Positions 1 through 64,000 of a stretch of 64,000 bases of DNA are shown here, in pieces. A program made the position numbers and the translations under genes. The DNA comes from Deltaproteobacteria bacterium. GTDB lineage: Bacteria; Bdellovibrionota; UBA1018; UBA923. The stretch lies in the NCBI GenBank assembly GCA_016186905.1, contig JACPKS010000084.1, positions 2,261 through 66,260 on the forward strand. The letters run 5' to 3'. Position 1 is the first letter of the stretch. Each line of letters begins with the position of its first letter. The notes beneath the pieces were generated by a model. That model worked only from the letters and a program-made list of their open reading frames with translations. It did not search any database and was not told where the DNA came from.

Positions 1-150
1 GTCTCGGGCCGGCCGTTCCTCAAAAAGAGCAGCGAAGGCTCCGGCGGGCCGCCGCTGGGTCAATCGCAGGAATCCGGCCCGGCGCCCGCTGCGCCGGCAG
101 GTGCTCCCGTGCCAGGCGCCTCCGCACCGACAAAGCCGGTTTTGGCGTAG
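1..150 (+). CDS. 3' end of an upstream gene (partial); Pro/Ala/Gly-rich C-terminal tail ...GPPLGQSQESGPAPAAPAGAPVPGASAPTKPVLA*
   Basis: Frame-1 open from position 1 to TAG at 148-150. Low-complexity tail only, no family assignment possible. Confidence 0.2.
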   Translation, partial: VSGRPFLKKSSEGSGGPPLGQSQESGPAPAAPAGAPVPGASAPTKPVLA

Positions 151-160
151 GTTTAAGGAA

Positions 161-994
161 TTGACTGAGCTTCTCTTCACGGTAGCCTCAAGCTTTCGTT
201 GGATCGATCTTCTCGACATTCTCGTCGTCTCGTATCTCGTCTACCGCGTCTTGCTCTTGATTCGCGGCACGCACGCCGTGCAGATGCTCACGGGTCTGGG
301 CGTGCTTGGCCTTGCGTTCATCGCGTCGCTGCGCTTCGAGCTCTTCACGCTCAACTGGCTGCTCGCGCACTTTTTCAACTCGATGATCCTCATCATCATC
401 GTGCTTTTTCAGGATGACCTGCGGCGCGCGCTCACCCATGTCGGAAAAAACCCGTTCTTCGCGGGCGTCAGGAGCGAAGAAGAGCAGGCCATTGTCGACG
501 AGGTCACGCGCGTGGCCATGCGCATGGCCAAGGAGCGCATCGGCGCGCTGATCGTATTTGAGCGCGAGACGGGTTTGAAGAACTTCATCGAAACGGGCGC
601 GAAGATCGACGCGAGGGTGCGCGGCGAGCTGATCTACAGCATCTTCATTCCCACGAGTCCCATTCACGACGGCGCCATGATCATCAGCAATGGCCGGATC
701 GCGGCCGCGGGATGTTTTCTCTCGCTCACTAAAAATCCGAACATCGACAAAAACCTCGGCACTCGCCACCGCGCCGCGATCGGCCTGACCGAAGAAACGG
801 ACGCCGTCGTAATTCTCGTTTCGGAAGAGGTCGGACAAGTCCACCTCGTGAAATCGGGCCGCATCACGTCCAACTTGAGCGAAGAAGAGCTTCGCAGCAG
901 TCTCGCTGTTTTGCTCGAGCTCTACGATGCCGCGCGCGTGAAGGCCGAGAAAGCCAAGGGCAAGGTCCGGGTCGAGGTCGGTAATGCTCGCTAA
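161..994 (+). CDS. cdaA: Diadenylate cyclase CdaA (c-di-AMP synthase, DAC domain with 3 N-terminal TM helices)
   Basis: N-terminus SSFRWIDLLDILVVSYLVYRVLLLIRGTHAVQMLTGL is CdaA-typical. DAC motifs DGAMII and RHRAAIGLTEETDAVVILVSEE are present. TTG at 161 is in frame and avoids overlap with the upstream ORF end; the ORF-track start at 101 is an alternative. Confidence 0.85.
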   Translation: MTELLFTVASSFRWIDLLDILVVSYLVYRVLLLIRGTHAVQMLTGLGVLGLAFIASLRFELFTLNWLLAHFFNSMILIIIVLFQDDLRRALTHVGKNPFFAGVRSEEEQAIVDEVTRVAMRMAKERIGALIVFERETGLKNFIETGAKIDARVRGELIYSIFIPTSPIHDGAMIISNGRIAAAGCFLSLTKNPNIDKNLGTRHRAAIGLTEETDAVVILVSEEVGQVHLVKSGRITSNLSEEELRSSLAVLLELYDAARVKAEKAKGKVRVEVGNAR

Positions 995-1886
995 GCTCTT
1001 TGCCAATTTTTCGCTCAAAATCTTGAGCATGCTGATCGCCATCGTGCTCTGGTTCGCGGTGCTCGGCTCGCGCAACGTGGAAGTGAGCAAGGAAGTTCCG
1101 ATCGAGCTTTTCACGCCGCCGGATCTCGTGGTTTCCAACGAAGTGCCCGATCGCGTGGCGTTTCGCATGTCGGGGCCGAAGGCTTTCCTGCGGAACGTGC
1201 TCAACCGCAAGGAAGAGCCCATCCGCATCAACTTCACGGCGTCGAAGCCCGGCATCATGACGTACCGCCTTTTTCAGGACAATATCCAGGTTCCCATCGG
1301 CGTTAAGGTGCTGTCGGTGAATCCCGCCGCGGTCGTCGTGAAGCTTGAGCCGGTGAAGTTCAAGGAAGTTCCCGTCAAGCTCGTCACGAAAGGACAGTCC
1401 TCGCCCGGCTACAACCTGGCCAGCATCGAGCTTGCGCGTCCGACGGTGCGGCTCAAAGGCGCGGAAGCCAAGATCGACATCATCGATAGCGTTTCGACTC
1501 AGCCGGTGGATCTCGGCGGGGTTTTCGAGTCGGGTGACCGCGAGGTCGCTTTGGATCTCGCCAATCTGACCGGCGTTCTCGTCGACGGTGAACTCCCGAA
1601 AATCCATTACGAAGTCTTTCAAACGGCAGCGAACTTCAAGATCCGGAATGCCGACGTGAAAGTCCTGACGGCTCGCAAGTACAAGGTTGAGCCCAAAGAA
1701 GTGACCATCTACGTTCGTTGCAGCCCCGAGGAGCTCAAGCAGGTGAACCGCCAGAAAGTTTACGGCATCGTGGATTTGCGCAACAAAACCGCGGGCAATT
1801 ACGAACCGCAGGTTTCAGTACAGCTCCCATCCCATATCAAGCTGCTCAAGGTCGTCCCCGCGAAAGTAAAAGTCGCGTTGCAGTAA
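984..1886 (+). CDS. cdaR: CdaA regulatory protein CdaR (YbbR-like domain protein)
   Basis: N-terminal TM segment followed by repeated YbbR-like beta-rich segments. Overlaps cdaA stop. Canonical cdaA-cdaR-glmM order. Confidence 0.7.
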   Translation: MLAKLFANFSLKILSMLIAIVLWFAVLGSRNVEVSKEVPIELFTPPDLVVSNEVPDRVAFRMSGPKAFLRNVLNRKEEPIRINFTASKPGIMTYRLFQDNIQVPIGVKVLSVNPAAVVVKLEPVKFKEVPVKLVTKGQSSPGYNLASIELARPTVRLKGAEAKIDIIDSVSTQPVDLGGVFESGDREVALDLANLTGVLVDGELPKIHYEVFQTAANFKIRNADVKVLTARKYKVEPKEVTIYVRCSPEELKQVNRQKVYGIVDLRNKTAGNYEPQVSVQLPSHIKLLKVVPAKVKVALQ

Positions 1887-2021
1887 GGGCTCGTTTGAAC
1901 TTACCGCGCAACCCGCTGCGACAAGCGGCGCCACGCGGTAAGCGGAGTAATCGCGCCGCTCAATCCAAACGTTCAGTCCGGGATTGCCTGAACCAGGCGC
2001 TTTCATCTATACTTTGCCGAT

Positions 2022-3431
2022 ATGGCTGAACAAAAAACCACCAAGCTTTTCGGCACCGACGGCATCCGTGGGAGGGCCAATGAATATCCCATGACGGGAG
2101 AGCTCGTGATGCAGGTCGGGCGTGCTACCGCGTATCTCTTTCGCAACCGGAAAGAAAAAAAACCGGTAGGCCTTGGGTCGCCGCTTTCGAACACTCGCCG
2201 TGCGAAGATTCTCATCGGAAAAGACACGCGTCTTTCGTGCTACATGATCGAGATGGCGCTCGCTTCCGGGATTTGCTCGCTCGGTGTTGACGTGCTGCTG
2301 ATCGGTCCGATGCCCACGCCCGGAATCGCGTTTCTCGCGCAGAGCATGCGCTGCGACGCGGGCATTCAGATCTCCGCGAGCCACAACGCGTTTGACGACA
2401 ACGGGGTCAAGATTTTCTCCGCCGACGGCTATAAGCTTCCCGATTCGACCGAGGCCGAAATCGAACGCCTCGTTTTTTCAAAAGAGGAACTCGAAAAATT
2501 CCGCCCGACCGCCGATCACGTCGGCAAGGCCTACCGTATCGAGGACGCCCTTGGCCGCTACATCGTGCACGTGAAGGATGCGTTTGACGAGGATCTCGAT
2601 CTGCAGGGCGTGCGACTTATTCTGGATTGCGCCAACGGTGCTTCCTATAAAGCCGCGCCACTTGTGTTCGAGGAGCTGGGCGCGGAGGTCGTTCGCAAAG
2701 GCGTCAATCCCACGGGCTTGAACATCAACGACAAGTGCGGCTCGCTTTATCCCGAAAACGTCGCTCGCGCGGTGGTCGAATACCGCGCCGACATCGGCAT
2801 CAGCCTCGACGGCGACGGCGATCGCGTGATTCTCTCGGACGAAACGGGCGAGATCGTCGACGGCGACCAGATCATGGCCATCTGCGCGCTCGAGATGAAG
2901 CGTCTGGGCACGCTCAAGAAAAACACCGTCGTCGTCACGCCGATGTCGAATATCGGGTTCGACCTTTCGCTGAAAGCAGCCGGGATCGACGTCGTGCGCG
3001 CGGGCGTCGGCGACCGCAACGTCGTCGAGGCGATGAAAAACGGCGGGTATAATTTCGGCGGCGAGCAGTCCGGTCATATCATCCTCATGGAGCACGCCAC
3101 GACGGGGGATGGCATCGTCGCAGCGCTCAAGGTTCTCGAGGTGATGCGCAGGACGGGCAAGCGCCTCTCCGAGCTCAAGAGATGCGTTAAGTTATTCCCG
3201 CAAGTGCGCGCCGACGTTCGGGTTTCGCGCAAGGAGCCGCTCAAGGACCTGAAGGAAGTGAACACCGAGATCGCCGCTGCCGAAAAAGCGCTGCAAGGAA
3301 AGGGGCGCGTGTTCGTGCGCGCTTCAGGCACTGAACCCATCGTGCGCGTGCTGCTCGAAGGCGAGGACCACGCGCAGATCCATCAGCTTTCCCGCAAGAT
3401 CGCGGCTTCGATCACGCGAGCGCTCGGATGA
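2022..3431 (+). CDS. glmM: Phosphoglucosamine mutase GlmM
   Basis: KLFGTDGIRG N-terminus and active-site SASHNAFDDNGVKIF. 469 aa. Confidence 0.92.
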   Translation: MAEQKTTKLFGTDGIRGRANEYPMTGELVMQVGRATAYLFRNRKEKKPVGLGSPLSNTRRAKILIGKDTRLSCYMIEMALASGICSLGVDVLLIGPMPTPGIAFLAQSMRCDAGIQISASHNAFDDNGVKIFSADGYKLPDSTEAEIERLVFSKEELEKFRPTADHVGKAYRIEDALGRYIVHVKDAFDEDLDLQGVRLILDCANGASYKAAPLVFEELGAEVVRKGVNPTGLNINDKCGSLYPENVARAVVEYRADIGISLDGDGDRVILSDETGEIVDGDQIMAICALEMKRLGTLKKNTVVVTPMSNIGFDLSLKAAGIDVVRAGVGDRNVVEAMKNGGYNFGGEQSGHIILMEHATTGDGIVAALKVLEVMRRTGKRLSELKRCVKLFPQVRADVRVSRKEPLKDLKEVNTEIAAAEKALQGKGRVFVRASGTEPIVRVLLEGEDHAQIHQLSRKIAASITRALG

Positions 3432-4189
3432 AGCCTGCCGCGGGGAAAATCCGCCTCGGAGTGAACATCGATCACGTCGCGACACTCAAGCGCCTGCGCG
3501 ACACGCCGTACCCCGACGTCGTCGCCGCCGCCAACGAATGCATCGCGGGCGGCGCCGACCAGATCACCGTGCACCTTCGCGAGGACCGGCGCCACATCGT
3601 CGACAGCGACGTCATCGATCTCAAGAAAGCGATCAAGGTCGATCTCAACCTCGAGATGGCCGCCACCGACGCGATGCTGAAGTTCGCGCTCGCGATCAAG
3701 CCCACGACCATCTGCCTCGTGCCCGAGAAGCGCGAGGAGCGCACGACCGAAGGCGGGCTCGATCTCACGAACGCCGAGCGCAACGCGGTCTACAAGAGAA
3801 TCGCCAACGAAGCTTCGAAGAAGGGAATCCGCACGAGTTTTTTCGTGGAACCCGATCCCGCCCACGTCGCGGCCGCCAAGCAGCTCGGCGCGAGCGCCGT
3901 CGAAATCCACACGGGCGGCCTTTGCATCGCGCATCAGATGGAAGACGAGTCGCGGCTGCTCGACGAGTGGACGCGTCTTCGTTCGACGCTTGACGCGTGC
4001 AAGACGCTTGGCATCCAGATCAACGCCGGGCACGGCATCGACTACCGCATCGCCGGCCAGCTCGCCGCACTCGGCACCATCGTCGAATTCAACATCGGGC
4101 ACGCGATCATCTGCGAAGCGGTGTCCTGCGGCCTTCGCGAGGCCGTGAAAAAAATGAAGACGGCGCTCACGACGCCACCGAAAAAATGA
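3428..4189 (+). CDS. pdxJ: Pyridoxine 5'-phosphate synthase PdxJ
   Basis: LGVNIDHVATLKRLR motif, about 250 aa. ATGA overlap with glmM stop. Confidence 0.9.
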   Translation: MKPAAGKIRLGVNIDHVATLKRLRDTPYPDVVAAANECIAGGADQITVHLREDRRHIVDSDVIDLKKAIKVDLNLEMAATDAMLKFALAIKPTTICLVPEKREERTTEGGLDLTNAERNAVYKRIANEASKKGIRTSFFVEPDPAHVAAAKQLGASAVEIHTGGLCIAHQMEDESRLLDEWTRLRSTLDACKTLGIQINAGHGIDYRIAGQLAALGTIVEFNIGHAIICEAVSCGLREAVKKMKTALTTPPKK

Positions 4190-4581
4190 TCTTCGGGATC
4201 GGCGTCGACATCGTCGAGATCCCGCGCTTCAAGAAGGCGCTTTCCGGCCACGCCGCGCGCCTGCTTGAAAGAGGCGCGCACGCCGAAGAGCTTAGGCTTG
4301 CGCCCCGGCCTAAAACCGCGCGCGCGGCCGAATATTGGGCCGCGCGCTTTGCCGCGAAAGAGGCGTTCGCGAAGGCGCTGGGCACGGGGTTTCCTGGTTT
4401 TTCCGCCAAGGCCGTCGGTGTTTCGAAAAACGCCGCCGGGAAGCCGCATCTCGTGTTTTCGCCGGCGCTGTCAAAGAAGCTTGAATTCATGGGCGTGCGC
4501 GGCACGCAGGTTTCGATTACGCACACCGGGCGTTACGCCGCCGCGTTCGTCGTCCTCGAGGGAAGAAAGGCCAGCCGATGA
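4186..4581 (+). CDS. acpS: Holo-[acyl-carrier-protein] synthase AcpS
   Basis: MIFGIGVDIVEIPRF start (ATG at 4186 overlapping pdxJ TGA). The 4'-phosphopantetheinyl transferase fold motifs FAAKEAFAKALGTG are present. The ORF-track extension from 3997 is spurious. Confidence 0.85.
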   Translation: MIFGIGVDIVEIPRFKKALSGHAARLLERGAHAEELRLAPRPKTARAAEYWAARFAAKEAFAKALGTGFPGFSAKAVGVSKNAAGKPHLVFSPALSKKLEFMGVRGTQVSITHTGRYAAAFVVLEGRKASR

Positions 4582-6158
4582 GAATCGTCAGCAACGAAGA
4601 AATGAGAAAGCTCGACGAGGCCGCGATCCGCGATCTCGGAGTTCCCGGCATCGTGCTCATGGAAAACGCGGGCATCGAGGCCGGCCGCAGGATCAGCGAA
4701 GCCTGCGTGAAGAAGAATTACAGCGGTGAAATCCTGGTTTTCTGCGGAAAAGGCAAGAACGGCGGCGACGGCCTGGTCGTCGCGAGGCGGCTTCTCGCGA
4801 GCGGCCATCGTGTCAGGATTTTTCTTCTTCAGCCCGCGGCGGATTACGCGGGAGAGGCCGGAATTCATCTCAAAGTGCTCAAAAACACGAAGGCCAAGAT
4901 CTCGGCCGTCGAATCGGCAACGGTGCTGAAGGAATATTTCGCGAGCGCGGTGCCCCCGTTCTTCGTCGTGGACGCGATTCTCGGTACCGGGCTCGTGCGC
5001 GACATCGAAGGCCTCTTCTACGACGTGATCGAGCTCATCAACCACAACGCCACCGAGATTTTCTCTCTCGACATCCCGAGCGGAGTTGCGGGCGACACGG
5101 GACGCATCGCGGGAACCGCGATCATGGCCAGCACGACGCTTTCTTTCGGGTATCCGCGGCTGGGCCATTTTCTTTCTCCCGGCGCGGCCCGGCGCGGCCA
5201 GCTCTGCAACGTGGACCTCACCTTTCCGCGCGAATGGGGGAGCCAGGGCGACAAATTCCTCCTCACGCGCAAAAACGTGGCGCCGCTTCTGCAGCAGCGC
5301 GACCGCTTCGGCCATAAGAACAGTTTCGGGCACTCCCTGCTCATCGGCGGCAGTCCCGGGCGCCTGGGCGCCATCGAGATGGCAAGCCAGAGCGCGCTTA
5401 AGATGGGAACCGGCCTCGTGACGGTTGCGAGCTGGGAAGATTCGTTTCCCTCGCTCGAGGTGAAGCTTTCGAGCGAGATCATGAACATCCGGATCACGCG
5501 CGAAGGCGACCGTTTCAAAATCCAAAAGCCGGGCCTTGCGATGTTCAACTCCGTCGTCGTCGGTCCGGGCTTGGGCTTGCGGCCTGAGGGCGCGCAGCTC
5601 TTGAAAGAGCTTCTCATGAGCTACGCCGGCCCCGTGGTGATCGACGCTGACGGCTTGAACTTGCTTGCCGACAACAAGTTCCACGATCTTCTTTCGGGCC
5701 GGTCGGCTCCGACCGTGCTGACTCCTCATCCGGGCGAGATGGCGCGTCTTCTTGGAAAATCCAAAGACGCTGTGACGGACGACCCGGTTGGAAGCGTGCG
5801 CGAAGCCGTTGAGCGCACGGGCGCGGTGGTGTTGCTCAAGGGCGCGACCACGCTGATCCATTCCTCCGAAGGCATCACGTGGCTCAATCATTACCCGAAC
5901 GACGGCATGGCCACGGCCGGAAGCGGCGACGTGCTTGCCGGCGTGATCGGCGGACTTCTCGGACAGAGGATGAGCGCGATCGAAGCCACTCAGCTCGGCG
6001 TTTATCTGCACAGCCTCTCCGGGCGCTTCGCGGCCGAGCAATGCGGCCATCGCTCGATGACCGCGCTCGACATCATCGGCAACATCCGCGAGGCGTTCCG
6101 CGATCTGCGCGAGTACCGCGCGAGCCGCGTTTCGCCCGCCTGCGAGGAAATTCTCTGA
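4578..6158 (+). CDS. nnr: Bifunctional NAD(P)H-hydrate epimerase / ADP-dependent (S)-NAD(P)H-hydrate dehydratase (YjeF-N + YjeF-C)
   Basis: YjeF-N motifs (FCGKGKNGGDGLVVARRL) and carbohydrate-kinase-like C-domain (GSGDVLAGVIGGLL). ATGA overlap with acpS. Confidence 0.88.
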   Translation: MRIVSNEEMRKLDEAAIRDLGVPGIVLMENAGIEAGRRISEACVKKNYSGEILVFCGKGKNGGDGLVVARRLLASGHRVRIFLLQPAADYAGEAGIHLKVLKNTKAKISAVESATVLKEYFASAVPPFFVVDAILGTGLVRDIEGLFYDVIELINHNATEIFSLDIPSGVAGDTGRIAGTAIMASTTLSFGYPRLGHFLSPGAARRGQLCNVDLTFPREWGSQGDKFLLTRKNVAPLLQQRDRFGHKNSFGHSLLIGGSPGRLGAIEMASQSALKMGTGLVTVASWEDSFPSLEVKLSSEIMNIRITREGDRFKIQKPGLAMFNSVVVGPGLGLRPEGAQLLKELLMSYAGPVVIDADGLNLLADNKFHDLLSGRSAPTVLTPHPGEMARLLGKSKDAVTDDPVGSVREAVERTGAVVLLKGATTLIHSSEGITWLNHYPNDGMATAGSGDVLAGVIGGLLGQRMSAIEATQLGVYLHSLSGRFAAEQCGHRSMTALDIIGNIREAFRDLREYRASRVSPACEEIL

Positions 6159-6628
6159 GCGCCCGAACCGCGCGCGATGAGGCCGCGACTCAGGATGCCG
6201 GCGCGCAACTCGCGGCGCGCCTGTTTGCCCGCGCAAGGCCTTGTTTCGTGCAGCTCGAAGGAACGCTCGGCGCCGGAAAAACCACGTTTGCGCGCGGTTT
6301 TATCCGCGAATGGCTCAGGCTCGCGGGCGCTGCAACGCCGGAGCTCGTCACGAGTCCCACGTACAACATCGTGAAATCGTACCCTTCGGGAGCGGGCACG
6401 GCCCTTGCGCACATCGATCTCTATCGCGTGGAAACCTTCGCGGAGCTCGAAGCGCTGGGCTACGAACAGTATGTTTTCGAGAGCGGATGCTGTCTCGTCG
6501 AATGGCTCGAGCGCATTCCCGAGGCGCTTGCCGCGCGTCCGCGCGATGCCGTCACGGTGCGGATCGAATTCGAAAGCGGCGGCAGCCGCCGCAAACTCAC
6601 AATTGAAGATCCGAAAAAATCTTCGTGA
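6041..6628 (+). CDS. tsaE: tRNA t6A37 threonylcarbamoyladenosine biosynthesis ATPase TsaE (YjeE); start uncertain
   Basis: P-loop LEGTLGAGKTTFARGF and C-terminal TsaE-like region. Conserved yjeF-yjeE adjacency. There is no ATG/GTG/TTG between the nnr stop and the P-loop; the nearest canonical start (ATG 6041) lies 118 nt inside nnr in the -1 frame. Confidence 0.6.
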   Translation: MRPSLDDRARHHRQHPRGVPRSARVPREPRFARLRGNSLSARTARDEAATQDAGAQLAARLFARARPCFVQLEGTLGAGKTTFARGFIREWLRLAGAATPELVTSPTYNIVKSYPSGAGTALAHIDLYRVETFAELEALGYEQYVFESGCCLVEWLERIPEALAARPRDAVTVRIEFESGGSRRKLTIEDPKKSS

Positions 6629-7514
6629 GTGTTTTGAGCTCTTTCGGGGAGAGCTCGACGGGGTTTCTGGCGCCGCAGACCCAGACGCCCAGAAATTTTT
6701 TCTTTTTGAGGACGGGGAAAATCCCTGCCGTCGCGCTGTTTCGCAGGCCGATGCCGTGAAGGACCTGCTGATCTTCGGCGCGGAACTGCTCGATCGATCC
6801 CAGAAAGCACGTGCCTTGCGACACGATCTCGAAGAGCGCGGGAAACTTCTCGGGCGTGACCATGCGCCTTCTCGCGCCGCTTACGAGCTCAGTACTTCCG
6901 AAGCCCAGCGTGCCCGCGAGCGCGCCGGTAGGCACTGTCGCGAAATAAACGATCTCCGCGAAACGGGTCGAAAGAAAACCCAGACAGTCGAGCTTTTTTA
7001 GTTTCACGGATTTGCGGTGCGCGCGAAGCTCCTTCGAAAATCGCTTCAGATCGATCGGATCGAGAATAAGTTTTTCCATGAACGGCGGAGGGACAACACC
7101 TGGCGTGCGCGCCGCGGACGCGCCGGACGCATCGGAGGCGCGGGCCGCTGGCGCTTCTTGCTGTATTTTTTCGTCGACCTTCACCGACGTCCAGGTGTTG
7201 TCCCGCTGCGTGATCGCGATCTCGGAGTTTACGACGACGACATTTCCGGGAGCAGGCGGCAGCGGAGTTGCTTGTTTCGGTGTTTCCGACGGCATCGGCT
7301 CCGCCGCGGTTTCAGTGGGCGAGGTTTGGGGGCCTAGTTTTTTTCTTCGCAATAGGGTGGTGACGGTCGGCATTTCCCGCACGGTGTTGGTCGCGTTTGT
7401 CGATTCTCGGGCCCCGTGTTGGGTGGAATCCGCGGAAGCCGGGGCCTTTGATAAATCCACATCAATTTCAATAGGTTGCACAGTAGATTTCTTGACTTCC
7501 GACGAATCAGCCAT
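6597..7514 (-). CDS. Hypothetical protein; Pro/Thr/Ala-rich N-terminal half and GAF-like C-terminal domain
   Basis: 305-aa ORF convergent with tsaE (32-nt 3' overlap). The C-terminal 150 aa has a GAF-like hydrophobic pattern (FAEIVYFATVP...FLGVWVCG). Confidence 0.4.
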   Translation of the reverse strand: MADSSEVKKSTVQPIEIDVDLSKAPASADSTQHGARESTNATNTVREMPTVTTLLRRKKLGPQTSPTETAAEPMPSETPKQATPLPPAPGNVVVVNSEIAITQRDNTWTSVKVDEKIQQEAPAARASDASGASAARTPGVVPPPFMEKLILDPIDLKRFSKELRAHRKSVKLKKLDCLGFLSTRFAEIVYFATVPTGALAGTLGFGSTELVSGARRRMVTPEKFPALFEIVSQGTCFLGSIEQFRAEDQQVLHGIGLRNSATAGIFPVLKKKKFLGVWVCGARNPVELSPKELKTLTKIFSDLQL

Positions 7515-7597
7515 ATTTTTGACCTCTATCCCTTGTTATCGGCTCGCTTCGGCAAAGAATGAGGCAGGCAACGACCGATAAAGATTAAAATCATTAG

Positions 7598-7626
7598 TTG
7601 ACGGACGTACTACGGTATGGTATTCA
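7598..7626 (+). promoter_or_regulatory. Candidate sigma70 promoter (TTGACG-N17-TATTCA) with near-palindrome CGTACTACG in the spacer; possible Rrf2 operator
   Basis: Seen about 55 nt upstream of the Rrf2 start codon. Assigned by eye. Confidence 0.25.
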
Positions 7627-7678
7627 CACTTTAAGTTTGTTTAATGGCGAGAACGCCAAAACAGGGAGGAAGTAAAAG

Positions 7679-8191
7679 ATGAGACTCACTTCAAAGGGAC
7701 GCTACGCCGTCCGTGCGATTCTGGATCTGACGTTCAGTTCCAATGGCCGTCCGGTGCGGTTGCAGGAAATTTCCGAGCGCCAGAAGATCTCTCTGCACTA
7801 TCTCGAACAACTTTTCCGCCGCCTCCGCAAGGGCTCGGTCGTGAAGTCGGTTCGCGGCCCGGGCGGCGGCTACGTGCTCGCGCGTTCGATGGACGAGATC
7901 TCGATCAAAGACGTGCTCTTAAGCGTTGGCGAAAACATCAATCCGGCCAAAGATCTCATCGGCTCGGACGACATCAAGAGCAATACGGTCGAGTTCGTTC
8001 TTACCAAGACGTACTTCGAGAACCTCGGCGTGCTCATGCAGGAATACCTGTCGACCACGAGCATCGGAGACCTCATCCGCAAGGCTCGCGGCCAGGACAT
8101 GCCGAAGAATACCACGTTGGAAGACGTGCGTGGCTTGACCAAGCCCGAAGCGCCGCGCCCGGATGCCAAGCTTGGCCGCGGTATATCTTGA
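7679..8191 (+). CDS. Rrf2-family transcriptional regulator (IscR/NsrR-like)
   Basis: MRLTSKGRYAVRAILDL winged-helix N-terminus. No obvious 3-Cys cluster in the C-terminal half, so possibly a non-Fe-S Rrf2. Confidence 0.8.
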   Translation: MRLTSKGRYAVRAILDLTFSSNGRPVRLQEISERQKISLHYLEQLFRRLRKGSVVKSVRGPGGGYVLARSMDEISIKDVLLSVGENINPAKDLIGSDDIKSNTVEFVLTKTYFENLGVLMQEYLSTTSIGDLIRKARGQDMPKNTTLEDVRGLTKPEAPRPDAKLGRGIS

Positions 8192-9341
8192 TCACAACGC
8201 GTCCGCGCCGGTTCCCGAGGAACTTTTTCCGGAATCCGAAAAACTCCTGAAGCAGGGGTTCGCGAATCCGTCCAGCATTCATGAGGCCGGACGGCGCTCG
8301 AGGCGCCTCATCAGCGAGGCGGCGGAGCACGCGGCCGCGTTCGTGGATTGCGATCCCGAAGACGTCTATTGGACCTCCGGCGCGTCGGAATCGAACAGCT
8401 GGGCCTTGCATTCCGCTGTTCAATCCGCGCTTGAAAAAAATCCATCGCGAGTCCCGCGCCTTCTGATCTCGGCGATCGAACACGAGTCCGTTCAGCTCGC
8501 CGCCAAAGCGCTCGCCGCGCGATCGGACAGCCGGGCTGAGCTGCATTCGATTCCCGTGGATGCCGACGGCGTGATTCGCGTCGAGGCGTTGAAAACACGC
8601 CTGGCGCGGGATGCCGACTGGGATTTGATTTCCGTGATGCACGTCAATAACGAGACGGGCGTGATTCAGCCGATTGAGGATGTGGTCGCGGCCGCGCGTT
8701 CACATGGCGTGCCCACGCACGTTGATTGCGTTCAGACGCTTGGTAAAATTCCAATATCGCTGAAGCGGCTGGGAGCCAACTACGCAACGTTTTCGGGGCA
8801 TAAGATAGGTGCGCCAAAGGGAGTAGGCTTTCTCGCGATCCAAGGCGAGGGAAAGCGCCTCACGGCGCTTGTTCATGGAAAGCAGCAAAAAGGCCTTCGT
8901 GGCGGGACCGAGAACCCGGTGTCGGTCGCGATGTTCGGATTGGTTTTAAGCGAAATGGGAAAGGGCCGGCTTGCGTATCCTAAAGGCCTGGAAGCCTGGC
9001 GGGACGAATTCGAGGCGAAAATGAGAGACGCCATTCCAGGCGCCGTGATCCACGGAAAGAGGGCACGACGCCTTCCCAATACGACGTACGTGGGATTCGA
9101 AGGCATCGACGGCGACGGGGTGTTGATGAATCTCGATCTCGAGGGAGTCGCCGCTTCGTCGGGGTCGGCATGCACGTCCGGAAGTGTCGATCCAAGCCAT
9201 GTGCTTCTCGCGATGGGTTGTGATAAAGCCATGGCACGCTCCTCGGTTCGTTTCAGCTCGGGAAGAAACACTGCATGGCCGGATTTCGAGAAAGTCCTTG
9301 AAGTGTTGCCGGGCATCGTCCGCAGGATGAGAGGATTATGA
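8163..9341 (+). CDS. Cysteine desulfurase (NifS/IscS family, class V aminotransferase)
   Basis: VYLDHNASAP start region, PLP-lysine context SGHKIGAPKGVGFL, and active-site Cys loop SSGSACTSG. Confidence 0.85.
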   Translation: MPSLAAVYLDHNASAPVPEELFPESEKLLKQGFANPSSIHEAGRRSRRLISEAAEHAAAFVDCDPEDVYWTSGASESNSWALHSAVQSALEKNPSRVPRLLISAIEHESVQLAAKALAARSDSRAELHSIPVDADGVIRVEALKTRLARDADWDLISVMHVNNETGVIQPIEDVVAAARSHGVPTHVDCVQTLGKIPISLKRLGANYATFSGHKIGAPKGVGFLAIQGEGKRLTALVHGKQQKGLRGGTENPVSVAMFGLVLSEMGKGRLAYPKGLEAWRDEFEAKMRDAIPGAVIHGKRARRLPNTTYVGFEGIDGDGVLMNLDLEGVAASSGSACTSGSVDPSHVLLAMGCDKAMARSSVRFSSGRNTAWPDFEKVLEVLPGIVRRMRGL

Positions 9342-10540
9342 CGACTCAGTTCAGTGGCGCCGCGGGTCGCGCGGCGCAGGGTAATGGAAAACGGGTTCTC
9401 GTGGCAATGAGCGGAGGAGTCGACAGCTCGGTTGCCGCGGCTTTGCTTAAGGTGCAGGGCTACGACGTCATCGGCGTGCACATGCAGCTCTGGGATCAGG
9501 CTGAAAAAATGCCTAAGAAGTCGAGCGGGAGCTGCTGCTCCATCGTCGACGCGGGCGACGCCCGACGCGTCTGCGATATCCTGGAAATCCCGTTTTACGT
9601 GATCAACGCGCGCGACCAGTTTCAGTCCGACGTGATCGATTATTTCGTCGGCGAGTACCTGCAGGCGCGCACGCCCAATCCGTGCGTGATGTGCAACAAC
9701 CGGCTGAAATTCAGTTTTCTGCTACGCAAGGCCGACGAGCTCAAGTGCGAGCTTGTGGGCACCGGCCACTACGCGAAGGTGATGCGCGACCATTCCACCG
9801 GCGAGATGCGGCTGTGCAAGGCGACCGATCCGCAAAAAGATCAGAGCTACTTTCTCTTCGGCCTCAAGCAGGAGGCGCTCGCGCGGGCCGTGATGCCGCT
9901 CGGCGATTTTTTGAAAGCCAACGTGCGCAGGCTTGCCGAGACTTTCAACCTTCCCGTCGCCGACAAAAAAGACAGCCAGGAAATCTGCTTCATCGACGAG
10001 GGCGGCTATAAGGGCTTCGTCGAAAGCCGTTCGGCCGAACACAACCGTCCGGGCGGACCGATCGTGAACCAGGAAGGCAACATCCTGGGGCATCACGCCG
10101 GACTTTATCGTTATACGATCGGCCAGCGAAAAGGGCTCGCCCTCGGTAGCCCCGACGCGCAGGATTTTTACGTGATCGGATACGATCTTGCGTTAAACGC
10201 GCTCATCGTCGGTCCGGAAAAAGAACTTTTTCGAAAGAGTCTTAATGCGAACAACTGCAACTGGATCGGCAGGCTCGATTTCACGAAGGGCATTCGCGCG
10301 ACGGCGAAAATCCGCTCGCGCCACGATGAGGCGCCATGCCTGATCACGGCTCTGAACAACGAAGGCGTCACGGCCGAGTTCGACGGGCCCCAGCGCGCAA
10401 TCACGCCGGGCCAGGCGATCGTGTTCTACCAAGGCGAAGTGCTGATCGGCGGCGGCTGGATCCAAGGGCTGACCGAGCCGGTGAGCACGAAACTCAAGGC
10501 GAGCGCCGGGCGTCAGCAAGGCGCGACAGCGCAGCTCTGA
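9338..10540 (+). CDS. mnmA: tRNA-specific 2-thiouridylase MnmA
   Basis: PP-loop VLVAMSGGVDSSVAA, catalytic Cys region, 400 aa. ATGA overlap with the desulfurase stop. Confidence 0.9.
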   Translation: MTTQFSGAAGRAAQGNGKRVLVAMSGGVDSSVAAALLKVQGYDVIGVHMQLWDQAEKMPKKSSGSCCSIVDAGDARRVCDILEIPFYVINARDQFQSDVIDYFVGEYLQARTPNPCVMCNNRLKFSFLLRKADELKCELVGTGHYAKVMRDHSTGEMRLCKATDPQKDQSYFLFGLKQEALARAVMPLGDFLKANVRRLAETFNLPVADKKDSQEICFIDEGGYKGFVESRSAEHNRPGGPIVNQEGNILGHHAGLYRYTIGQRKGLALGSPDAQDFYVIGYDLALNALIVGPEKELFRKSLNANNCNWIGRLDFTKGIRATAKIRSRHDEAPCLITALNNEGVTAEFDGPQRAITPGQAIVFYQGEVLIGGGWIQGLTEPVSTKLKASAGRQQGATAQL

Positions 10541-10570
10541 GTGAAACGCGGCTGCATGACAGGCACCCCG

Positions 10571-11956
10571 ATGTTCCGCTATTCCATCCGAACCCTGGGC
10601 TGCAAGGCCAACCTTTACGATTCGCTGGTGCTTGAGCGCGAACTCTCCGAACTTGGCGGCGAGCGCGACGACAAGAATCCCGATCTTTTTCTTCTCAATA
10701 GTTGCACCGTCACGCAATCGGCCGACAGCCAGTGCCTCTATGAAGTGCGCGCGCTCAAAAAACGTTCTCCCGAAGCCTGGACCGTCGTGACCGGCTGCTA
10801 CGCCGAGGTCGCCGAAGAAAAAATCCGCGCAAGCCTCGGAGTCGACGCGGTCATCAACAACCGCGGCAAGCGCGGCTTGAAGAAAATGGTCGCCGATCGT
10901 TTCGGTATCGCGCTCGTGAATGACCCCAGCGCGGCGGAATCGGATCTCGGCGCCGGAATTTATTGGGGGCAGCTTCCGGTATTCAAGGGGCGGGTGCGCG
11001 CGTTTTTGAAGATTCAGGAAGGCTGCAACGATTTCTGCACCTATTGCATTATTCCCTACGCGCGAGGCAAGAGCCGTTCGGTGCGGCCGGGACCTTTGAT
11101 TGCGGAAGCGCAGCGGCTTGCCGATGCCGGCGTGCGCGAGCTCGTGTTGACCGGAGTGAATATCGCGGATTACGGGCTCGATCACGGCTCCGATCCTCGT
11201 ACGTCGTTCGACGATCTCGTCGAGGCGCTGCTGGAGCGCACGACGATGCCGCGGATCCGCCTGAGCTCGCTCGATCCTTCGGAGATCAGCGATCGATTGC
11301 TTTCAATGATGACGGCGGGCGGGCGCCTCATGCCGCATTTCCACGTTTCGCTGCAAAGCGCGGTAAGCCGCGTGTTGCGCGCGATGAAGCGGGCGTACCG
11401 CGCCGAAGACGTCGAAGCGGCGCTCGAACGCATCCATGCCAGAAGCTCCGGGATTTTCGTGGGCATGGACGTGATCGCGGGTTTCGCTTCCGAGACCGAC
11501 GAGGAACATCGCGAGGGGCTTCGTCGCCTGGAGCGTCTTCCATGGACGCGGCTGCATGTGTTTCCCTACTCGGAGCGCGGGGGAACGCCTGCCGCGCGAA
11601 TCCCGGGCGCGGTCGAACCCCGCGCGCGCTTTGAGCGCGCAAGAGAGCTGCTGGAACTTTCCCGCGTTCGGCACGAGGCTTTCGTGAAGCGATATGTCGG
11701 GAAACGCGTCGACGGCGTTTTGTTCGAGAGTGCGTTCGAGGCCGGCGGCGACCATTTCGTGGCCGGGCATTCGCCGAATTACCTGCGCGTGATGGCGCGC
11801 ATGCCGTCGCGCACGGAAGAAGAGGCGAGGTCTCGTTCGAACACGATCGCTTCGGTGCGCGCTCTGGGCGCGCTTCCGAAGCCTGAGCAGGACTGGACGC
11901 TTGAAGCGGCGATCGAAAACGCGGTTTTCGACGCGGGGGAGGCGGGTCATGCCTGA
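10571..11956 (+). CDS. MiaB-family radical-SAM tRNA methylthiotransferase (MtaB-like)
   Basis: N-terminal MTTase domain (RTLGCKANLYDS), radical SAM CNDFCTYCIIPYARG, C-terminal TRAM-like region. ATG at 10571 gives the canonical MFRYSIRTLGCK start; the track start at 10541 is GTG. Confidence 0.8.
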   Translation: MFRYSIRTLGCKANLYDSLVLERELSELGGERDDKNPDLFLLNSCTVTQSADSQCLYEVRALKKRSPEAWTVVTGCYAEVAEEKIRASLGVDAVINNRGKRGLKKMVADRFGIALVNDPSAAESDLGAGIYWGQLPVFKGRVRAFLKIQEGCNDFCTYCIIPYARGKSRSVRPGPLIAEAQRLADAGVRELVLTGVNIADYGLDHGSDPRTSFDDLVEALLERTTMPRIRLSSLDPSEISDRLLSMMTAGGRLMPHFHVSLQSAVSRVLRAMKRAYRAEDVEAALERIHARSSGIFVGMDVIAGFASETDEEHREGLRRLERLPWTRLHVFPYSERGGTPAARIPGAVEPRARFERARELLELSRVRHEAFVKRYVGKRVDGVLFESAFEAGGDHFVAGHSPNYLRVMARMPSRTEEEARSRSNTIASVRALGALPKPEQDWTLEAAIENAVFDAGEAGHA

Positions 11957-12656
11957 GCGTGCCGGATTCGGCAAAAAACTGGGTTATCGTTTTCGCGACT
12001 TGAAGTGGCTTGAGCTGGCGCTCATCCACAAATCTTTCGGAAATGAAAACCGCGGGGACATCGCGATCGACGAGCGCGACAACGAACGCCTTGAATTTTT
12101 AGGCGACGCCGTTCTCGACCTCGTGATTTCCGAAATACTCCTGAGCGAATATCGGGATTGGTCCGAGGGCGAACTCTCGAAGATGCGGGCAAGCCTCGTG
12201 AACGAGCGCGTGCTGGCAAGCCTCGCGCGCGATCTGGGGCTTGGAAGCCTTCTGAAACTTGGAAAGGGCGAGGAGCAAACCGGAGGGCGCGACAAAGACA
12301 GTATTCTCGCGAGCACGCTCGAAGCCGTGATTGCGGCGATTTACATGGACGCGGGTTACAAGGCGGCGCGGACGTGGGTGCAGGCGAGTTTTCTCTCGCG
12401 CTTGCGCCGGGCCCCGGCCGACGAGTCGTACGGCGATTTCAAGACGCGCCTGCAGGAAATCGTTCAGGCTCGCTTTAAGTCCGCTCCACGGTATGAGCTT
12501 ATCCAGACCGAGGGGCCGGATCACGACAAGACGTTTGAGGTGCGGCTGATCGTCGATGGAAAGGCCGTCGCGTCGGCAAGCGGCAAGAGCAAGAAAGAAG
12601 CCGAACAAAACGCCGCGCGCGCGGCACTGGCCAATCTTATTGAAGATTCCGAATGA
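11949..12656 (+). CDS. rnc: Ribonuclease III
   Basis: RNase III signature ERLEFLGDAVLDLVISE plus C-terminal dsRBD (KTFEVRLIVDGKAVASASGKSKKEAEQNAARAAL). ATGCCTGA overlap with the upstream gene. Confidence 0.9.
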   Translation: MPERAGFGKKLGYRFRDLKWLELALIHKSFGNENRGDIAIDERDNERLEFLGDAVLDLVISEILLSEYRDWSEGELSKMRASLVNERVLASLARDLGLGSLLKLGKGEEQTGGRDKDSILASTLEAVIAAIYMDAGYKAARTWVQASFLSRLRRAPADESYGDFKTRLQEIVQARFKSAPRYELIQTEGPDHDKTFEVRLIVDGKAVASASGKSKKEAEQNAARAALANLIEDSE

Positions 12657-13789
12657 TCATCCCGATCTTCACGCCGCACGGCGGATGCCCCGAGCGTTGC
12701 CGGTTTTGCGACCAAAGTGTCAGCGGCGGCGATCCCGTAAGCCACGCGCGCGTTCGCGCCACGATCGAGGCGCATCTCGCGACCTCGCCCGACGGTCGGG
12801 CCGAAGAAATCGCTTTTTACGGCGGTACCTTCACCGCAATGACGAAAGAACGCCAGCTTGCTTATCTTTCCGCCGCGAAGCCATACCTTGACGGCGGCCT
12901 GATCGGCGCCGTTCGCGTGAGCACTCGCCCGGACGCGCTCGATCGCGATTGGCTCGCGCGCCTTCGCGATGGGTTTCGGCTGCGAACGGTGGAGCTTGGC
13001 GTGCAGTCAGTGAGTGCCACTGTTCTTGAACGGCTTGGCCGCTCCCATGGCGTAGAGTGCATCGAGCCCGCCTTGGATTTGCTTGGCGAGCTCGGGCTGG
13101 TTGCCGGTCTGCATTTCATGGTGGGCTGCCCGGGCGAGGCAGAGGACGATGACCGCCGTTGTCTGGAATTTCTCGCGCGCGTTCGCGCGCGCGTAAGGTA
13201 CGCGCGCCTTCATCCGCTTCTTGTTCTCGCGGATACGGCGCTTGAAAACGATTTCCGCGCGGGGCTGTTCGCGCCGATTCCGCTTGAGATCGCGGTTGAG
13301 CGTTGCGCGGCTCTCACCGAGAAAATCGAAGCACTTGGCATCCGAGTGATCAGGCTAGGGCTTCAGCCCAATGAAATCCTCGCGGAGTCGATTGTGGCCG
13401 GTCCTTTTCATCCCGCGTTCGGCGACTTGGTTCGAGGCCGAATCCTCAGAAATCGGGTCGCGGGGATGCTTGAGAATCGGGCTAAGAGCGCGGAAGGCAA
13501 GGGCGACCGCCGTCGCCCCCCGGGCCTGGACGTCGAAGTGAGAGTCCCTGAGGCCCTTCTGGGGCGGTTTAAGGGACCCAGGGCGGCCAATCTGGATTGG
13601 CTTAAGCGCCGCTTTAACCTATCCACGCTGCGGGTAGTCGTGGTACAGAAAGCGGCAACCCATGGCCACGAGAGTAATACCGAAAACGGCGGTGAAAACC
13701 GCCTCCAGTACGAGTGTTCCGGCGGTGCGATCGGGATTCGTGACGTTGCTCGGCCTTCCGAACGCCGGCAAATCGAGCTTTCTCAATAA
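12653..13789 (+). CDS. Radical SAM protein (ELP3/YhcC-like Fe-S oxidoreductase)
   Basis: Cx3Cx2C motif IFTPHGGCPERCRFCDQ at the N-terminus, about 378 aa. The 3' end overlaps the era start. Confidence 0.6.
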   Translation: MIIPIFTPHGGCPERCRFCDQSVSGGDPVSHARVRATIEAHLATSPDGRAEEIAFYGGTFTAMTKERQLAYLSAAKPYLDGGLIGAVRVSTRPDALDRDWLARLRDGFRLRTVELGVQSVSATVLERLGRSHGVECIEPALDLLGELGLVAGLHFMVGCPGEAEDDDRRCLEFLARVRARVRYARLHPLLVLADTALENDFRAGLFAPIPLEIAVERCAALTEKIEALGIRVIRLGLQPNEILAESIVAGPFHPAFGDLVRGRILRNRVAGMLENRAKSAEGKGDRRRPPGLDVEVRVPEALLGRFKGPRAANLDWLKRRFNLSTLRVVVVQKAATHGHESNTENGGENRLQYECSGGAIGIRDVARPSERRQIELSQ

Positions 13790-14681
13790 GCTCGTCGGCT
13801 GCGATCTCGCCATCGTTTCGCCCAAGGCGCAGACGACTTGGCGGATTTTGCGCGGGCACGTCGTTCGCCCCGGCCTCGAACTGGTTCTCGTCGACACTCC
13901 CGGCGTGCAGGAAGGCTCGAAGGCCCTGAACTTAGCGCTCGCCCGCAACGCCATCCGCGCGGTGACCGCGGCGAAAGAAGGCCGCGAGACCGTCGCGTTT
14001 CTCGTCGACGCGAAAGATTTGTTCGAGCGTCTTAAGGCCGGAAAGCCCGCGGCGCTCGAAGCGATTCCGCGGGTGCTGGAGCGCGAGGGCATTCGGCTGC
14101 CGCTCGCATTCGATCTCATCCCGACACTCAACAAATCGGATCTCGTCAAGAAGCCCGAAGACCGCGCGCGCGTTGAAGCTCACGTGGTTGAGGTCGCGCG
14201 CAAACTTGCCGCAGCACCAAAGCCGTGTCTGTGGGTCTCAAGCCGCGCAGGCGAGGGTCTTGAGAATTGGATTACCGCGGTCTCGGCGCTTTTCCCCCAA
14301 GTACTGCCCGGCGCGCTTTTTGAGCAGGACACGCTTTCCGATCGCAACGTGCGCGACTTCGCCGCCGAGTACGTGCGGGAGCAGTGCTTCTTGCAGCTGG
14401 GCGAAGAGCTGCCGTATTCGACGGCGGTTCAGATCGGGAATTTCGACGAGAAAGACCCCAAGATCATCCGCATCGAAGCCGTTCTGCACGTCGAGCAGGA
14501 AAGCCAAAAGAGGATCGTCGTGGGAAGCCACGGCTCGAAGATCAAATCGATCGGCACGCGCGCGCGCAACCGCATTGAAACTTTTTTGGGCCGAAAAGTC
14601 TTCCTGGGTTTGCGGGTGAAGGTTTCGCCGCGCTGGGCGCGCGAAGAGTCGCAGGTGAAGAGGTTTGGCTATGCGGAATAG
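13725..14681 (+). CDS. era: GTPase Era
   Basis: G1 GLPNAGKSS, AQTT, DTPG, NKSD, and C-terminal KH domain. GTG at 13725 gives a canonical M-RSGFVTLLG Era N-terminus; the ORF-track start at 13662 overlaps the upstream gene by 127 nt. Confidence 0.85.
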   Translation: MRSGFVTLLGLPNAGKSSFLNKLVGCDLAIVSPKAQTTWRILRGHVVRPGLELVLVDTPGVQEGSKALNLALARNAIRAVTAAKEGRETVAFLVDAKDLFERLKAGKPAALEAIPRVLEREGIRLPLAFDLIPTLNKSDLVKKPEDRARVEAHVVEVARKLAAAPKPCLWVSSRAGEGLENWITAVSALFPQVLPGALFEQDTLSDRNVRDFAAEYVREQCFLQLGEELPYSTAVQIGNFDEKDPKIIRIEAVLHVEQESQKRIVVGSHGSKIKSIGTRARNRIETFLGRKVFLGLRVKVSPRWAREESQVKRFGYAE

Positions 14682-16122
14682 CCCTCCACGCGTGGCTCTT
14701 TGCGGCCGTCCCAATGTGGGAAAAAGCACGCTTTTTAACCGGCTCGTCGGACGAAAAAAGGCGTTGGTGTTGGATGAGCCGGGAGTGACCCGCGACGTGC
14801 ATCGCGCGCGCGTTCGCTGGGACGGCGGCGGCGAGCTCGAGCTCGCGGATCTGGCGGGGCTGGAGCTCTGGCATGACCGCGATGCGGACCATCGCAAGAG
14901 CGGAACGCTTGCGGCGCGCGAACAACTCGAGCTCAAGCGCCTCGCGATCGACGCCGCGAAGGAATACTTAAAGCAAGCCGACCTCGTGCTCCTCTTGGTG
15001 GACGCGCGCGCGGGAGTTACGCCCGCTGACGAAGAGCTCGCGCGCCTCGTGCGCCGAACCGGAAGAGACGCCTTGGTGGTGCTCTCGAAAGTCGAGGGAA
15101 GTGTGGGCGAGCAGGCAAGCCTTGAGGCGGCAACACTCGGTTTTGACGACGCGATCAAGACGTCGGCCGAACATAACTTGGGAATCGACGAGCTTAAGGA
15201 AGCCGTGCTCGCGAACATCGACGTGGAAACAAACGTGGAGTCGGCCGAAGACGTCGCCGGCGGCGAGGCGGCGGGTGTTGCTGCTGGCGAAGCCGCGCGC
15301 GGACCGCGCGGGCTGACGGCGGATCGGCCCGTCAGGCTCGGCGTCTACGGCCGCCCGAACGTGGGAAAGAGCACGCTCGTCAACGCGCTCTTAGGCGAAA
15401 AGCGCATGATCACTTCGCATATCGCGGGAACGACCGTCGACACGGTTGATACGGACTTCACGGCCGACGGGCGATTTTACAGGATTCTCGACACCGCCGG
15501 CATCCGCAAGAAGTCGAAGACCGAGCAGGGGGTCGAGGTTTTAAGCGTTGTCCGCGCGCTCCATTCGCTTGCCGACGTCGACGTGGCGCTGTTTCTGATC
15601 GACGGCTATGAGGGCGTGACCGATCAAGACGAAAAAATAGCGGGCGAGATCGTGCGAAGCGGAAAGTCGGCCGTGCTCGTCGTCAATAAATGGGACCTCT
15701 GCGGCGTAACGGAAGAAGAGTACGCGGCGCGCGTGCGCGAGACGTTCGGATTTCTCGATTTCGCGCCGATTCTTTTCGTGAGCGCCGCGAAGGGGAAGGG
15801 CCTTGAGTCGCTCTGGGAACTGATCGCCGAGGTTCTCGGGCAGCGCCACGCGATGGCCGCCACACCCGAACTCAACCGCTTTCTTGAAGTCATCGAAGGC
15901 GAGAACAACCCCACCGGCGTGAAGCTGTATTACGCGAGCCAGATCTCGAAGAACCCGCCCACGATCGCGATGATCGTAAGCGATCCGCGCAAGGTGCATT
16001 TCGCGTACGAGCGGTTTCTCAAAAACGAGCTTCGAAAACGCTTCGGTTGGATGGGAACGCCGCTGCGCCTGTTGTTCCGCGCGAAAAAACGCAGCCCGAG
16101 CAAGAAAGATCGCAGAACTTGA
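14665..16122 (+). CDS. der: GTPase Der (EngA), double GTPase domain
   Basis: Two G domains (GRPNVGKSTLFN and GRPNVGKSTLVN) plus C-terminal KH-like domain, 485 aa. Confidence 0.9.
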   Translation: MAMRNSPPRVALCGRPNVGKSTLFNRLVGRKKALVLDEPGVTRDVHRARVRWDGGGELELADLAGLELWHDRDADHRKSGTLAAREQLELKRLAIDAAKEYLKQADLVLLLVDARAGVTPADEELARLVRRTGRDALVVLSKVEGSVGEQASLEAATLGFDDAIKTSAEHNLGIDELKEAVLANIDVETNVESAEDVAGGEAAGVAAGEAARGPRGLTADRPVRLGVYGRPNVGKSTLVNALLGEKRMITSHIAGTTVDTVDTDFTADGRFYRILDTAGIRKKSKTEQGVEVLSVVRALHSLADVDVALFLIDGYEGVTDQDEKIAGEIVRSGKSAVLVVNKWDLCGVTEEEYAARVRETFGFLDFAPILFVSAAKGKGLESLWELIAEVLGQRHAMAATPELNRFLEVIEGENNPTGVKLYYASQISKNPPTIAMIVSDPRKVHFAYERFLKNELRKRFGWMGTPLRLLFRAKKRSPSKKDRRT

Positions 16123-16137
16123 TTACCTGTTAATCAA

Positions 16138-16211
16138 ACGCCTATGCCGGTGCGCTTGCCGAACCCATAGCCCGAAGGGCGTGGTGAGTGCAAGCGCACC
16201 GGCATAGGCGT
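16138..16211. terminator. 21-bp perfect inverted repeat (ACGCCTATGCCGGTGCGCTTG / CAAGCGCACCGGCATAGGCGT) around a 32-nt loop that itself contains a GCCC-GAA-GGGC mini-hairpin. Bidirectional terminator or REP-like structured element.
   Basis: Base-by-base pairing checked: 16138-16158 pairs with 16191-16211. Sits exactly between the convergent der and OMP stops. No flanking U-run on either strand. Confidence 0.6.
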
Positions 16212-16216
16212 GTAAA

Positions 16217-16978
16217 TCACCAAGTAAACAACAACATCATGCCAAACGAGTACCAGGTGCCGGTCTTGTCGGCGATGCCCGAGGTCGCGAATTTCGTGTC
16301 GAACTGGTCGTTGAACGAGACGAAGTGCGCAGCCGCGTTGAGATCGAGGAAAGTTTTCTTGGGCTTGAGCGTGAGCTCGAACCCCAGTCCTGCGTTGAAG
16401 CCCACGGCTTGCTCTTCTTGGATGGTTCCGCCCGTCGTGGTGGCTCCGGTGCCTGAGCCGATATTGTCGGTGCGTTTGTAGATTCCCGCTCCCGCGAGCA
16501 GGTGAGGGCCGACGAACGCGAGCGGCGCCGAAAGATCGTGCGTGTCGAAGTAGTATCGAATCTGCGGGATGAACCGAAAGAGATTCACGCTGGTCAAGCC
16601 GTCGGGCTGAACGTCGTAACTATGTTTGCTGTTTTGAATCCCGAGCGAGAACGCGAAGTGAAAGTCGAACCAGTAGACGAGCTGAAAATCGAGCGTGGGA
16701 AAGCCGCCCTGATAAAGCCTGCCGGCGTTGCCGCTCGCCGACGTGAACCCTCCGCCGAGCCCCACGCCGAAGAACCGGCCATACTGAAAAAATTTCTCGT
16801 CCTCGGCCTCTTCCTCGGCCGATTCGAACTCGCCGTAGCCCGAGTAGGGGCTTTCGATGATTTCGTTTTCAGGGGGCGTTGCGGTTGGATTCTCGGCCGC
16901 GCGTGCCGGCGCAAGCGCGGGCGGCGCGGACGCGGCGGCCGCCGCCAGGATCGCGAGCCAGAGACGTCCGCGCCGGAA
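16217..16978 (-). CDS. Outer-membrane beta-barrel protein (OMP_b-brl family); start codon unresolved
   Basis: ORF-track part 16217..16765. The same frame stays open upstream and encodes a signal-peptide-like RRGRLWLAILAAAAASAPPALAPARAAE with no ATG. C-terminal aromatic ...LLFTW. Confidence 0.5.
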   Translation of the reverse strand, partial: FRRGRLWLAILAAAAASAPPALAPARAAENPTATPPENEIIESPYSGYGEFESAEEEAEDEKFFQYGRFFGVGLGGGFTSASGNAGRLYQGGFPTLDFQLVYWFDFHFAFSLGIQNSKHSYDVQPDGLTSVNLFRFIPQIRYYFDTHDLSAPLAFVGPHLLAGAGIYKRTDNIGSGTGATTTGGTIQEEQAVGFNAGLGFELTLKPKKTFLDLNAAAHFVSFNDQFDTKFATSGIADKTGTWYSFGMMLLFTW

Positions 16979-16991
16979 ACGCTCTGAGATC

Positions 16992-17504
16992 TCAGAAATA
17001 GAAGTGCATCCCCGCTTGCAGGAAAGTGAAGCCGACGGTTTTAATCCCGAACGATCCTGTCGCGTTGTTCGCGCTCACACCGGTTTCAAACGAGAAGCCG
17101 AGGCTTTCGATTCCCGGTATGAAGAACTCGGCGCCCAAGAGGCCCAGCAGCTCAACGCCCGAATTCGTTCCCTTCACGTACGCAAGGCCCAAAGCCGCGT
17201 AGAAGTTAAGGTTCTGTTCGAAAAAGAGGTTTCGGAAGAGCTTTCCGCCGAACGTCGCGGCTGTCGGCACCGAGGTATTGAAGCCCAGGATGCCCGAGAC
17301 CGCGAGATCCTTGGACAGGCCGTATTTGAGGCTGATCGCGGGCACGGTGCGCGCTCCGCTTGAGTTCGAGAACTCGTCGACGAAACCGGCGCCGAGCCTT
17401 GCCGACATATCGCGCGCGCGCGCCGCCTGCGCCCATCCCAAAAGCAGAAAGACCAGGAGCGGGCAAAGGCACTGGCTTCTGGAAAAGCCCTTGAAAAGGT
17501 TCAT
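16992..17504 (-). CDS. Small outer-membrane beta-barrel protein (OmpW/OmpX-like, 8-strand class)
   Basis: Signal peptide MNLFKGF...LLGWAQAARA, alternating amphipathic beta strands, C-terminal ...GMHFYF ending in Phe. Confidence 0.6.
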   Translation of the reverse strand: MNLFKGFSRSQCLCPLLVFLLLGWAQAARARDMSARLGAGFVDEFSNSSGARTVPAISLKYGLSKDLAVSGILGFNTSVPTAATFGGKLFRNLFFEQNLNFYAALGLAYVKGTNSGVELLGLLGAEFFIPGIESLGFSFETGVSANNATGSFGIKTVGFTFLQAGMHFYF

Positions 17505-17548
17505 GAAAGCAGGTTACTCGTAAAAGGGATACGCTGCAAGGGGGAACC

Positions 17549-18280
17549 ATGTCGACTTCGCATCTGGATCGCAAGGAACTTAAAGCACCCGACGCCTTTC
17601 TCGCGAAAACGGGCGCGCTTTTCAAAGTCGTGCGGCAGAACGCGCGCGCGCTGTTCGTGGCGGCGGCGGTAGCCTTGGTCGGTTCGGCTGGTTATATCCT
17701 TTATCAAAACGCGAAGGCTGAAAAAGAAATGAAGGCCGAGAACGAGCTCTATGCGGCCAAAAAGAGTTTCGTCGAGACGATGTCGAAGCTTCCGAAGGGC
17801 GATGCCAAAGCTGCCCAGGATTGGAAGGCGAATTCCAAGGCTGATTTCGAACGTTTTGAGGCGCTCGCGCGAAAGCTTCCGAACACGGCGGCGGCCTACG
17901 ATGCGTGGATGACCCTGGGAAACATCAACTTTGAATTGGGCTCATCCGATGCGGCCGCCGCGGAAAGAGCCGCGCAATATTTCGAGAAGGCATCCACGAT
18001 CGCGCAGGGGAAGAGCCTGCAGGCGACCGCACTTTACGCGAAGGCCTATGCGCTGGAGACTCTCGGGAAGTACGACGAGGCGATCGGAGCTCTCTCTCGC
18101 CTGCTGGACTCCGATTTCAAGGGACTCAAAGCCGATAGTCTGATCGCGCTGGCCAGAAATAACGAGCTCAAGGGCGACAAGGCGAACGCGGTGAAACTCT
18201 ACGAACAGTTCATGAAGGATTTCCCGGATTCCACCATGAATAAGAGCGTCGAGGCGATCCTCGCGCGGCTGAAGAAATGA
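17549..18280 (+). CDS. Membrane-anchored TPR protein (YfgM-like)
   Basis: Single N-terminal TM helix (ALFVAAAVALVGSAGYILY) followed by TPR-like helical repeats. Lies immediately upstream of a BamB-like gene, as in yfgM-bamB. Confidence 0.55.
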   Translation: MSTSHLDRKELKAPDAFLAKTGALFKVVRQNARALFVAAAVALVGSAGYILYQNAKAEKEMKAENELYAAKKSFVETMSKLPKGDAKAAQDWKANSKADFERFEALARKLPNTAAAYDAWMTLGNINFELGSSDAAAAERAAQYFEKASTIAQGKSLQATALYAKAYALETLGKYDEAIGALSRLLDSDFKGLKADSLIALARNNELKGDKANAVKLYEQFMKDFPDSTMNKSVEAILARLKK

Positions 18281-19446
18281 AATTATTTTTTAGGCTTCTC
18301 GCCGCGTCGGCGGCGCTTCCGATTCTTGTCGGGGGCGCTGGTTGCGGCGCGCGCAACATCTACCGGAATGCCAAATTCCAAAAACCGCCGCTGATTCCGG
18401 GTTACGTCCACACGACTCGCGACGGAACTTTCGAAGCCGGCGTCGAACCGGTCGAGGGCGGGCAGGTTCTCGCGACGGCCGACTCGATTTACGTCGCGAG
18501 CGAAACGAACGGCATCGAAGCGTTCGACCGCGCAGGTCGAGCGCGGCGCTGGCGGTTCGCCGTGAAAAACGGCGTTCCGGGGCAAGTGGTCCTCGAAGGC
18601 GGCACTCTCTATTTCGGCGCCGAAGACGGCGTATTCTACGCCGTCGACGCCGAGTTCGGCCGGCTCAACTGGAAATACGAGACGAAAGCGCCGGTGTTCG
18701 CCGCGGCTTCGATCTCGGGCGGAAAAATCTTCGTGTCGGCTTCAGACGACGTGCTCTACTGCCTCGACAAGGCGAGTGGAAAATGGATCTGGCATTACAA
18801 GCGCGGCGGCGACTACATCACGACCGTGAGGGGAAACTCCACCGCCGCGGTTTTCGAAAATCAGGCGCTCGTGGGCTTCAGCGACGGCTATCTCGTGGCA
18901 CTTGGCCTTGCCGACGGCAATCTCAAATGGGAGGTGAAAGTCCACTCCGGCACGAAGTTCACCGACGTCGACGCCCTTCCGATGATCGAGGACCGCCGGG
19001 TCTACGTTCCATCCTACGACGGCTCGCTTTACGCGCTCGAAGCCGCGAACGGAAAAACGCTCTGGCACGTCGACGTCGGCGGCTCGCGCAAGGTGGTCAT
19101 CGAGGACAAGACGCTCTATCTCGCTTCGAGCGACGGCCACGTTTACGCGCTCAACAAGGATTCAGGAAAGATCCTATGGAAGTTCGAGCTCGACCGCGGC
19201 GTGCCGACCGACCTCGTGCTCCGGCAGAATTACATCGCGTTCGGCGGCTCGCAGGAATATTTCTACGTCATCCACAAGGGCGACGGCTCGCTCGCGTACC
19301 GCTTCGACGCGGGATTGAGGAGCGGGTTCGTGTCGTCGCCCGCGCAATCCGGAAACGAGATTTTCATCCTTTCAGGTTACGGGAACGTTTACACGTTTCG
19401 CTGGCGCGAGGCCGCGCTCCACGGCCGATATTTTCAGTGGCAGTGA
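18277..19446 (+). CDS. bamB: PQQ-repeat beta-propeller lipoprotein, BamB-like outer membrane assembly factor
   Basis: Lipoprotein signal ...PILVGGAGC and repeated PQQ-like blades (LYFGAEDGVFYAVDAEFGRLNWKY, LYCLDKASGKWIWHY, LYALEAANGKTLWH, VYALNKDSGKILWKF). Confidence 0.6.
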   Translation: MKLFFRLLAASAALPILVGGAGCGARNIYRNAKFQKPPLIPGYVHTTRDGTFEAGVEPVEGGQVLATADSIYVASETNGIEAFDRAGRARRWRFAVKNGVPGQVVLEGGTLYFGAEDGVFYAVDAEFGRLNWKYETKAPVFAAASISGGKIFVSASDDVLYCLDKASGKWIWHYKRGGDYITTVRGNSTAAVFENQALVGFSDGYLVALGLADGNLKWEVKVHSGTKFTDVDALPMIEDRRVYVPSYDGSLYALEAANGKTLWHVDVGGSRKVVIEDKTLYLASSDGHVYALNKDSGKILWKFELDRGVPTDLVLRQNYIAFGGSQEYFYVIHKGDGSLAYRFDAGLRSGFVSSPAQSGNEIFILSGYGNVYTFRWREAALHGRYFQWQ

Positions 19447-19464
19447 GCTTAAGCGAAGCAGGTT

Positions 19465-21588
19465 TTATCTCCCCGCCGCTTCCTTCGCGCGTTTTTCCTT
19501 GTACGCCTTGACCATCTCTTCCTGCATCGTGCGCGGAACCTGCGAGTAGCGCAGGAACTCCATCGTGAACTCGCCCTTGCCCTGGGTGGCCGAGCGCAGA
19601 TCGGTGGAGTAGCCGAACATTTCGGTGAGGGGAACTTCGGCTTCGCAGACGAAATATTTCTCGAGCGTCTGGCTGTTCATGATGATGCCGCGGCGCTGGT
19701 TGACCTGGCCCATGACCGAACCCTGGAATTCCTCTGGTGCCTGCACTTCGAGCTTCATGATCGGCTCGAGTACGGCCGGAGAGGATCTCTCGTACCCTTC
19801 GCGGAAGGCCATGAGGGCCGCCGTTTTGAACGCCTGCTCCGACGAGTCGACGTCATGGTAGGCGCCGTCGTTCACCACGCAGCGAACGCCCACGATCGGA
19901 AAGCCGATGAGCGTGCCCTGTTTGATGGCTTCCTGAAAGCCCTTGTCGCAAGCGGGGATGAATTCCCTTGGAATCGTTCCGCCGAAGGTGTCGTTGACGA
20001 ACTCGTATGGCTCGACGGCATCTTTTGGCAGCGGCTCAAGATAGCCGATGACTTTCGCGAACTGACCCGAACCGCCGGTCTGCTTCTTGTGGGTGTAGTT
20101 GAATTCGCCCTTGCCCGTGATCGTTTCGCGGAACGCCACCTGTGGTTTTCCGACCACGACTTCGCAAGCGTACTCGCGCTTGATGCGCTCGCAGTAGATT
20201 TCCAAATGCAATTCGCCCATGCCGCTGATGATCGTCTGCGCCGACTCCTCGTCGCGATGAACGCGGAACGTGGGGTCTTCCTTCGTGAAGCGGTTGAGCG
20301 CTTTCGAGAAGTTCGCCTGACCGGCTTTGTCTTTCGGCGCGATGGCGAGCGAGATGACGGCGTTCGCGACGTGCATCGACCGCATGGTGTACTGAACCGC
20401 GCCGTCGGTGAACGTGTCGCCTGAGGCGCATTCCACGCCGAAGAGGGCCACGATGTCGCCCGCGCGCGCCGATTCGATGTCTTCCATGTCGCTCGCGTGC
20501 ATGCGCACGAGACGCGGAATTTTGACTTTCTTCTGGTTTGCCTGATTGAAGATGAAGTCGCCCTTTTTCACGGTGCCCTGATACACGCGCATATAGGTGA
20601 GCTGCCCGTAGCGGCCGTCTTCAAGCTTGAACGCGAAACCCACGAACGGCTTGCCCGGGTTGCTCTCGAGGATGACCTTTTCTTCCTTCTTGCTTTGGTC
20701 GAGGGCCTCGTTGGTGACATCCATCGGGGCGGGAAGATAAGAGCAAACCGCATCGAGAAGCGGCTGAACGCCTTTGTTTTTGAACGCCGAGCCCATCATC
20801 ACCGGAGTGAAATTAAGTGTCAGCGTGGCTTTGCGGATCGCCGGACGGAGCTCGTCAGCCGTCGGCTCTTCGCCGTTGAGATATTTTTCGGCGATCCCGT
20901 CGTCGAATTCGCCCAGCGCCGCCACGAGCTCCTCGCGGCGCTTCTTCGCTTCAACCATGAGGGCCGCGGGGACATCCTCAACCCGGATGTTTTCGCCGTT
21001 GTCGCCGTCATAATAGAAGGCCTTCATCGACACGAGATCGATCGTGCCCTGAAACTTGTCTTCGTAGCCGATCGGCATCGTGATCGCATGCGCGTTGTGG
21101 CCGAGCTTTTCGCGCAGCTGCTGGATTCCGCGCCACGGATTGGCGCCCGCGCGGTCCATCTTGTTGATGAAGCAGATGCGCGGAACCTTGTAGCGCTTCA
21201 TCTGGCGGTCGACGGTGATCGACTGCGACTGCACTCCCGCGACCGAGCAGAGAACCAGGATCGCGCCGTCCAAAACACGCAGCGAACGTTCGACCTCGAT
21301 CGTGAAATCGACGTGGCCGGGAGTATCGATGATGTTGATGTTGAAACCGTTCCAGAGGCAGTAGGTTGCGGCCGACTGAATCGTGATGCCCTTTTCGCGC
21401 TCGAGATCCATGAAGTCCATGGTGGCGCCCACGCCGTCTTTGCCTTTCACCTCGTGGATGGAGTGGATGCGTTGGGTATAAAACAAAACGCGCTCCGTCA
21501 GCGTAGTCTTGCCGGAATCGATGTGGGCCGAGATTCCGATGTTGCGTACGCGTTCAAGAGGGACAGTTACAGACGTGGGGGCAGCCAT
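19465..21588 (-). CDS. fusA: Elongation factor G family translational GTPase (EF-G paralog)
   Basis: G domain [31 protein letters not shown], and domains II-V. 707 aa. Confidence 0.85.
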
Positions 21589-21663
21589 TTTGCTCTCCTT
21601 CGAAATAGCAATTGAGGGTAATGTACTAACTTAATCCGGTTTTGACCGCAATCCTAAAAGCAC

Positions 21664-21690
21664 GAAAAAGCGCGGCAAATCGTGCGCTTC
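21664..21690 (-). terminator. Rho-independent terminator of the MFS gene (minus strand: GAAGCGC-acgatttgcc-GCGCTTTTTC)
   Basis: 6-7 bp GC stem plus a T-run on the minus strand, 35-60 nt downstream of the MFS stop. Confidence 0.45.
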
Positions 21691-21724
21691 GGTCAGACAT
21701 TCTCAAGCATTTCGGCAACAGTTC

Positions 21725-22936
21725 CTAAGATGCGTTTCTTGGCGATGCGCTCTCAAAATCAGAGATACGCGAAAATCCGGCGGCCGTGAGAAAAGCCAGG
21801 CCGTAGAGGGCGGCGGCGACCATGAACGGGGTGCTGGCTCCCAGGCGATCAAAGACGACTCCGCCGGCCAAGGGGCCGAGAACACGGGCCAAAGAACCCG
21901 CCGATTGGTAAATGCCCATCGTAACGCCTAAGCGAAGCGGGGGCGCGCCCTTGGAGGCGAGGCTTGAAAGCGAGGGGTTATTGAGTCCGTTTCCGATCGC
22001 GACCACCGCGATCGCGGCAATCACGCCGGTCAGGTGCCACGCGAGCGAGATTCCGGTCAGGCCGAGCGCCATGAGAATCGTTCCGCATAGAATGAGCTGA
22101 AGTTCGCCGAAACGGCGCGAGAGTTTTCCGACCAAACCGCCTTGGATGAACGCGCCGAGAAGGCCCATCAGAGCCAAAAGCCAGCCGGCTTGTTCGGGCC
22201 CGTATCCGAACCGGAAGAGCATGAAGAGCGCGAAGCTCACCTCGACCTGGGTAAAGGCAAATGTCGCGATGAAAAAGACGATGACGGCCGCGGCCGTGCG
22301 CGGATCGGCGAGAACCGAGTCGCGGAACGCCTCGCGATCAAAACGCCTGCTGAGATTCGTGGCGCGCTTGAATGCGCGGGATTTTTCGCTTGCAAGCGGT
22401 TCGGGCAGGCGCACGAGCGCGAAGAGCAGGTTGAGAAGCGCAAGGCCGGCGGCCGCGAACATCGGAGCCGCGAATCCGAACTTCGAGAGCACGCCGCCGA
22501 TGGCCGGGCCGAAGATGAATCCAAGCCCGAAGCTAGCGCCGATGATGCCCATTCCCTTGGTCCGGTCTTCGGGTGTGGTGATGTCGGCGATGTAAGCGCT
22601 CGCGGTGGAAATGTTCGCGCCGCAGATGCCGGCCAGCAGTCTTGCCGCGAAAAGCCACGCAAGCGAATGGGCCAGCCCCAGCATGCAGAGTGCCGTGATC
22701 GTGCCGGCAAGACTGACAAGAATCACCGGGCGGCGGCCGATGCGGTCGGAGAGGCGCCCCCAGAGCGGCGCGAAGAGAAACTGCATCGCGGAGTACGAGG
22801 CCATGAGCCAGCCAAGCACGGTTGCCGACGCGCCGAACGCGCGTGCGTAGTAGGGCATGATCGGAATGACGATTCCGAAGCCGACGAGGTCGATGAAGAC
22901 GACGAGGAAAATGATGAGAAGCGGGCTCTTCTTCAT
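21725..22936 (-). CDS. MFS transporter (DHA1/Tet-like, 12 TM)
   Basis: MFS motif A region GRLSDRIGRRPVIL, about 12 predicted hydrophobic helices, 403 aa. Confidence 0.85.
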   Translation of the reverse strand: MKKSPLLIIFLVVFIDLVGFGIVIPIMPYYARAFGASATVLGWLMASYSAMQFLFAPLWGRLSDRIGRRPVILVSLAGTITALCMLGLAHSLAWLFAARLLAGICGANISTASAYIADITTPEDRTKGMGIIGASFGLGFIFGPAIGGVLSKFGFAAPMFAAAGLALLNLLFALVRLPEPLASEKSRAFKRATNLSRRFDREAFRDSVLADPRTAAAVIVFFIATFAFTQVEVSFALFMLFRFGYGPEQAGWLLALMGLLGAFIQGGLVGKLSRRFGELQLILCGTILMALGLTGISLAWHLTGVIAAIAVVAIGNGLNNPSLSSLASKGAPPLRLGVTMGIYQSAGSLARVLGPLAGGVVFDRLGASTPFMVAAALYGLAFLTAAGFSRISDFESASPRNAS

Positions 22937-22993
22937 GGTTGTGCCCGGTTTTTTAGCTTTCTCGCGAAAAATTTGCTACCTTTTACGCAACAC

Positions 22994-24526
22994 ATGTCTG
23001 ACTTTCTTCAGCTGAAATCCACGGCCGACCGGCACGGCGAGTCGCGGGCTTTGAGTGCCTCGCATGCGTCGCCGCAGGCCTTCTCGGTCGATCTCAACGC
23101 ACTTGTCCGCCAGGGGGACGAGCGGTTTCAGTGGATCAAGAAAAACGCGTATTATTACGAGGATCTGAGGCGCTTCTTCACGTTTCACGTCGAAAAGGGA
23201 AAGCGCGTGCTCGAAATCGGATTCGGCACCGGGCGGCTTCTGGATGCGTGCGGTCCTTCAAAGGGGATGGGGCTCGATCTTTCCGAAGCCGTTTGCGAAC
23301 AGGCGCGCAGGCGCCACGCGGGCCACGCGTTTCATGTTTGGACAGGGCAGGGGAGGCTTCCGGAAGAGGTGATCCATGCTTTCCCGGGCGGCGTCGATTA
23401 CATCCTGCTCGTGAACGCGGTGGGTTTCTGGCCGGATATCCAGGAAGCGCTCAAACTTCTTCAGCCCATTTGCAATCGCGACACGCGCATTCTCGCGACG
23501 TATTACAATTTTCTCTGGGCGCCGCTTTTTCGCGTGGCGCAGGCGTTGCGTTTGAAAATGCCGCAGCCCGAGCAGAACTGGCTTTCGGCTGATGACGTGA
23601 AGAACCTCATGAGTCTATCGGGTTATCGCGTTTTGAAGCAGGGCTACCGCTGTCTTCTGCCTAAGAAGCTTTTCGGCCTGGCGGATTTGGTGAACCGCTT
23701 TTTTTCGCCGATTCCGGGATTGAATCGCCTGGGATGCACGCATTTCGTCATCGCGCGCGCGCCGTTTCGCCACAACCCCGAAGAGCTGCTCGTTTCGGTG
23801 GTGATTCCGGCCCGAAACGAGAGGGGGAATATCGAGGGGGCCGTGCGCCGCATGGCCATTGTCGCGCGCTCCAGGCGCGAGCGCTTCGAGATCATTTTCG
23901 TCGAGGGAAATTCCACCGACACGACCGCGGCCGAAATCGACCGCGTGATCGCCGATCCGTCGATTCCAAAGCCGTTTGCGGTTTCGGTTTTTAAGCAGAC
24001 CGGCAAGGGGAAAGGCGACGCGGTGAGATTGGGTTTTTCAAAGGCGAAGGGCGATCTGCTGATGATCCTCGACGCCGATCTCACCGTCACGCCCGAAGAT
24101 CTTCCGAAATTCATCGACGTGTATTGCGAAGGCCACGGCGAGTTCATCAACGGCTGCCGTCTCGTGTACAAGATGGAACAAGAGGCGATGCGGATCATCA
24201 ACCTCATGGGCAATAAATTTTTCGGGGTGGCGTTTAGCTGGCTTCTGGGCCAGCGGTTCAAAGACACGCTTTGCGGAACGAAGGTTGTCTCGCGCGCGAA
24301 TTACGCGCGGATCGCGGCGGGAAGGTCTTATTTCGGCGACTTCGATCCGTTCGGCGACTTCGATCTGATCTTCGGCGCCTCAAAGCTTGATCTTGAAATC
24401 GCCGAAGTGCCGATCCGGTATCGCGAGCGCGTTTACGGTCAGACCAACATCAGCCGGTGGAAACACGGCTGGCTCCTCCTCAAGATGTGCGTCTATGCTC
24501 TGGGCCGGATCAAGTTCGTTCCTTAG
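22994..24526 (+). CDS. Bifunctional class-I SAM methyltransferase / family-2 glycosyltransferase (DPM1-like polyprenyl-phosphate sugar synthase domain)
   Basis: N-terminal half has MTase motif I VLEIGFGTGRLLD. C-terminal half is GT2: VSVVIPARNERGNI...LMILDADLT (DxD). True start is ATG 22994; the ORF-track 5' extension to 22142 is antisense to the MFS gene. Confidence 0.75.
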   Translation: MSDFLQLKSTADRHGESRALSASHASPQAFSVDLNALVRQGDERFQWIKKNAYYYEDLRRFFTFHVEKGKRVLEIGFGTGRLLDACGPSKGMGLDLSEAVCEQARRRHAGHAFHVWTGQGRLPEEVIHAFPGGVDYILLVNAVGFWPDIQEALKLLQPICNRDTRILATYYNFLWAPLFRVAQALRLKMPQPEQNWLSADDVKNLMSLSGYRVLKQGYRCLLPKKLFGLADLVNRFFSPIPGLNRLGCTHFVIARAPFRHNPEELLVSVVIPARNERGNIEGAVRRMAIVARSRRERFEIIFVEGNSTDTTAAEIDRVIADPSIPKPFAVSVFKQTGKGKGDAVRLGFSKAKGDLLMILDADLTVTPEDLPKFIDVYCEGHGEFINGCRLVYKMEQEAMRIINLMGNKFFGVAFSWLLGQRFKDTLCGTKVVSRANYARIAAGRSYFGDFDPFGDFDLIFGASKLDLEIAEVPIRYRERVYGQTNISRWKHGWLLLKMCVYALGRIKFVP

Positions 24527-24576
24527 CCGCGCCGGCAGAGCGAGCAGATCCGCCGCCTCGTGCCAGGTCACGAAAT

Positions 24577-25857
24577 ATGCGCTCTGAAGACAGAGTTCCG
24601 GCCATTCTCCGCGACCCGATCGTGTGGGGAAATCTTCTATTGCGCGCGATGCTTTTCGCGCTCGCGGCCGGCGCTTGGCACTGGCACAGCGGCGATAGCG
24701 GGCATTATCTCCTGTCGGCCGAGCAAGTCTGTCGCGGCGAGTGGGGCGGCGAGCCCATCCGTGTACCGCTCTATGCCTGGTATCTCTGTCTTTCTTCTTT
24801 TGGCGCGGTTGCCCGAGGCGCGGGGGAGCTTGGCGGCTCAGGCGTCGTGCTTCCTCTTCTCGGCCAAACGCTTTTGCTCTTCGCGTGCGGGATCGTGTTG
24901 TATCGGCGCTTTGGCCGGGCGATCGCGGCGTGCTGGCTCTTTGATCCGGTGCTGCTCGTGTACGGATCTTTCGTCATGACGGATGCTTTTTTCGCGGTTT
25001 TCGTTCTGGCGATGGCGCTCACGGTATCAAGGGCATTGGAGGCACGTGCTTTGCCGCGAATCCGCGCGCGCACGCTGTATTTTTTCGGAGCGGCTCTCGG
25101 AGCGGCCATTTTGACCCGGCCGGTGGGTATTCCCTTAGGCGTCCTTTCCGCGGCGGTGCTGGGAATCCTCGCTTTGCGCGGCCGTTTCAAGGCACGAGAG
25201 ATCGCGGTGACGGCGTTGATCGTCGCGGCGTTGCTTGCGCCGCGACTGTATTGGAATCAGACCCGGCACGGCAGGCCCTTCATTGCCGAACAGGGAAGCG
25301 ACTGGATCAAGACCGTCGCGGGCGCGGTGGAATACCACGGCACGGGCCTGACGTTTCATGAGGCCGAGGAGAAATGGATGCGCGAACATCCCGCGCGTCC
25401 CGTTGCCGAGGCGTACGCCTCGATTTTCGCGCGGTTTCCGGCATGGGCGTGGCTGACATCGAAGGGCATGGCGCGCGTGCTGGTGGGCCACGTCAACGTG
25501 GAGTGGACGTATCTCTTCACGGGGCGCACCGTGCTCGGTCCGGGGTGGTTCAAAGTGGGAGAGGGCGGCGAGGGCTCGCCGGTCTCTGGAGTGTGGCTGG
25601 TTCCCTGGTTGTTCGGAATCGCGCTGGTTGCCGGCTATTACGCCTGGCTTTACCTGCGTGCGGCGCGGTCCGCGCTACCCGCGCTGAAAATGGATCGCGG
25701 ATTCGCGGCGTTCGCCGCATGGAGCCTTCTGTCCGCCGCGTTTCTGGCTTTTGCTCCGCAAGTTTTCGGAGACGCGCGCTTTCGCGCGCCGATCGTGCCG
25801 ATCGTGCTGGTGCTTTGGGGAGCCGCTCTGGAACATATTAGGAAAGCGCGCATATGA
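24577..25857 (+). CDS. Polytopic membrane glycosyltransferase, GT-C fold (PMT/ArnT, GT39/GT83-like)
   Basis: About 11 hydrophobic segments; N-terminal loop with conserved acidic/aromatic residues and the short FVMTDAFF motif typical of PMT_2/ArnT-like proteins. Start ATG 24577 (MRSEDR...). Confidence 0.55.
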   Translation: MRSEDRVPAILRDPIVWGNLLLRAMLFALAAGAWHWHSGDSGHYLLSAEQVCRGEWGGEPIRVPLYAWYLCLSSFGAVARGAGELGGSGVVLPLLGQTLLLFACGIVLYRRFGRAIAACWLFDPVLLVYGSFVMTDAFFAVFVLAMALTVSRALEARALPRIRARTLYFFGAALGAAILTRPVGIPLGVLSAAVLGILALRGRFKAREIAVTALIVAALLAPRLYWNQTRHGRPFIAEQGSDWIKTVAGAVEYHGTGLTFHEAEEKWMREHPARPVAEAYASIFARFPAWAWLTSKGMARVLVGHVNVEWTYLFTGRTVLGPGWFKVGEGGEGSPVSGVWLVPWLFGIALVAGYYAWLYLRAARSALPALKMDRGFAAFAAWSLLSAAFLAFAPQVFGDARFRAPIVPIVLVLWGAALEHIRKARI

Positions 25858-27170
25858 GGGATGCGCGCGTGATTTTCGGCGTGCTCGTCGTTTACATCCT
25901 CTCGGTTTACGGCTCGATGGCCGTGATGAGCGTGGGCAGTGGCGTGGTGTTTGCTGCGTGGATTTTTCTCTTCGCCAGGCCGCGCGTGTTTGCAGGCGAG
26001 GTCGCGGGGTGGACGCGTTCGCCGCTTTGGCGGCCGACGCTGGTTCTTTCGCTTGCTTGCGTCTGGTCGCTCGCGTGGGCGCGGATTTCTGGTCTTGAGT
26101 TTTTCGGCGCGCGGCCCGAGATCCGGTGGATCGAGGACACCCGCAAGCTATGGCATATTTTCTTTCCGTTCGTACTGAGTTCGTTTTTGATGCGGCTTTC
26201 GGATGAGGACTTCCGGAAAGCACTTTGGCTTTGGCTAGGAGCAGGCGCGGCGCTCGCGTGCTTCGGAATTCTTCAGTACTACGTTCCGATCTATAAGTCG
26301 CAGTACCTTCCGCACGTCACCTACGACACGTACGTGCGCGGAAGCGGGGCTCTCGATTTTCTGCGAGGCCGTTACCACGCGACCGGGCTTACCGGTTTTC
26401 ATTTGAGCTTCGCCTCTATTTTCGGGTTCCCGACCGGCGTGTGGTTCGCGCTTGCGGCGCTGCGGTGGCGCGAAGAAGGGTGGACGCAGCGCACGCGCTG
26501 GCTTGCAGCAGGCGCGATCTTGTTTTTTATCACCAACATTCTTACGTATTCGAAAACGACGTGGGTTGCCCTTCCTTTACTGGTGCTTGGTGTCGCGTTC
26601 GTGGCGATGAAGGGGCGCATTCGTTACATTTTGACCGCGGTCATGATCGTGTTCGCAGCGGTTGGAATGCAGACCTCCGAGTTTCGGCTGCGGTTTCAGG
26701 GGACGGACACGATTAAAGAGCGTCTTGAGGTCTGGTCGGCCAATCTCGAGATGCTCAAGCAGCATCCGTTATTCGGAGTGGGCTGGCATCACAACTCCGA
26801 TCTTTCGGAAGCGTATTACAAAGCGCGCGGGATGCACGGCTTCGTCTCGCATGCCCACAATAATTTTCTCGATCAGCTCGCGTCGACGGGCGCGTTCGGA
26901 CTTGCGGGCTTCGTGTGGTGGAACTTCATCGTGATCGCGGCTGCGTACCGGTTGTTTCGGCGGGGAGGAGTCGTTTCCCCGTCCGCCGACTCCGAGACGC
27001 GGCTTCTTTACCGCGCGCTGGGGCTGGGATTCTTCGGCGGTTGGTTTCTCTTGCACTTAAGCGGCATGACCCAAACCAATTTCTGGGACGCGAAGGTGCT
27101 GCACCAGATCGGGCTTGTCGCGGCGTTTACGTGCGAGGCGTGGCGGAGGACTTCCGCAAAGCGCACCTGA
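25854..27170 (+). CDS. O-antigen ligase / Wzy_C-family membrane protein (RfaL/PglL-like)
   Basis: Multi-TM protein with the Wzy_C periplasmic loop (TYSKTTWVALPLL ... GVGWHH...HAHNNFLDQLASTG). ATGA overlap with the upstream GT-C gene. Confidence 0.7.
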   Translation: MRDARVIFGVLVVYILSVYGSMAVMSVGSGVVFAAWIFLFARPRVFAGEVAGWTRSPLWRPTLVLSLACVWSLAWARISGLEFFGARPEIRWIEDTRKLWHIFFPFVLSSFLMRLSDEDFRKALWLWLGAGAALACFGILQYYVPIYKSQYLPHVTYDTYVRGSGALDFLRGRYHATGLTGFHLSFASIFGFPTGVWFALAALRWREEGWTQRTRWLAAGAILFFITNILTYSKTTWVALPLLVLGVAFVAMKGRIRYILTAVMIVFAAVGMQTSEFRLRFQGTDTIKERLEVWSANLEMLKQHPLFGVGWHHNSDLSEAYYKARGMHGFVSHAHNNFLDQLASTGAFGLAGFVWWNFIVIAAAYRLFRRGGVVSPSADSETRLLYRALGLGFFGGWFLLHLSGMTQTNFWDAKVLHQIGLVAAFTCEAWRRTSAKRT

Positions 27171-27275
27171 CTTTCTTATTCCATTCCTAATGTGATCTCG
27201 CGGCCGTTCGGCCTCCGTCTTGCATTCCACGTCATTTCAGTGGGTTCGGAAGCATTCCGTTGTGGATATGCACTT

Positions 27276-27289
27276 ATACATATATGTAT
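27276..27289. promoter_or_regulatory. Perfect 14-bp palindrome ATACATATATGTAT overlapping the brnT start codon (candidate BrnA/BrnT autoregulatory operator)
   Basis: Reverse complement is identical. The ATG of brnT lies at 27284-27286, inside the palindrome. Local AT-rich region. Confidence 0.45.
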
Positions 27290-27574
27290 GATATTATCTA
27301 TGAAGGGTTTGAGTGGTCGTCTAGCAAAGAGGAGCTCAATATCCTTAAACATGGCGTGAATTTTACCGAAGCGTCGACGTGCTTTAGCGATCCGAGAGGA
27401 TTTGGGTTTGATGATCTGAAGCATTCCGATGTCGAGCGACGAGAATGGTGGATTGGCATGTCGGAGCGGAAAAGAATTTTAATCACCTGGTTCACGCCTC
27501 GTGGGGAACGCATTCGGATTATCGGATCTGCGTCATTTCGTAAATTTCGGAGACTCTACAATGAAAGAACCTGA
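27284..27574 (+). CDS. brnT: BrnT toxin (DUF497, RelE/ParE-fold ribonuclease)
   Basis: MYDIIYEGFEWSSSKEELNILKHGVNFTEA...RIRIIGSASFRKF matches the BrnT pattern (F-EWD..K...N..KHGV.F.EA; RIISAR). The ORF-track TTG at 27260 is an alternative start. Confidence 0.75.
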   Translation: MYDIIYEGFEWSSSKEELNILKHGVNFTEASTCFSDPRGFGFDDLKHSDVERREWWIGMSERKRILITWFTPRGERIRIIGSASFRKFRRLYNERT

Positions 27575-27845
27575 CCTTAGAAAAATGAGATACAACAAGG
27601 AACTCACCCAACAGATCCGCAAGTCCTTCGCGGGAAAAAGGAAGACCCGCATCACGATTTACATCGACGATGATTCGCTGGAGGAGTTGAAGCGAAGTGC
27701 GGCTGACACCGGTGCGGCCTACCAATCACTGTTGAACCGTATGCTTCGCAACGCGCTTTTCAATGCCGAGGCGAACTCTACGGAAACTCGTTTGCGGCGG
27801 ATCGAACGGGAGCTCGCTCGGTTGAAGAAAAAGATTGCGGCGTAG
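27561..27845 (+). CDS. brnA: BrnA antitoxin (CopG/RHH-like)
   Basis: Overlaps the brnT 3' end by 14 nt. ITIYIDDDSLEELKRSAADTGAAYQSLLNRMLRNAL matches the BrnA signature (TIRLDDDVLEWFK...GYQTRIN..LR). Confidence 0.7.
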   Translation: MKEPDLRKMRYNKELTQQIRKSFAGKRKTRITIYIDDDSLEELKRSAADTGAAYQSLLNRMLRNALFNAEANSTETRLRRIERELARLKKKIAA

Positions 27846-27960
27846 GTAAGGCGAATCACCAGGTTTAGGCCATATTAATTCCGTGCAGGAGAGCCCAATC
27901 GTGACGCCTGAGTTGATGGTTGGAAGCGCCGGCTGGACATATGCAAGACGAACAACAAGG

Positions 27961-28293
27961 CTATCTTCGCGCCACGAGCTTTTTGATGCTGATCCGGCAA
28001 TACCCGTCGAAGACTTCCGCTTCGTCGAAAATCTCGGAAATGGAGCGAACCTGCGCGACATGATCGTTTGTCCCCAGGAGTAAGCTTTCAAACGACATGC
28101 CCAGCGCCTTCGCCAAGCGCGCGATCGCGCGCAAGTCGTGCGGATTCGCGCCGCTCACCCAATTCTGAACCACGCTGGTGCTCACGTCGGCCATCTCGGC
28201 GACATTGCGAAGAGTGAGATGGCGCTCTTTCATCACGGTCGAGAGAATCTTGCTGAACGGGAGCTTGTTCGTTCCGGCGTTTTTGCTCGGCAT
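27961..28293 (-). CDS. XRE-family helix-turn-helix transcriptional regulator
   Basis: HTH_3 core KERHLTLRNVAEMADVSTSVVQNWVSGANPHDLRAIARLAKALGMSFESLL. Start taken at the ATG giving MPSKNAG...; the ORF-track upstream extension lacks support. Confidence 0.7.
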   Translation of the reverse strand: MPSKNAGTNKLPFSKILSTVMKERHLTLRNVAEMADVSTSVVQNWVSGANPHDLRAIARLAKALGMSFESLLLGTNDHVAQVRSISEIFDEAEVFDGYCRISIKKLVARR

Positions 28294-28345
28294 GCGTCCC
28301 TCTATGTTCGTATCGCATGCGCAGACGAGAAAGAGGTTTGCCGAA

Positions 28346-28357
28346 AACTGTACAGTT
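28346..28357. promoter_or_regulatory. Perfect 12-bp palindrome AACTGTACAGTT about 55 nt upstream of the XRE start (candidate operator)
   Basis: Reverse complement is identical. Located in the XRE 5' region. Confidence 0.4.
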
Positions 28358-28452
28358 ACGTTTTGCAGTATTTGAGGCCGGCTTGGAAAGCGGTTCATCG
28401 AACGCATCGCGCGTGCAGCGATGCAAACGGTGTTCCGAGTCGCGGAGCGCCG

Positions 28453-28872
28453 TCAGTCTTGCCGGATCGTTACGGGATAGAGAACGGGCTTGGCTTGGCC
28501 ATCCTTGGGCTTAGGAAATTCAATTCGCCCAAGCGTTTTAAGAAGGCAGTACTGCAGATCGGGATCGGGGTCTGACATTCCAAGAACTTCAGCCTTTGAA
28601 GCGCGGCCATCGGGAGTTACGGTAAATTTCAGTTTTACGCGTTGCACGGAGCCGGTCTGAACCGAAACGCTGTCGCGTCCGCAGCGCGCGAAGCTCTCGG
28701 AGTGCCGGTTCATCGTGCGTCCGAGCGGGCCTTCGGAAGGCATGCCGGTCGCCGCCGCGTCGGGCGAGGCCCCGATGTTGGCGCAGCCCGGAAAACCGTA
28801 TATGGCAGCCAATATTACCACTGCGCCGGTCAGCAGTGTTCGCGGCTGAGCTTTAAGGAACATTTGAATCAT
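28453..28872 (-). CDS. Secreted/lipoprotein with TonB-C/AgmX-PglI-like C-terminal domain
   Basis: Signal peptide MIQMFLKAQPRTLLTGAVVILAAIYGFPGC. The C-terminal VKLKFTVTPDGRASKAEVLGMSDPDPDLQYCLLKTLGRIEFPKP resembles the TonB_C fold pattern. Confidence 0.5.
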   Translation of the reverse strand: MIQMFLKAQPRTLLTGAVVILAAIYGFPGCANIGASPDAAATGMPSEGPLGRTMNRHSESFARCGRDSVSVQTGSVQRVKLKFTVTPDGRASKAEVLGMSDPDPDLQYCLLKTLGRIEFPKPKDGQAKPVLYPVTIRQD

Positions 28873-28935
28873 TCTGAAAGCGTAGCATATTTTCCGCGTG
28901 GTTCCAGATCCTACGGAAGTCATGTACATGTCTTT

Positions 28936-29007
28936 TCCGCGCCTCGCGCAGAGGTTAAATCACGTGCGCATCTCTATCCGCGCCTCGCGCCCGCGCTAAA
29001 TCGTGAG
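28936..29007. repeat. Two direct copies (period 41 bp) of an about 31-bp element TCCGCGCCTCGCGC-N5-TAAATC(A/G)TG at the 3' end of the Y1 transposase gene (REP-like or IS200-end-like)
   Basis: Copy 1 is 28936-28966 and copy 2 is 28977-29007, with an identical 14-nt core. Copy 1 contains the GCGCA...TGCGC inverted repeat. Confidence 0.55.
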
Positions 29008-29553
29008 ACGGCCGTTTCGGATGAAGAATCGCCTCACCGTCCCATTGGCGGTCAGCAGTTCGATGCCCTCGCCCTCGAAAGCATTCTTCGTGAAGTAATG
29101 GTGCAGACCGAGCAGGTCTTTTCCCCAGTTCACGACGCGGGAGTAGGCGAGGGAGTCCCAGAATTTCCGTTTTACGTCGCTTGCGTGCCCGTGTTCGCCG
29201 GCGGCATTCCTTCCGGCGAGATTCACGCCTTCGGTCCGCGGCGCAACGGCCTTTCCTTTCTTCGCCCCGGTGACGCGCGTGGCGATTTGCGCCGGTACTG
29301 TGCGCATGAACGACTGAAAATCTCCGCGACGGCTTGCCCGCACCAGCAAATGCACGTGATTCCCGACGTTTTCAAAGTGCATGACTCGCACCCTGAATCG
29401 GTGCGCAAATTTATAGACGATGCTGTCGATCGATTTCTTGTGCGCTAGGCTCAGAAGTGACCATGAACCGCGTGCTCGCGAGGAGCGCATGACGATATGG
29501 ACCGGGCGCTTCGTGTCGAGCGGGCGAAACGTCTTGCGGCGTCCGCGTTCCAA
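28996..29553 (-). mobile_element. IS200/IS605-type Y1 HuH transposase (TnpA, or REP-associated tyrosine transposase RAYT), orphan with no tnpB
   Basis: HuH motif GNHVHLLVRAS and catalytic Tyr region KFWDSLAYSRVVNWG, 185 aa. Flanked at its 3' end by the direct repeats above. Confidence 0.75.
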
Positions 29554-29784
29554 TCCGCCAAAACACTAACAGGGCAATAGAATTTTACGCGCTAGCGGCC
29601 AATTCTCGATTGAAGTGCGACAGGAGAAAGGATCAGCCGGCGGTAAAATCAGGGAGTGCCGCTAAGGGAGGAAGCTATAGCGTCATTGAAGACGGCTTAA
29701 TGGGCGAGGGAACGGCCCCAGAGTGCTCTAAAGGGAGATCTGCACGGGCGCGGCGAAGTTCAAGGCCGAATCGCCCCGCGAAGG

Positions 29785-32199
<2,415 letters not shown>

Positions 32200-32229
32200 A
32201 TCTTTAAGTTGGGGACGAATCCCGCGCGG

Positions 32230-33285
32230 TCAAGCGAGAAATCCCAGCGCCTCTTTGACGTGTTCCATGGTTTTGGCCGCTCGCACGCGTGCCGCGTCCG
32301 CCCCCTTTTTGAGGATGCGATCGAGCTCGCCGCGATCCGCCAGAAGCCCCTTGAACTTTTCGCGCAGCGGGCGGATGCATTCCACGACGATTTCAGCCGT
32401 CTCAGCTTTGAGGTGCCCGTACTGCTTTCCCGCGTAGCTTGCCACGATCTCGTCGGGAGCTTTTCCGGTAATCGCCGATTGAATCGAGATGAGATTTTTC
32501 ACGCCGGGTTTTTCGCCGGTGTAGGCGATCTCAGTGCCCGAATCGGTCACGGCTTTTTTGATTTTTCTTGAAATCTCGTCGTCGGAATCGCCGAGAAATA
32601 CGGTCGCGTTGGGAATCGGATCCGACTTCGACATCTTGGCCGTCGGCTCCTGCAGGCTCATGATCCGGGCGCCCACCGCCGGAATGAACGGCTCAGGAAC
32701 GACGAAGAGGGGAAGTGCCTCTTTGACCTCTTTGTTTTGCGTGACTTGACTGGGCCCCGGAAATTTTTCCGCATACATCCCATTCATCCGGATCGCGATG
32801 TCGCGCGCGAGCTCGATGTGCTGTTTCTGGTCGTGTCCGACCGGAACGAGATTGGCCTGATAAAGCAGGATGTCGGCGGCCATGAGCACCGGATAGAAAA
32901 ACAATCCCGCGCCCACGCTTTTTTTCTTGGCACTCTTGTCTTTGAACTGGGTCATGCGCTCGAGCTCGCCCAGCCAGGTGTGGCAGCCCAAAATCCAGGC
33001 CAGTTCGGCGTGTTCCGGAACCTGTGACTGCACGAAGATGAGGCTCTTGCGCGGATCGATTCCGGACGCAAGATAGATCGCAAGCGTCTCGCGCGTGCGT
33101 GCGCGCAGTTCCGCCGGGTCTTGCGGCACCGTGATCGCGTGAAGATCGACGATGCAGTAGATGCACTCGTGCGTCTGCTGGAGTCCCGCCCAGCTGCGGA
33201 GCGCGCCGAGGTAATTTCCCAGCATGAGGTTTCCCGAGGGTTGAATCCCCGAGAGCACGATCGGTTTTTTCGCGGAAGCGCCCAT
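32230..33285 (-). CDS. trpS: Tryptophan--tRNA ligase
   Basis: SGIQPSGNLMLGNYLGAL N-terminus (HIGH-region equivalent) and KMSKS (AKMSKSD). 351 aa. Confidence 0.88.
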   Translation of the reverse strand: MGASAKKPIVLSGIQPSGNLMLGNYLGALRSWAGLQQTHECIYCIVDLHAITVPQDPAELRARTRETLAIYLASGIDPRKSLIFVQSQVPEHAELAWILGCHTWLGELERMTQFKDKSAKKKSVGAGLFFYPVLMAADILLYQANLVPVGHDQKQHIELARDIAIRMNGMYAEKFPGPSQVTQNKEVKEALPLFVVPEPFIPAVGARIMSLQEPTAKMSKSDPIPNATVFLGDSDDEISRKIKKAVTDSGTEIAYTGEKPGVKNLISIQSAITGKAPDEIVASYAGKQYGHLKAETAEIVVECIRPLREKFKGLLADRGELDRILKKGADAARVRAAKTMEHVKEALGFLA

Positions 33286-33294
33286 CGAAAGAGG

Positions 33295-33612
33295 TTATTT
33301 TTTCTGGACGAGCTCCTGCAGCTCGCCGCGCTCGTACATCTCGCACACGATGTCGCAGCCGCCGACGAATTTTCCGTTCACGAAAATCTGCGGCACCGTC
33401 GGCCAGTTCGTGAGCTCCTCGAGCGCGCCCCACATGGGATCGTCCGAGAGCACGTCAAACGCGCCAAGGTCGGCGGCGCCGGCCATCTTGAGCACCTGTA
33501 CGGCGCGGGCCGAGAACCCGCACTGCGGAAAGTCGGGCGTGCCCTTCATGAAAATGAAAACCGGCTTCGACTTCGAGAGCTCTTCGACTTTGGAAACGAG
33601 GGAATTGGCCAT
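33295..33612 (-). CDS. grxD: Monothiol glutaredoxin (Grx4/GrxD family, CGFS active site)
   Basis: PQCGFS active site. 105 aa. Confidence 0.9.
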   Translation of the reverse strand: MANSLVSKVEELSKSKPVFIFMKGTPDFPQCGFSARAVQVLKMAGAADLGAFDVLSDDPMWGALEELTNWPTVPQIFVNGKFVGGCDIVCEMYERGELQELVQKK

Positions 33613-33625
33613 GTTCAGCTCCTCC

Positions 33626-33880
33626 TTATGCTTTTTGCGTTTTTTCGTACTGCGCGGGCGTAAACGTTTTCAGCGTTAACGCGTGGACTTGATCGGACTT
33701 GATCTCCTTGTCGAGAAGCGCGTAAACCATGCGGTGCCGCTCAACCATGAGCATTCCTTCGAACGCCGGCGAGACGACGATCGCCTGCCAGTGGTCTTGG
33801 GTGCCGGTGAGATCGATAAGCTCGGCCGTCGTGCCTGGGGCAAGCTCCTCGATGCGGCCTTTAAGCTGTGTTGCGGTCAT
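33626..33880 (-). CDS. bolA: BolA-family protein
   Basis: 84-aa BolA fold; conserved His (DHW) and class pattern. Immediately upstream of the monothiol Grx gene (BolA-Grx pair). Confidence 0.75.
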   Translation of the reverse strand: MTATQLKGRIEELAPGTTAELIDLTGTQDHWQAIVVSPAFEGMLMVERHRMVYALLDKEIKSDQVHALTLKTFTPAQYEKTQKA

Positions 33881-33977
33881 GGCGCCCTCTTAAGTTGGAA
33901 ACTGAGCGTGAGTCTGTTAATCGTTATCGTTATCGTTCATAACACAGCCACAATGGGAATCGAAGCGCGGAATCAGG

Positions 33978-34316
33978 GTGAGTGCAATGGAAGAAAAAGA
34001 ATATCGTGAACTTGTTTCTCGCGAATTTAAGAAAATCGAAAAGGCCTTCGATGACGTCGATCCTGACCGGGCCGAATTCGACCTCGCGCAAGGGGCGGCA
34101 ACGATCGTGTTCCCGGACGGGATGAAGCTGATTCTCAGCCAGCAGCCCTCCGTGCGGCAGATCTGGGTCGCCGCCGCGACAAAGGGTGTCGCGCACCATT
34201 TCGGGTACGATGCGACCGCGGAAAAGTGGATGGACGACAAGGGGAAGGGGATCGAGCTTCTCGCGTTCGTGGGCGAGATGGTGCGGGACGCAGCGGGAAT
34301 CGCGCTGACGTTCTGA
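33978..34316 (+). CDS. cyaY: Frataxin homolog CyaY (Fe-S assembly iron-binding protein)
   Basis: Acidic helix-1 EEKEYRELVSREFKKIEKAFDD, and LILSQQPSVRQIWVAAATKGVAHHF compared with E. coli [22 protein letters not shown]. Confidence 0.8.
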   Translation: MSAMEEKEYRELVSREFKKIEKAFDDVDPDRAEFDLAQGAATIVFPDGMKLILSQQPSVRQIWVAAATKGVAHHFGYDATAEKWMDDKGKGIELLAFVGEMVRDAAGIALTF

Positions 34317-34325
34317 GCCGCGCTC

Positions 34326-34925
34326 TCAAGCCGGCCGAGAGCGACGGGCTTCAAGCATCGCTTTAAATCTCGCGCGCAACTCTTCGGCGGCAGTGGGGTT
34401 TTCCTCGATATGCTCCAAGACCTCGGCCACCGATTCGAGGGACGAAAGACATTGCCTGCGCGGCTCGCGTCTTAATTTTCCGTATTGTGAGGGCTGAGCC
34501 GGTTTTAGGAGAAGGCGATTGAGTTTCAACATCCATGCGTTTCGCCACCAAAGCGCTTTGGCTTGCGACCAGTTTCCGTCCAGTACGATGATGCCCTCGA
34601 GACGAGCCTCTTTAGCCGAGAGAAGCTCGCCGTTTCGGGTTGATATTAGAACGGTTCCTTGCGGTGCTTTCTTGATTTCTTCGAGTGCCGGGCCTTTGAG
34701 AGATCCGAGAAAGAGCACGGCCCAGCGTTTCGGATCCGCAATGTGACCAACTGCTTTAGCGAGGTTGGGCCACGAAAGACCGGTGCGCACGGTGATGTGT
34801 GCTATCGACTCCTCAAGAACGGGAACGCTCGCGAGCTCCACGCCTTTTTCGCGCGGATGCCGCAGAACGAGAACCTGCAGGCGGTTTTGAATCCGGTTAC
34901 TCGGATTTGGTCGTGAGGAGGTCAA
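34326..34925 (-). CDS. DTW-domain protein (tRNA-uridine aminocarboxypropyltransferase family)
   Basis: LVLRHPREK ... IVLDGNWSQAK motif (DTW-like DGNW). Confidence 0.6.
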   Translation of the reverse strand: MTSSRPNPSNRIQNRLQVLVLRHPREKGVELASVPVLEESIAHITVRTGLSWPNLAKAVGHIADPKRWAVLFLGSLKGPALEEIKKAPQGTVLISTRNGELLSAKEARLEGIIVLDGNWSQAKALWWRNAWMLKLNRLLLKPAQPSQYGKLRREPRRQCLSSLESVAEVLEHIEENPTAAEELRARFKAMLEARRSRPA

Positions 34926-35089
34926 ACGTCTTCTTTTTTTATTTTAGTTTCAAAAGAAATGCACCTAGCGCTTTTCGTTGTTCCGCCGTTAGTTGCGGCT
35001 TCCCCCATAAAAACCGTTCTGAGGTTTACTTAAACAAGCTAAATGTGTTACGTTCAAGAGCTATAGCTAAGGATGACAAGGAGAACGTA

Positions 35090-35488
35090 ATGCTAGGACA
35101 CCAATCCCACATCAGAAAAATATTGTTCACCGGAGCTTTTCTGGGCTTCTGGACCGCTGGCAGCGCGTTTGCCGATGCGGGGCCGGGGACGACGCCTGAG
35201 CGTGTTGCCCAAGGCCAGGCGCTTTATCAGGCGAAATGCGCCTTTTGCCACGGGGATAAAGCCGACGGGAAAGGCCCCGCCGGCAAAGCCATGAAGCCTG
35301 CTCCCAGGAATTTGCTGACAGGAAAGTTCGAAAAAGGCGACCAGCCTCAAAATATTTTTCAGACGATTACGAAGGGACTCCCGAAAACCTCGATGCCGGG
35401 GTACCCCAACCTGTCTCCGGACGAGAGTTGGAATCTCACTTATTACGTCTCGTCACTGAGAAGCAAAAAAGCGAAAAATAAGAAATAA
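35090..35488 (+). CDS. Class I c-type cytochrome (monoheme, CAFCHG), secreted
   Basis: Signal peptide, single CxxCH, Met ligand region (TSMPGY). Good RBS AAGGAGAA 6 nt upstream of ATG 35090. Confidence 0.75.
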   Translation: MLGHQSHIRKILFTGAFLGFWTAGSAFADAGPGTTPERVAQGQALYQAKCAFCHGDKADGKGPAGKAMKPAPRNLLTGKFEKGDQPQNIFQTITKGLPKTSMPGYPNLSPDESWNLTYYVSSLRSKKAKNKK

Positions 35489-35512
35489 AGAAAACCAGGA
35501 AGAAGATCTTCA

Positions 35513-36262
35513 TTGAAAGCGAATCCCGATTTTCTTCAAAACGCGTTCAGCTATCTGCCGCTTTCCAGTAACGGGCTTTTCAGCTTAGCGTGCCTCCTTA
35601 TCGCTTTCGCGCTGCTTGATTTGTTTTTCACGAGAGCGATAAGGTTCAAGGCCGTTCATGGATTGGTGCTGCTGGCCGGTTCGGCGCTTGTCGTTAAAAT
35701 CGCCGTCGGAGAAGCCGTGTTGTTGGGCAGAAGCCAGGGGTACGAACCTGACCAGCCGATCAAATTTTCGCATCGAATCCATGCGGGCGAAAATAAGATC
35801 AACTGCGTTTATTGCCATACCGGAGTCAATGACAGCAGGTATGCCGGAATACCGCCCGCGAGTTTATGCTTGAATTGTCACAACGTCATCCGCAGCGGCA
35901 CGAATACCGGCAAGACAGAAATAGACAAGATCCACCAATCTGTCGACTCGGGGACGGCGATCCGATGGGTTAAAGTGCACACGCTGCCGGACTTCGTGTA
36001 TTTCAGCCATGCGCAACACGTGAACGTGGGCAAGATTCAATGCAAGAAATGTCACGGTGACGTCGAGAACATGGGCCGCATTCAGCAGGTTTCTGATTTA
36101 AGCATGGGTTGGTGCATTCAATGCCACAGGGAAACCAACGTAAATTTCGACAATAAATATTATGCTAGTTACAAACAGCACAAAGCTTTGGAGTCCGGCA
36201 AAATTTCAAAAGTAACTGCACAGGATATTGGAGGCAATAACTGCTCCAAATGCCACTACTAG
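35513..36262 (+). CDS. actA: Alternative complex III subunit ActA (pentaheme cytochrome c, membrane-anchored)
   Basis: Five CxxCH motifs (CVYCH, CLNCH, CKKCH, CIQCH, CSKCH) after an N-terminal TM anchor. Confidence 0.85.
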   Translation: MKANPDFLQNAFSYLPLSSNGLFSLACLLIAFALLDLFFTRAIRFKAVHGLVLLAGSALVVKIAVGEAVLLGRSQGYEPDQPIKFSHRIHAGENKINCVYCHTGVNDSRYAGIPPASLCLNCHNVIRSGTNTGKTEIDKIHQSVDSGTAIRWVKVHTLPDFVYFSHAQHVNVGKIQCKKCHGDVENMGRIQQVSDLSMGWCIQCHRETNVNFDNKYYASYKQHKALESGKISKVTAQDIGGNNCSKCHY

Positions 36263-36291
36263 TGAATTACTGATCAGGAATTATTATTTTT

Positions 36292-39200
36292 ATGAGTACA
36301 AACGAGTACAAAAAACACTGGGGCAGTATTGAAGAATTCGAAGTCGTTGCAGGTGTAAACACTCAAACTGAAATCAATGCATCGGATAACTCCAGGAAAA
36401 TAACAAAAGAGAACGAATCAATCAGCAGGCGTGATTTTCTGAAGGCAAGCGGGTTTAGTCTGGTTGCCGCAAGCCTGACCTTATCCGGATGTAAAAACGC
36501 GATCAATAAAGCGATTCCGTATCTGATCAAACCTGAATCGATCACTCCCGGTGTCTCCACCTTTTATGCGTCAACTTTTTTTGACGGCCATGATTACTGC
36601 AGCATTCTTGTCAAAACCACTGAAGGCCGTCCGATAAAGATCGAAGGCAACACGCTTTCAAGGGTCTCGACCGGCGGGACAAATGCGAAGGTTCAGGCAT
36701 CCGTTCTCAGCCTTTATGATGATTTCCGGATCAAGTCACCTCTTAAAGCGAAACAAAAAACAACTTGGGATACCGTTGACGCCGAGATTATTTCGAAGCT
36801 CGAAGAGCTGACGAAGAAAGGGAATAAAATCGTTATTCTCACGTCTTCAATCATCAGTCCGTCGACTAAAAACGTATTTAAGGATTTCCTTAAGAAATAT
36901 CCCACCACCGAAGTCATCTCTTATGACGCTATTTCCTCATCAGGGATGATCGAAGCAAATAAAATGACTTTTGGTAAAGAGGTTCTGCCGACCTATAAGT
37001 TCAATCGTGCGGATCTCATCGTCAGTTTCGGGGCGGATTTCCTGGGCACTTGGATTGCGCCGATTGAATTTACAAAGCAGTATGCAAGCAGAAGAACGCC
37101 CAGGTCAAAAACAGGCAAGGCAAATGCCGGCATTTCCAAGCATGTTCAATTTGAATCCACTTTATCCCTGACCGGCTCTAACGCCGATTACAGGATCCCC
37201 ATCAATCCATCCGAGGAAGGGCCGGTCCTTTTAGAAATCTACAATAAGCTTGCGACTCGCGCAGGAAAGAAGCCGGTTGCGGTATCCGATTCGAAGGTCG
37301 CCAATTCACAAATCGACGCTGGAACTCTTCCGGACGAACTCTGGGCGAAAAAAGGAAGGGCTTTAGTCGTTTCCGGCTCGAACGATGTTCACATTCAGAT
37401 ATTGGTGAATAAGATCAACAGCCTCATTGGGAGCTATGGGGCAACCATTGACCTTGGAAATCCCACTTATTACAGGCAAGGCATTGACGGCAAGATGGCT
37501 GAGTTGATTGAGCGCCTGGAAAAAGGAGAGGTAAAAGGGATGATTCTGTACCATGTTAATCCTGCTTACGATTATCCTCAGGCGGATCGATTCATCAACG
37601 CTTTAGCCAAGACGACTTTATCAGTATCATTCTCCGAGACCATGGATGAAACCGCGAGTCTGGTGAACTACATTTGTCCTGACAACCATTTCCTGGAATC
37701 ATGGAACGATGCCGAGCCAAGAAAAGGGAGTTTTAGTTTAGGCCAGCCCACCATCGGTAAATTGTTTGATACCCGGCAAGCTCAGGAAAGCTTGCTTAAA
37801 TGGACGGGCTTGACCGGCAGTCAGGGCGGAGAGGCGACTGAAGGAGAGAGTGCTTACTATCTCTATATTAAAAAATATTGGGAAAAGGCTTTATATCCCT
37901 TACAGTCAGGTCATCATTCTTTCGCATCGTTTTGGACCGCCGCTCTTCAGAACGGAGTCTACGAGCCGCCGGCGGCCCATTCTAAATCGCCACATACATT
38001 CTTACTGTCTGATCATGAGTTCAGCAAAACCGTTTCATCCGTATTATCGGAGAAAACCGAGGGATTTGAGTATTCGCTATATGAAAGTATTGGAATCGGC
38101 ACAGGCAGGCATGCGAACAATCCCTGGTTGCAGGAATTGCCCGATCCGGTCTCAAAGGTTTGCTGGGATAATTATCTGGCTGTTTCTTACGGTACCGCTA
38201 AAAAATTAAACCTCAAACTCGGGGATAATGTAAAAATTAATGATTTGTTCGAGCTCCCGGTTTTAATCCAGCCCGGCCAGTCGGATCATACGGTTTCAAT
38301 CGCGTTAGGTTACGGAAGAACCCACGCGGGAAAAGTCGCTGATCATGTCGGAAAAAACGCTTACAAATTAGTTAGCCTGCAAAAACGCAAAAACGGCATA
38401 CAACGGATATATAGCGGTGGCGGGATTACCTTTAAACCCACGGGTCGGAATTATATTTTTGCCCTTACGCAGACCCATCACACGATGGAAGGGCGAAACC
38501 ACGTAAGGCGCGGACGTCTTTCCGAATATGCCAAAAATCCGTATACAGGAAACGAACAACGCATCGAGGATCTGAAGCATAAAGTCTCGTTGTACAAAGC
38601 AAGAGTTTTCGAAGGGCACCACTGGGGTTTAGCCGTGGATCTGAGCCGCTGTACGGGTTGCAGCGCCTGCGTGATCGCCTGCACGGCGGAAAATAATGTT
38701 CCGGTCGTGGGTCGCGATGAGGTCCGGCAAAAGCGCATCATGCATTGGCTCAGGGTCGACAGGTACTATTCCGAGCAGCCGGTAAGACCGGAGGTCTATT
38801 TTCAGCCGGTCATGTGCATGCAATGCAATCATGCTCCCTGTGAAAACGTATGCCCGGTCGGGGCGACCCAAAATAGCAAGGAAGGGTTGAATGAGATGGC
38901 GTACAATCGATGCGTCGGAACCCGTTATTGCATGAACAATTGCCCATACCATGTCAGGAGATTCAACTGGCTCGCATACAGCAATAACAATAAATTTGAT
39001 TACAATACGAACAGCGAGCTGGGCAAAATGGTGCTTAACCCTGATGTGGTGGTCAGGTCCAGGGGTGTTGTTGAAAAATGCACGTTCTGCGTTCAGCGTA
39101 TTCAAGAATCCAAACTTGTGGCCAAAACAGAAAACAGGGAACTCCTTGACGGCGAAATCAAGACAGCGTGCGTGCAAGCCTGTCCGGCCGGCGCAATGGT

Positions 39201-39348
39201 GTTTGGTGACCTGAACAAAAAAGACAGTGCAGTGTCCAAAGCTTTTTTAGACGAGAGAAATTATTTCTTACTCGAAGAATTACACACCGTACCTGCAGTC
39301 GGGTATTTGACAAAAATTAAGAATGACGAGCCTCTCGCAAAATCCTGA
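36292..39348 (+). CDS. actB: Alternative complex III subunit ActB (molybdopterin-oxidoreductase-like domain fused to 4Fe-4S ferredoxin domain, Tat signal)
   Basis: Tat motif SRRDFLKASG. 1018 aa. C-terminal Cys clusters CTGCSACVIAC...CMQCNHAPCENVCP...CPYHVRRFN. Confidence 0.85.
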   Translation: MSTNEYKKHWGSIEEFEVVAGVNTQTEINASDNSRKITKENESISRRDFLKASGFSLVAASLTLSGCKNAINKAIPYLIKPESITPGVSTFYASTFFDGHDYCSILVKTTEGRPIKIEGNTLSRVSTGGTNAKVQASVLSLYDDFRIKSPLKAKQKTTWDTVDAEIISKLEELTKKGNKIVILTSSIISPSTKNVFKDFLKKYPTTEVISYDAISSSGMIEANKMTFGKEVLPTYKFNRADLIVSFGADFLGTWIAPIEFTKQYASRRTPRSKTGKANAGISKHVQFESTLSLTGSNADYRIPINPSEEGPVLLEIYNKLATRAGKKPVAVSDSKVANSQIDAGTLPDELWAKKGRALVVSGSNDVHIQILVNKINSLIGSYGATIDLGNPTYYRQGIDGKMAELIERLEKGEVKGMILYHVNPAYDYPQADRFINALAKTTLSVSFSETMDETASLVNYICPDNHFLESWNDAEPRKGSFSLGQPTIGKLFDTRQAQESLLKWTGLTGSQGGEATEGESAYYLYIKKYWEKALYPLQSGHHSFASFWTAALQNGVYEPPAAHSKSPHTFLLSDHEFSKTVSSVLSEKTEGFEYSLYESIGIGTGRHANNPWLQELPDPVSKVCWDNYLAVSYGTAKKLNLKLGDNVKINDLFELPVLIQPGQSDHTVSIALGYGRTHAGKVADHVGKNAYKLVSLQKRKNGIQRIYSGGGITFKPTGRNYIFALTQTHHTMEGRNHVRRGRLSEYAKNPYTGNEQRIEDLKHKVSLYKARVFEGHHWGLAVDLSRCTGCSACVIACTAENNVPVVGRDEVRQKRIMHWLRVDRYYSEQPVRPEVYFQPVMCMQCNHAPCENVCPVGATQNSKEGLNEMAYNRCVGTRYCMNNCPYHVRRFNWLAYSNNNKFDYNTNSELGKMVLNPDVVVRSRGVVEKCTFCVQRIQESKLVAKTENRELLDGEIKTACVQACPAGAMVFGDLNKKDSAVSKAFLDERNYFLLEELHTVPAVGYLTKIKNDEPLAKS

Positions 39349-39356
39349 CATCAAAT

Positions 39357-40724
39357 ATGTACGACACAAGAATCAGAGGTGAACTAGTCGAGGGGGGAGT
39401 GACGTATTCAGATATTACCAGGGATATCCTTGCCCCGATAGAGCAGCCCGCGCCGGCATGGTGGTATGCCGCCATGTCGGTCAGCCTCTGCGCCATCGCT
39501 TTCGGCGGCTGGGCAGGCTACATGACGATCAGTCGCGGGATAGGAACCTGGGGGCTTAACAATACGCAAGCCTGGGGTTGGGATATCATCAATTTCATCT
39601 GGTGGATCGGTATCGGGCATGCCGGTACGGCGTTTTCGATTTTCCTGCTGATCTTACGGCAAAAATGGAGAACTTCGATCAACCGCGCGGCTGAGGCGAT
39701 GACGGTTGCCGCGGTCATGTGCGCGGGAATTTTTCCGCTTATTCACATGGGACGCCCATGGATGGCATTTTACGTCATACCTTATCCCAATACCCGCGGG
39801 CCGCTCTGGGTTAATTTCAATTCCCCTTTGTTCTGGGATGTGATCGCAATCAGCACTTATTTGACTGCTTCCGCGACGTTCTGGTACGTGGGAATGATTC
39901 CTGATTTCGCCACGGTTCGGGATAAAACAAACTCTAAAGTAAAAAAACTGATCTATGGAATTCTCAGTTTTGGCTGGGTCGGCTCAGCGAAAGGCTGGCT
40001 GAGATTTGAAGCGTTATCAATGATCCTAGGCGGACTCACCGCGCCTTTGGTCATTTCCGTCCATTCCATCGTCTCAATGGACTTTGCCACCTCTGTAATC
40101 CCCGGCTGGCACACGACCATCTTTCCCCCCTATTTCGTCGTAGGCGCTATTTTTTCCGGCTTTGGCATGGTGCTCACCCTGATGATCATCATCAGGAATA
40201 TTTACAACTATCATCACTATGTCACTGACGGACATATCGATGCCATTGCCAGAATCTTGGTTTTCATCAGTTTGATCATGGGCTCCGCCTATGCGACTGA
40301 AATTTTCATCGCATCGTACTCGGGCAGTGAATATGAATACTTCACTTTCTACAACAACCGGATTACCGGCGACCACATGATCGGATTCTGGGGAATGATC
40401 CTTTGCAATGCCGTCATTCCACAGTTGTTCTGGTTCAAGGCAGTCAGGAGAAACACCGCGCTCGTATTCATCATTTCCCTGTTCGTCAATCTTGGGATGT
40501 GGTTTGAGAGGTTCACCATCATCGTCACCTCCCTGTCGAAGGATTATATGCCTTCGAACTGGACTGACTATTCTCCGACACTAGTTGAAATCGGTCTTTA
40601 CGTCGGAACACTTGGAATATTCACAACGTGCATATTATTGTTTTTCAAAAATATTCCCATGATCGCGATCAGTGAAGTAAAGGGAATTTTAAAACACACG
40701 AGCATAAAAAATGCTAAAAACTGA
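39357..40724 (+). CDS. actC: Alternative complex III subunit ActC (NrfD/PsrC-like polytopic membrane subunit)
   Basis: 455 aa, about 10 TM, NrfD-family pattern. Follows actB. Confidence 0.8.
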   Translation: MYDTRIRGELVEGGVTYSDITRDILAPIEQPAPAWWYAAMSVSLCAIAFGGWAGYMTISRGIGTWGLNNTQAWGWDIINFIWWIGIGHAGTAFSIFLLILRQKWRTSINRAAEAMTVAAVMCAGIFPLIHMGRPWMAFYVIPYPNTRGPLWVNFNSPLFWDVIAISTYLTASATFWYVGMIPDFATVRDKTNSKVKKLIYGILSFGWVGSAKGWLRFEALSMILGGLTAPLVISVHSIVSMDFATSVIPGWHTTIFPPYFVVGAIFSGFGMVLTLMIIIRNIYNYHHYVTDGHIDAIARILVFISLIMGSAYATEIFIASYSGSEYEYFTFYNNRITGDHMIGFWGMILCNAVIPQLFWFKAVRRNTALVFIISLFVNLGMWFERFTIIVTSLSKDYMPSNWTDYSPTLVEIGLYVGTLGIFTTCILLFFKNIPMIAISEVKGILKHTSIKNAKN

Positions 40725-41253
40725 TACGAATGAAAACATAGTGGGCGTTTTCGATACAGAGGAGGCTTTGATTAATGCCATCAAAAACATTAAGAAAAGC
40801 AGCTTTAAAATCAAGAATGTTTTTACTCCGTACCCGATCCATGAAGTATTTCATGAATTGGGTCTGACCACGCGGCTGCCTTGGCTCGCCTTTTTCTATG
40901 CCGTAGGCGGGACGATCCTGGTTTTCGCGTTTCTCTACTGGACGTCAGTGATCGATTATCCGATTTCCATCGGCGGCAAGCCGGATTTGTCCCCGTCGTT
41001 CATCATCGTCATGTTTGTCATGACGATTTTATTCGGGATCGTATTATCTTTAGTGACGTTTTTCACCGTCCAGAGGTTATATCCGGGAAAAGTTCCAGTC
41101 ATTATCCATGAAGACATCGTGGACGATAAATATGTAATCGTCATTGAAAAGAGTAATGCAATGACTGAACGTGATGTCGTGGCAATCAATAAATTATTCG
41201 TTTCAAACATGGCGATCGAAATAGGCCTTAAAAACGATGTCGAGGCGATATAA
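40711..41253 (+). CDS. actD: Alternative complex III subunit ActD (DUF3341)
   Basis: 180 aa with VGVFDTEEALINAIKNIK start, two TM segments. Position between actC and actE. Confidence 0.7.
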   Translation: MLKTDTNENIVGVFDTEEALINAIKNIKKSSFKIKNVFTPYPIHEVFHELGLTTRLPWLAFFYAVGGTILVFAFLYWTSVIDYPISIGGKPDLSPSFIIVMFVMTILFGIVLSLVTFFTVQRLYPGKVPVIIHEDIVDDKYVIVIEKSNAMTERDVVAINKLFVSNMAIEIGLKNDVEAI

Positions 41254-41255
41254 AC

Positions 41256-41828
41256 TTGAAAGACTTTAATTCAAAACATCTTTTGTTTTGCTGCCTGCTC
41301 TCAGTGTCTCTGGGGGCTTGTCAAAGGGATAGAAATCATCCGGGTTATAGATACCTGGATGATATGGTTCATTCCCCGGCCTATAGGTATTATTCTGAAA
41401 ACCCGAACTTCAAAGACGGCAAAACCGCGCAACCTCCCGTTCCAGGCACGATTGCGCGGGGGGCGGTTCCTTATCCCTATGCGAATACGATCGACGAGCA
41501 GAAAAGGGCTGGAAGAGAACTTGTCAATCCCATCGGCCATTCGCCGGAAGATATAAAAATAGGAAAAGAGAAATACGCAGTATACTGCGCCATGTGTCAC
41601 GGCGCTAAAGGTAAAGGGGACGGGAATCTGGTTCAGAGCGGGAAATTCGGAATGCCCGCTCCGCCGTTAGTCGCGGACTATGTTCAAAATGAGCCTGACG
41701 GCGCGATCTTTCACACGATCACTGTGGGTACGGTTTCCGGCTTGATGGGTTCGCATAGTCTCCAGCTAAAACCCTATGACCGTTGGCGTGTCGTAAAATA
41801 CATTAAAACCGGGCTAAAAAACGAATGA
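41256..41828 (+). CDS. actE: Alternative complex III subunit ActE (monoheme cytochrome c, lipoprotein-type signal)
   Basis: CAMCHGAKGKGDG heme site. Signal with LGAC. 190 aa. Confidence 0.8.
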   Translation: MKDFNSKHLLFCCLLSVSLGACQRDRNHPGYRYLDDMVHSPAYRYYSENPNFKDGKTAQPPVPGTIARGAVPYPYANTIDEQKRAGRELVNPIGHSPEDIKIGKEKYAVYCAMCHGAKGKGDGNLVQSGKFGMPAPPLVADYVQNEPDGAIFHTITVGTVSGLMGSHSLQLKPYDRWRVVKYIKTGLKNE

Positions 41829-42979
41829 ACTCCTCCGTGACCATGGACGATTCACGATTCAAAATCCCGCCTAAGTTAACGGCGGTATCCGTAATTTTGT
41901 TGGGTATCGGGATTGTTTCGGCCATTTCCGGATTTGCCAGTGACCCTGTCAGAATCTGGGGGAATGTTCTGATCTGCAATTACTATTTTATATGCCTGGT
42001 GATCGGAGCCACTTTTTTCGCGGCAATCCAGCGGATCACTCAAGCAGGCTGGTCAGCAATGTTTGAAAGAATCCCCGGGGCAATAAGCGGTTACATGCCA
42101 TTCGCGGCCGTTCTTACGCTGCTCATGGTTTTCTTCGGTACTCATTCCATCTATCATTGGTCGCCGCATAAAGCCTGGTACTTGAATTTTCCGTTTTTTT
42201 CGCTCAGGGCGGTCATTTTTCTCGGGGCCTGGCAATTCTTCATGCGCTTGCAGAGAAAGTTCTCGGTCAACGAAGATAAAGTGGGCGGACTGCAGAACTT
42301 CAAGAAGGCTGAATTCTACTCGCGAGTATATATTTTTGTTTTAGCGCCGACCTTTTCTTTAGCCTCGTTTGACTGGATCATGTCCATCGACAGCCACTGG
42401 TTCAGCACCATCTTCGCGATTATTAATTTTGTATCCGCTTTTTTACATGGTTCCGCTGCCATTATTTTAATAACGCTTATTTTACATAAAATGGGCTATT
42501 TCCCGCAGCTCAACTCCGCTCATCTTCACGACTTCTCCAAATATTTATTCATGTTATCCATCATGTGGGTTTATGTTTGGTTCAGCCAATATTTTCTGAT
42601 TTGGTACGGTAATATACCCGAAGAAACTATTTATTATGTTTCAAGAACCAGCCGTGAGTGGAATGCGACGTTCTTGGCCAACGTGATCATCAACTGGTGT
42701 TTTCCGTTCCTGTTTTTGATGAATAACCGGGTCGCGGGAAACATCAACGCGCTGATCGTGACTTCAGTGGTTTTACTCGTGGGCATGTGGCTTGATATTT
42801 ATATGCAGGTTATGCCCGGTTTAACAGGCAAGAACTCTTTCGGTATGATTGAATTAGGGATGTTTTTAGGCTTTTTGGGGATTTTCATCTTTGCTGTAAC
42901 AAGATCATTGAGTAAGGCTAATATTATCCCGGCAAATCACCCTTACCTGAATGAAAGTTTTTTGCATAAAGCACACTAA
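41825..42979 (+). CDS. actF: Alternative complex III subunit ActF (second NrfD-like membrane subunit)
   Basis: 384 aa polytopic membrane protein homologous in pattern to ActC. Overlaps the actE stop. Confidence 0.75.
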   Translation: MNSSVTMDDSRFKIPPKLTAVSVILLGIGIVSAISGFASDPVRIWGNVLICNYYFICLVIGATFFAAIQRITQAGWSAMFERIPGAISGYMPFAAVLTLLMVFFGTHSIYHWSPHKAWYLNFPFFSLRAVIFLGAWQFFMRLQRKFSVNEDKVGGLQNFKKAEFYSRVYIFVLAPTFSLASFDWIMSIDSHWFSTIFAIINFVSAFLHGSAAIILITLILHKMGYFPQLNSAHLHDFSKYLFMLSIMWVYVWFSQYFLIWYGNIPEETIYYVSRTSREWNATFLANVIINWCFPFLFLMNNRVAGNINALIVTSVVLLVGMWLDIYMQVMPGLTGKNSFGMIELGMFLGFLGIFIFAVTRSLSKANIIPANHPYLNESFLHKAH

Positions 42980-43013
42980 TTAATGTGAACGATCAAAGGA
43001 TTCAGGGTGTTTC

Positions 43014-43790
43014 ATGATGAACCATTTAATCAGAATTTTTTTTATTTGCACCATGTCTTCGTCGCTTGCTTGGAGCGCGGGCGGCCCTTCCCTGGATCAG
43101 CGAATCGGGAATACGCTGCCGGGCGACCTGGCCTTCCACGACGAGACGGGCGTAAACGTGAGGTTCCGCGAGCTGCTTACGAAGCCGACCGTCTTTGTGC
43201 CCGTCTATTTGACCTGTCCCCAGATGTGTCCGCTCATTCTGAATGCGGTCGCCCAGGCTCTCGGCAATATCAAATGGACGGTTCCGGGGCGAGACTTTCA
43301 GGTGATCACCGTGAGCTTCAACGACCGCGATACTCCCAATGACGCCCGGACAAAAAAGAAAAATTTCCTGGCGGCAATCGGGAAACCCTACCCCGAGTCC
43401 GCTTGGAAATTTCTGACGGGAGACCAACAGAACATCCAGCGTTTTCTCGACGCCGCCGGGTACCAGGTTGCGAAAAACGGCATGGACTTCGAGCATCCTG
43501 CCGCGATTTTCGTGACGTCGGACAAGGGCCGGATCATACGCTACTTACACGGCGTCAACTATGGCTCGTTCGATCTTGAGATGGCGGTCGGCGAGGCGGC
43601 GCGCGGTCGACTGGGGCTGGTTACCAGCCGGATCATCGGATATTGCTTCACATATGATCCAACCCGGAGGGCTTACGTTTTTAATATCCTTCAGGCCGTT
43701 GGTCTGGTAATGGGTGCACTTTTAGTTGGGTTCATCGGATATCTCCGATTCGGTGCCTCGAAGAAGGGTGCGGCGGCATGGAAAAAATAG
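43014..43790 (+). CDS. SCO1/SenC-family copper chaperone (thioredoxin-fold, CxxxC)
   Basis: TCPQMCP CxxxC motif and downstream conserved His. C-terminal TM helix. Sits between ACIII and cox genes. Confidence 0.7.
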   Translation: MMNHLIRIFFICTMSSSLAWSAGGPSLDQRIGNTLPGDLAFHDETGVNVRFRELLTKPTVFVPVYLTCPQMCPLILNAVAQALGNIKWTVPGRDFQVITVSFNDRDTPNDARTKKKNFLAAIGKPYPESAWKFLTGDQQNIQRFLDAAGYQVAKNGMDFEHPAAIFVTSDKGRIIRYLHGVNYGSFDLEMAVGEAARGRLGLVTSRIIGYCFTYDPTRRAYVFNILQAVGLVMGALLVGFIGYLRFGASKKGAAAWKK

Positions 43791-45394
43791 AAGCGAGTTA
43801 CCTGTCGGCTTACGGGCAAAGGAAGGGGCTTGCAGGGTGGCTTACCTCTACTGACCACAAACGCATCGCGCTGCTTTATATGAGCGCGATGTCCGTCTTC
43901 TTCCTCGTCGCGACCTTTCTGGGAGTATTGATGAGACTGAACCTCATCGCGCCGGGTTCCCATGTCGTCTCGCCTCGCGCCTATAATTCCTTATTTACGG
44001 TTCACGGCGTGATCATGATTTTTCTGTTCATTATTCCCGGAATCCCCGCGGTGCTGGGCAATTTCGTGCTTCCTCTGCAGCTGGGCGCCAGAGACGTTTC
44101 TTTTCCAAGGCTCAACCTGTTCTCCTGGTATTTTTACATGGGCGGCGCCCTGTGCGCGCTTTTGTCGTTGTTCACCGGAGGAGGCGCCCCCGATACCGGC
44201 TGGACTTTCTACGTTCCCTACAGCGTGAAAACCGGGACGAATGTTTCACTCGCCGTTTTTGGGGCTTTTTTGCTGGGCATGTCCTCGATGCTGACTGGGT
44301 TGAATTTTCTCACAACGATTCATCGCATGCGGGCTCCTGGAATGACATGGTTTCGCATGCCGTTGTTCGTATGGGCTCTTTACGCCACGGGTTGGGTGCA
44401 GCTTCTGGCAACGCCGGTTCTTGGCATCACTTTGCTGCTGGTCATTTTCGAACGTGCCTTTGGAATCGGGGTGTTCGATCCGGCCAGAGGCGGCGATCCG
44501 ATTCTTTTCCAACACCTCTTTTGGATCTATTCCCACCCAGCGGTGTACATCATGATTCTTCCCGCCATGGGAGTGATTTCAGAGATCATTCCCGTTTTCG
44601 CGCGCCGGACGATTTTTGGTTACAAGGCGATCGCGTTTTCCAGCCTCGCGATCGCGATCGTGGGCTATATCGTATGGGGACATCATATGTTCACGAGCGG
44701 GATGAGCGATATGGCCCGCGTGGTTTTTTCGCTTCTTACCTTCGTTGTCGCCGTGCCCAGCGGAGTGAAAATCTTCAACTGGACGGCCAGCTTGTACAAG
44801 GGTTCGATTACGGTTAGTTCGCCGCTTCTTTTCGTGCTGGCATTCATATTCCTGTTTTCAATCGGGGGGCTCACGGGGTTGATCAACGGCGCCCTCTCAA
44901 CGAACATCCAAATTCATGGCACTTACTTCATTGTCGCGCATTTTCACTACGTGATGTTCGGCGGGACGGGCTTCGCGTTTTTCGCGGGACTGCACTACTG
45001 GTTCCCGAAAATGTTCGGACGGATGGTTGATGAGAAACGGGCGAAAGCGGCGTGCATCCTGATGTTCGTGGGTTTCAACGTGCTGTATTTTCCGATGTTC
45101 ATTTTGGGTTGGCAGGGAATGCCGCGACGATATTACGACTATCCGGCCCACTTCCAGCCGCTCCACTCGCTGGCGACCGTGGGGTCGTGGATCCTCGTGG
45201 CCGGGTTGCTGTTGATGCTCCATAATCTGATTCGCACGATTCGCCATGGCCTCCCGGCTTCGGCAAATCCGTGGCAAGGGACCACGCTGGAATGGCACGC
45301 GAGCTCGCCGCCCTCCATTGAGAATTTTGACGTTATTCCCACGGTGACGACGGGCCCTTACGCGTATCCGCAAAACAACGGAGTATCGTCATGA
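43778..45394 (+). CDS. coxA: Cytochrome c oxidase subunit I (heme-copper oxidase, A-type)
   Basis: 12 TM; His ligands in GHPEVYIMILP-equivalent (SHPAVYIMILPAMG); D-channel start. 538 aa. Confidence 0.92.
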   Translation: MEKIEASYLSAYGQRKGLAGWLTSTDHKRIALLYMSAMSVFFLVATFLGVLMRLNLIAPGSHVVSPRAYNSLFTVHGVIMIFLFIIPGIPAVLGNFVLPLQLGARDVSFPRLNLFSWYFYMGGALCALLSLFTGGGAPDTGWTFYVPYSVKTGTNVSLAVFGAFLLGMSSMLTGLNFLTTIHRMRAPGMTWFRMPLFVWALYATGWVQLLATPVLGITLLLVIFERAFGIGVFDPARGGDPILFQHLFWIYSHPAVYIMILPAMGVISEIIPVFARRTIFGYKAIAFSSLAIAIVGYIVWGHHMFTSGMSDMARVVFSLLTFVVAVPSGVKIFNWTASLYKGSITVSSPLLFVLAFIFLFSIGGLTGLINGALSTNIQIHGTYFIVAHFHYVMFGGTGFAFFAGLHYWFPKMFGRMVDEKRAKAACILMFVGFNVLYFPMFILGWQGMPRRYYDYPAHFQPLHSLATVGSWILVAGLLLMLHNLIRTIRHGLPASANPWQGTTLEWHASSPPSIENFDVIPTVTTGPYAYPQNNGVSS

Positions 45395-46002
45395 GTACTT
45401 CCGTTGCTTCCCATCATTCCGATTACACGGGTGCAAAAATCGGGATGTGGCTTTTCCTTTTCACCGAGATTTTGCTGTTCGGAGGTTTGTTCCTGCTTTA
45501 CGCGGTTTACCGGGCGAAAAGTCCGGCGGAGTTTCACGAGGCGACCAAACACCTTCATTTGGCCCTGGGTTTGAGCAACACGCTGATTCTTTTGACGAGC
45601 AGCTTGACGGCAGCACTTTCGGTTTCCGCGATTCGAAGAGGACAGAAGTACTGGGCTCTCTGGGGGATAGGCGTTACGGTCGTCCTGGCGCTTGCGTTTC
45701 TCGTGAACAAATATTTTGAATGGAAAGAGCATATCGGCAACGGCATGTTTCCGGGCTCCCCAGCCCTCACGTCGCTCTCCCATGGCGAGAATCTGTTTTT
45801 TGGCCTCTATTACACGATGACGGGGCTCCACGGCGTTCACGTTTTGGCCGGGGCGGCCTTGCTTTGTGTCGTGTATGTTTTTGTTAATCGAGAAAAAGTG
45901 AACCAGCACAGCTATTCGCTTTTGGAAAACGCCTGTCTTTTTTGGCATCTTGTGGACCTGATTTGGATTTACCTTTTTCCGCTTTTTTATTTGGTGACTT
46001 GA
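45391..46002 (+). CDS. coxC: Cytochrome c oxidase subunit III
   Basis: 203 aa, 5-7 TM. Conserved MWLFLFTEILLFGGLF. Confidence 0.85.
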   Translation: MSTSVASHHSDYTGAKIGMWLFLFTEILLFGGLFLLYAVYRAKSPAEFHEATKHLHLALGLSNTLILLTSSLTAALSVSAIRRGQKYWALWGIGVTVVLALAFLVNKYFEWKEHIGNGMFPGSPALTSLSHGENLFFGLYYTMTGLHGVHVLAGAALLCVVYVFVNREKVNQHSYSLLENACLFWHLVDLIWIYLFPLFYLVT

Positions 46003-46004
46003 AA

Positions 46005-46289
46005 ATGGAACATGACACTCATCCGGCCGTACGGAATAAAACATTTATTAGCGTGTGGGCGATTCTTGTCGCTCTTACGATGGCTTCGGTAGGCGCGTCG
46101 AGTGTCCACGCGGGCACGGCGAGCCTCTTGGTTCCCTTGTTGATTGCCACCGTTAAAGCGAGTTTAGTGCTTTGGTTTTTCATGCATTTGAAATACGAAC
46201 GCGCTCTTTTCAAGGTCATGCTGCTCTTCCCGCTGGGTACGTTGGCCGTTATCATGGGTTTGACGTTCGTGGACACTTGGTTCAGGTAG
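46005..46289 (+). CDS. coxD: Cytochrome c oxidase subunit IV (caa3-type small subunit)
   Basis: 94 aa, two TM helices. Start ATG 46005; the ORF-track extension to 45942 overlaps coxC. Confidence 0.6.
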   Translation: MEHDTHPAVRNKTFISVWAILVALTMASVGASSVHAGTASLLVPLLIATVKASLVLWFFMHLKYERALFKVMLLFPLGTLAVIMGLTFVDTWFR

Positions 46290-46295
46290 GAGAAC

Positions 46296-47222
46296 ATGAT
46301 TACCGGGTGGCCAAATCTCTGGAATTCGACCGATAACGCCTTCTATTTCATCATTGCCATATCCATCGTTCTTTTGCTCGGGATCATGGCAACAATGATT
46401 TTTTTCGTGTTTCGATATTCTCGCAGCCGAAACCCGCGACCAACCAACATCGAACACAACGCCTGGCTTGAGATCTTGTGGACGGCCATCCCCACGGTTC
46501 TGGTGCTCGCGATGTTTTGGGTCGGCTGGAAGGGTTTCATTTACAAAAGGACTGTTCCCGCGGGGGCCATGCAAGTCAAGGTAACCGGACGGATGTGGTC
46601 GTGGTCGTTCGAATACGAAAACGGCAAAATCAGTTCGGTATTAAAGCTGCCATTCGGAAAGCCCGTAAAACTTCTGATTACTTCGGCGGACGTGGTGCAC
46701 GGCGTTTTTATTCCCGCGTTTCGCGTAAAAGAAGACGCCGTTCCCGGCAGAGACACCTACTTGTGGTTTCAACCCGATAAGACCGGGGAGTTCGAGCTTT
46801 TCTGCAGCGAATTTTGCGGGACTGGCCATACAAAGATGGTGAGCACAGTAGAGATTATTCCCGAAAATGAGTTTGCGGTCTGGCTTCAGCAAAAAGAGAC
46901 CCCCGCTTTGGCGCAAGGCTTGTCGCAAGCGGGGCTCGGTGCCGAGCTGGTGCGCGCGAAGGGTTGCGTTGCTTGTCACAGTACCGACGGAACCGCGGCC
47001 ACTGGCCCGACGTTCAAGGGGCTATGGGGCAAGAAGGAGACCGTGCTCAGGGGATCTCAGGAAGCGCAGGTGACCGTGGATGAGAGCTTTGCGAGGAGCA
47101 AGATTTTTTCTCCTGAAAAGGAGCGCATCAAGGGATTTCCGCCCATCATGCCGTCGCAACGGGGCGTTCTATCCGAAAAAGAGGCGGCAGCGATCGTGGA
47201 GTATTTCAAAACACTGCGATGA
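46296..47222 (+). CDS. coxB: Cytochrome c oxidase subunit II fused to a C-terminal cytochrome c domain (caa3-type)
   Basis: CuA site FCSEFCGTGHTKM plus C-terminal CVACHSTDG heme c site. Confidence 0.9.
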   Translation: MITGWPNLWNSTDNAFYFIIAISIVLLLGIMATMIFFVFRYSRSRNPRPTNIEHNAWLEILWTAIPTVLVLAMFWVGWKGFIYKRTVPAGAMQVKVTGRMWSWSFEYENGKISSVLKLPFGKPVKLLITSADVVHGVFIPAFRVKEDAVPGRDTYLWFQPDKTGEFELFCSEFCGTGHTKMVSTVEIIPENEFAVWLQQKETPALAQGLSQAGLGAELVRAKGCVACHSTDGTAATGPTFKGLWGKKETVLRGSQEAQVTVDESFARSKIFSPEKERIKGFPPIMPSQRGVLSEKEAAAIVEYFKTLR

Positions 47223-48076
47223 GGAACCTTCTCGTTTTCACCAAAGCCCGCATCTCCTTGCTGGCCGGGTTCTCGGCCGCGACTGGGTACCTTCTTTCTC
47301 CCGGGAGATCTTCAGGCGATCTATTCTTGCTCTTCGCGGGAGTCGTGATCCTGGCGGGCGGCTCGTCCGCGCTCAATCAGTGGCAAGAATGGCGAACGGA
47401 CGCTTTGATGGAGCGGACGCGGAATCGCCCGATCCCAAGAAAAGCGTATTCTCCTGATCATGGCTTTCTGGTCGCGGCCGTGTTTTTGCTGCTGGGAATC
47501 TCGCTCGTCCAGATCGTGAGCGCGGGAGCCGCCACCGCGCTCGGCGCATTGGCGGTTCTTTGGTACAACGGCGTCTACACTCCGTTGAAACGCGTGACCG
47601 CGTTTGCCGCGGTTCCCGGGGGATTGGTCGGCGCGATTCCGCCGGCGATCGGTTTTGTCACGGGCGGCGGCGCCCTTGGCGATCCACGCATTCTCGGCGT
47701 GGCCGCCGTTCTTTTTATCTGGCAGATTCCGCATTTCTGGCTGTTGCTGCTGAGATTCGGCCCCGACTACGAGCAAGCCGGATTTCCGACGCTGACTCAG
47801 GCGCTGGGAGAAAATGGCGTGAAGCGGGTTACCGTGACGTGGTTGTTCGCTACCGTGGCTTTCATGTTCGCGCTCCCGCTTTTTGGAGTCGTGCCGGCGG
47901 GTTATTTGCTCGTTTCAGTCAGTCCGGTTGCCATCTGGTTATTGGTCAGGGCTTGGAAGCTCCTGCGCGAAACCGAGGAAATGTCCGCGAAACTGGGTGG
48001 CCAGGCGTTTCATGCCATTAACCTGCTGCTTCTGGTACTGATGGGATCGCTGTCTTTGTCGCGGTGGCTTTCCTGA
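47219..48076 (+). CDS. ctaB: Protoheme IX farnesyltransferase (heme O synthase, UbiA family)
   Basis: UbiA prenyltransferase TM pattern, DAxxDR-like RNRPIPRK region. Downstream of cox genes with ATGA overlap. Confidence 0.85.
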   Translation: MRNLLVFTKARISLLAGFSAATGYLLSPGRSSGDLFLLFAGVVILAGGSSALNQWQEWRTDALMERTRNRPIPRKAYSPDHGFLVAAVFLLLGISLVQIVSAGAATALGALAVLWYNGVYTPLKRVTAFAAVPGGLVGAIPPAIGFVTGGGALGDPRILGVAAVLFIWQIPHFWLLLLRFGPDYEQAGFPTLTQALGENGVKRVTVTWLFATVAFMFALPLFGVVPAGYLLVSVSPVAIWLLVRAWKLLRETEEMSAKLGGQAFHAINLLLLVLMGSLSLSRWLS

Positions 48077-48118
48077 AAATAGATGATTTCGTCTTAACTG
48101 TCGTGGTAATGATTTTCC

Positions 48119-49273
48119 ATGCCTTCAGAGACGCATCTTGCTCAAAAGCTTGTTCAAAAGAGTGTCCGAAAATTTCTCCAGACCGAACTGCTTCCCAATG
48201 TTGATCAGTGTAACGAAGAGGGCATTTTTCAGGAAAAGGCCTTCCGCGATTTTTTTAAAACGGGTTTTGGCGCGTCTTTCATGCCCGAGGAATGGGGCGG
48301 AGACGGCGACCTTCTTTCCTATCTGGATATCGCGACGGAAATGGGCCGGGTGGATCTCGGATTCGCCCTGTCGGTCATGGCCAGCGCCGTGCTCTTCGGG
48401 AACAACGTGCTTCTGCACGGAACCTCGGAACAGAAAAGGAAATACCTGCCCGGAATCGTCGACGGTTCGAAGATCGGCTGCTGGGCGCTTACCGAGCCTT
48501 CGGGCGGCTCTGACGCCGTCGGCATCAAAGCCACGGCGGAAAGGAAGGGCGATCATTATCTGATCAACGGAGCAAAGACCTTTATCACCAACGCGCCGGT
48601 TGCCGATTACTTTATCGTTCTCGCGCGTCTGAAGGGAACTGAGAACAAAGGAATCGCGGGTGGCTGCGCCTTCATTCTGGAGAAAGGGATGAAGGGCTTG
48701 AGCACCGGAAAGCCGCTCAAGAAAATGGGCCATAAGACGAGTCCCACGGGCGAAATTTTTCTGGAAAACGTGGAGGCGCCGGAAAGCTCGCTCCTGGGCG
48801 CCGAAGGCCAGGCTTTTCAAGACATGAAGCGTTCGCTGGATCTCGAGCGAGCCACTTTTTCACAAATCGGCTTCGGGTTGATCGATGAACTGCTCTCGAT
48901 CATGGTGAAGTATGCGGCCAGCCGAAAATCTTTTGGCCGCGCGATCCTCGAGTATCAGCTGATTCAGGAAAAAATCGCGCGGATCGGCGCGGAGTTTGAA
49001 GTGCTTAAAGCCTATGGCATCCAGCTTCGCGAGAAGCTCGTTCGCGGCGAGAAGATCACCAAGGAAGCCGCGATCATGAAATTGCTCCTTTCGAAGCTCT
49101 CGGTGCGCGCCGCCGACGAGGCGATTCAGATCCTGGGCGGCTACGGCTACATGACGGAATACCGGGTCGAGCGGTTTTATCGTGACGCCAAACTCTATGA
49201 AATCGGCGGCGGGACGAGTGAAATCCAGAAGCTTGTCATCGCAAAAGAGATCGCAAAGGAATACCTCGCATGA
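48119..49273 (+). CDS. Acyl-CoA dehydrogenase
   Basis: ACAD motifs WALTEPSGGSDA, KTFITNAP, and C-terminal YEIGGGTSEIQKLVIAKEI. Confidence 0.9.
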   Translation: MPSETHLAQKLVQKSVRKFLQTELLPNVDQCNEEGIFQEKAFRDFFKTGFGASFMPEEWGGDGDLLSYLDIATEMGRVDLGFALSVMASAVLFGNNVLLHGTSEQKRKYLPGIVDGSKIGCWALTEPSGGSDAVGIKATAERKGDHYLINGAKTFITNAPVADYFIVLARLKGTENKGIAGGCAFILEKGMKGLSTGKPLKKMGHKTSPTGEIFLENVEAPESSLLGAEGQAFQDMKRSLDLERATFSQIGFGLIDELLSIMVKYAASRKSFGRAILEYQLIQEKIARIGAEFEVLKAYGIQLREKLVRGEKITKEAAIMKLLLSKLSVRAADEAIQILGGYGYMTEYRVERFYRDAKLYEIGGGTSEIQKLVIAKEIAKEYLA

Positions 49274-50820
49274 CCGCCGGTTTGTTTAAAATGGAAGCGC
49301 TCAACCGGATTCAGGAAGAGAAAAAGAGAAATCTCAAGATGGGCGGCGTTGATGCGGTCGCAAGGCAAAAGGCGCATGGAAAACTCAACGTGCGTGAGAG
49401 GATCGATTTGCTGGCGGACCCCGCCTCCTTTTTGGAGTTCGGCCTGCTGGCGGATCATGCTTCTTCGAATCTCGAACTGAGCGGCAAGCTCGCCCCTGCC
49501 GACGGGGTCATCACCGGCACCTGTCTGGTCGAGGGACGCCCGGTCGCGGTGGCCGCTTATGATTTTACGGTGCTCGCGGGTTCGATGGGAGAAGTCGGCG
49601 AACGCAAAGTGGAACGCATACGCAGGCTAGCACTTGAGAGCCGCATTCCCATGGTCTGGCTTTTGGATTCGGCGGGCGCGAGAATTCAGGAAATAGCCGG
49701 CGCGCGCTTCGCGGAAACCGGCGGCCTCTTTTACGAACAGGTGGAACTCTCGGGCGTGGTCCCCCAAGTCGCCGCGGTCATGGGGCCAACTGCTGCCGGC
49801 ACCTCCTACATCGCCGCTCTGGCCGACTATACGCCGATGGTCAAAGGAGCCGGAAGCATGGCGCTTGCCGGGCCTCCGCTCGTCAAAGCCGCTATCGGCG
49901 AGGACGTCACCACCGAGGACCTGGGCGGTTCCAAAATCCACTGCCAGATCAGCGGCTGCGCCGACGGCGAGTTTCAAAGCGACGGGGATTGCATCGCCGC
50001 CGTGAGGAAATATCTGGGATTTTTCCCCTCCCACTGCAAAGACAAGCCGCCGGTTCGCAGGGATGTGCGCGGGCTGAAACTGCCGATCGCCGATGACATC
50101 TTGGCGGTCCTGCCGGAGGAGCCGCGCAAGGCGTACGACATGAAGAAGATCGTGGGGCTGATTTCCGACCACGGGGATTTCTTTGAGATCAAACCCGACT
50201 TCGCGAAAAACATCATCACCGGTTTCGCCCGGATCATGGGACATCCGATCGGCGTTTTGGCGAATCAGCCTTCGCAGATGGGCGGAGCCATCGACGTGGA
50301 TGCGAGCGACAAGGCGACCCGGTTTTTACTCACGTGCGACGCATTCCGGATTCCCGTGCTCTTCCTGCATGACTGTCCCGGATTTCTCGTGGGTTCCAGG
50401 GCCGAGAAAATGGGAATCATCCGGCACGGCGCCAAGTTCCTTCACGTGGTCGCGAGCCTTACCGTGCCCAAGCTCAGTGTTGTCGTGCGCAAAAGTTACG
50501 GCGCGGGCTACTATGTCATGTGCGGCAAGGGCTTGAAGCCGGACTTGATCGTGGGCTGGCCGAGCGCGGAAATTTCGCTGATGGGCGCGGAAGGCGCGGT
50601 CAACATCGTCATGAAAAACAAGAATGACGCCGATGCCAAGGCCGCGAAAGTCGCCGAGTACAAAGCCAATATCGGGGGACTCCTTTCGGCAAGGCAAGCC
50701 CACATCGATGACCTGATCGACCCTCGCGAAACGAGACAAGTCCTCTTTCGCGCGCTCACGTATACCTTGAACAAGCGGCAGCCCCGGTCCTGGCGCAAAC
50801 ATGGCGTGATGCCGGTATGA
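49270..50820 (+). CDS. Acyl-CoA carboxyltransferase-domain protein (PccB/AccD5/GcdA family)
   Basis: Two carboxyltransferase half-domains (AYDFTVLAGSMGEVGERKVERIRRLA...). No biotin-carboxylase or BCCP gene adjacent. Confidence 0.85.
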   Translation: MTAGLFKMEALNRIQEEKKRNLKMGGVDAVARQKAHGKLNVRERIDLLADPASFLEFGLLADHASSNLELSGKLAPADGVITGTCLVEGRPVAVAAYDFTVLAGSMGEVGERKVERIRRLALESRIPMVWLLDSAGARIQEIAGARFAETGGLFYEQVELSGVVPQVAAVMGPTAAGTSYIAALADYTPMVKGAGSMALAGPPLVKAAIGEDVTTEDLGGSKIHCQISGCADGEFQSDGDCIAAVRKYLGFFPSHCKDKPPVRRDVRGLKLPIADDILAVLPEEPRKAYDMKKIVGLISDHGDFFEIKPDFAKNIITGFARIMGHPIGVLANQPSQMGGAIDVDASDKATRFLLTCDAFRIPVLFLHDCPGFLVGSRAEKMGIIRHGAKFLHVVASLTVPKLSVVVRKSYGAGYYVMCGKGLKPDLIVGWPSAEISLMGAEGAVNIVMKNKNDADAKAAKVAEYKANIGGLLSARQAHIDDLIDPRETRQVLFRALTYTLNKRQPRSWRKHGVMPV

Positions 50821-50836
50821 AAAGCGGCCTCCAAAT

Positions 50837-51706
50837 ATGAGTGCCGGCGATAAAGTCATTCTCACCTGCGCCATTACCGGAGTGCTCACGGATCCCAAGT
50901 TTCATCGAGTCCCCGTCACTGCTGAAGAAATGGCCGATGCGGCTGAAGAAGCCTACAACGCTGGCGCAGCCGTGGTGCATTGTCATTTTCGAGAGCAGGA
51001 ACCCGGTCAGGGGGCAAAGCCTACGTGGGACGTCCCGGTGGTAAGCGAGATTTGCAGCGCCATCCGGCGGCGAGTTCCAAAAATCATTCTCAATATGTCC
51101 ACGGGTGTCGTGGGGCCCGATATCTCAGGGCCAGCGGCCTGTCTGAGGGAAATCAAACCCGAACTAGCGGCGCTCAACGCGGGTTCCTTGAATTATCTGA
51201 AAACCAGAAAAGACGGAAGCTGGGCTTGGCCTCCGATTCTCTTCGATAATCCGATCGAGAAAATTTCGTCTTTTCTGAAGGTCATGAAAGAAAACGGGAT
51301 TCGCGCGGAGTGCGAATGTTTCGATACGGGGATTTTGCGCGGTGTCGGCATGATGAGGGCGAATGGTTTATTGGAAGATCCGCTTGAGATCTCGCTCGTC
51401 ATGGGCGTGAGCAGCGGGATGCCCGCCAAGCCTGCCTGGTTGCCGCTGCTTTTAGAGGAAATGCCGGAGGGCGCGCAGTGGCAGGTGATTGCCATAGGTC
51501 AAAAAGAAGTTTGGGATCTGCACCGCAAGGCCTGTGGGCTTGGCGGAAATTTGCGGACCGGGGTTGAGGATACGTTTTATCTTCCGAGCGGTGAGAAAAC
51601 CTACTCCAATGGAAAGTTGATCGAGGCCCTGGCCGAAGTCGTAAGAGAGCAGGGGCGCGAGGTGGCCACCGCGGATGAAGCACGGAAGCTTTATCAGTTG
51701 GCTTAG
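50837..51706 (+). CDS. BKACE-family beta-keto acid cleavage enzyme (3-keto-5-aminohexanoate cleavage enzyme-like, DUF849)
   Basis: VILTCAITGVLTD N-terminus, TIM-barrel BKACE pattern (HCHFRE, ILNMSTG, ECECFDTG). Confidence 0.8.
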   Translation: MSAGDKVILTCAITGVLTDPKFHRVPVTAEEMADAAEEAYNAGAAVVHCHFREQEPGQGAKPTWDVPVVSEICSAIRRRVPKIILNMSTGVVGPDISGPAACLREIKPELAALNAGSLNYLKTRKDGSWAWPPILFDNPIEKISSFLKVMKENGIRAECECFDTGILRGVGMMRANGLLEDPLEISLVMGVSSGMPAKPAWLPLLLEEMPEGAQWQVIAIGQKEVWDLHRKACGLGGNLRTGVEDTFYLPSGEKTYSNGKLIEALAEVVREQGREVATADEARKLYQLA

Positions 51707-51714
51707 GGTGACGC

Positions 51715-52473
51715 ATGCCCGCTGAATTGGTTTTCGAAATCAAGGATTCCACCGCATTCCTGGCCTTGAACAGGACGGCGAAGAAAAACGCCCTGGATGG
51801 CGCATTGCTGCGGATGCTCCTTGACCGCCTCGATGAAATCGAAAAAAACACCGAAATTAAAGTTGTGGTTTTAAAATCCGCCTCGCGCGATTTTTTCTGC
51901 GCGGGCGCCGATTTAAGTGGGATGAAAAACATGGAGCAGGCCGCGGCCGATCTGAAGCTCTTTGCCGCCGTTCTGAAACGACTCTACGGCTTGAATAAAC
52001 CGAGCATTGCCCAGGTGAGCGGCGTCTGCATGGGCGGTGGGTTGGGGCTCGCGTTGGCCTGTTCGCTCACGGTCGCGAGCAGGGATGCGGTCTTCAGCAC
52101 GCCGGAGATTCATCTGGGCTTGTATCCTTTGATGATTTCCCCCCTGATCCATGCCCATTGCAACAGCCGAAAAAAGGCCGATCAGTTCATCATGACCGGA
52201 GAGAGATTTTCAGCGGCGCAAGCTTTGGGTTTGGGAATGTTAAATGACGTCGTCGCGGATATCGATCTGGAGCGCCGGGTTGATGAGCTGATCCAGGCGT
52301 TGGGGAAAGCCGATCCGGAAGTCATCGATCTCGGGAAAAAAGCGGTCCGAGATTCGGAAGGGCGTTCTTTCGGTGAAGCAGTTGACGGGCTTTGCTTGAG
52401 ACTCCAGGACTTGCTTGCGCTTCCCGGCACTCAAAAGCGGATCCTTGCATTCTTGAAACCAGGGATATCGTGA
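51715..52473 (+). CDS. Enoyl-CoA hydratase/isomerase (crotonase) family protein
   Basis: ALNRTAKKNALD ... FFCAGADLSGM oxyanion-hole motifs. Confidence 0.85.
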   Translation: MPAELVFEIKDSTAFLALNRTAKKNALDGALLRMLLDRLDEIEKNTEIKVVVLKSASRDFFCAGADLSGMKNMEQAAADLKLFAAVLKRLYGLNKPSIAQVSGVCMGGGLGLALACSLTVASRDAVFSTPEIHLGLYPLMISPLIHAHCNSRKKADQFIMTGERFSAAQALGLGMLNDVVADIDLERRVDELIQALGKADPEVIDLGKKAVRDSEGRSFGEAVDGLCLRLQDLLALPGTQKRILAFLKPGIS

Positions 52474-52496
52474 GCCAGAAAATCTGGCGGGGCGGA

Positions 52497-55400
52497 TTAC
52501 CGCAACGGGATGGCAGGCAGGCCGTTTCCGAGCGAAAGAGGCGTTAGGCCGATATTCTGGCTGTGTCCTAATCCTAGCTGGCCGTATCCATTGTAGCCCC
52601 AGCATTTGATCTGGTTGTCGTCGAGAGTCGCGCAGGTGTGGTGTGTGCCGGCCGCGATGTCGATGGCTTTGAGCGTTCTGCCGCCCGCGGCGGTTCCTGC
52701 GCCAGTATCGGTTCCGAGGTCCACCGCGACAAGCCGGTCACCCATGTCGCCCGAGTAGTAGCCGTGGTTTTGGCCGCCGTCGGGAATGCCAAGTTGGCCG
52801 TTAACGCCGTAGCCCCAGCACTTCACCCGTCCGTTGTCGAGCAGCGCGCAGGAATGGTAGAAACCAAGTGCTAGTTTTTTGGCCGTACGATTCGTGCCGA
52901 GATCGACATAAGGAAGAGAATCGCCCATCTCGTGGCCGGACGTCCCGCTATCGCCGCGGTTTACCGAATTGCCGGTTCCGAGCTGACCGTAGCCGTTGTA
53001 TCCCCAGCACTTCACTTTGCTGTTGCCCAAAATCGCGCAATTGTGCCCATACCCTGAGTCGACTTGAACCGCGGTAAGCGCGCCTCCCGTGCCGTCGCCA
53101 TTTACGGTGCCGAGATTAACGTACGGAAGGTTATCGCCCATCTGGTGGCCGGCGGCAGCACTATCGCCGCGCGGGGTGGTATCGCCAAGGCCTAGCTCCC
53201 CGTTGGAATTGTAGCCCCAGCACTTCACGCGGCCATTGCTCAGGATCGCGCAGTTATTGAGCACGCCGGAAGCCTGCACGGCCACGAGCGCGCCGCCCGT
53301 GCCGTCGCCGCCCACCGTTCCGAGGTTGACGTATGGAAGATTATCGCCCATCGTGCCGCCTTGGCCGCGATAGTCGGTATTTTCGTAGCCAAGCGAGCCC
53401 CAAGCGCCGTAGCCCCAGCATTTCAGGTGCGAGCCGGAAGCACTGTCATCCAAGATCGCGCACGCGTGATAAGCGGTTTGCTTGATGGACTTCACCGTGC
53501 GCCCGGTTCCGAGATCGACGTAGGAAAGCGCATCGCCCATCTGGTGGCCCGCGGCCGGCGAGTCGCCGCGGTTGGTTCCGTCGCCAAGGCCCAAATTGTA
53601 ATATCCGGTGTTGTAGCCGAAGCATTTCATTTTTCCGCTGTTCATCAGCGTGCAAACGGATTGGGCGCCGGCTCCCATTTTCACGTCGATGGCGTAATCA
53701 GTGCTCGAAAGATTGATGGACTCAAGGCTTGGCCCCATCTCGCCAGGCTCATCGCCGACCCATGGATTGCGCGAAACCGAGTGGTAGGAATCGTTGCCTG
53801 AGGCCTGACCCCAGCACTTCACGCGCCCGCTCTGCAGCAGCGCGCAGGTGTGGGAGTTGCCGGTTGAGATCATCGCTGGTTTGTCGTTTACGCCGCTGCC
53901 TAAGTTTATTTGCGGAAGGTCGTCGCCCATCAGGTGCCCGGCGCTCATGTTGTCTCCGCGATTGACGGTGTCGCCAAGGCCTAGCTGGCCGTAGGCGTTG
54001 TAGCCCCAGCACTTCATCCCCCCGTCATCCAGAATCACGCAGCTGTGGTTTGCGCCCATGGCGATCGCGGTGGCCGTGCGCCCAGTGCCCAGGCTCACGT
54101 ACGGAAGATTATCGCCCATCGTGCCGGCGGCATTTCCGTAATTGGTGGTGTTGCCAAGGCCAAGCTCGCCGCTTCCGTTGTTGCCCCAGCATTTAACGAG
54201 ATCATTGTCGAGAATCGCGCAAGCCTGGAGGTGGCCTACGGCAAGATGCTTTGCCGTGCGCCCCGTGCCAAGGCTCACGTAGGGGAGGTTGTCTCCCATC
54301 GTGCCCAGGCTACCGCCGCGATCAGTCGTATTTTCGTAGCCAAGATTGCCCCAGTCGTTTCGGCCCCAGCATTTCACGCGCGAGCCTGCTGCGCCGCTAT
54401 CGAGGAGCGCGCAGGTGAAATCGTAGCCTGCCGCGATTTCGACCGCGGTGCGGCCGGTTCCAAGATCGACGGGGCCTGTCGGAGTGGTGCGGGTCGCGGT
54501 GTCGCCAAGACCTAGCTCACCGTAGCCGTTGTAGCCCCAGCACTTCACGGTGCCGTCATCCAGGAGCGCGCAGGCATGGAGGCGGCCTACGGCAACCTGG
54601 ACTGCCGTGCGTCCGGCTCCCAGGTTCAAAAACGGCATGTTGTCGCCCGAAGTGCTTAGGTAGTAGCCGTAAGCCGTAGTGTCGCCCGTGCCAAGATTGC
54701 TGTAGTAGTTGGGACCCCAGCATTTCACTTTCCCGGCATTTGCACCCGAGAAAATCGCGCAGTTAAAACCGTTGTAGTCGTTGGTGAGACTGCTTTTGAT
54801 CGAGGCCACGGTTTTTCCGGCGCCAAAGAGCGCGAAGGGAAGGAGATTTCCCATGCTCCAGAGACTCGCACCGTAGCTCGTGGCATTGGTGGCGTTTGCT
54901 AGAGCGCCGTAGCCGTTGTAGCCAAAGCATTTGACATTTCCGTCGGTGAGCACGGCACAGGTGTAGTATTGGCCGGCCAGGATGGATGTCGCAAGCCACG
55001 GGTTGTTCAAGCTATCCGTGCCGAAATCGACTGCCGGCAAATTATCGCCCATTTGTGAGGACTTTGCTCCGAGATAAGCTTTCTCGTTTCCGAGCTGGCC
55101 GTAATTATTTCGGCCAAAGCATTTCGTGTTGCTTGAAGTCGAGGAAGTCGGGTCGACAACACACGTGGAAGCGTCGCCGGCGGCGATTTTTCGGGGAAGA
55201 AAAACGTGGATCGTGATGGTCGTCACGTGACTGTTGGAATCGGAAACCTGCACGGTAGTACTCGCGGGGCTTGAGGTGAGGGTCGCGGGCGCCGTGAATT
55301 GCGCCGTGTTTGTGCCGGTGTTGAGTGTGCCGCCGCCTGCGAGCAGCGTGAACGAGTAGGGCGCGCTCCCACCTGAAAGCTCGAGGGTAAGCGTGCCTCC

Positions 55401-58400
55401 AGCCACGAGCGAGCGGGCGGTGGTGACAGGCTGATCGAAATCGTAGACCAGATTATCGCTGCTGGTCGCGCCGGCATAGACGTTGTCTTGCGGAACGGTG
55501 GGGGATAGCGTGTAAGGAAGATAATCGCCCAAGGTAAGCGGGTTGTCGCCCGTGTTGGCTGTTGCCATTCCGATTCCAAGCTGGCCCCAGGCGTTGTAAC
55601 CCCAGCATTTGACGCCATTGTTGTCGAGAACGGCGCAGGTGTAATAGTTACCGGCGAAAACGTCGAGCGCGGTTCTTCCGGTGCCAAGATTTACGGCACG
55701 AAGATTATCGCCCATCTCGCCGGCCTGATTGCCGATGTTGTCGTTATTGCCGCTCTTATCGCCAAGGCCTAGCTGGCCCCAGGCGTTGTAGCCCCAGCAC
55801 TTGATCTGATTGTTGTCGAGTACGGCGCAGGTGTGATAAATGCCGGTCACGACTTTTTTGGCGGTTCTTCCGGTTCCGAGATCGACAAAGGGAAGGGCGT
55901 TTCCCATCAGGTGGCCGGCGGCAGTGCTGTCGCCGCGATTGACGGTGTCGCCAATGCCTAGCTGGCCGTAGATGTTGTAGCCCCAGCACTTGATTTTGCC
56001 GCCCGCGATGAGCGCGCAAGAGTGGGTATAGGAGGTGGAAAGCTGCGTCACCTGCCAGGGATTGTTCGAGCCATCAGTGCCCAGATTCACGAAAGGAAGG
56101 TTGTCGCCCATCGTATTAGGAGCATTACCTCGTGGGTCGCTGTTGCCATACCCGAGGTTTCCCCAAGGATTCGGACCGTAGGGACTGTTGCCCCAGCACT
56201 TCACACCTCCGTTTGAAAGTAGCGCGCAGTGATACGCGTAATAACCGCTGCTGACTTGCTTTGCGACCAGGGGCGTGCCGCCGATTCCGTCCACCGTTCC
56301 GAGATTCACGTAGGGAAGAGTGACGAGATCTTGAAAATAATAATAACCATTCGTGTTCTCAAGGCCTAGCTGTCCGTATTCGTTTGCGCCCCAGCATTTC
56401 AGATGCGAATTCTGGCCTGCCCCGTCGTCTAGAATCGCGCATGTGCTTGAATTATTGGACGCACCCGTGGCAACCTGTTTTACGGTGCGGCCAAAACCCA
56501 CGAACGCGGTGGGGAGCCCGTCGCCCATCGTGCCTAGCTTGTCGCCATGGTAGGGAAAGCTGTTGGCTGGCGGCTCGCCGCCGGTTCCAAGCTGGCCGGC
56601 GCTGTTTGCGCCCCAACATTTGAGTTCTCCGGTGTTGAGAATCGAACAGGTGTACTGGTCGTTGCTGGAGTTGGCTTCGATGTCGGTGGCATAGCGGTTT
56701 GTTCCAAGATTGACCGTCTTGCTGCCGGCCATCTCGCCGGGTGCGTCGCCAAGTGTCGCGTTCTCATTGCCAAGCGCTCCGTAGTCGGTCGTGTCGGTTT
56801 GCACCGAGCCCCAGCACTTGACCGTGTTGTTGTCGAGAAGCGCGCAGGTGTTGTCGTGCTGGGGAGCGATGTCTTTGACCGTACGGCCCGAACCGAGGTC
56901 CACGTAGGCAAGGTTGTCGCCCATATTGTTTAAGCTTCCACCGACGTTATTTAAGTGGCCAAGACCTAGCTGGGCGAAAGTATTGAGGCCCCAGCATTTC
57001 AGATGCGAGTTTAAGCCTGCGGCGTCGTCCAGAATCGCGCAGGTGTGGTGGTTGCCCAGTTTTATTTTCTTCACGGTGCGGCCTGTACCCAGGCTTACGT
57101 AGGGGAGCTGATCGCCCATCTCGCCGGCTACCGCGCCGATGCTATACCAAGGGCTCGGGTACTGGGAGGAGCTGGAATTGATGCCGCTTCCAACCTGCCC
57201 GTAATTGTTGTTGCCCCAGCATTTGAGTTTATCGTTATCGAGGATCGCGCAGGTGTGCTCGGAGCCGCATGAAATCGCCTTAGCCGTGCGGCCCGTCCCA
57301 AGATCGACAAACGCAAGCGCGTTGCCCATTTCGCCGGCTTCGTCTCCGATGTTGGCTTTGCTTGCGGAATTATCTCCAAGACCTAGCTGGCCGTAGTTGT
57401 TTCTTCCCCAGCACTTGACCTTGTCGTTGTTCAAAATCGCGCAGGTGTGGCCAAAACCCGCGGCGATGGCTTTGGCGTAGTAGGGATTGCCGCTTCCATT
57501 TCCGGCATCATCGCCGAGATCGACGATGGGCCCTGGCGAGAAGCGGTTGGCCGTGTCGCCGTATCCAAGCTGGCCTTGGTAACCGTTGTACCCCCAGCAC
57601 GTCACGCGCGAGCCTGAGGCACCGCTGTCCAGGATCGCGCAGGCATGAAGCGAGCCGTAGGCCAGGTCCGTTGCCGTGCGGCCCAAGCCGAGATTTACGA
57701 ACGGGATATTGTCGCCGCTTATGAAAGGATAATAACCGTAACCGTAAGAGTAATACCAACTGGTGCTGTCCCCAACGCCTACGGTTCCGTAGGAGTTATT
57801 GCCCCAACATCGCACCTTGCCAAGATCGGTGCCATTCAAGATCGCGCAGCCGCCGCTGCCCTGGGGATTTGCGGCGATTTTGAACGCCGTTTTTCCGGTT
57901 CCCAAAAGCAGATACGGAAGATGATCGCCCATCTCGTTGGGAAAGAGTCCGAAGTTCCGGCCAGAGCTGGCGTTTCCAAGCGCGCCGCTACCGTTGTAGC
58001 CCCAGCCCTTGGCCGTGCCGCTCGTGAACTTCACGAACGCTCCCGCATACCCGCCCACGATTGAATCCGGCACGAGGCCTGTGCCGAGTTTTATGGGAGA
58101 AAGCGCATCCCCCATTTCGCCCGCTTGATCGCCGATCGCGAAGGTTTCATCCCCGCGCTGGCCATACTGGGAACGTCCCCAGCAGTTGACCGTGCTTGAC
58201 GTGAGGCTCGCGCGCGTGAGCGCGCACGCGTGCTCGGAACCCAGTGCCAGTTTTCTCGGAACGAACGCGTGGACCGTGGTGTCTGAGGTATTCCCCCCGC
58301 CGTCGGTTACGCGAATCACGCTGTCTCCCGGAGCGGCGCCGGCGGTAAACGTCGTGCTTGTAGGGCCCGAGCTCAAAAACCCGCCGCCCAGCACGATCGA

Positions 58401-59321
58401 AAACGCGTAGGGCGAGATTCCGCCGGTCACCGCAAACTGCGCGTTCTCGCCCACGGCCACGTATTTTACCGCGGGAGAGACGGCCGGCCCCTGATAACTG
58501 TACACGGTGGCGTCGGCTGTGGAACCCGCCGCATCGGTCACGCGCAAAGCCGAAGTGGACGTGGCGGCCGCCGCGGTGAAAAGTCCGCCTGAGGCCACGG
58601 TGCCGCCGCCCGCGACCAATGTGTAGGTGTACGGCCCCGTACCTCCGGTAGCCGCAAACTGCGCGGTCTGGCCAAACGGCACGTAGCGCGGAGTCGGAGA
58701 AATCGAGAGCACGGGTGTTACCGCGACGTTTGATGAGGCAGAGGCTCCCCCAAAATCGGTCACGCGAATGACGACACTGCTGCTGGTTGCGGGCGCGGTG
58801 TACGCTCCGGTGTTCGGATTAATCGCGCCGAGGCCTGAAACGACCGTAAACGTATACGGAGCAAGACCGCCGCTTGCCGTGAACGTGAAGCTGGCGTTCG
58901 TGCCCAGGGTTTTCGACGTGGGATTGATGGTCAGAAGCTCGCCTACGTAGACGACGGCGTAAGCCGTGTTGGCGGCCGCGTCGGCGACCTTGATCATCGC
59001 CTGTCCCGGATTGGCCGGCGCCTGGTAAAGACCGGCGCTCGAGACGGTTCCGATGCCCGAGGAAATCGAAAACGCATAAGGAGGGGTTCCTCCGGTGACG
59101 ACGAATTGCTGGGATTGATTGACCGAAAGATTCCTGGCCGCGGGCACGATCTGCAGAAGAGTGACGGTGACGGTTGCTTTCGAGGATGATCCAAGATTCC
59201 TGGTCGAAGCGGCCGAGGGGGAAGAGACGCTGGTCACCTCATCTTGTGTTGCGAGGCTGCAAGCTTGAAAGAGCGTTGCAATCATGAGGACCGCCGCGAT
59301 GGCGGCGCAACGCGTATTCAT
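52497..59321 (-). CDS. Giant secreted/lipoprotein-type RCC1-repeat protein (2274 aa): signal peptide, about 5 He_PIG/Ig-like domains, about 14 RCC1 blades, 1-2 Ig-like domains, about 14 RCC1 blades
   Basis: Start taken at MNTRCAAIAAVLMIATLFQAC (ATG 59321-59319, overlapping the stop of the upstream gene as ATGA). Repeated TGGT/SPYxF/S Ig-like motif. About 28 repeats of the VKCWGxNxxGQLGxGD consensus counted in the translation. Confidence 0.8.
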   Translation of the reverse strand: MNTRCAAIAAVLMIATLFQACSLATQDEVTSVSSPSAASTRNLGSSSKATVTVTLLQIVPAARNLSVNQSQQFVVTGGTPPYAFSISSGIGTVSSAGLYQAPANPGQAMIKVADAAANTAYAVVYVGELLTINPTSKTLGTNASFTFTASGGLAPYTFTVVSGLGAINPNTGAYTAPATSSSVVIRVTDFGGASASSNVAVTPVLSISPTPRYVPFGQTAQFAATGGTGPYTYTLVAGGGTVASGGLFTAAAATSTSALRVTDAAGSTADATVYSYQGPAVSPAVKYVAVGENAQFAVTGGISPYAFSIVLGGGFLSSGPTSTTFTAGAAPGDSVIRVTDGGGNTSDTTVHAFVPRKLALGSEHACALTRASLTSSTVNCWGRSQYGQRGDETFAIGDQAGEMGDALSPIKLGTGLVPDSIVGGYAGAFVKFTSGTAKGWGYNGSGALGNASSGRNFGLFPNEMGDHLPYLLLGTGKTAFKIAANPQGSGGCAILNGTDLGKVRCWGNNSYGTVGVGDSTSWYYSYGYGYYPFISGDNIPFVNLGLGRTATDLAYGSLHACAILDSGASGSRVTCWGYNGYQGQLGYGDTANRFSPGPIVDLGDDAGNGSGNPYYAKAIAAGFGHTCAILNNDKVKCWGRNNYGQLGLGDNSASKANIGDEAGEMGNALAFVDLGTGRTAKAISCGSEHTCAILDNDKLKCWGNNNYGQVGSGINSSSSQYPSPWYSIGAVAGEMGDQLPYVSLGTGRTVKKIKLGNHHTCAILDDAAGLNSHLKCWGLNTFAQLGLGHLNNVGGSLNNMGDNLAYVDLGSGRTVKDIAPQHDNTCALLDNNTVKCWGSVQTDTTDYGALGNENATLGDAPGEMAGSKTVNLGTNRYATDIEANSSNDQYTCSILNTGELKCWGANSAGQLGTGGEPPANSFPYHGDKLGTMGDGLPTAFVGFGRTVKQVATGASNNSSTCAILDDGAGQNSHLKCWGANEYGQLGLENTNGYYYFQDLVTLPYVNLGTVDGIGGTPLVAKQVSSGYYAYHCALLSNGGVKCWGNSPYGPNPWGNLGYGNSDPRGNAPNTMGDNLPFVNLGTDGSNNPWQVTQLSTSYTHSCALIAGGKIKCWGYNIYGQLGIGDTVNRGDSTAAGHLMGNALPFVDLGTGRTAKKVVTGIYHTCAVLDNNQIKCWGYNAWGQLGLGDKSGNNDNIGNQAGEMGDNLRAVNLGTGRTALDVFAGNYYTCAVLDNNGVKCWGYNAWGQLGIGMATANTGDNPLTLGDYLPYTLSPTVPQDNVYAGATSSDNLVYDFDQPVTTARSLVAGGTLTLELSGGSAPYSFTLLAGGGTLNTGTNTAQFTAPATLTSSPASTTVQVSDSNSHVTTITIHVFLPRKIAAGDASTCVVDPTSSTSSNTKCFGRNNYGQLGNEKAYLGAKSSQMGDNLPAVDFGTDSLNNPWLATSILAGQYYTCAVLTDGNVKCFGYNGYGALANATNATSYGASLWSMGNLLPFALFGAGKTVASIKSSLTNDYNGFNCAIFSGANAGKVKCWGPNYYSNLGTGDTTAYGYYLSTSGDNMPFLNLGAGRTAVQVAVGRLHACALLDDGTVKCWGYNGYGELGLGDTATRTTPTGPVDLGTGRTAVEIAAGYDFTCALLDSGAAGSRVKCWGRNDWGNLGYENTTDRGGSLGTMGDNLPYVSLGTGRTAKHLAVGHLQACAILDNDLVKCWGNNGSGELGLGNTTNYGNAAGTMGDNLPYVSLGTGRTATAIAMGANHSCVILDDGGMKCWGYNAYGQLGLGDTVNRGDNMSAGHLMGDDLPQINLGSGVNDKPAMISTGNSHTCALLQSGRVKCWGQASGNDSYHSVSRNPWVGDEPGEMGPSLESINLSSTDYAIDVKMGAGAQSVCTLMNSGKMKCFGYNTGYYNLGLGDGTNRGDSPAAGHQMGDALSYVDLGTGRTVKSIKQTAYHACAILDDSASGSHLKCWGYGAWGSLGYENTDYRGQGGTMGDNLPYVNLGTVGGDGTGGALVAVQASGVLNNCAILSNGRVKCWGYNSNGELGLGDTTPRGDSAAAGHQMGDNLPYVNLGTVNGDGTGGALTAVQVDSGYGHNCAILGNSKVKCWGYNGYGQLGTGNSVNRGDSGTSGHEMGDSLPYVDLGTNRTAKKLALGFYHSCALLDNGRVKCWGYGVNGQLGIPDGGQNHGYYSGDMGDRLVAVDLGTDTGAGTAAGGRTLKAIDIAAGTHHTCATLDDNQIKCWGYNGYGQLGLGHSQNIGLTPLSLGNGLPAIPLR

Positions 59322-62300
59322 AGCCCCTCCAGCGCCGGCAGAAAGTCGCCGATGCCAAGCGGGGTCGTTCCCCTGAAAATCGTGTCTCCAAGTCCAAGCC
59401 TTCCGTCGGCGTTCCATCCCCAGCACTTGACCGAGTTGTCGTCGAGCACCGCGCAGGTTCTGCTTCCGCTGCTTGCGAAAATATCGAGAGCGGTTCTTCC
59501 GGTTCCGAGATTGACGAAGGGAAGGTGATCGCCGATCTGGGCGGCCGCGCAGCCGCGGTTTGTGGTGTCGCCAAGACCTAGCTCGCCATAAGAGTTGTAG
59601 CCCCAGCACTTTAGCTGGCCGTTTTTTTGGCCGCCCGAAGTGATCGCACAGGCATACGAATTGCCCGCGGAAATTTTTGTCGCAAGCAGCGGGCCTCCCG
59701 TACCGTCGCCGTTTATCGTTCCAAGATCGCCGTAGGCAAGATTAGCGCCCATATCGCCTGCTTCATCGCCGATAGCAGCTTTGCTTGCGCTGCAGTTGCC
59801 GAGGAGGCTTGTGTCGTAGCCGTTGTAGCCCCAGCATTTGAATCTGCCGCTGTCGAAAAGGGCACATGTATTGTAGTAACCCACGGAAAGCTGCGTGACC
59901 TTAAGCGGGTTGCTCCCATCAGTGCCAAGATCGACAAACGGAAGATTGTTTCCCATTGTGCCGCTAACGTGTCCCATGTAGCTATTCGTGGTTCCGATCC
60001 CAAGCTGGCCGTAATTATTGTAGCCCCAGCATTTCACGCGCTGGTTGTTCAAAAGCGCGCACGTAAAGGCGCTGGTGCCCGAGCCGATCTGGGTGGCGTA
60101 GTATGGATTTCCCGTTCCATTTCCGGCATCATCGCCAAGATTCACAGTGTCTAGATAATCGCCAAGCTGGTTTCCGTAGGTGCGGTTATTCGTATCTTCA
60201 TAGCCAAGATTGCCGTAGCCGTTGTAGCCAAAGCACTTCACGCGTGACTTGGCCGCCCCGCTATCCAGGATCACGCAGGTGTAGCTACCTGCTGTCGCGA
60301 CCGCTTTGACCGTTCTTCCAGTCCCCACCAGGGCGATAGGCAGCGCGTCCCCCATGTCTCCTGTGCCGGGGCGGTCGCCACGGTTATTGGTGTCGCCCGT
60401 CCCGAGATTGCCGTAACTGGCGTTGTAGCCCCAGCACTTCATGTTCCCGTCATCGAGAATCGCGCAGGTTGAATACACATCGCTTTTAATCGAAGTGGCG
60501 TAGCGACTGGTTCCCAGATCTACTGTACTCAAACGCGCCATTTCGCCCGGAGCGTCTCCCATTGAGAGCGCTTCGTTTCCCAGGTTTCCGTACTGGGGAC
60601 CGTCAAATCCGCCCCAGCATTTGACCGTGCGGTCGTTTAGGAGCGCGCAAGTGTCGAGGCCGCCGGCCTTGATGTCGAGCGCGGTTTTTCCTGTTCCTAG
60701 CTCCACGTACGGCAGAAAATCCCCCATCGTGAGCGGACTCGTGCCCATCGAGGCGTTGTGGCCAAGGCCTAGCTGGCCGTAGTAGTTGTAGCCCCAGCAT
60801 TTGGCTTTGGAGTTGTTCAACGTCGCGCAAACGTGGCTCACGCCAGCGGATATTTTCACGGCGTAAAGAGATCCTCCCGTGCCGTCGCCGTTTATCGTTC
60901 CAAGATCGACGGTGGACAGAGCATCGCCAAGGCTTGCCGGTGAATTGCCGTGATCGTTACTATCCCCAAGGCCAAGCTGTCCGTAGGGGTTGTAGCCGAA
61001 ACATTTCACGCGCGAGCCTCCCGCGCCACTGTCGAGAATCGCGCAGGTAAAACTGTTGCCCGTCACAAGCTGGACTACGGTTCTTCCCGCGCCAAGATCC
61101 ACGTACGGAAGAGCATCGCCCATCTCATGACCGACAGCACCGCTGTCGCCGCGATTTACAGTATCGCCCGTGCCGAGATGACCATAGCCGTTATAGCCCC
61201 AACATTTCATTTTTCCGTTCGTGAAGGCGGCGCACGAGTGATTGCTACCCACGGCGACTTGGACGACGCTGAGATCTCCGCCCGTGCCGTTGCCGTTCAC
61301 CGTTCCGAGATTGATACCGGGAAGATTGTCGTCCATCTGGTGGCCGGCGGCAGTACTGTCGCCACGGTTGGTGGTGTCTCCAAGGCCTAGCTGTCCGTAA
61401 CCGTTGTAGCCCCAGCATTTGGCGCGACCGTTGTCGAGTGCCGCACAGCTATGAACGCCGCCGACTGCGATGTCGATAGCCGTGCGGCCAGCTCCCAGAT
61501 TCACGAATGGCATGTTGTCACCGGTGTTGGCTGGAATGGCACCGTAGTGCGTCGTGTTCTCGGTGCCAAGCGAACCGTAATCATTGTAGCCAAAGCACTT
61601 GACCTTTCCCGCATCGGCGCCACCCAGAATCGCGCAGCTATGAGAGTTGGCGTTGTAGCTGGGGCTGCTTACGAGTTTGGTAACTGTCACTCCGGTGCCC
61701 AGATCGGAGTACCAGAGGTTATCGCCCATCTGGTCTGTATAGGCTCCGCGGTGCTGACTTTCTGAATCCGGTGGATGCGCGTAGATGCCCTCGGAGCCTT
61801 GCCCAAGCACTCCGTAGGAATTGTAGCCCCAGCACTTGAATCTTCCGTTCGAGAGAAGCGCGCAGTTGTTTTCGTAGCCCGCGACAATCGCGGCAACACT
61901 TACTCCCGTGTCGAAGTTTCCGAGGTTGATCGGAGCAATACTGTCTCCCATTTCGCCGGGTGCGTCCCCGACGTAAAGATTGGCAGTGCCGAGCTGACCG
62001 TAGGTATTTCGTCCCCAGCACTTTACGGTGCTTGAGGTGGGACTATCCCAGATGAGCGCGCAGGAGTGGTAGTAGCCAAGCGCTAGACTTTTGGGAAGAA
62101 ACACGTCCACCTGCGCGTCCGAAATATACGAATTCGCGTCGGTCACGCGAACGGTGACCTGGGCGGGCACGGCAGGCGCGGTGTACGCGCCGGTTCCCGC
62201 ATTGATCGTCCCGCCGGAGCCGATGATCGAATACGCGTAAGGGCCGGTGCCGCCGCTGGCGCTGAAGGTAAACGAAGTGCCCGCCGCGAGTTTTTTAGCC

Positions 62301-63154
62301 GCGGGCGAGATCTGCGGGCCGGCATAGACGTTGACGGTGGCGTCGGCTGTGAGGTTTTGCGAATCGGTTACGCGCACAAGACTTGTTTGTGGCGTGCTTG
62401 GCGCGCTGAAGACTCCGCTAGGGCTTACCGTTCCTCCGCCGGCAACCAGCGTGTAGATGTAGGGAGGAATTCCGCCGGTCGCCGCGAACGTGACGGAATG
62501 GCCCGTCGCTGCGTAGGTGAGTGCTGGCAAAATCGAAAGCGGAGCCGCGATGAGTGCCGAGCCGTAGGCACGGTTGCCGGCCGAGTCGGTGACTTCGATG
62601 ATGTCGGTGCCGGCGGTACCCGGCGCGGTATACGCTCCGGCCGCGGTGATCGTGCCGGTTCCGGCGGCGACTTTGTAGGTGTACGGGGACATTCCACCCG
62701 TGGCGCCGAAGGTGAACAGCGCGCCGGCGGCCAGCGTCTTCGAGGTTGGCGAAAGAGCAAGGGTCGTGGTGATGCTGATGACGGCAAACGCGCTGTTTGC
62801 GCGCGAGTCGGAGATGCGCAAAACCGTGATGCCGGCCACATTGGGCGCGGTATAGATCCCGCCCGAGGTGATCGTTCCCAAACCGCTGTCGACGGAGTAG
62901 GCGTAAGGGGCGCTTCCGCCACTAGCCGTGAAGGTGGCGCTCTCGTTTAAGTAAAGTGTTTTTGAAGCGGGAGTGACCAGAAGAAGGCTGACCGAGAGGC
63001 TTGCGTCGGTGGTGGCGGGCTCCTGGGTCGAAGTGGCGGAAGAAACACCCGTTACATTATTCAAGTCAGTTTGAGACGGGGACTTGCACCCTTGTAAAAA
63101 CAAAAGCAAAAGCGATGTCATCGCAATGAAAAGGGTGGGATGAATGGAGCCCAT
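59318..63154 (-). CDS. Giant secreted/lipoprotein-type RCC1-repeat protein (about 1278 aa): signal peptide, about 5 He_PIG/Ig-like domains, about 14 RCC1 blades
   Basis: Start taken at the ATG giving MGSIHPTLFIAMTSLLLLFLQGCK (GGAGG 11 nt upstream); the ORF-track ATG 63217 is an alternative. About 14 CWGYNxYGQLGLG-type repeats. Confidence 0.8.
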   Translation of the reverse strand: MGSIHPTLFIAMTSLLLLFLQGCKSPSQTDLNNVTGVSSATSTQEPATTDASLSVSLLLVTPASKTLYLNESATFTASGGSAPYAYSVDSGLGTITSGGIYTAPNVAGITVLRISDSRANSAFAVISITTTLALSPTSKTLAAGALFTFGATGGMSPYTYKVAAGTGTITAAGAYTAPGTAGTDIIEVTDSAGNRAYGSALIAAPLSILPALTYAATGHSVTFAATGGIPPYIYTLVAGGGTVSPSGVFSAPSTPQTSLVRVTDSQNLTADATVNVYAGPQISPAAKKLAAGTSFTFSASGGTGPYAYSIIGSGGTINAGTGAYTAPAVPAQVTVRVTDANSYISDAQVDVFLPKSLALGYYHSCALIWDSPTSSTVKCWGRNTYGQLGTANLYVGDAPGEMGDSIAPINLGNFDTGVSVAAIVAGYENNCALLSNGRFKCWGYNSYGVLGQGSEGIYAHPPDSESQHRGAYTDQMGDNLWYSDLGTGVTVTKLVSSPSYNANSHSCAILGGADAGKVKCFGYNDYGSLGTENTTHYGAIPANTGDNMPFVNLGAGRTAIDIAVGGVHSCAALDNGRAKCWGYNGYGQLGLGDTTNRGDSTAAGHQMDDNLPGINLGTVNGNGTGGDLSVVQVAVGSNHSCAAFTNGKMKCWGYNGYGHLGTGDTVNRGDSGAVGHEMGDALPYVDLGAGRTVVQLVTGNSFTCAILDSGAGGSRVKCFGYNPYGQLGLGDSNDHGNSPASLGDALSTVDLGTINGDGTGGSLYAVKISAGVSHVCATLNNSKAKCWGYNYYGQLGLGHNASMGTSPLTMGDFLPYVELGTGKTALDIKAGGLDTCALLNDRTVKCWGGFDGPQYGNLGNEALSMGDAPGEMARLSTVDLGTSRYATSIKSDVYSTCAILDDGNMKCWGYNASYGNLGTGDTNNRGDRPGTGDMGDALPIALVGTGRTVKAVATAGSYTCVILDSGAAKSRVKCFGYNGYGNLGYEDTNNRTYGNQLGDYLDTVNLGDDAGNGTGNPYYATQIGSGTSAFTCALLNNQRVKCWGYNNYGQLGIGTTNSYMGHVSGTMGNNLPFVDLGTDGSNPLKVTQLSVGYYNTCALFDSGRFKCWGYNGYDTSLLGNCSASKAAIGDEAGDMGANLAYGDLGTINGDGTGGPLLATKISAGNSYACAITSGGQKNGQLKCWGYNSYGELGLGDTTNRGCAAAQIGDHLPFVNLGTGRTALDIFASSGSRTCAVLDDNSVKCWGWNADGRLGLGDTIFRGTTPLGIGDFLPALEGL

Positions 63155-63340
63155 TGAAAAAAGCGCCTCCAGGTACTTAACTATCGGTCTTTTTATGTAA
63201 ATACTTGATATAAACACTGTACTATTTTATCTGCAAGCGATGTGGAATCTCAAAAAAACATGACTTTGATACTCAAAGGGTTTTTAAAATTTGTTAATTT
63301 ATATGAACTATCACCGTGCTTCGCCCTGAAAAACCAAGAA

Positions 63341-63368
63341 TTGCACTTGAAGGCGAGTTTGATATAAT
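63341..63368 (+). promoter_or_regulatory. Sigma70-type promoter TTGCAC-N16-TATAAT for phd/vapC, followed by GTTACC-N5-GTTACC direct repeat and GGAGG RBS
   Basis: -35 at 63341-63346, -10 at 63363-63368. ATG of phd at 63402. Confidence 0.5.
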
Positions 63369-63401
63369 CTAGACAGGCTAGCTGTTACCGGGAGGTTACC
63401 G

Positions 63402-63677
63402 ATGTCGGGAATATGGCAACTACAGGATGCGAAAAACCGCTTTAGTGAAGTCGTCGACAAGGCCATCGATGAAGGCCCGCAGACCGTCACGCGCAGAGGC
63501 GAGGAGGCTGTTGTCGTGATCGCGGCGCGCGAATTCCGCGATCTTGTTCGCCCCAAAACTCCGCTTGCCGAGTTCTTCGCGCGTTCGCCGCTCGTGAAAT
63601 TCGCGGTCGAGCTGGAAAAGGAATTGCAAAAGGAATTGCAGAGGAGCCGTGATGTGGGAAGGAACCTGAAGTTTTGA
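63402..63677 (+). CDS. Phd/YefM-family antitoxin
   Basis: WQLQDAKNRFSEVVDKAIDEGPQTVTRRGEEAVVVIAARE matches the Phd/YefM N-terminal fold pattern. 91 aa. Confidence 0.8.
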   Translation: MSGIWQLQDAKNRFSEVVDKAIDEGPQTVTRRGEEAVVVIAAREFRDLVRPKTPLAEFFARSPLVKFAVELEKELQKELQRSRDVGRNLKF

Positions 63678-64000
63678 AATACCTGCTCGATACGTGCCTC
63701 ATCTCGGAGCTCATGCGAACCCGCCCTGATGCAGGGGTTTTGGACTGGGTTCGCAACCACGACGAGATCGCGCTCTACTTGAGCGCGCTCACGCTCGGGG
63801 AGATCGAAAAGGGGATCGCAAAGCTCGCTGCCGGTCAGAAAGCTGATCAGAAGGCCAAAAGAGCAAAGCTCGAGACATGGTTGCGCGATGACCTGCGAAT
63901 GCGTTTCGAAGGCCGAATCCTGCCGGTTTCGGATGAGATTTGTCTTCGTTGGGGGAGAGTCTCAGCCGACGCCGAACTTCGAGGCGAGAAGATACCGGTC
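63673..64000 (+). CDS. vapC: VapC PIN-domain toxin (3'-truncated by window end)
   Basis: LKYLLDTCLISEL... (first PIN Asp in LLDT). TTGA overlap with the phd stop. Runs open to the window end. Confidence 0.7.

What the first reader, a model, noticed from the sequence alone, without database searches (positions are those of the whole stretch)
16138..16211. Exceptionally long perfect hairpin (21-bp stem) between convergent der and OMP genes
The arms at 16138-16158 and 16191-16211 are perfectly complementary over 21 bp (about 70% GC). The 32-nt loop contains its own GCCC-GAA-GGGC hairpin. Neither side carries a U-tract, so it is not a classical intrinsic terminator. The size and perfection suggest a dispersed palindromic element (REP/MITE-like), a structured RNA, or a protein-binding site acting as a bidirectional transcriptional insulator.
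Basis: seen in the sequence. Interest (0 to 1): 0.5.

Follow-up and report, generated by a model that had tools for sequence, protein, structure and literature searches.

The report
Orphan 22-bp hairpin inserted between genes
A real and extremely stable 74-base DNA/RNA hairpin sits between the ends of two converging genes in an uncultured Bdellovibrionota bacterium; it is a lineage-specific insertion that most likely just caps the two messages, and no second copy or known family could be found.

Summary
The stem is 22 perfect Watson-Crick pairs (16138-16159 / 16190-16211), with a 30-nt partly self-paired top. It is by far the most stable fold in the 64-kb window. It lies 15 nt after the der stop, at the end of a conserved Rrf2-IscS-MnmA-MiaB-rnc-radSAM-era-der gene array. 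It lies 5 nt after the stop of a convergent outer-membrane beta-barrel gene.

At least nine related Bdellovibrionota species keep the same der> <OMP junction. There the two genes abut, overlap, are 5-24 nt apart, or are split by a whole inserted gene. None has a hairpin, so the element was gained in this lineage.

No second copy was found in the window, in about 290 kb of related loci, or in the genome, metagenome, viral, plasmid and phage collections. There is no Rfam match. The rest of this genome was not available.

My best reading is an orphan MITE/REPIN-like palindromic insertion. It probably acts passively as a 3'-end RNA hairpin for both transcripts: an exonuclease barrier, and a weak terminator on the OMP strand (tail UUGAUUAA). 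The function is inferred, not shown. Interest is moderate to low.

The parts
16138..16159 (.). 5' arm of the hairpin (ACGCCTATGCCGGTGCGCTTGC), 22 nt, 68% GC
   Evidence: exact reverse complement of 16190-16211
16160..16189 (.). 30-nt top of the hairpin, partly self-paired. It holds the inner GCCC-GAA-GGGC stem-loop at 16170-16180 and a flanking CCC/GGU helix.
   Evidence: minimum-free-energy structures on both strands and as DNA
16190..16211 (.). 3' arm of the hairpin (GCAAGCGCACCGGCATAGGCGT)
16119..16137 (+). Small AT-rich hairpin TTGATTA-CCTGT-TAATCAA directly upstream of the big stem, overlapping the der stop codon (16120-16122). On the - strand this stretch supplies the weak U-rich tail UUGAUUAACAGG.
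16132..16136 (.). AATCA, left copy of a possible 5-bp target-site duplication. It lies 1 nt outside the stem.
   Evidence: chance of such a shared 5-mer in 10-nt flanks is about 4-5%, so this is weak evidence
16215..16219 (.). AATCA, right copy of the possible target-site duplication. It lies 3 nt outside the stem and contains the OMP stop codon TCA/TGA.
14665..16122 (+). der (EngA GTPase), last gene of the tight + strand array that starts at 7679 (Rrf2, IscS-like, MnmA, MiaB-like, rnc, radical SAM, era, der)
16217..16990 (-). Convergent outer-membrane beta-barrel gene (homologues about 250 aa, PF13505). The frame is open and homologous upstream of the listed GTG start at 16765, so the true start is uncertain.
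11901..12656 (+). rnc (RNase III), in the same co-directional gene array whose 3' end carries the 22-bp duplex. It is context for the speculative reading only.

Best explanation
The element is a single-copy (as far as can be seen), lineage-specific palindromic insertion of about 74-78 bp. It has 22-bp perfect terminal inverted repeats around a 30-bp partly self-paired core. It landed in the otherwise almost non-existent spacer between the convergent der and OMP genes of an uncultured Bdellovibrionota bacterium. This makes it an orphan MITE/REPIN-like element.

The site is transcribed from both sides, so each transcript ends in, or runs into, a hairpin of about -60 kcal/mol. The most likely effect is passive. 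The hairpin forms a stable 3'-terminal structure that blocks 3'-to-5' exonucleases. It may also pause or partly terminate RNA polymerase. Termination would work better for the OMP transcript, whose stem is followed by UUGAUUAA, than for the rnc-era-der transcript, which has no U-tract. That would separate two transcription units which overlap in relatives.

Shown: the element's existence, its extreme stability, its uniqueness in the available sequence, its gain relative to relatives, and its position in both 3' untranslated regions. Inferred: the insertion mechanism and every functional effect.
For: The order radSAM-era-der> <OMP <hyp170 >TPR >BamB is conserved in L002, L003, L004, L006, L008, L009, L027, L029 and L034/35. 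The upstream part of the array, including rnc, is conserved too.

At the der/OMP junction the relatives show:
- 0 nt in L027, the closest non-strain relative (OMP 72% identical);
- 5 nt in L034;
- 24 nt in L002;
- overlaps of 11-35 nt in L009, L003, L029 and L008;
- a whole inserted gene in L004 and L005.
None has a hairpin. The window has 94 nt, of which 74 are the hairpin. Removing the hairpin leaves about 20 nt, like the relatives.

The all-Watson-Crick stem with no G-U pairs is symmetric on both strands. That is expected for terminal inverted repeats or a recent inverted duplication, not for an RNA selected on one strand.

Other convergent junctions in the window are 9-23 nt without hairpins. 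Canonical hairpin-plus-U terminators are near shuffle expectation in the first 40 kb and higher in 40-60 kb (33 vs 29, 36 vs 28, 41 vs 26), and few lie at gene ends. So this is not part of a general terminator syntax.

There is literature precedent for palindromic elements acting as terminator and stabiliser in 3' untranslated regions, including between convergent genes (bioRxiv 10.64898/2026.03.23.713779). A REPIN is defined there as two inverted units plus a hairpin-forming spacer (PMC3337134).
Against: No second copy was found anywhere, so mobility is unproven:
- window at up to 3 mismatches, plus blastn-short and nhmmer;
- related loci;
- genome, metagenome and viral collections with the exact 22-mer;
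- plasmids and phages (all E >= 3).

The putative target-site duplication is offset from the stem ends and has about a 5% chance probability. The arms are not themselves REP-like palindromes. No transposase was seen among the roughly 45 window ORFs annotated.

U-less hairpins failed to terminate mycobacterial RNA polymerase in vitro (PMC3993855), so true termination on the der strand is doubtful. No transcript data exist.

Strain-level contigs are 99.2-99.7% identical and carry no informative substitutions in the element. Selection on the structure therefore cannot be assessed.
Confidence: 0.45

Rival explanations
1. The element is a purely selfish or neutral palindromic mobile element (MITE/REPIN-type), or a one-off template-switch inverted duplication. 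It sits in a permissive gap between two gene ends and has no role in expression.
For: The element was gained only in this lineage. The same junction tolerates unrelated insertions in relatives: an 800-nt ORF in L004 and a 3.7-kb gene in L005. Relatives function with abutting or overlapping gene ends and no hairpin. The perfect Watson-Crick arms suggest a young element.
Against: Any hairpin of -60 kcal/mol placed 15 nt and 5 nt after two stop codons will be in both transcripts. It can hardly be without effect on 3' processing. No other copy and no transposase were found.
Confidence: 0.25
2. The element is an RNase III processing site. The 22-bp uninterrupted duplex, two helical turns, is cut by RNase III, whose own gene (rnc) lies in the same operon. 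Cutting removes the protective 3' hairpin and exposes the rnc-era-der message, and/or the OMP message, to exonucleases. This would be a 3'-end feedback loop analogous to the 5' rncO autoregulation in E. coli and to lambda sib retroregulation.
For: rnc lies at 11901-12656 in the same tight co-directional array that ends at der. The stem length and perfection fit what RNase III needs (established knowledge). In E. coli RNase III autoregulates by cleaving a long stem-loop in the rnc-era mRNA leader (review PMC10582724).
Against: The operon is conserved in relatives without any such hairpin, so it is not a conserved regulatory design. Co-transcription of rnc through der is not shown. No cleavage data exist. 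Any long duplex is a potential RNase III substrate, so the fit is not specific.
Confidence: 0.08
3. The element acts at the DNA level. It could be a cruciform-forming or protein-bound palindrome between convergent units, for example a gyrase or nucleoid-protein site as proposed for BIMEs, or a recombinase site.
For: There is perfect two-fold symmetry at the DNA level. The DNA hairpin folds at -36.3 kcal/mol, z = -10.2. The location is where positive supercoils from convergent transcription accumulate (established knowledge).
Against: A 30-bp spacer disfavours cruciform extrusion, and positive supercoiling opposes it. No recombinase, integrase or partner site is present in the window. The element fails the attC features: there are no extrahelical bases, and the flanking GTTAATC is neither in the right position nor of the right consensus. 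It is absent in relatives.
Confidence: 0.07
4. The element is an independent small RNA gene, or a member of a conserved cis-regulatory RNA family.
For: The fold is very stable on both strands.
Against: No Rfam family matches. The only hit on the element is an eukaryotic miRNA precursor model at E = 9.1. No promoter-like site flanks it. It is not conserved outside one species.
Confidence: 0.03

Closest known systems
REPINs / REP elements (REP doublets forming hairpins, mobilised by RAYT transposases)
   Same: Two inverted units of about 22 nt are separated by a spacer that itself pairs, giving a near-perfect hairpin of about 75-90 nt. The element is extragenic and sits at gene 3' ends, including between convergent genes. 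Reported effects of such elements are 3'-UTR termination and mRNA stabilisation.
   Different: REPINs occur in tens to hundreds of copies, whereas only one copy is seen here. Each REP unit is itself an imperfect palindrome, and these arms are not. No RAYT gene was seen. The resemblance of part of the arm to the E. coli REP core was noticed by eye only, and the orientation within the stem is reversed.
MITEs such as Neisseria Correia elements, ERIC, RUP
   Same: The element is short and non-coding, with perfect terminal inverted repeats (22 bp). It is absent from the orthologous 'empty site' in relatives, and there is a possible short target-site duplication. When transcribed, such elements form long hairpins that can be RNase III substrates or terminators (established knowledge).
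   Different: No family was found: no other copy and no parent IS with matching ends. The putative duplication, AATCA, is offset from the repeat ends and statistically weak.
Non-canonical ('I-shaped', U-less) or bidirectional intrinsic terminators between convergent genes
   Same: A GC-rich hairpin lies immediately after two converging stop codons. It has an A-rich left flank and, on the opposite strand, a U-rich tail.
   Different: The stem of 22 bp, and 74 nt overall, far exceeds typical terminators (5-14 bp stem, 3-8 nt loop). The consensus scan does not call it. The + strand has no U-tract, and U-less hairpins did not terminate in a controlled in vitro system (PMC3993855). Other convergent junctions of this genome have no hairpin.
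RNase III operator rncO (E. coli) / lambda sib retroregulator
   Same: A long RNA duplex lies in an untranslated part of a message that encodes, or is controlled by, RNase III.
   Different: rncO is in the 5' leader, while this element is at the 3' end. The element is not conserved in relatives with the same operon. Cleavage is untested.

Membership tests
Canonical intrinsic (Rho-independent) terminator | GC-rich stem of about 5-14 bp with a short (3-8 nt) loop just downstream of a stop codon | tested here: not met
   The stem is 22 bp with a 30-nt structured top. The consensus scan over 15000-17500 does not report it. Its position after both stops does fit.
Canonical intrinsic (Rho-independent) terminator | U-tract of 7-9 nt immediately 3' of the stem | tested here: inconclusive
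   The + strand tail is GUAAAUCA (2 U of 8), so the feature is not met there. The - strand tail is UUGAUUAA (4 U of 8), which is marginal.
REP / REPIN | Many dispersed copies in the same genome | tested here: inconclusive
   There is one copy in the 64-kb window at up to 3 mismatches and by nhmmer. The rest of the genome is not in any searchable collection. Seeing no further copy in 64 kb still allows up to about 3 per 64 kb (95% bound).
REP / REPIN | Each unit is itself a short imperfect palindrome (REP) | tested here: not met
   The arm alone folds at only -4.3 kcal/mol with a 4-bp stem.
REP / REPIN | Two units in inverted orientation with a spacer that forms a hairpin | tested here: met
REP / REPIN | Cognate RAYT (Y1 transposase) gene in the genome | not testable with these tools
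   None appears among the roughly 45 window ORFs scanned against Pfam. The genome is not available.
MITE | Terminal inverted repeats; small and non-coding | tested here: met
   22/22 perfect repeats, 74 nt in total, with no ORF of its own.
MITE | Target-site duplication directly flanking the repeats | tested here: inconclusive
   AATCA occurs at 16132-16136 and 16215-16219, offset 1 and 3 nt from the stem. The chance probability is about 0.04-0.05.
MITE | Empty orthologous site in relatives (presence/absence polymorphism) | tested here: met
   At least nine relatives with the same gene order lack it. The junction there ranges from a 35-nt overlap to a 24-nt gap.
MITE | Multiple copies and/or a parent IS with the same ends | tested here: inconclusive
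   None was found in the window, loci, plasmids, phages, or the genome, metagenome and viral scans. The host genome itself could not be searched.
Integron attC site | R''/L''-L'/R' organisation with GTTRRRY at the 3' end and extrahelical bases in the stem | tested here: not met
   The stem is perfect with no extrahelical base. The flanking GTTAATC is on the 5' side and breaks the consensus. The neighbouring genes are conserved core genes, not cassettes.
Any Rfam RNA family | Score at or above the family's gathering threshold | tested here: not met
   There is no gathering-level hit in the whole window. Over the element there is only mir-4423 at 15.7 bits against a threshold of 78, E = 9.1.
RNase III substrate | Uninterrupted RNA duplex of about 20-22 bp or more | tested here: met
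   22 contiguous Watson-Crick pairs on either strand.
RNase III substrate | Demonstrated cleavage | not testable with these tools
   This needs an in vitro cleavage assay or a comparison of 3' and 5' ends in an rnc mutant.

The most novel reading that the evidence does not exclude
The hairpin is a 3'-terminal RNase III 'operator'. The operon that encodes RNase III (rnc-radSAM-era-der) ends in a perfect two-turn duplex. RNase III cuts this duplex and so removes the exonuclease barrier. That would give a recently evolved 3'-end negative feedback on RNase III, Era and Der, and at the same time couple decay of the convergent OMP message to RNase III. The whole device would have been created by a single palindromic insertion.
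Probability: 0.08. Interest if true: 0.6.

Novelty: new member of a known kind. Interest (0 to 1): 0.3.

Why it matters
If the reading is right, this is a clean natural example of how one small palindromic insertion can turn two abutting or overlapping convergent genes into two units separated by a very strong RNA hairpin. It happened in a clade, Bdellovibrionota, where such elements have not been described. It would also be a convenient test case, because closely comparable relatives provide the 'before' state. Possible experiments include testing whether U-less giant hairpins terminate, stabilise or are processed, and whether RNase III acts on the 3' end of its own operon. If the full genome turns out to hold a family of such elements, that would be a new MITE/REPIN-type family. 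As it stands, this is a single orphan element with no functional data.

Tried and rejected
1. Exact 22-mer scans of genome contigs, viral contigs and metagenome contigs returned 0 hits. The species is not in those collections. The nearest der in genome contigs is 67% identical.

2. I scanned metagenome contigs with the outer 12 nt of each arm and a free 33-63 nt gap. It gave 3 hits (L031-L033). L031 is a 561-nt-arm fold-back assembly artefact. L032 and L033 are unrelated palindromes that share only the 12-13-mer, with no similarity in the rest of the arms, loops or flanks. I rejected them as family members.

3. blastn-short and nhmmer of the 92-nt element against the window and all loci found only itself and its strain-level copies.

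4. blastn ('distant') against plasmids and phages gave nothing better than E = 3.

5. Rfam gave nothing, both with relaxed thresholds around the element and at gathering level on the whole window. There are no tRNAs in the window.

6. A covariation test was not possible. The only homologous copies are 99.2-99.7% identical strains with zero changes in the element.

7. I looked for independently evolved hairpins at the same junction in the relatives compared. There were none.

8. I considered attC, retron msd, CRISPR repeat and oriT readings and dropped them. The flanking genes are conserved core genes, and no integrase, reverse transcriptase, Cas or relaxase is nearby.

9. A resemblance of the arm to the E. 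coli REP core (GCCGG..GGCGT) was noted by eye. The orientation in the stem is reversed and it has no statistical support, so I did not pursue it.

10. The look-up of der by exact sequence failed, probably because of the start-codon choice.

Full report
OBSERVATION

The arms are ACGCCTATGCCGGTGCGCTTGC (16138-16159) and its exact reverse complement (16190-16211). That is 22, not 21, contiguous Watson-Crick pairs with no G-U pair. The loop is 30 nt. The loop contains GCCC-GAA-GGGC (16170-16180) and a flanking CCC/GGU helix, so the whole 74 nt forms one long hairpin.

As RNA, 111 nt around the element fold at -64.0 kcal/mol on the + strand and -65.7 on the - strand. Both have z = -10.5, and none of 200 shuffles does as well. 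As DNA the fold is -36.3 kcal/mol, z = -10.2. A perfect stem of 22 or more is expected 3e-7 times in 64 kb of this composition. The next longest perfect stem in the window is 12 bp. In an 80-nt sliding fold the element scores -60.3 kcal/mol against a window-wide mean of -22.9 (sd 6.3). It ranks first although it is less GC-rich than the runners-up.

It is not an assembly artefact. Four independent Logan assemblies carry the identical sequence between the same two genes.

CONTEXT

The + strand gene ending at 16122 is der/EngA, with two MMR_HSR1 GTPase domains and the EngA KH-like domain. It is the last gene of a tight co-directional array running from 7679 to 16122. The array comprises an Rrf2 regulator, a class-V aminotransferase (IscS-like), MnmA, a MiaB-like enzyme, RNase III (rnc), a radical-SAM protein, era and der.

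The - strand gene ending at 16217 is an outer-membrane beta-barrel protein. Its homologues are about 250 aa and many carry PF13505. The hairpin starts 15 nt after the der stop and ends 5 nt before the OMP stop.

The nearest der sequences in the species-representative genome collection are Bdellovibrionota/Bacteriovoracia MAGs at 55-67% identity. The organism is therefore an uncultured member of that phylum without a sequenced close relative.

COMPARATIVE EVIDENCE: THE HAIRPIN IS A GAIN

The gene order radSAM-era-der> <OMP <hyp170 >TPR >BamB is conserved in L002, L003, L004, L006, L008, L009, L027, L029 and L034/35. The upstream part of the array, including rnc, is conserved as well.

At the der/OMP junction the relatives show the following:
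- L027, the closest non-strain relative (OMP 72% identical): the two stop codons abut (TGA|TCA).
- L034: 5 nt between the genes.
- L002: 24 nt between the genes.
- L009, L003, L029 and L008: overlaps of 11, 17, about 27 and 35 nt.
- L004 (800 nt with an ORF) and L005 (a 3.7-kb gene): an unrelated whole gene is inserted.

None has a hairpin at the junction. No perfect stem above 15 bp occurs in any locus from a related genome. The longer stems found in the held sequence belong to the unrelated metagenome contigs L031-L033.

The window has a 94-nt spacer, of which 74 nt is the hairpin. Without the hairpin about 20 nt remain, as in the relatives. Parsimony therefore says the element was acquired in this lineage. 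The acquisition came after the split from the L027 lineage and before the divergence of the sampled strains (99.2-99.7% identity).

A 5-bp direct repeat, AATCA, lies 1 nt and 3 nt outside the two stem ends. It could be a target-site duplication. However, such a repeat arises by chance in about 4-5% of comparable flanks.

IS IT DISPERSED?

Everything searchable says one copy:
- The window at up to 3 mismatches.
- blastn-short and nhmmer against the window and all loci.
- Exact 22-mer scans of the genome, viral and metagenome collections.
- Plasmids and phages, with nothing better than E = 3.

A relaxed scan requiring only the outer 12 nt of both arms returned three metagenome contigs. One is a 561-nt-arm fold-back artefact. 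The other two are unrelated palindromes that share only that 12-13-mer.

The host genome outside this window is not in any collection I could scan. Finding no further copy in 64 kb excludes E. coli-like REP density but not a family of some tens of copies.

IS IT A KNOWN RNA OR A STANDARD TERMINATOR?

No Rfam family matches. The consensus terminator scan does not call the element. The + strand tail, GUAAAUCA, has no U-tract.

The other convergent junctions of the window are 19446/19465, 34316/34326 and 52473/52497. They are 9-23 nt long and lack strong hairpins. Hairpin-plus-U matches are near shuffle expectation in the first 40 kb and higher in 40-60 kb (33 vs 29, 36 vs 28, 41 vs 26). Few lie at gene ends. 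So the element is not an instance of a general terminator grammar in this genome.

In a clean in vitro system, U-less hairpins did not terminate mycobacterial RNA polymerase (PMC3993855). That argues against true intrinsic termination on the der strand.

MOST LIKELY MECHANISM

The all-Watson-Crick, strand-symmetric stem points to a DNA-level origin, either terminal inverted repeats or an inverted duplication. An RNA selected on one strand would not be expected to look like this.

The architecture is two inverted 22-nt units plus a hairpin-forming spacer, 74 nt in total. This matches the REPIN/MITE design (PMC3337134). The arms, however, are not themselves palindromic, and no family or transposase was found.

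Once present, the hairpin is necessarily part of both 3' untranslated regions. By analogy with REP elements, it most likely caps both messages. REP elements act as combined partial terminators and mRNA stabilisers, and they correlate with higher expression of both genes when placed between convergent genes (bioRxiv 10.64898/2026.03.23.713779). The hairpin may also stop the OMP transcript with the help of its weak U-tail. I give this origin-plus-function reading 0.45.

The same origin with no functional consequence gets 0.25. These two readings differ only in whether the unavoidable RNA structure matters to the cell.

SPECULATIVE READING WORTH RECORDING

RNase III is encoded in the same gene array. 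A 22-bp perfect duplex is an ideal RNase III substrate. In E. coli the enzyme autoregulates by cutting a long stem-loop in its own leader (PMC10582724). A 3'-end version, in which cutting removes the exonuclease barrier, is conceivable here. The operon is conserved without the hairpin in all relatives, so this could only be a recent add-on. I give it 0.08.

I rate DNA-level roles (cruciform or protein site) at 0.07 and an independent sRNA at 0.03.

VERDICT

The feature is real and statistically extreme, and it is a lineage-specific insertion at a conserved junction. It is best filed as an orphan member of the broad class of extragenic palindromic (MITE/REPIN-like) hairpins at convergent 3' ends. 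Its function is inferred only. It is not categorically new. Interest is 0.3.

Noticed in passing
window 11901-12656 (+), with 7679-16122: RNase III (rnc) lies in the same tight co-directional array (Rrf2, IscS-like, MnmA, MiaB-like, rnc, radical SAM, era, der) whose 3' end carries the 22-bp duplex. The array is conserved across the clade.
   Followed up: partly
window 16766-17005 (-): The OMP reading frame stays open and homologous to the N-terminal parts of 250-aa relatives, including a signal-peptide-like stretch. Yet there is no ATG, GTG or TTG upstream of 16765. Either a non-canonical start codon is used or the gene is N-terminally truncated. Public gene calls also give 182-183 aa.
   Followed up: partly
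window 16256-16286: Five SNPs plus an indel between the window and strain contigs L023/L024 cluster in 30 nt of the OMP 3' end (FATSGIADKTG vs FASTGGIPDKTG), 45-75 nt from the hairpin. The rest of the 6.5 kb has only five differences.
   Followed up: no
L033 3444-3569 and 3954-4069 (JGI Ga0233380_1003899, unrelated organism): There are two hairpins with 32-bp perfect stems. Their 52-62 nt loops are homologous in opposite orientation (core CTCAATCGCGACATCCATGTCGCTCATG). Their arms are only about 50% identical to each other, yet each is perfectly self-complementary. This looks like a palindromic element family in which something keeps the arms perfectly paired.
   Followed up: partly
L031 1-1126; L032 1444-1520: L031 is a complete fold-back contig with 561-nt perfect arms, almost certainly an assembly or library artefact. 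L032 has a 24-bp perfect stem ending exactly at the contig end.
   Followed up: no
L004 1162-1961; L005 7438-11114; L037 3311-5800: The junction downstream of der and OMP is a recurrent insertion point in this clade. L004 has an 800-nt segment with an ORF. L005 has a 1225-aa gene. L037 has an AAA_14/DUF4143 gene and a ParE toxin gene after the OMP.
   Followed up: no
window 16119-16137: A small perfect 7-bp inverted repeat, TTGATTA-N5-TAATCAA, overlaps the der stop codon directly upstream of the big stem.
   Followed up: no
window 15874-15930 (-): There is a sub-threshold Rfam hit to Chlorobi-1 RNA (24.8 bits against a gathering score of 50, E = 2.7e-4). It covers the full model length and lies antisense inside the der coding region.
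   Followed up: no
window about 35500-47200: A lower-GC stretch (46-53% against about 60%) encodes multihaem cytochrome c, a molybdopterin/Fe-S subunit, NrfD and ActD (alternative complex III), plus SCO1 and cytochrome oxidase subunits I-IV.
   Followed up: no
window 52497-59609 (-) and 59610-63400: There is a giant 2371-aa ORF. After it comes about 3.8 kb in which my crude ORF selection placed only one short gene. Neither was annotated.
   Followed up: no
window 27501-27845 (+): A BrnA-antitoxin-like ORF follows a 330-nt gap, next to a 115-nt convergent spacer.
   Followed up: no
window 15954 (ends of L001 and L023): Two Logan contigs from different runs both stop at exactly the same base inside der. 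A third, L025, stops at 16165 inside the hairpin loop. These are possibly strain-variation or graph break points.
   Followed up: no

Follow-up and report, generated by a model that had tools for sequence, protein, structure and literature searches.

A putative operon for LPS-directed periplasmic glycosylation and ligation in a Bdellovibrionota-like bacterium

Three consecutive genes of a Bdellovibrionota-like bacterium, an organism represented by a metagenome-assembled contig, may form an operon for the periplasmic glycosylation of LPS and the ligation of its glycan. The chances that this reading is correct are judged to be about even, and its substrates are ones that we infer. The genes lie in a 64,000-nucleotide stretch of DNA, referred to here as the window. 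They encode, in order, a fusion of a class-I SAM methyltransferase with a GT2 of the polyprenyl-phosphate sugar synthase type (g1), a polytopic PMT_2/ArnT-like GT-C glycosyltransferase without a large periplasmic C-terminal domain (g2), and a protein with the predicted fold of a WaaL-type ligase (g3).

Layout and surroundings of the genes

All three open reading frames that a sequence-only reading had placed on the + strand at 22994–27170 are present, with the starts of the deposited proteins. Gene g1 occupies 22994–24526 (510 aa), g2 runs from an ATG at 24577 to 25857 (426 aa), and g3 occupies 25854–27170 (438 aa); the products match deposited proteins P0001, P0155 and P0121, respectively, at 100% identity and coverage. 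The open reading frame of g2 reaches further 5′, to a GTG at 24457. The ATGA in which the stop of g2 and the start of g3 overlap, an arrangement of translational coupling, is visible at 25854–25857 (+ strand), as had been noted. A divergent intergenic region of 57 bp (22937–22993) separates g1 from a gene for an MFS transporter on the − strand. The promoter of the operon is presumed to lie there, going only by the gene layout; a scan of this interval for a consensus sigma-70 site found none.

Upstream, the neighbours encode Der, a TPR protein, BamB, EF-G and the MFS transporter. Downstream are BrnT/BrnA, an HTH protein, a TonB_C-like protein, an IS200-like gene, Lon and TrpRS. These flanks hold no wzx, wzz, further wzy or nucleotide-sugar gene, in keeping with the earlier observation that such genes are not adjacent, and no LPS core or O-antigen genes occur elsewhere in the window. 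A PGM/PMM gene is found at 2022–3431, 21 kb upstream of the module.

Domains and folds of the three proteins

The domains originally assigned to the proteins (methyltransferase plus GT2, PMT/ArnT-like GT-C, and Wzy_C) are upheld by Pfam matches far beyond chance. The methyltransferase domain of g1 covers aa 52–215 (23147–23638, + strand), where Methyltransf_23, _12 and _25 match at E values of 3e-8 to 1.5e-6, all above their gathering scores. All of 11 homologues from several phyla retain its SAM motif, E74-x-G76-x-G78-x-G80, together with the acidic D95 and D135. Since the SAM-binding residues are conserved, the domain is probably active, and it is reasonable to suppose that it methylates the sugar handled by its fusion partner.

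The GT2 catalytic domain follows at aa 266–503 (23789–24502, + strand). Within it, Glycos_transf_2 (PF00535) matches aa 268–402 at E 8e-22, and the AglJ model of NCBIfam covers aa 267–503. The DxD reported earlier is present as D360-A-D362 and is invariant in 11 of 11 diverse homologues, as are the motifs KDTLCGTK and FDPFGDFD. Whether searched as a single sequence or as a family profile, g1 has only polyprenyl-phosphate sugar synthases as its best PDB relatives; for the profile, these include DPMS (5mlz, 1.9e-20), ArnC (2.4e-15) and GtrB (4e-9). In NCBIfam, g1 is matched best by AglJ, ArnC, Dol-P-hexose transferase and PgfS, although it scores far under every curated equivalog cut-off (55 against 529 bits for ArnC). 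No hydrophobic TM segment is predicted in g1, in contrast to ArnC, GtrB and archaeal DPMS, all of which have TM helices.

For g2, the PMT_2 match has an E value of 1.5e-7 and a score of 32.2 bits against a Pfam cut-off of 26.1. The structure model predicts a GT-C fold, closest to ArnT, its best structural match, and to Pmt4. One homologue with 37% identity (L089) lies in a cluster with genes for Wzm, a Wzt bearing a Wzt_C domain, WecG, a phosphoglycosyltransferase, GT2 and GT4 enzymes and methyltransferases, that is, a cluster of the ABC-transporter (Wzm/Wzt) O-polysaccharide type.

The Wzy_C domain of g3 is matched at E 1.7e-19 in Pfam, and the only PDB match of the g3 family profile is the WaaL of Cupriavidus metallidurans (7tpg, E 6.3e-11). 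In the profile alignment, R290 and H335 of g3 fall on the catalytic Arg (VRLKIWH) and His (EHAHND) of WaaL, and both are invariant in the g3 family. Foldseek with the AF2 model (pLDDT 89.3) likewise places 7tpg first (E 5.5e-7, TM 0.60/0.65), followed by FtsW. Orthologues with 44% identity in two further, related genomes (L084 and L085) belong to operons in which they adjoin genes for heptosyltransferase-like GT9 and core-type glycosyltransferases; SDR epimerase and GT4 genes also lie there. The likeness to WaaL has its limits, however: identity with 7tpg is only about 15%, g3 of the window lies outside a core-LPS locus, and its N-terminal half carries invariant motifs specific to the lineage (YGSMAxMS, KLWH and YHATGxxGFHLS).

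Linkage of the genes in other genomes

The window, L081, L086 and L091, which represent related genomes, share one syntenic site that holds the overlapping g2–g3 pair. The position of g3 is constant in all four, within the order MFS gene, g3, a 140-aa gene, (Lon) and TrpRS, as expected of a vertically inherited core gene. In the window and L081, g1 completes the site as g1-g2-g3. L086 and L091 carry g2–g3 there without g1, so that g1 may not be the obligatory donor source of g2. In four contigs, g1 is closely spaced with g2 or g3 on the same strand. In L001, adjacent g1 and g2 stand beside genes for GDP-mannose 4,6-dehydratase, an epimerase, a GT2 and a phosphoglycosyltransferase, and in L088 g1 adjoins g3.

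The family of g1 is very large and spans multiple phyla; no experimental characterisation of it was found. Of the genes directly adjoining g1-family members at 75 loci from other species, 22% encode polytopic proteins (at least 6 TM segments), compared with 4.7% of those at least 6 genes away, an enrichment of about 4.6-fold. The commonest recognisable family among these polytopic neighbours is PMT_2 (14 of 79), and YfhO and Wzy_C are represented by 4 each. The neighbourhoods are also enriched in a second methyltransferase and sometimes hold GDP-6-deoxyhexose genes, and GT4 plus GT2 glycosyltransferases are often present.

Such sugar genes, the g2–g3 sites without g1 and the lack of a TM helix would also suit another role for g1, as a GT2 that builds glycans in the cytoplasm and is joined to a methyltransferase that caps them, rather than a lipid-monosaccharide synthase, its adjacency to g2–g3 reflecting a shared pathway or a chance insertion. 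It would then resemble the terminator/polymerase proteins that carry a methyltransferase in O-antigen pathways dependent on an ABC transporter, pathways in which methylated glycan termini are common. Multidomain methyltransferase-GT2 proteins of this kind exist, for example ORF6 of Klebsiella pneumoniae O7 (PMC11231755), and in these and WbdD, as in g1, a SAM methyltransferase and glycan-assembly functions are physically linked. The Wzt_C-bearing Wzt in L089, of a type that typically reads a terminal cap, and the several methyltransferases of that cluster point the same way. Nevertheless, this role is improbable. Proteins like WbdD and O7 ORF6 have coiled-coil rulers, kinase modules and polymerising GT2 domains, whereas neither a coiled coil nor a kinase region is present in g1, which has only 510 aa and whose GT2 is consistently nearest to DPMS, ArnC, GtrB and AglJ. 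The enrichment of polytopic, often GT-C, neighbours and the tight packing with g2 or g3 also argue for a synthase of lipid-linked sugars.

Related systems and the proposed scheme

A lipid-linked monosaccharide donor combined with periplasmic transfer, as first suggested from the sequence, fits a GT2 nearest to DPMS, ArnC and GtrB and a GT-C fold near ArnT and Pmt4. The decoration of a glycan, originally put forward as one alternative, is the reading that the evidence favours. Comparable systems include those of the GtrA/GtrB/GtrC type for periplasmic O-antigen glycosylation (the Shigella, Salmonella, Klebsiella galactose and pentofuranose systems; PMC11127046). As in these, a GT2 polyprenyl-phosphate sugar synthase-like enzyme and a GT-C transferase are encoded together, a g2 homologue belongs to an O-polysaccharide cluster, and the expected target of the module is a glycan linked to Und-PP or lipid A, before the ligation step or close to it. 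In contrast, the window holds no flippase gene of the GtrA, SMR or MATE type. The synthase lacks the TM helices of GtrB and has a methyltransferase at its N-terminus, a WaaL-like gene is translationally coupled to the GT-C gene, and housekeeping genes surround the module, which is part of neither a prophage nor an O-antigen locus.

The ArnC/ArnT system, which puts L-Ara4N on lipid A, and the FlmF1/FlmF2/FlmK system likewise join a lipid-phosphate-sugar donor to periplasmic transfer onto LPS, and in Francisella the GT2 synthases FlmF1/F2 and the GT-C enzyme FlmK add sugars to lipid A (PMC2233673). With ArnC among the best matches of g1, g2 could be an ArnT/FlmK-like enzyme that places a neutral sugar on lipid A, with g1 providing the Und-P-sugar and g3 just a neighbouring ligase. 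An example would be mannoses in place of the lipid A phosphates, as in Bdellovibrio; Schwudke et al. are said to have described mannosylated neutral lipid A in Bdellovibrio bacteriovorus in 2003. The coupling of g2 to g3 could be rationalised here too, as lipid A-core is also the acceptor of WaaL. This explanation is nonetheless unlikely: g2 (426 aa against about 540) lacks the C-terminal periplasmic domain of ArnT, its subfamily is small (39 representative clusters at E <= 1e-30), the L089 homologue is not with lipid A genes, and no LpxE/LpxF-type phosphatase gene was seen near the operon. To our knowledge, a methyltransferase domain has no role in lipid A modification. As further differences from the ArnC/ArnT and Flm systems, ArnA/B/D/E/F-type genes are absent here, and we know of no such methyltransferase fusion in those systems.

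Protein O-glycosylation, with g3 as a PglL-type O-oligosaccharyltransferase, had also been proposed. Here, g1 would make a polyprenyl-phosphate sugar, and the protein transferase would be a PMT-like g2 acting on Ser/Thr of secreted proteins, the PglL-type g3, or both. Actinobacterial GT2 plus GT-C pairs, such as Ppm1/Pmt of protein O-mannosylation, glycosylate Ser/Thr-rich protein regions, and in Ppm1 the synthase is also fused to another enzyme domain. Streptococcal GtrB/GT-C pairs act on similar regions (PMC12041528). In other phyla, members of the g1 family sometimes adjoin membrane-plus-TPR or Wzy_C-plus-TPR proteins, which suggests protein acceptors. The host here is Gram-negative, however, and g2 is a small GT-C without TPR or MIR domains, coupled to a WaaL-like gene and with no evident protein substrate; no pilin or candidate acceptor gene adjoins the operon. 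Two giant RCC1-repeat proteins (16–18% Ser+Thr) are encoded downstream in the window and had been offered as substrates, but they are 25 kb away, beyond respiratory and fatty-acid genes, and nothing ties them to the module. As for g3, Wzy_C and the conserved Arg and His are common to WaaL and to PglL/PilO/TfpM, and WaaL and PglL-type enzymes are not reliably separated by sequence or fold (PMC3643930). Still, nothing speaks positively for a PglL-type g3: WaaL is its top match, PglL_A (PF15864) had no match in g3 at E <= 0.1 in Pfam, and TfpM scores 20 bits against an NCBIfam cut-off of 600. Kinship of g3 with WaaL and LPS loci in relatives had been named beforehand as what would count against a PglL-type role, and this is borne out in part by the heptosyltransferase-like genes beside g3 orthologues and by the O-polysaccharide-type cluster of the g2 homologue. 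The pglL genes described so far, by contrast, are located away from LPS loci (PMC3643930). Of the explanations weighed, protein O-glycosylation is the least probable.

In the favoured scheme of LPS-directed glycosylation and ligation, the GT2 domain of g1 would, by its family resemblance to DPMS, ArnC and GtrB, use a nucleotide sugar to load a single sugar onto polyprenyl (undecaprenyl) phosphate on the cytoplasmic side of the inner membrane. The fused methyltransferase would O-methylate this sugar before or after lipid loading, and some flippase, a gap in the scheme, would turn the lipid-linked sugar to the periplasmic face. There, g2, with its predicted ArnT/PMT architecture, may pass the sugar to an LPS intermediate, either lipid A-core or an Und-PP-linked O-chain. 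Finally, g3 would serve as the WaaL-type ligase of the lineage, joining the Und-PP-linked glycan to lipid A-core, as its fold, catalytic residues and orthologue context suggest. The module is thus most likely a variant of the GtrB/GtrC- and ArnC/ArnT-type systems and not a new protein-glycosylation machine, with g1 as an accessory donor-synthase module that adjoins g2–g3 in some genomes only.

The module and its surroundings

The module consists of three genes on the + strand: g1, encoding a methyltransferase-GT2 fusion of 510 aa (22994-24526); g2, encoding a PMT_2/ArnT-like GT-C protein of 426 aa (24577-25857 from its ATG); and g3, encoding a Wzy_C protein of 438 aa (25854-27170). All three were recovered by ORF calling with the same starts as the identical deposited proteins P0001, P0155 and P0121, which come from a 66.8-kb MAG contig labelled "Deltaproteobacteria bacterium". 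The sequence-only reading had proposed these ORFs, their domains, the ATGA shared by g2 and g3 (25854-25857) and flanks free of wzx/wzy/wzz and sugar-nucleotide genes, and its picture of the module is borne out by the ORF calls, the deposited proteins and Pfam (Glycos_transf_2 plus methyltransferase in g1, PMT_2 in g2 and Wzy_C in g3).

On the 5′ side of the module lie genes for Der, a TPR protein, BamB, EF-G and a divergent MFS transporter. The 3′ flank holds a BrnT/BrnA toxin-antitoxin pair, an HTH protein, a TonB_C-like 158-aa protein, an IS200-like gene, Lon and TrpRS. Tables of promoter-like and terminator-like sites for positions 22700-27600 were of little help, giving a single promoter-like site, located after g3 (1.7 expected), and 14 terminator-like sites, mostly within genes (8.7 expected). 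The remainder of the window is taken up by tRNA-modification and other housekeeping genes, alternative complex III, a cytochrome oxidase operon and fatty-acid genes.

Relative to two syntenic loci of other genomes (L086 and L091), positions 27176-28450 and 28996-29553 of the window are inserted. The inserted genes sit among g3, the conserved 158-aa TonB_C-like gene and Lon, and comprise the BrnT/BrnA pair (27260-27845), an HTH_3 protein (27961-28407, - strand) and a fragment of an IS200-like Y1 transposase (28996-29553, - strand). These extra genes suggest local mobile-element activity beside the module.

Elsewhere in the window, a phosphoglucomutase/phosphomannomutase-family gene at 2022-3431 is the sole gene seen that relates to sugar activation; at 21 kb upstream of the module, it is too distant for linkage. 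Between 34800 and 47200 the G+C content is much lower (46-49% at 36-44 kb, compared with 58-62% elsewhere), and this compositional jump may reflect horizontal acquisition. The genes of this region encode c-type cytochromes, alternative complex III (an ActB-like Mo/FeS protein, NrfD and ActD), SCO1, and a cytochrome oxidase operon (COX1/2/3 and a UbiA-type haem farnesyltransferase). The low-GC block at 36-44 kb was considered as a polysaccharide locus and ruled out, as it consists of the alternative complex III and cytochrome oxidase genes. Two giant proteins, whose longest ORFs correspond to 2370 and 1299 aa and overlap by ~290 nt, are encoded on the - strand at 52497-63217; they are made of many RCC1/RCC1-like repeats plus a SprB repeat, with a Ser+Thr content of 16-18%. 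They had been put forward as possible glycosylation substrates, and no link between them and the module was found.

Domains, folds and conserved residues

Within g1, Glycos_transf_2 (PF00535) spans residues 268-402 (E 8e-22), and residues 52-215 match Methyltransf_23, Methyltransf_12 and Methyltransf_25, all above the Pfam gathering cut-offs. An alignment of 11 diverse homologues shows invariance of the GT2 DxD motif (D360-A-D362), the SAM motif E74-x-G76-x-G78-x-G80, the acidic residues D95 and D135, and the long C-terminal motifs KDTLCGTK and FDPFGDFD, which makes it probable that each domain is active.

The solved structures that best match the GT2 domain are all polyprenyl-phosphate sugar synthases, to the exclusion of other GT2 classes. 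Searched against the PDB as a single sequence, the domain retrieved ArnC (~4e-12), DPMS (2.6e-10) and GtrB (1e-5); with a family profile, the values were 1.9e-20 for DPMS, 2.4e-15 for ArnC and 4e-9 for GtrB. The top entries were 5mlz (DPMS), 9hwj, 9bhc and 8vxh (ArnC), and 5ekp (GtrB). Among the NCBIfam models, AglJ, ArnC, Dol-P-hexose transferase and PgfS scored best, all far below their equivalog cut-offs (90 bits against 325 for AglJ, 55 against 529 for ArnC, and 49 against 375 for Dol-P-hexose transferase). g1 is orthologous to no named enzyme.

ArnC, GtrB and archaeal DPMS are anchored by C-terminal TM helices, whereas none is predicted in g1, which has no hydrophobic 19-residue segment above threshold; its C-terminus is conserved and amphipathic in the 11-member alignment. 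Such an anchor is not strictly defining, since some polyprenyl-P glycosyltransferase family members, human DPM1 among them, also have no TM helix. For the methyltransferase part, a PDB search with residues 1-265 returned generic methyltransferases only (E >= 1e-3), with no clue to the methyl acceptor, and the matches of the family profile were likewise generic. A link to hopanoids, prompted by a weak HpnB match and the list of taxa, was rejected on the HpnB score (25 bits, cut-off 379) and on the presence of the g1 family in Bacteroidales, Omnitrophota and Elusimicrobiota.

The PMT_2 match of g2 is above the Pfam cut-off (32.2 bits against 26.1; E 1.5e-7). Neither single-sequence nor profile searches of the PDB found a relative, so the fold was resolved by structure prediction only: g2 is predicted to adopt the GT-C membrane fold, and the soluble periplasmic C-terminal domain of the ArnT/PMT/OST kind is absent. 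An acidic residue in a G/S-D-S motif of the predicted first extracytoplasmic loop (D40) is kept in all eight full-length homologues, and D136 is invariant in the homologue alignment. A word-indexed search retrieved only nine relatives. An exhaustive profile search gave 39 representative clusters at E <= 1e-30, followed by a sharp drop in score, below which lie broader GT-C-like proteins of ~450 aa (280 at E <= 1e-10 and 3097 at E <= 1e-3).

Wzy_C (E 1.7e-19) was the sole Pfam model listed for g3 at E <= 0.1. The first search found 34 family members, from Bdellovibrionota-like sources, and a metagenome scan with the g3 alignment found only five loci, one of which duplicates L084. The only PDB entry matched by the family profile was WaaL of Cupriavidus metallidurans (7tpg; E 6.3e-11). 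The same structure ranked first in a Foldseek search with the AlphaFold2 model of g3 (pLDDT 89.3; E 5.5e-7, TM 0.60/0.65), followed by FtsW; g3 combines a Wzy_C domain with a WaaL-like 12-TM fold. R290 and H335 of g3, invariant in 27 homologues, align with the Arg and His of the 7tpg segments VRLKIWH and EHAHND. In E. coli WaaL, R288 and H338 in the periplasmic loop are needed for ligation, and these two residues are conserved in PglL as well (PMC3643930). Since residues and fold do not discriminate between these two enzymes, WaaL must be told from PglL by genomic context.

Gene contexts of g2-g3 and of the g1 family

In the window, neither an LPS core/O-antigen locus around g3 nor a pilin or acceptor gene next to it was found. 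In L081, a Bacteriovoracia locus with a g1 65% identical to that of the window, a partner methyltransferase (- strand) is followed by g1, g2 and g3, and then by genes for a UbiE-like methyltransferase, a conserved ~134-aa protein and TrpRS, all on the - strand. L086 and L091 carry the MFS gene (- strand) and then g2-g3 with overlapping stop and start codons, at a site that matches the syntenic site of the window minus g1; a conserved ~140-aa gene and TrpRS follow on the - strand, with Lon in between in L086. L088 has the partner methyltransferase (- strand), g1, g3 and the UbiE-like methyltransferase, with no g2 in its visible part. In L001, genes for a phosphoglycosyltransferase, an epimerase, a GT2 and a GDP-mannose dehydratase precede g1 and g2, the latter cut by the contig end. 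Finally, in L084 and L085 (g3 44% identical), g3 is the last gene of an operon shared with genes for SDR epimerase and GT4-type glycosyltransferases. A GT9 gene runs divergently from this operon, and its best models are without exception LPS heptosyltransferases (I, II and III), with scores below cut-off. From these contexts, the behaviour of g3 is that of a core gene passed on vertically and variably joined to LPS-core or O-polysaccharide genes; g2-g3 is a conserved coupled pair; and g1 is an accessory that joins the pair in some genomes.

A g2 homologue (37% identical) also occurs in L089:1-17215, a Bdellovibrionales locus with genes for Wzm, Wzt bearing a Wzt_C cap-binding domain, WecG, a phosphoglycosyltransferase and GT2/GT4 enzymes, together with three methyltransferases, a weakly Wzy_C-like 397-aa protein and a weakly MatE-like 430-aa protein. 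It resembles a complete ABC-transporter-dependent polysaccharide cluster, and its MatE-like protein could be the type of flippase missing from the module. The UbiE-like methyltransferase (~235 aa) adjoins g3 orthologues at L081:12071-12787, L085:8259-8963, L088:11565-12017 and in L093.

The g1 family is far wider than the trio. Over 8000 database proteins share >=50% identity with g1 across 90% of its length, and some sources call them [quoted passage not shown]. Scanning a single genome for each species gave at least 595 loci. Hosts include Nitrospira, cyanobacteria, Bradyrhizobium and other Alphaproteobacteria, Planctomycetota, Omnitrophota, Bacteroidales, Ignavibacteria, Elusimicrobiota, a candidate-phylum bacterium and one MAG labelled as an archaeon. 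The family is highly conserved (45-55% identity across phyla), and its annotation is generic only. A full-text literature search found no experimental study of a methyltransferase-GT2 polyprenyl-P synthase fusion, an absence that is not proof.

To survey neighbourhoods, ORFs were called and clustered in 80 loci of other species, with the fusion gene recognisable in 75. Polytopic proteins (>=6 TM segments, >=300 aa) made up 22% of immediately adjacent genes, compared with 4.7% of those six or more genes away. The 79 polytopic neighbours include 14 with PMT_2, four each with Wzy_C and YfhO, three with LPG_synthase_TM, and many others with no Pfam match. This enrichment of polytopic and GT-C neighbours is consistent with g1 acting as donor synthase for GT-C enzymes. 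In nine of the 75 loci, GDP-mannose 4,6-dehydratase or a related epimerase is encoded no more than four genes from the fusion, and in 22 a separate Methyltransf_11 protein of ~250 aa is encoded no more than two genes away.

This Methyltransf_11 partner recurs beside the fusion across phyla (L008, L014, L019, L020, L031, L056 and others, as well as L081-L083 and L088). It is located downstream in Nitrospira and divergently upstream in Bdellovibrionota-like contigs. With the fusion it forms a conserved pair that brings together two methyltransferase activities and one GT2. A tblastn search of the window (E 1e-3) found neither the c1-type partner methyltransferase nor the UbiE-like methyltransferase that neighbours g3 orthologues.

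A proposed route, its rivals and its meaning

The best-supported model is a five-step scheme, in which g1 would supply g2. The GT2 domain of g1 would load a sugar onto undecaprenyl phosphate at the cytoplasmic face of the membrane, and the fused methyltransferase would methylate that sugar. A flippase would carry the lipid-linked sugar across the membrane, g2 would attach it on the periplasmic side to lipid A-core or the Und-PP-linked O-chain, and g3 would ligate the O-chain to lipid A-core. The module would work like the GtrB/GtrC and ArnC/ArnT systems, placed beside waaL; it falls outside every named equivalog family. It also departs from a three-component system (synthase, flippase and GT-C) in its flippase: near the module, no small multi-TM ORF of the GtrA, SMR or MATE kind was found, and the only transporter gene is the divergent MFS gene, which is also present where g1 is absent. 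Along with the flippase, the weak points of the scheme are the lack of a TM helix in g1 and the two genomes in which g1 is missing beside g2-g3. Distinctive of the module are the fusion of a methyltransferase to the synthase and a compact GT-C gene translationally coupled to the ligase gene.

An attractive rival is a lipid A-specific role like that of ArnT/FlmK, which is not separable here from decoration of the core or O-chain. Bdellovibrio lipid A is mannosylated, a point in favour of this role. Further precedent comes from Francisella (PMC2233673).

Protein O-glycosylation, raised by the sequence-only reading, is possible: the match of g2 to Pmt4 is almost as good as that to ArnT, and Wzy_C is ambiguous between ligases and O-OTases. 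However, no positive marker for it was found. [quoted passage not shown] Orthologue contexts also speak against this reading, as the g3 orthologues of L084 and L085 lie in LPS-type loci. Elsewhere in the g1 family, the fusion gene adjoins polytopic TPR-fused proteins at L026:9406-11160, L048:9803-12076 and L036:3038-5107, in Omnitrophota, Nitrospira japonica and a Magasanikbacteria MAG; one joins a membrane domain to TPR, and two join Wzy_C to TPR (758 and 690 aa). Because this architecture recalls the eukaryotic TMTC protein O-mannosyltransferases, a protein acceptor is conceivable in those lineages by analogy. Lastly, a cytoplasmic glycosyltransferase with a capping methyltransferase, like K. 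pneumoniae O7 ORF6 (PMC11231755), is a disfavoured reading of g1, given its DPMS/ArnC-type GT2 domain and the GT-C neighbours enriched around its family.

The LPS-directed reading of the trio is plausible. If right, it would represent an unreported variant of LPS decoration by a lipid-P-sugar and a GT-C enzyme, in a poorly studied lineage of predatory bacteria. For the window alone the value is modest, and the wider value rests with the g1 family, which is very large, widespread and uncharacterised. A bolder idea, which we consider unlikely, is that the fusion family (at least 595 loci in many phyla) builds a methylated polyprenyl-phosphate sugar, such that O-methylation takes place while the sugar is on its lipid carrier, and GT-C enzymes in the periplasm then transfer the finished O-methyl sugars to LPS or other envelope glycans. 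Methylated sugars are common in environmental bacteria; if the idea is true, it would give a general route to them that has not been described, and the conserved second methyltransferase partner would yield di-O-methyl donors. Once defined, the product of the g1 family would annotate hundreds of glycan loci, and it could explain how O-methyl sugars reach periplasmic glycans.

Follow-up and report, generated by a model that had tools for sequence, protein, structure and literature searches.

Likely composite origin of the genes between lon and a glycosylation operon in a deltaproteobacterial genome

The 2.6-kb interval between lon and the glycosylation operon (positions 27171-29784 of the window, by which we mean the whole 64,000-nucleotide stretch of DNA that was analysed) is likely to be an old composite patchwork around an ancestral lon-linked lipoprotein gene rather than the product of one recent insertion. 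The extra DNA appears to comprise at least two, and probably three, separate additions, namely a segment with a solo Y1 HUH gene, a segment with an XRE regulator gene, and a brnT-brnA (BrnTA) cassette. The additions flank the lipoprotein gene, the ancestral partner of lon, on either side. A preliminary description of this DNA had read the interval as a small mobilome-derived insertion. The BrnTA, XRE, and Y1 genes are indeed of mobilome type and absent from this position in four relatives, but the lipoprotein gene is ancestral, and the reading as one insertion therefore does not hold for the interval as a whole.

The interval runs from the stop codon of the Wzy_C O-antigen ligase gene to that of lon. 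Per Pfam, the ligase gene is the last gene of the glycosylation operon, which contains a methyltransferase-GT2 fusion, PMT_2, and Wzy_C. Domain searches of the interval bore out all five of the earlier gene calls together with their coordinates (Table 1), and no second copy of any of these genes was found in the window. The reported drop in GC content at 27.18-27.6 kb is real, but it is limited to the roughly 0.7-kb BrnTA cassette, with values of 0.45-0.50 confined to about 27.05-27.65 kb, while the remainder (27871-29784) has a GC of 0.573, equal to the window mean. The interval as a whole has a GC of 0.550 against that mean, which is at the 21st percentile of equal-sized windows, and the lowest 300-nt window within the dip is at the 7.5th percentile. 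Low GC alone is no mark of foreign DNA here, because GC also goes down to 0.36 at 35.5-43 kb, where the window carries a core respiratory operon, that of Alternative Complex III.

Table 1. Features of the lon-ligase interval and its flanking genes, in window coordinates.
Feature	Coordinates	Strand	Details
Left flank: Wzy_C O-antigen ligase gene	25854-27170	+	Pfam; convergent with the lon side
BrnTA cassette	27149-27871		Presence/absence difference relative to L021; GC 0.487, sole AT-rich part of the interval
Perfect 14-nt palindrome ATACATATATGTAT	27276-27289		Read from the sequence; overlaps the brnT start codon; conserved in L022
brnT	27284-27574	+	96 aa; PF04365, 58.2 bits (cut-off 34.5)
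brnA	27561-27845	+	94 aa; PF14384, 32.6 bits (cut-off 26.1); weaker CopG and RHH matches
XRE/Cro-CI-type HTH gene	27961-28293	-	110 aa; PF01381, 27.3 bits (cut-off 23); convergent with brnA
Perfect 12-nt palindrome AACTGTACAGTT	28346-28357		53-64 nt upstream of the XRE start; in L021, not in L022
Lipoprotein gene	28453-28863	-	136 aa; ORF extends to 28929; NF033768, 41.2 bits (cut-off 40)
Tandem duplication, 41-bp period	28936-29002		26-nt copies at 28936-28961 and 28977-29002
Solo Y1 HUH gene (transposase-like)	28996-29553	-	185 codons remaining; PF01797, 25.3 bits (cut-off 23)
Deletion junction	29554-29571	-	About 89-bp deletion relative to L021 and L022 (alignments)
ATTCTATTGCCC motif upstream of Y1	29572-29583	-	Family-specific; only match in the window
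Right flank: lon protease gene	29785-32199	-	Pfam; trpS (32230-33285) upstream of lon

Two close relatives share the arrangement. The order in L021 is lon, Y1, lipoprotein, XRE, ligase, and that in L022 is Y1, lipoprotein, XRE, BrnA, BrnT, ligase; since the L022 contig extends no further than 189 nt upstream of Y1, adjacency to lon is seen in the window and L021 only. The Y1 orthologs, found at the same position, are 87% (L021) and 76% (L022) identical to the window gene, and the L022 BrnT ortholog is 70% identical. Values of dN/dS are low throughout, at 0.10-0.21 for Y1, 0.05-0.12 for the lipoprotein, 0.05-0.12 for XRE, and, against L022, 0.09 for BrnA and 0.20 for BrnT, with dS of the interval genes ranging over 0.33-1.6 compared to 0.55 for lon and 0.58-1.06 for the ligase. 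Purifying selection combined with a dS like that of lon and the ligase argues that the additions are old and have been vertically inherited. The GC of the interval genes in L021 and L022 also matches the window values. Thus, the same genes in the same place with matching GC, which the preliminary description had associated with an ancestral arrangement and not with an insertion, are largely what is found within this clade.

The lon-ligase intervals of four more distant relatives (L015, L026, L028, and L027) contain none of Y1, XRE, and BrnTA. In all four, the order trpS, lon, lipoprotein is conserved. A gap of 4-65 bp separates lon from the lipoprotein gene in L015, L026, and L028, and in L027 the two genes are near each other. 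The convergent ligase gene directly follows the lipoprotein gene in L015 and L026; in L015, only 4 bp separate the lon stop from the lipoprotein start and 10 bp the lipoprotein stop from the ligase stop. It is because these genomes have the lipoprotein gene without the other genes that we regard it as the ancestral partner of lon, and the same observation removes the basis for treating XRE and the lipoprotein as a pair, as had been proposed earlier. In L027, the lon-lipoprotein joint holds different genes (KGG and DUF2267-like), which suggests that this joint took in DNA more than once.

In the history that we propose, the ancestral state would have been trpS, lon, and the TonB-C-like lipoprotein gene, the last two probably co-transcribed, ending against the convergent glycosylation operon. 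The additions would then have been made in an ancestor of the small clade of the window, L021, and L022, at both intergenic joints flanking the lipoprotein gene. A segment of about 0.85-0.9 kb carrying the solo Y1 HUH gene would have entered between lon and the lipoprotein gene, the gene for a Cro/CI-type XRE regulator would have been placed on the downstream side of the lipoprotein gene, and the brnT-brnA cassette of about 0.7 kb would have joined the ligase gene at its 3' end. Vertical inheritance under purifying selection would have followed, with BrnTA alone still being gained or lost between relatives.

Two other histories were weighed against this one. A single and fairly recent mobilome-derived islet that spans all 2.6 kb and takes in the lipoprotein gene would fit the gene types, which are typical of the mobilome, the local GC dip, and a 19-nt imperfect inverted repeat that brackets the interval (27196-27214 and 29763-29781). 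However, the arms of this repeat are only 79% complementary, and the left one falls within the separately variable BrnTA cassette. With GC normal outside that cassette, BrnTA alone missing in L021, a gene order common to L021 and L022 with synonymous divergence equal to that of core genes, and the lipoprotein gene standing by lon in four relatives that have none of the other genes, we consider a single islet highly improbable. It is also conceivable that there was no insertion at all, in which case the ancestor of the wider group would already have had Y1, XRE, and BrnTA, and the lineage or lineages leading to L015, L026, L028, and L027 would have lost them by deletion. All interval genes are under purifying selection, BrnTA was evidently lost or gained by itself, to judge from L021, and only a handful of genomes were sampled, without a species tree; L015, L026, and L028 could be one clade with a single loss, and L027 is the only deeper outgroup. 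Yet L027, whose lipoprotein is 50% identical, likewise has no Y1, XRE, or BrnTA, and has unrelated genes at the joint. Furthermore, the lon-lipoprotein gap of 4-6 bp in L015 and L028 resembles an intact operon joint and not a deletion scar, XRE has extremely few close homologs (see below), and Y1 paralogs are found in unrelated contexts. Ancestral presence followed by loss is thus unlikely, though less so than the single islet, and gain rather than loss is the direction that we infer from these few genomes, taken without a species tree.

The lipoprotein itself agrees with the earlier description of a small secreted protein with a TonB-C/AgmX-like domain. Its signal peptide carries a conserved G-C site resembling a lipobox, and two cysteines of the domain are invariant. 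The protein passes the model for AgmX-PglI/TonB C-terminal proteins (NF033768) and yields an AF2 model (mean pLDDT 86.6) for which the top Foldseek matches are the TonB/TolA C-terminal domains 2gsk_B, 5lw8, and 2grx_C (probability 1.00, TMt 0.60-0.69). Its score against Pfam TonB_C (19.5 bits) is below the cut-off of 24.6. TonB proper, an energy transducer with an N-terminal membrane anchor that contacts ExbBD and a proline-rich periplasmic linker, was considered and rejected for this protein, which has a signal peptide ending in a conserved G-C, no such anchor, and no such linker. Unlike AgmX, it is small and not a large gliding-motility protein, and the conserved placement of its gene right after lon, characteristic of this lineage, sets it apart from TonB/AgmX-type proteins.

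The BrnTA cassette is the only module that varies in presence, and brnT and brnA are the only genes that deviate in composition. It consists of the promoter region, brnT, brnA, and the final few ligase codons, which vary between genomes. Alignment of L021 with the window reveals an empty site in which 23 bp stand in place of about 720 bp: window positions 27872-27908 correspond to L021 3615-3651, and window positions up to 27148 to L021 positions from 3675. Close to this site, the XRE gene of L021 contains 10 consecutive N; both sides of the junction itself align cleanly. The GC of brnT is 0.455 (GC3 0.48) and that of brnA 0.519, and brnT is equally AT-rich in L022 (0.471). That brnT keeps a low GC3 over a dS of about 1 is unexpected if the acquisition is old and composition is not under selection; independent acquisition of BrnTA at the same site is unlikely.

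The identification of a BrnT/BrnA pair is upheld by the Pfam scores, and the 14-nt overlap claimed earlier is present in the sequence (ATGAAAGAACCTGA). The toxin-first, two-gene arrangement is also found in L022. BrnT-family type II toxins are ribonucleases, and we regard BrnTA as most likely a standard type II module in which a putative RNase toxin, BrnT, would be neutralised by the ribbon-helix-helix antitoxin BrnA, with the two genes translationally coupled through their overlap. The complex would probably repress its own promoter at the palindrome ATACATATATGTAT, a candidate operator for BrnA/BrnT. In passing both Pfam models, in having the toxin gene first with an overlapping gene for a small ribbon-helix-helix antitoxin, and in the palindrome at the promoter and start codon, which fits the self-repression of the Brucella complex, the module resembles BrnT/BrnA of Brucella abortus. 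Published work on the Brucella system (PMC5086665) describes promoter binding by BrnA/BrnT and gives Asp6, Glu7, Lys9, Arg41, and Glu78 as the BrnT residues required for RNase activity. In contrast to the Brucella system, the window BrnT has low similarity to solved BrnT-type toxins, with PDB entry 7vd7 ('toxin', E = 1.8e-5) the single match and the Brucella structure 3U97 giving none at E <= 1; its N-terminal motif reads FEWSSSK where 7vd7 has FEWDANK. BrnA scores 18.3 bits against the stricter NCBIfam equivalog NF047399, below its cut-off of 60.

The convergent XRE HTH regulator was confirmed by a PF01381 score above the cut-off. As in Cro/CI (XRE) repressors, its HTH_3 domain is followed by a short C-terminal tail and its gene is preceded by a palindrome, AACTGTACAGTT, a candidate auto-operator; unlike the named subfamilies of these repressors, the protein falls far under the NCBIfam cut-offs (RstR, TrbA, DicA). 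PADLOC returned only generic HTH matches for it, and close homologs number just two among 5.8 billion proteins. XRE-type antitoxins and regulators are common, and the gene lies next to brnA and convergent with it, 115 bp away, which would be compatible with XRE belonging to the toxin-antitoxin module as part of a three-part system or as its dedicated regulator. We give this very little weight. L021 lacks BrnTA and yet retains XRE under purifying selection, BrnTA comes with an antitoxin/repressor and a palindrome of its own, and co-transcription of XRE and brnA is ruled out by their convergent orientation. XRE is, rather, restricted to the lineage and independent of BrnTA, and most likely acts as a stand-alone, self-regulating repressor.

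With a PF01797 score above the cut-off and no tnpB accompanying it in the interval, the Y1 gene is, as previously described, a Y1 HUH gene without tnpB. Its HUH motif (NHVH) and Tyr motif (YFTKN) are intact, and its 5' end is truncated. Through the deletion upstream, the gene lost its start codon and Shine-Dalgarno sequence as well as about 20 codons of the N-terminus, and an in-frame TAG stands immediately upstream of the remaining TTG start. Because the ribosome-binding site, the start codon, and the N-terminal arm were deleted, the window gene is, judging from its sequence, probably inactive or expressed only weakly. This truncation had been overlooked in the preliminary description. The tandem duplication, which covers the 3' end of Y1 and the sequence just beyond, is likewise specific to the window and absent from L021 and L022.

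The family to which this gene belongs is divergent and solitary and comprises about 530 clusters at 50% identity (E <= 1e-30). In an alignment of 24 members, H86 and H88 do not vary and Y173 hardly varies, and membership in the Y1 superfamily (PF01797) is indicated by the Pfam score, the HUH motif, and a single catalytic-type Tyr on the C-terminal helix. An AF2 model of the family matches ISDra2 TnpA, IS608 TnpA, and the RAYT structure 4er8. Members are found in many different contexts with no conserved neighbour, and two probable paralogs of one MAG are just 78% identical. The ATTCTATTGCCC motif upstream of the window gene is exact in L018, L019, L020, L021, and L022, and at about 56 of 75 distant loci of the family the gene is preceded by its core, ATTGCCC(C).

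The same fold, the HUH and single-Tyr core, the solo tnpA without tnpB, and an extra segment of about insertion-sequence size (some 855 bp) are shared with IS200/IS605 TnpA (IS608, ISDra2; subclass 1.1), and could suggest that Y1 serves an active, autonomous IS200-type insertion sequence as its transposase. The varied contexts of the family might be read in the same way, as might a block of about 870 bp that recurs with 94% identity in L056 and L062, two different contexts; however, since this block includes an IS5-like transposase fragment, its mobility may not be driven by Y1. Several differences make such an element improbable. Whereas IS200 transposases have a Y---Q Tyr motif and RAYT proteins Y---NP (PMC6006769), the motif of the window family is Y[LF]xKNxxE (Y-x3-N-x2-E), preceded by a conserved N-terminal arm (QL..F, HGG, GKRK..RP), and the NCBIfam IS200 equivalog NF033573 is matched at 21.7 bits, under the cut-off of 55. 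Subterminal hairpins flanking the window Y1 were not found (folding z-scores +0.37 and -0.85), nor was excess structure found around the family motif when 56 family loci were folded. The gene order is fixed, since the window, L021, and L022 all have Y1 at the same site by the lipoprotein gene, with dS like that of core genes, and the copy number appears low, with one copy in the window. Searches of 72,556 plasmids and 50,697 phages gave no match to the family. Moreover, the window gene is truncated as described above.

RAYT proteins behave in a housekeeping-like manner, with low copy number, vertical inheritance, and rarity on plasmids (PMC5581495), and the window family resembles RAYT/TnpAREP (class 2) in having one or few diverged copies, vertical inheritance, no plasmid occurrence, and an NH[VL]H motif. 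RAYT 4er8 also gives the best overall superposition on the family model (TMq 0.47, rmsd 3.2 Å). Some distant members carry the label 'RayT' in JGI annotations. Unlike RAYT, the window family has Asn at +4 followed by Ala, Thr, Arg, or others and not by Pro, W-D instead of W-[EQ], and a single linear ATTGCCC(C) motif upstream instead of REP hairpins. No REP/REPIN hairpins were found beside Y1, and no dispersed palindromic repeat family was found in the window.

In a region that is otherwise ordinary, only the Y1 family offers a mildly novel lead. We tentatively raise the possibility that it is an undescribed TnpAY1 HUH subclass that is solitary, chromosomal, and mostly vertically inherited, with a single linear, invariant ATTGCCCC upstream element that is retained in hosts of 36-74% GC and a signature made up of the N-terminal arm given above, NH[VL]H, FWD, and Y-x3-N-x2-E. 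If this is true, the ATTGCCCC element could be the cognate binding or nicking site of these proteins, or an auto-regulatory site.

The interval at 27171-29784, a stretch of 2.6 kb bounded by the stop codons of a Wzy_C O-antigen ligase gene and of lon, had been described as a small, AT-richer, mobilome-derived insertion. The five genes attributed to it (a brnT/brnA cassette, BrnTA; a 110-aa XRE HTH regulator; a 136-aa TonB-C/AgmX-like lipoprotein; and a solo Y1 HUH transposase-like gene) are all borne out by Pfam and NCBIfam scores. The ligase gene is the last in an operon with genes for a methyltransferase-GT2 fusion and a PMT_2 glycosyltransferase. Searches of the window for tnpB, a tRNA gene, an Rfam match or an extra copy of any interval gene found none, and with no tRNA gene present there is no tRNA integration site.

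Features of the interval, its flanks and related loci (window coordinates unless a locus is named; dN/dS and dS by Nei-Gojobori)
Feature	Coordinates	Strand	Match (bits vs cut-off) or remark	dN/dS	dS
Wzy_C O-antigen ligase gene	25854-27170	+	left flank; stop at interval start	0.12-0.16	0.58-1.06
Perfect 14-nt palindrome ATACATATATGTAT	27276-27289		covers brnT start codon; conserved in L022
brnT	27284-27574	+	PF04365, 58.2 vs 34.5	0.20	0.98
brnA	27561-27845	+	PF14384, 32.6 vs 26.1	0.09	1.15
XRE HTH regulator	27961-28293	-	PF01381, 27.3 vs 23	0.05-0.12	0.69-1.45
12-nt palindrome AACTGTACAGTT	28346-28357		upstream of XRE; conserved in L021 only
Lipoprotein	28453-28863	-	NF033768 AgmX/PglI C-terminal domain, 41.2 vs 40	0.05-0.12	0.56-0.81
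Y1 HUH gene	28996-29553	-	PF01797, 25.3 vs 23	0.10-0.21	0.33-1.61
ATTCTATTGCCC motif	29572-29583; L018 1587-1598; L021 1923-1934; L022 145-156	- (window)	upstream of Y1
lon	29785-32199	-	right flank; stop at interval end	0.07	0.55
KGG stress-repeat protein and DUF2267-like protein genes	L027 5067-5958	opposite	at lon-lipoprotein joint

Comparison with more distant relatives places the lipoprotein gene outside any insertion. In the closest species-level genome that we found (L015, labelled Bacteriovoracaceae, Lon 75% identical), trpS is followed by lon, the lipoprotein gene and convergent ligase and PMT_2 genes, with 4 bp between lon and the lipoprotein gene, 10 bp between the lipoprotein and ligase stop codons, and no Y1, XRE or BrnTA in the lon-ligase interval. 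The same gene order is found in L026 (lipoprotein 60% identical), while L028 (62%) has trpS, lon and lipoprotein with a 6-bp gap. The deepest outgroup found, L027 (50%), also has both lon and the lipoprotein gene, here separated by two unrelated opposite-strand genes. The recurrence of this order in all four relatives identifies the lipoprotein gene as the ancestral downstream partner of lon, and the XRE-plus-lipoprotein pair of the preliminary description does not hold, since the distant relatives keep the lipoprotein with lon and without XRE. As this joint holds unrelated genes in L027, it has taken in DNA independently at least twice. The conserved position suggests from sequence that the lipoprotein gene is co-transcribed with lon in the relatives; in the window, the Y1 segment interrupts this link. 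A possible trace of rearrangement is seen in the closer relative L021, where 1650-1760, directly after lon, holds about 60 additional bp including a degenerate second lon 3' end (AGCGTGGTGGATTGA vs AGCGCGGTGAACTGA in the window) and looks like the footprint of a rearrangement at the lon/Y1 junction.

The closer relatives carry most or all of the interval's genes. L021 (GCA_964405105.1; C-terminal part of Lon 94% and Y1 87% identical) has lon, Y1, lipoprotein, XRE and ligase, and L022 (Y1 76% identical) has Y1, lipoprotein, XRE, BrnA, BrnT and ligase, i.e., the order of the window. All interval genes are under purifying selection, and their dS values are similar in range to those of the flanking core genes, which indicates that the added genes diverged together with the chromosome. 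Within this clade, the same genes thus largely stand in the same place with matching GC, which is what the preliminary description had said would mark the region as ancestral. Outside the clade, the added genes are missing from the more distant relatives and so are not a universal feature of the locus.

A recent foreign islet was originally suggested by base composition, and the drop in GC is real, with values of 0.45-0.50 confined to approximately 27.05-27.65 kb. It belongs, however, only to the BrnTA cassette of about 0.7 kb (brnT GC 0.455, GC3 0.48; brnA GC 0.519), whereas the XRE (0.571), lipoprotein (0.588) and Y1 (0.590) genes are on a par with lon, trpS and the window as a whole (mean 0.573). 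The interval as a whole, at 0.550, falls at the 21st percentile among equal-sized windows. In this window, low GC is in any case weak evidence for a foreign origin, given that the core operon for Alternative Complex III (35.5-43 kb) is far AT-richer, going down to 0.36. For BrnTA itself, GC3 of brnT is low in both available copies (0.48 in the window and 0.46 in L022), which argues against a recent arrival that has yet to drift toward host composition and suggests that the cassette is stably GC-poor.

BrnTA is also the only variable part of the interval, as well as the only AT-rich one. It is precisely absent from L021, in which 23 bp replace about 720 bp of the window (window 27872-27908 aligns with L021 3615-3651, and window positions up to 27148 with L021 from 3675 onward), and it is a third, separate unit. 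Since the cassette is present in both the window and the more distant L022, loss in L021 is the most economical reading. With added DNA on both sides of the ancestral lipoprotein gene, at least two events are needed. A 19-nt inverted repeat bracketing the interval was rejected as a pair of terminal repeats: complementarity is only 79%, the left arm lies within BrnTA, which varies independently, and an ancestral gene sits between the arms. The mobilome-type genes most likely arrived in an ancestral lon-lipoprotein-ligase arrangement, and to that extent the earlier reading stands; in place of one small insertion, two or three separate modules most likely joined that arrangement long ago, leaving the lipoprotein gene outside the additions, with vertical inheritance afterwards.

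None of the systems in the interval departs from known kinds. The brnT/brnA overlap is exactly 14 nt (ATGAAAGAACCTGA), as had been noted from the sequence, and the toxin comes first, as in the family; the two genes would be translationally coupled through this overlap. BrnT of Brucella is a ribonuclease, and the complex that it forms with BrnA binds its own promoter (PMC5086665). By analogy, the BrnT of the window may be a ribonuclease and its complex with BrnA may bind its own promoter. The retention of XRE without BrnTA in L021 shows that XRE is independent of the toxin-antitoxin module. A search of 5.8 billion proteins retrieved only two close homologs of XRE, and PADLOC gave generic HTH matches only, with no defence-system assignment; most simply, it is predicted to be a stand-alone, self-regulating repressor. 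The lipoprotein combines a TonB-C fold with two invariant cysteines and a signal peptide in which a G-C site is conserved. Its AlphaFold model (pLDDT 86.6) matches the C-terminal domains of TonB and TolA, but the protein lacks the anchor and the linker of TonB. When metagenomes were scanned with the lipoprotein alignment, no confirmed relatives emerged, and its genomic context was drawn from the protein database and the relatives' contigs.

The Y1 gene of the window carries a deletion of about 89 bp relative to L021 and L022, shortly downstream of the conserved motif ATTCTATTGCCC. Lost with it are the start codon and the Shine-Dalgarno sequence, together with some 20 N-terminal codons, among them those for the nearly invariant Q6, G18 and G19; an in-frame TAG immediately precedes the TTG at 29553 that is left as the start. 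The 185 codons that remain are intact and keep both the HUH and Tyr motifs. Judging from these features, the window copy is probably inactive or poorly expressed. The window alone has a tandem duplication (41-bp period) at 28936-29002, which comprises the Y1 3' end and downstream sequence and is absent in L021 and L022.

The Y1 family is of moderate size, with 533 clusters (50% identity, E <= 1e-30), and is characterized by an invariant HUH as NH[VL]H, an FWD motif, a Tyr motif of the form Y-x3-N-x2-E and a conserved N-terminal arm. A structure model of the family resembles the TnpA proteins of ISDra2 and IS608 as well as a RAYT (4er8). Searching the PDB with the single Y1 sequence gave no match; the link to TnpA structures is made only via profile and fold search. 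TnpAY1 proteins have been divided into class 1 (Y---Q, IS200), class 2 (Y---NP, RAYT/TnpAREP) and class 3 (Y----Q) (Quentin et al. 2018, PMC6006769), and the Tyr motif of the present family fits none of these. The protein fails the NCBIfam IS200 equivalog, and the defining NP motif and flanking REPs of RAYTs (REP-associated tyrosine transposases) are lacking in the family. IS200-style or REP-style hairpins around Y1 are likewise unsupported, with no flanking hairpins or excess secondary structure found. Searches of 72,556 plasmids and 50,697 phages gave no hit to the family, and no conserved neighbouring gene was seen in 75 metagenome loci. Paralogs 60-63% identical to the window protein occupy unrelated contexts, and a single MAG is the probable source of two paralogs with 78% identity. 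In its behaviour, the family resembles domesticated RAYTs, as described by Bertels et al. 2017 (PMC5581495), more closely than an insertion sequence. A block of about 870 bp, 93-94% identical in two different flanking contexts (L056 2709-3579 and L062 2704-3579; also in L070, L095 and L102), holds a Y1-family gene with its motif, plus about 200 bp of an IS5-like transposase N-terminus on the opposite strand, and may be a mobile or recombined unit. It was not accepted as a mobile Y1 unit because the IS5-like fragment inside it leaves the ends of a Y1 element undefined.

The invariant motif upstream of Y1-family genes is linear, lies in gene orientation with one copy per locus, and takes the form ATTCTATTGCCC in the clade of the window, exact there and in five related loci. 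In distant members it reads AAAtACC-ATTGCCCC-A: a core ATTGCCC(C) lies upstream in about 56 of the 75 metagenome loci (within L030-L109), mostly after AAAtACC, at protein identities of 35-45% and in loci ranging from 0.36 to 0.74 in GC. Of the 75 upstream regions, 46 contain the 8-mer CATTGCCC, against a chance expectation of less than one. The motif forms no hairpin, and neither the window nor the upstream regions of 18 family loci gave an Rfam match. A TIRYT-like terminal inverted repeat was rejected, as there is no consistent inverted copy downstream. Read as a -35 box (TTGCCC followed after 17 nt by a -10), it does no better than control offsets (mean -10 score 3.00 vs 2.88); a -10-like AAAAT just upstream of the motif is possible. 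The motif could be a promoter or operator, or the DNA target of the enzyme.

Elsewhere in the window, 35513-45394 holds the Alternative Complex III operon (multihaem cytochrome, Fe-S/molybdopterin subunit, NrfD, ActD and cytochrome c), then SCO1 and cytochrome oxidase subunit I. GC here drops to 0.36-0.45, well under both the window mean and the values of the supposed islet; either this core respiratory cluster is itself foreign or the GC of the genome is very uneven. Two very large ORFs of 2370 and 1299 aa on the minus strand at 52497-63217 contain about 30 diverged units of about 190-215 nt, the second with RCC1-like repeats (PF25390, PF13540, PF00415), and a 31-nt inverted repeat at 16129-16220 (87% complementary, 30-nt spacer) forms a strong hairpin.

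The value of these results is mainly corrective, in that a GC dip and mobilome-type genes suggested a recent islet, whereas synteny points to an old composite with an ancestral gene within it. The region also documents a conserved linkage of lon with a TonB-C-like lipoprotein gene in relatives labelled Bacteriovoracaceae. The sole lead of wider interest is a side one, the Y1 family with its motif: if the motif is the DNA target of the Y1 protein, the family would provide a simple test case for domesticated Y1 HUH enzymes without REP sequences.
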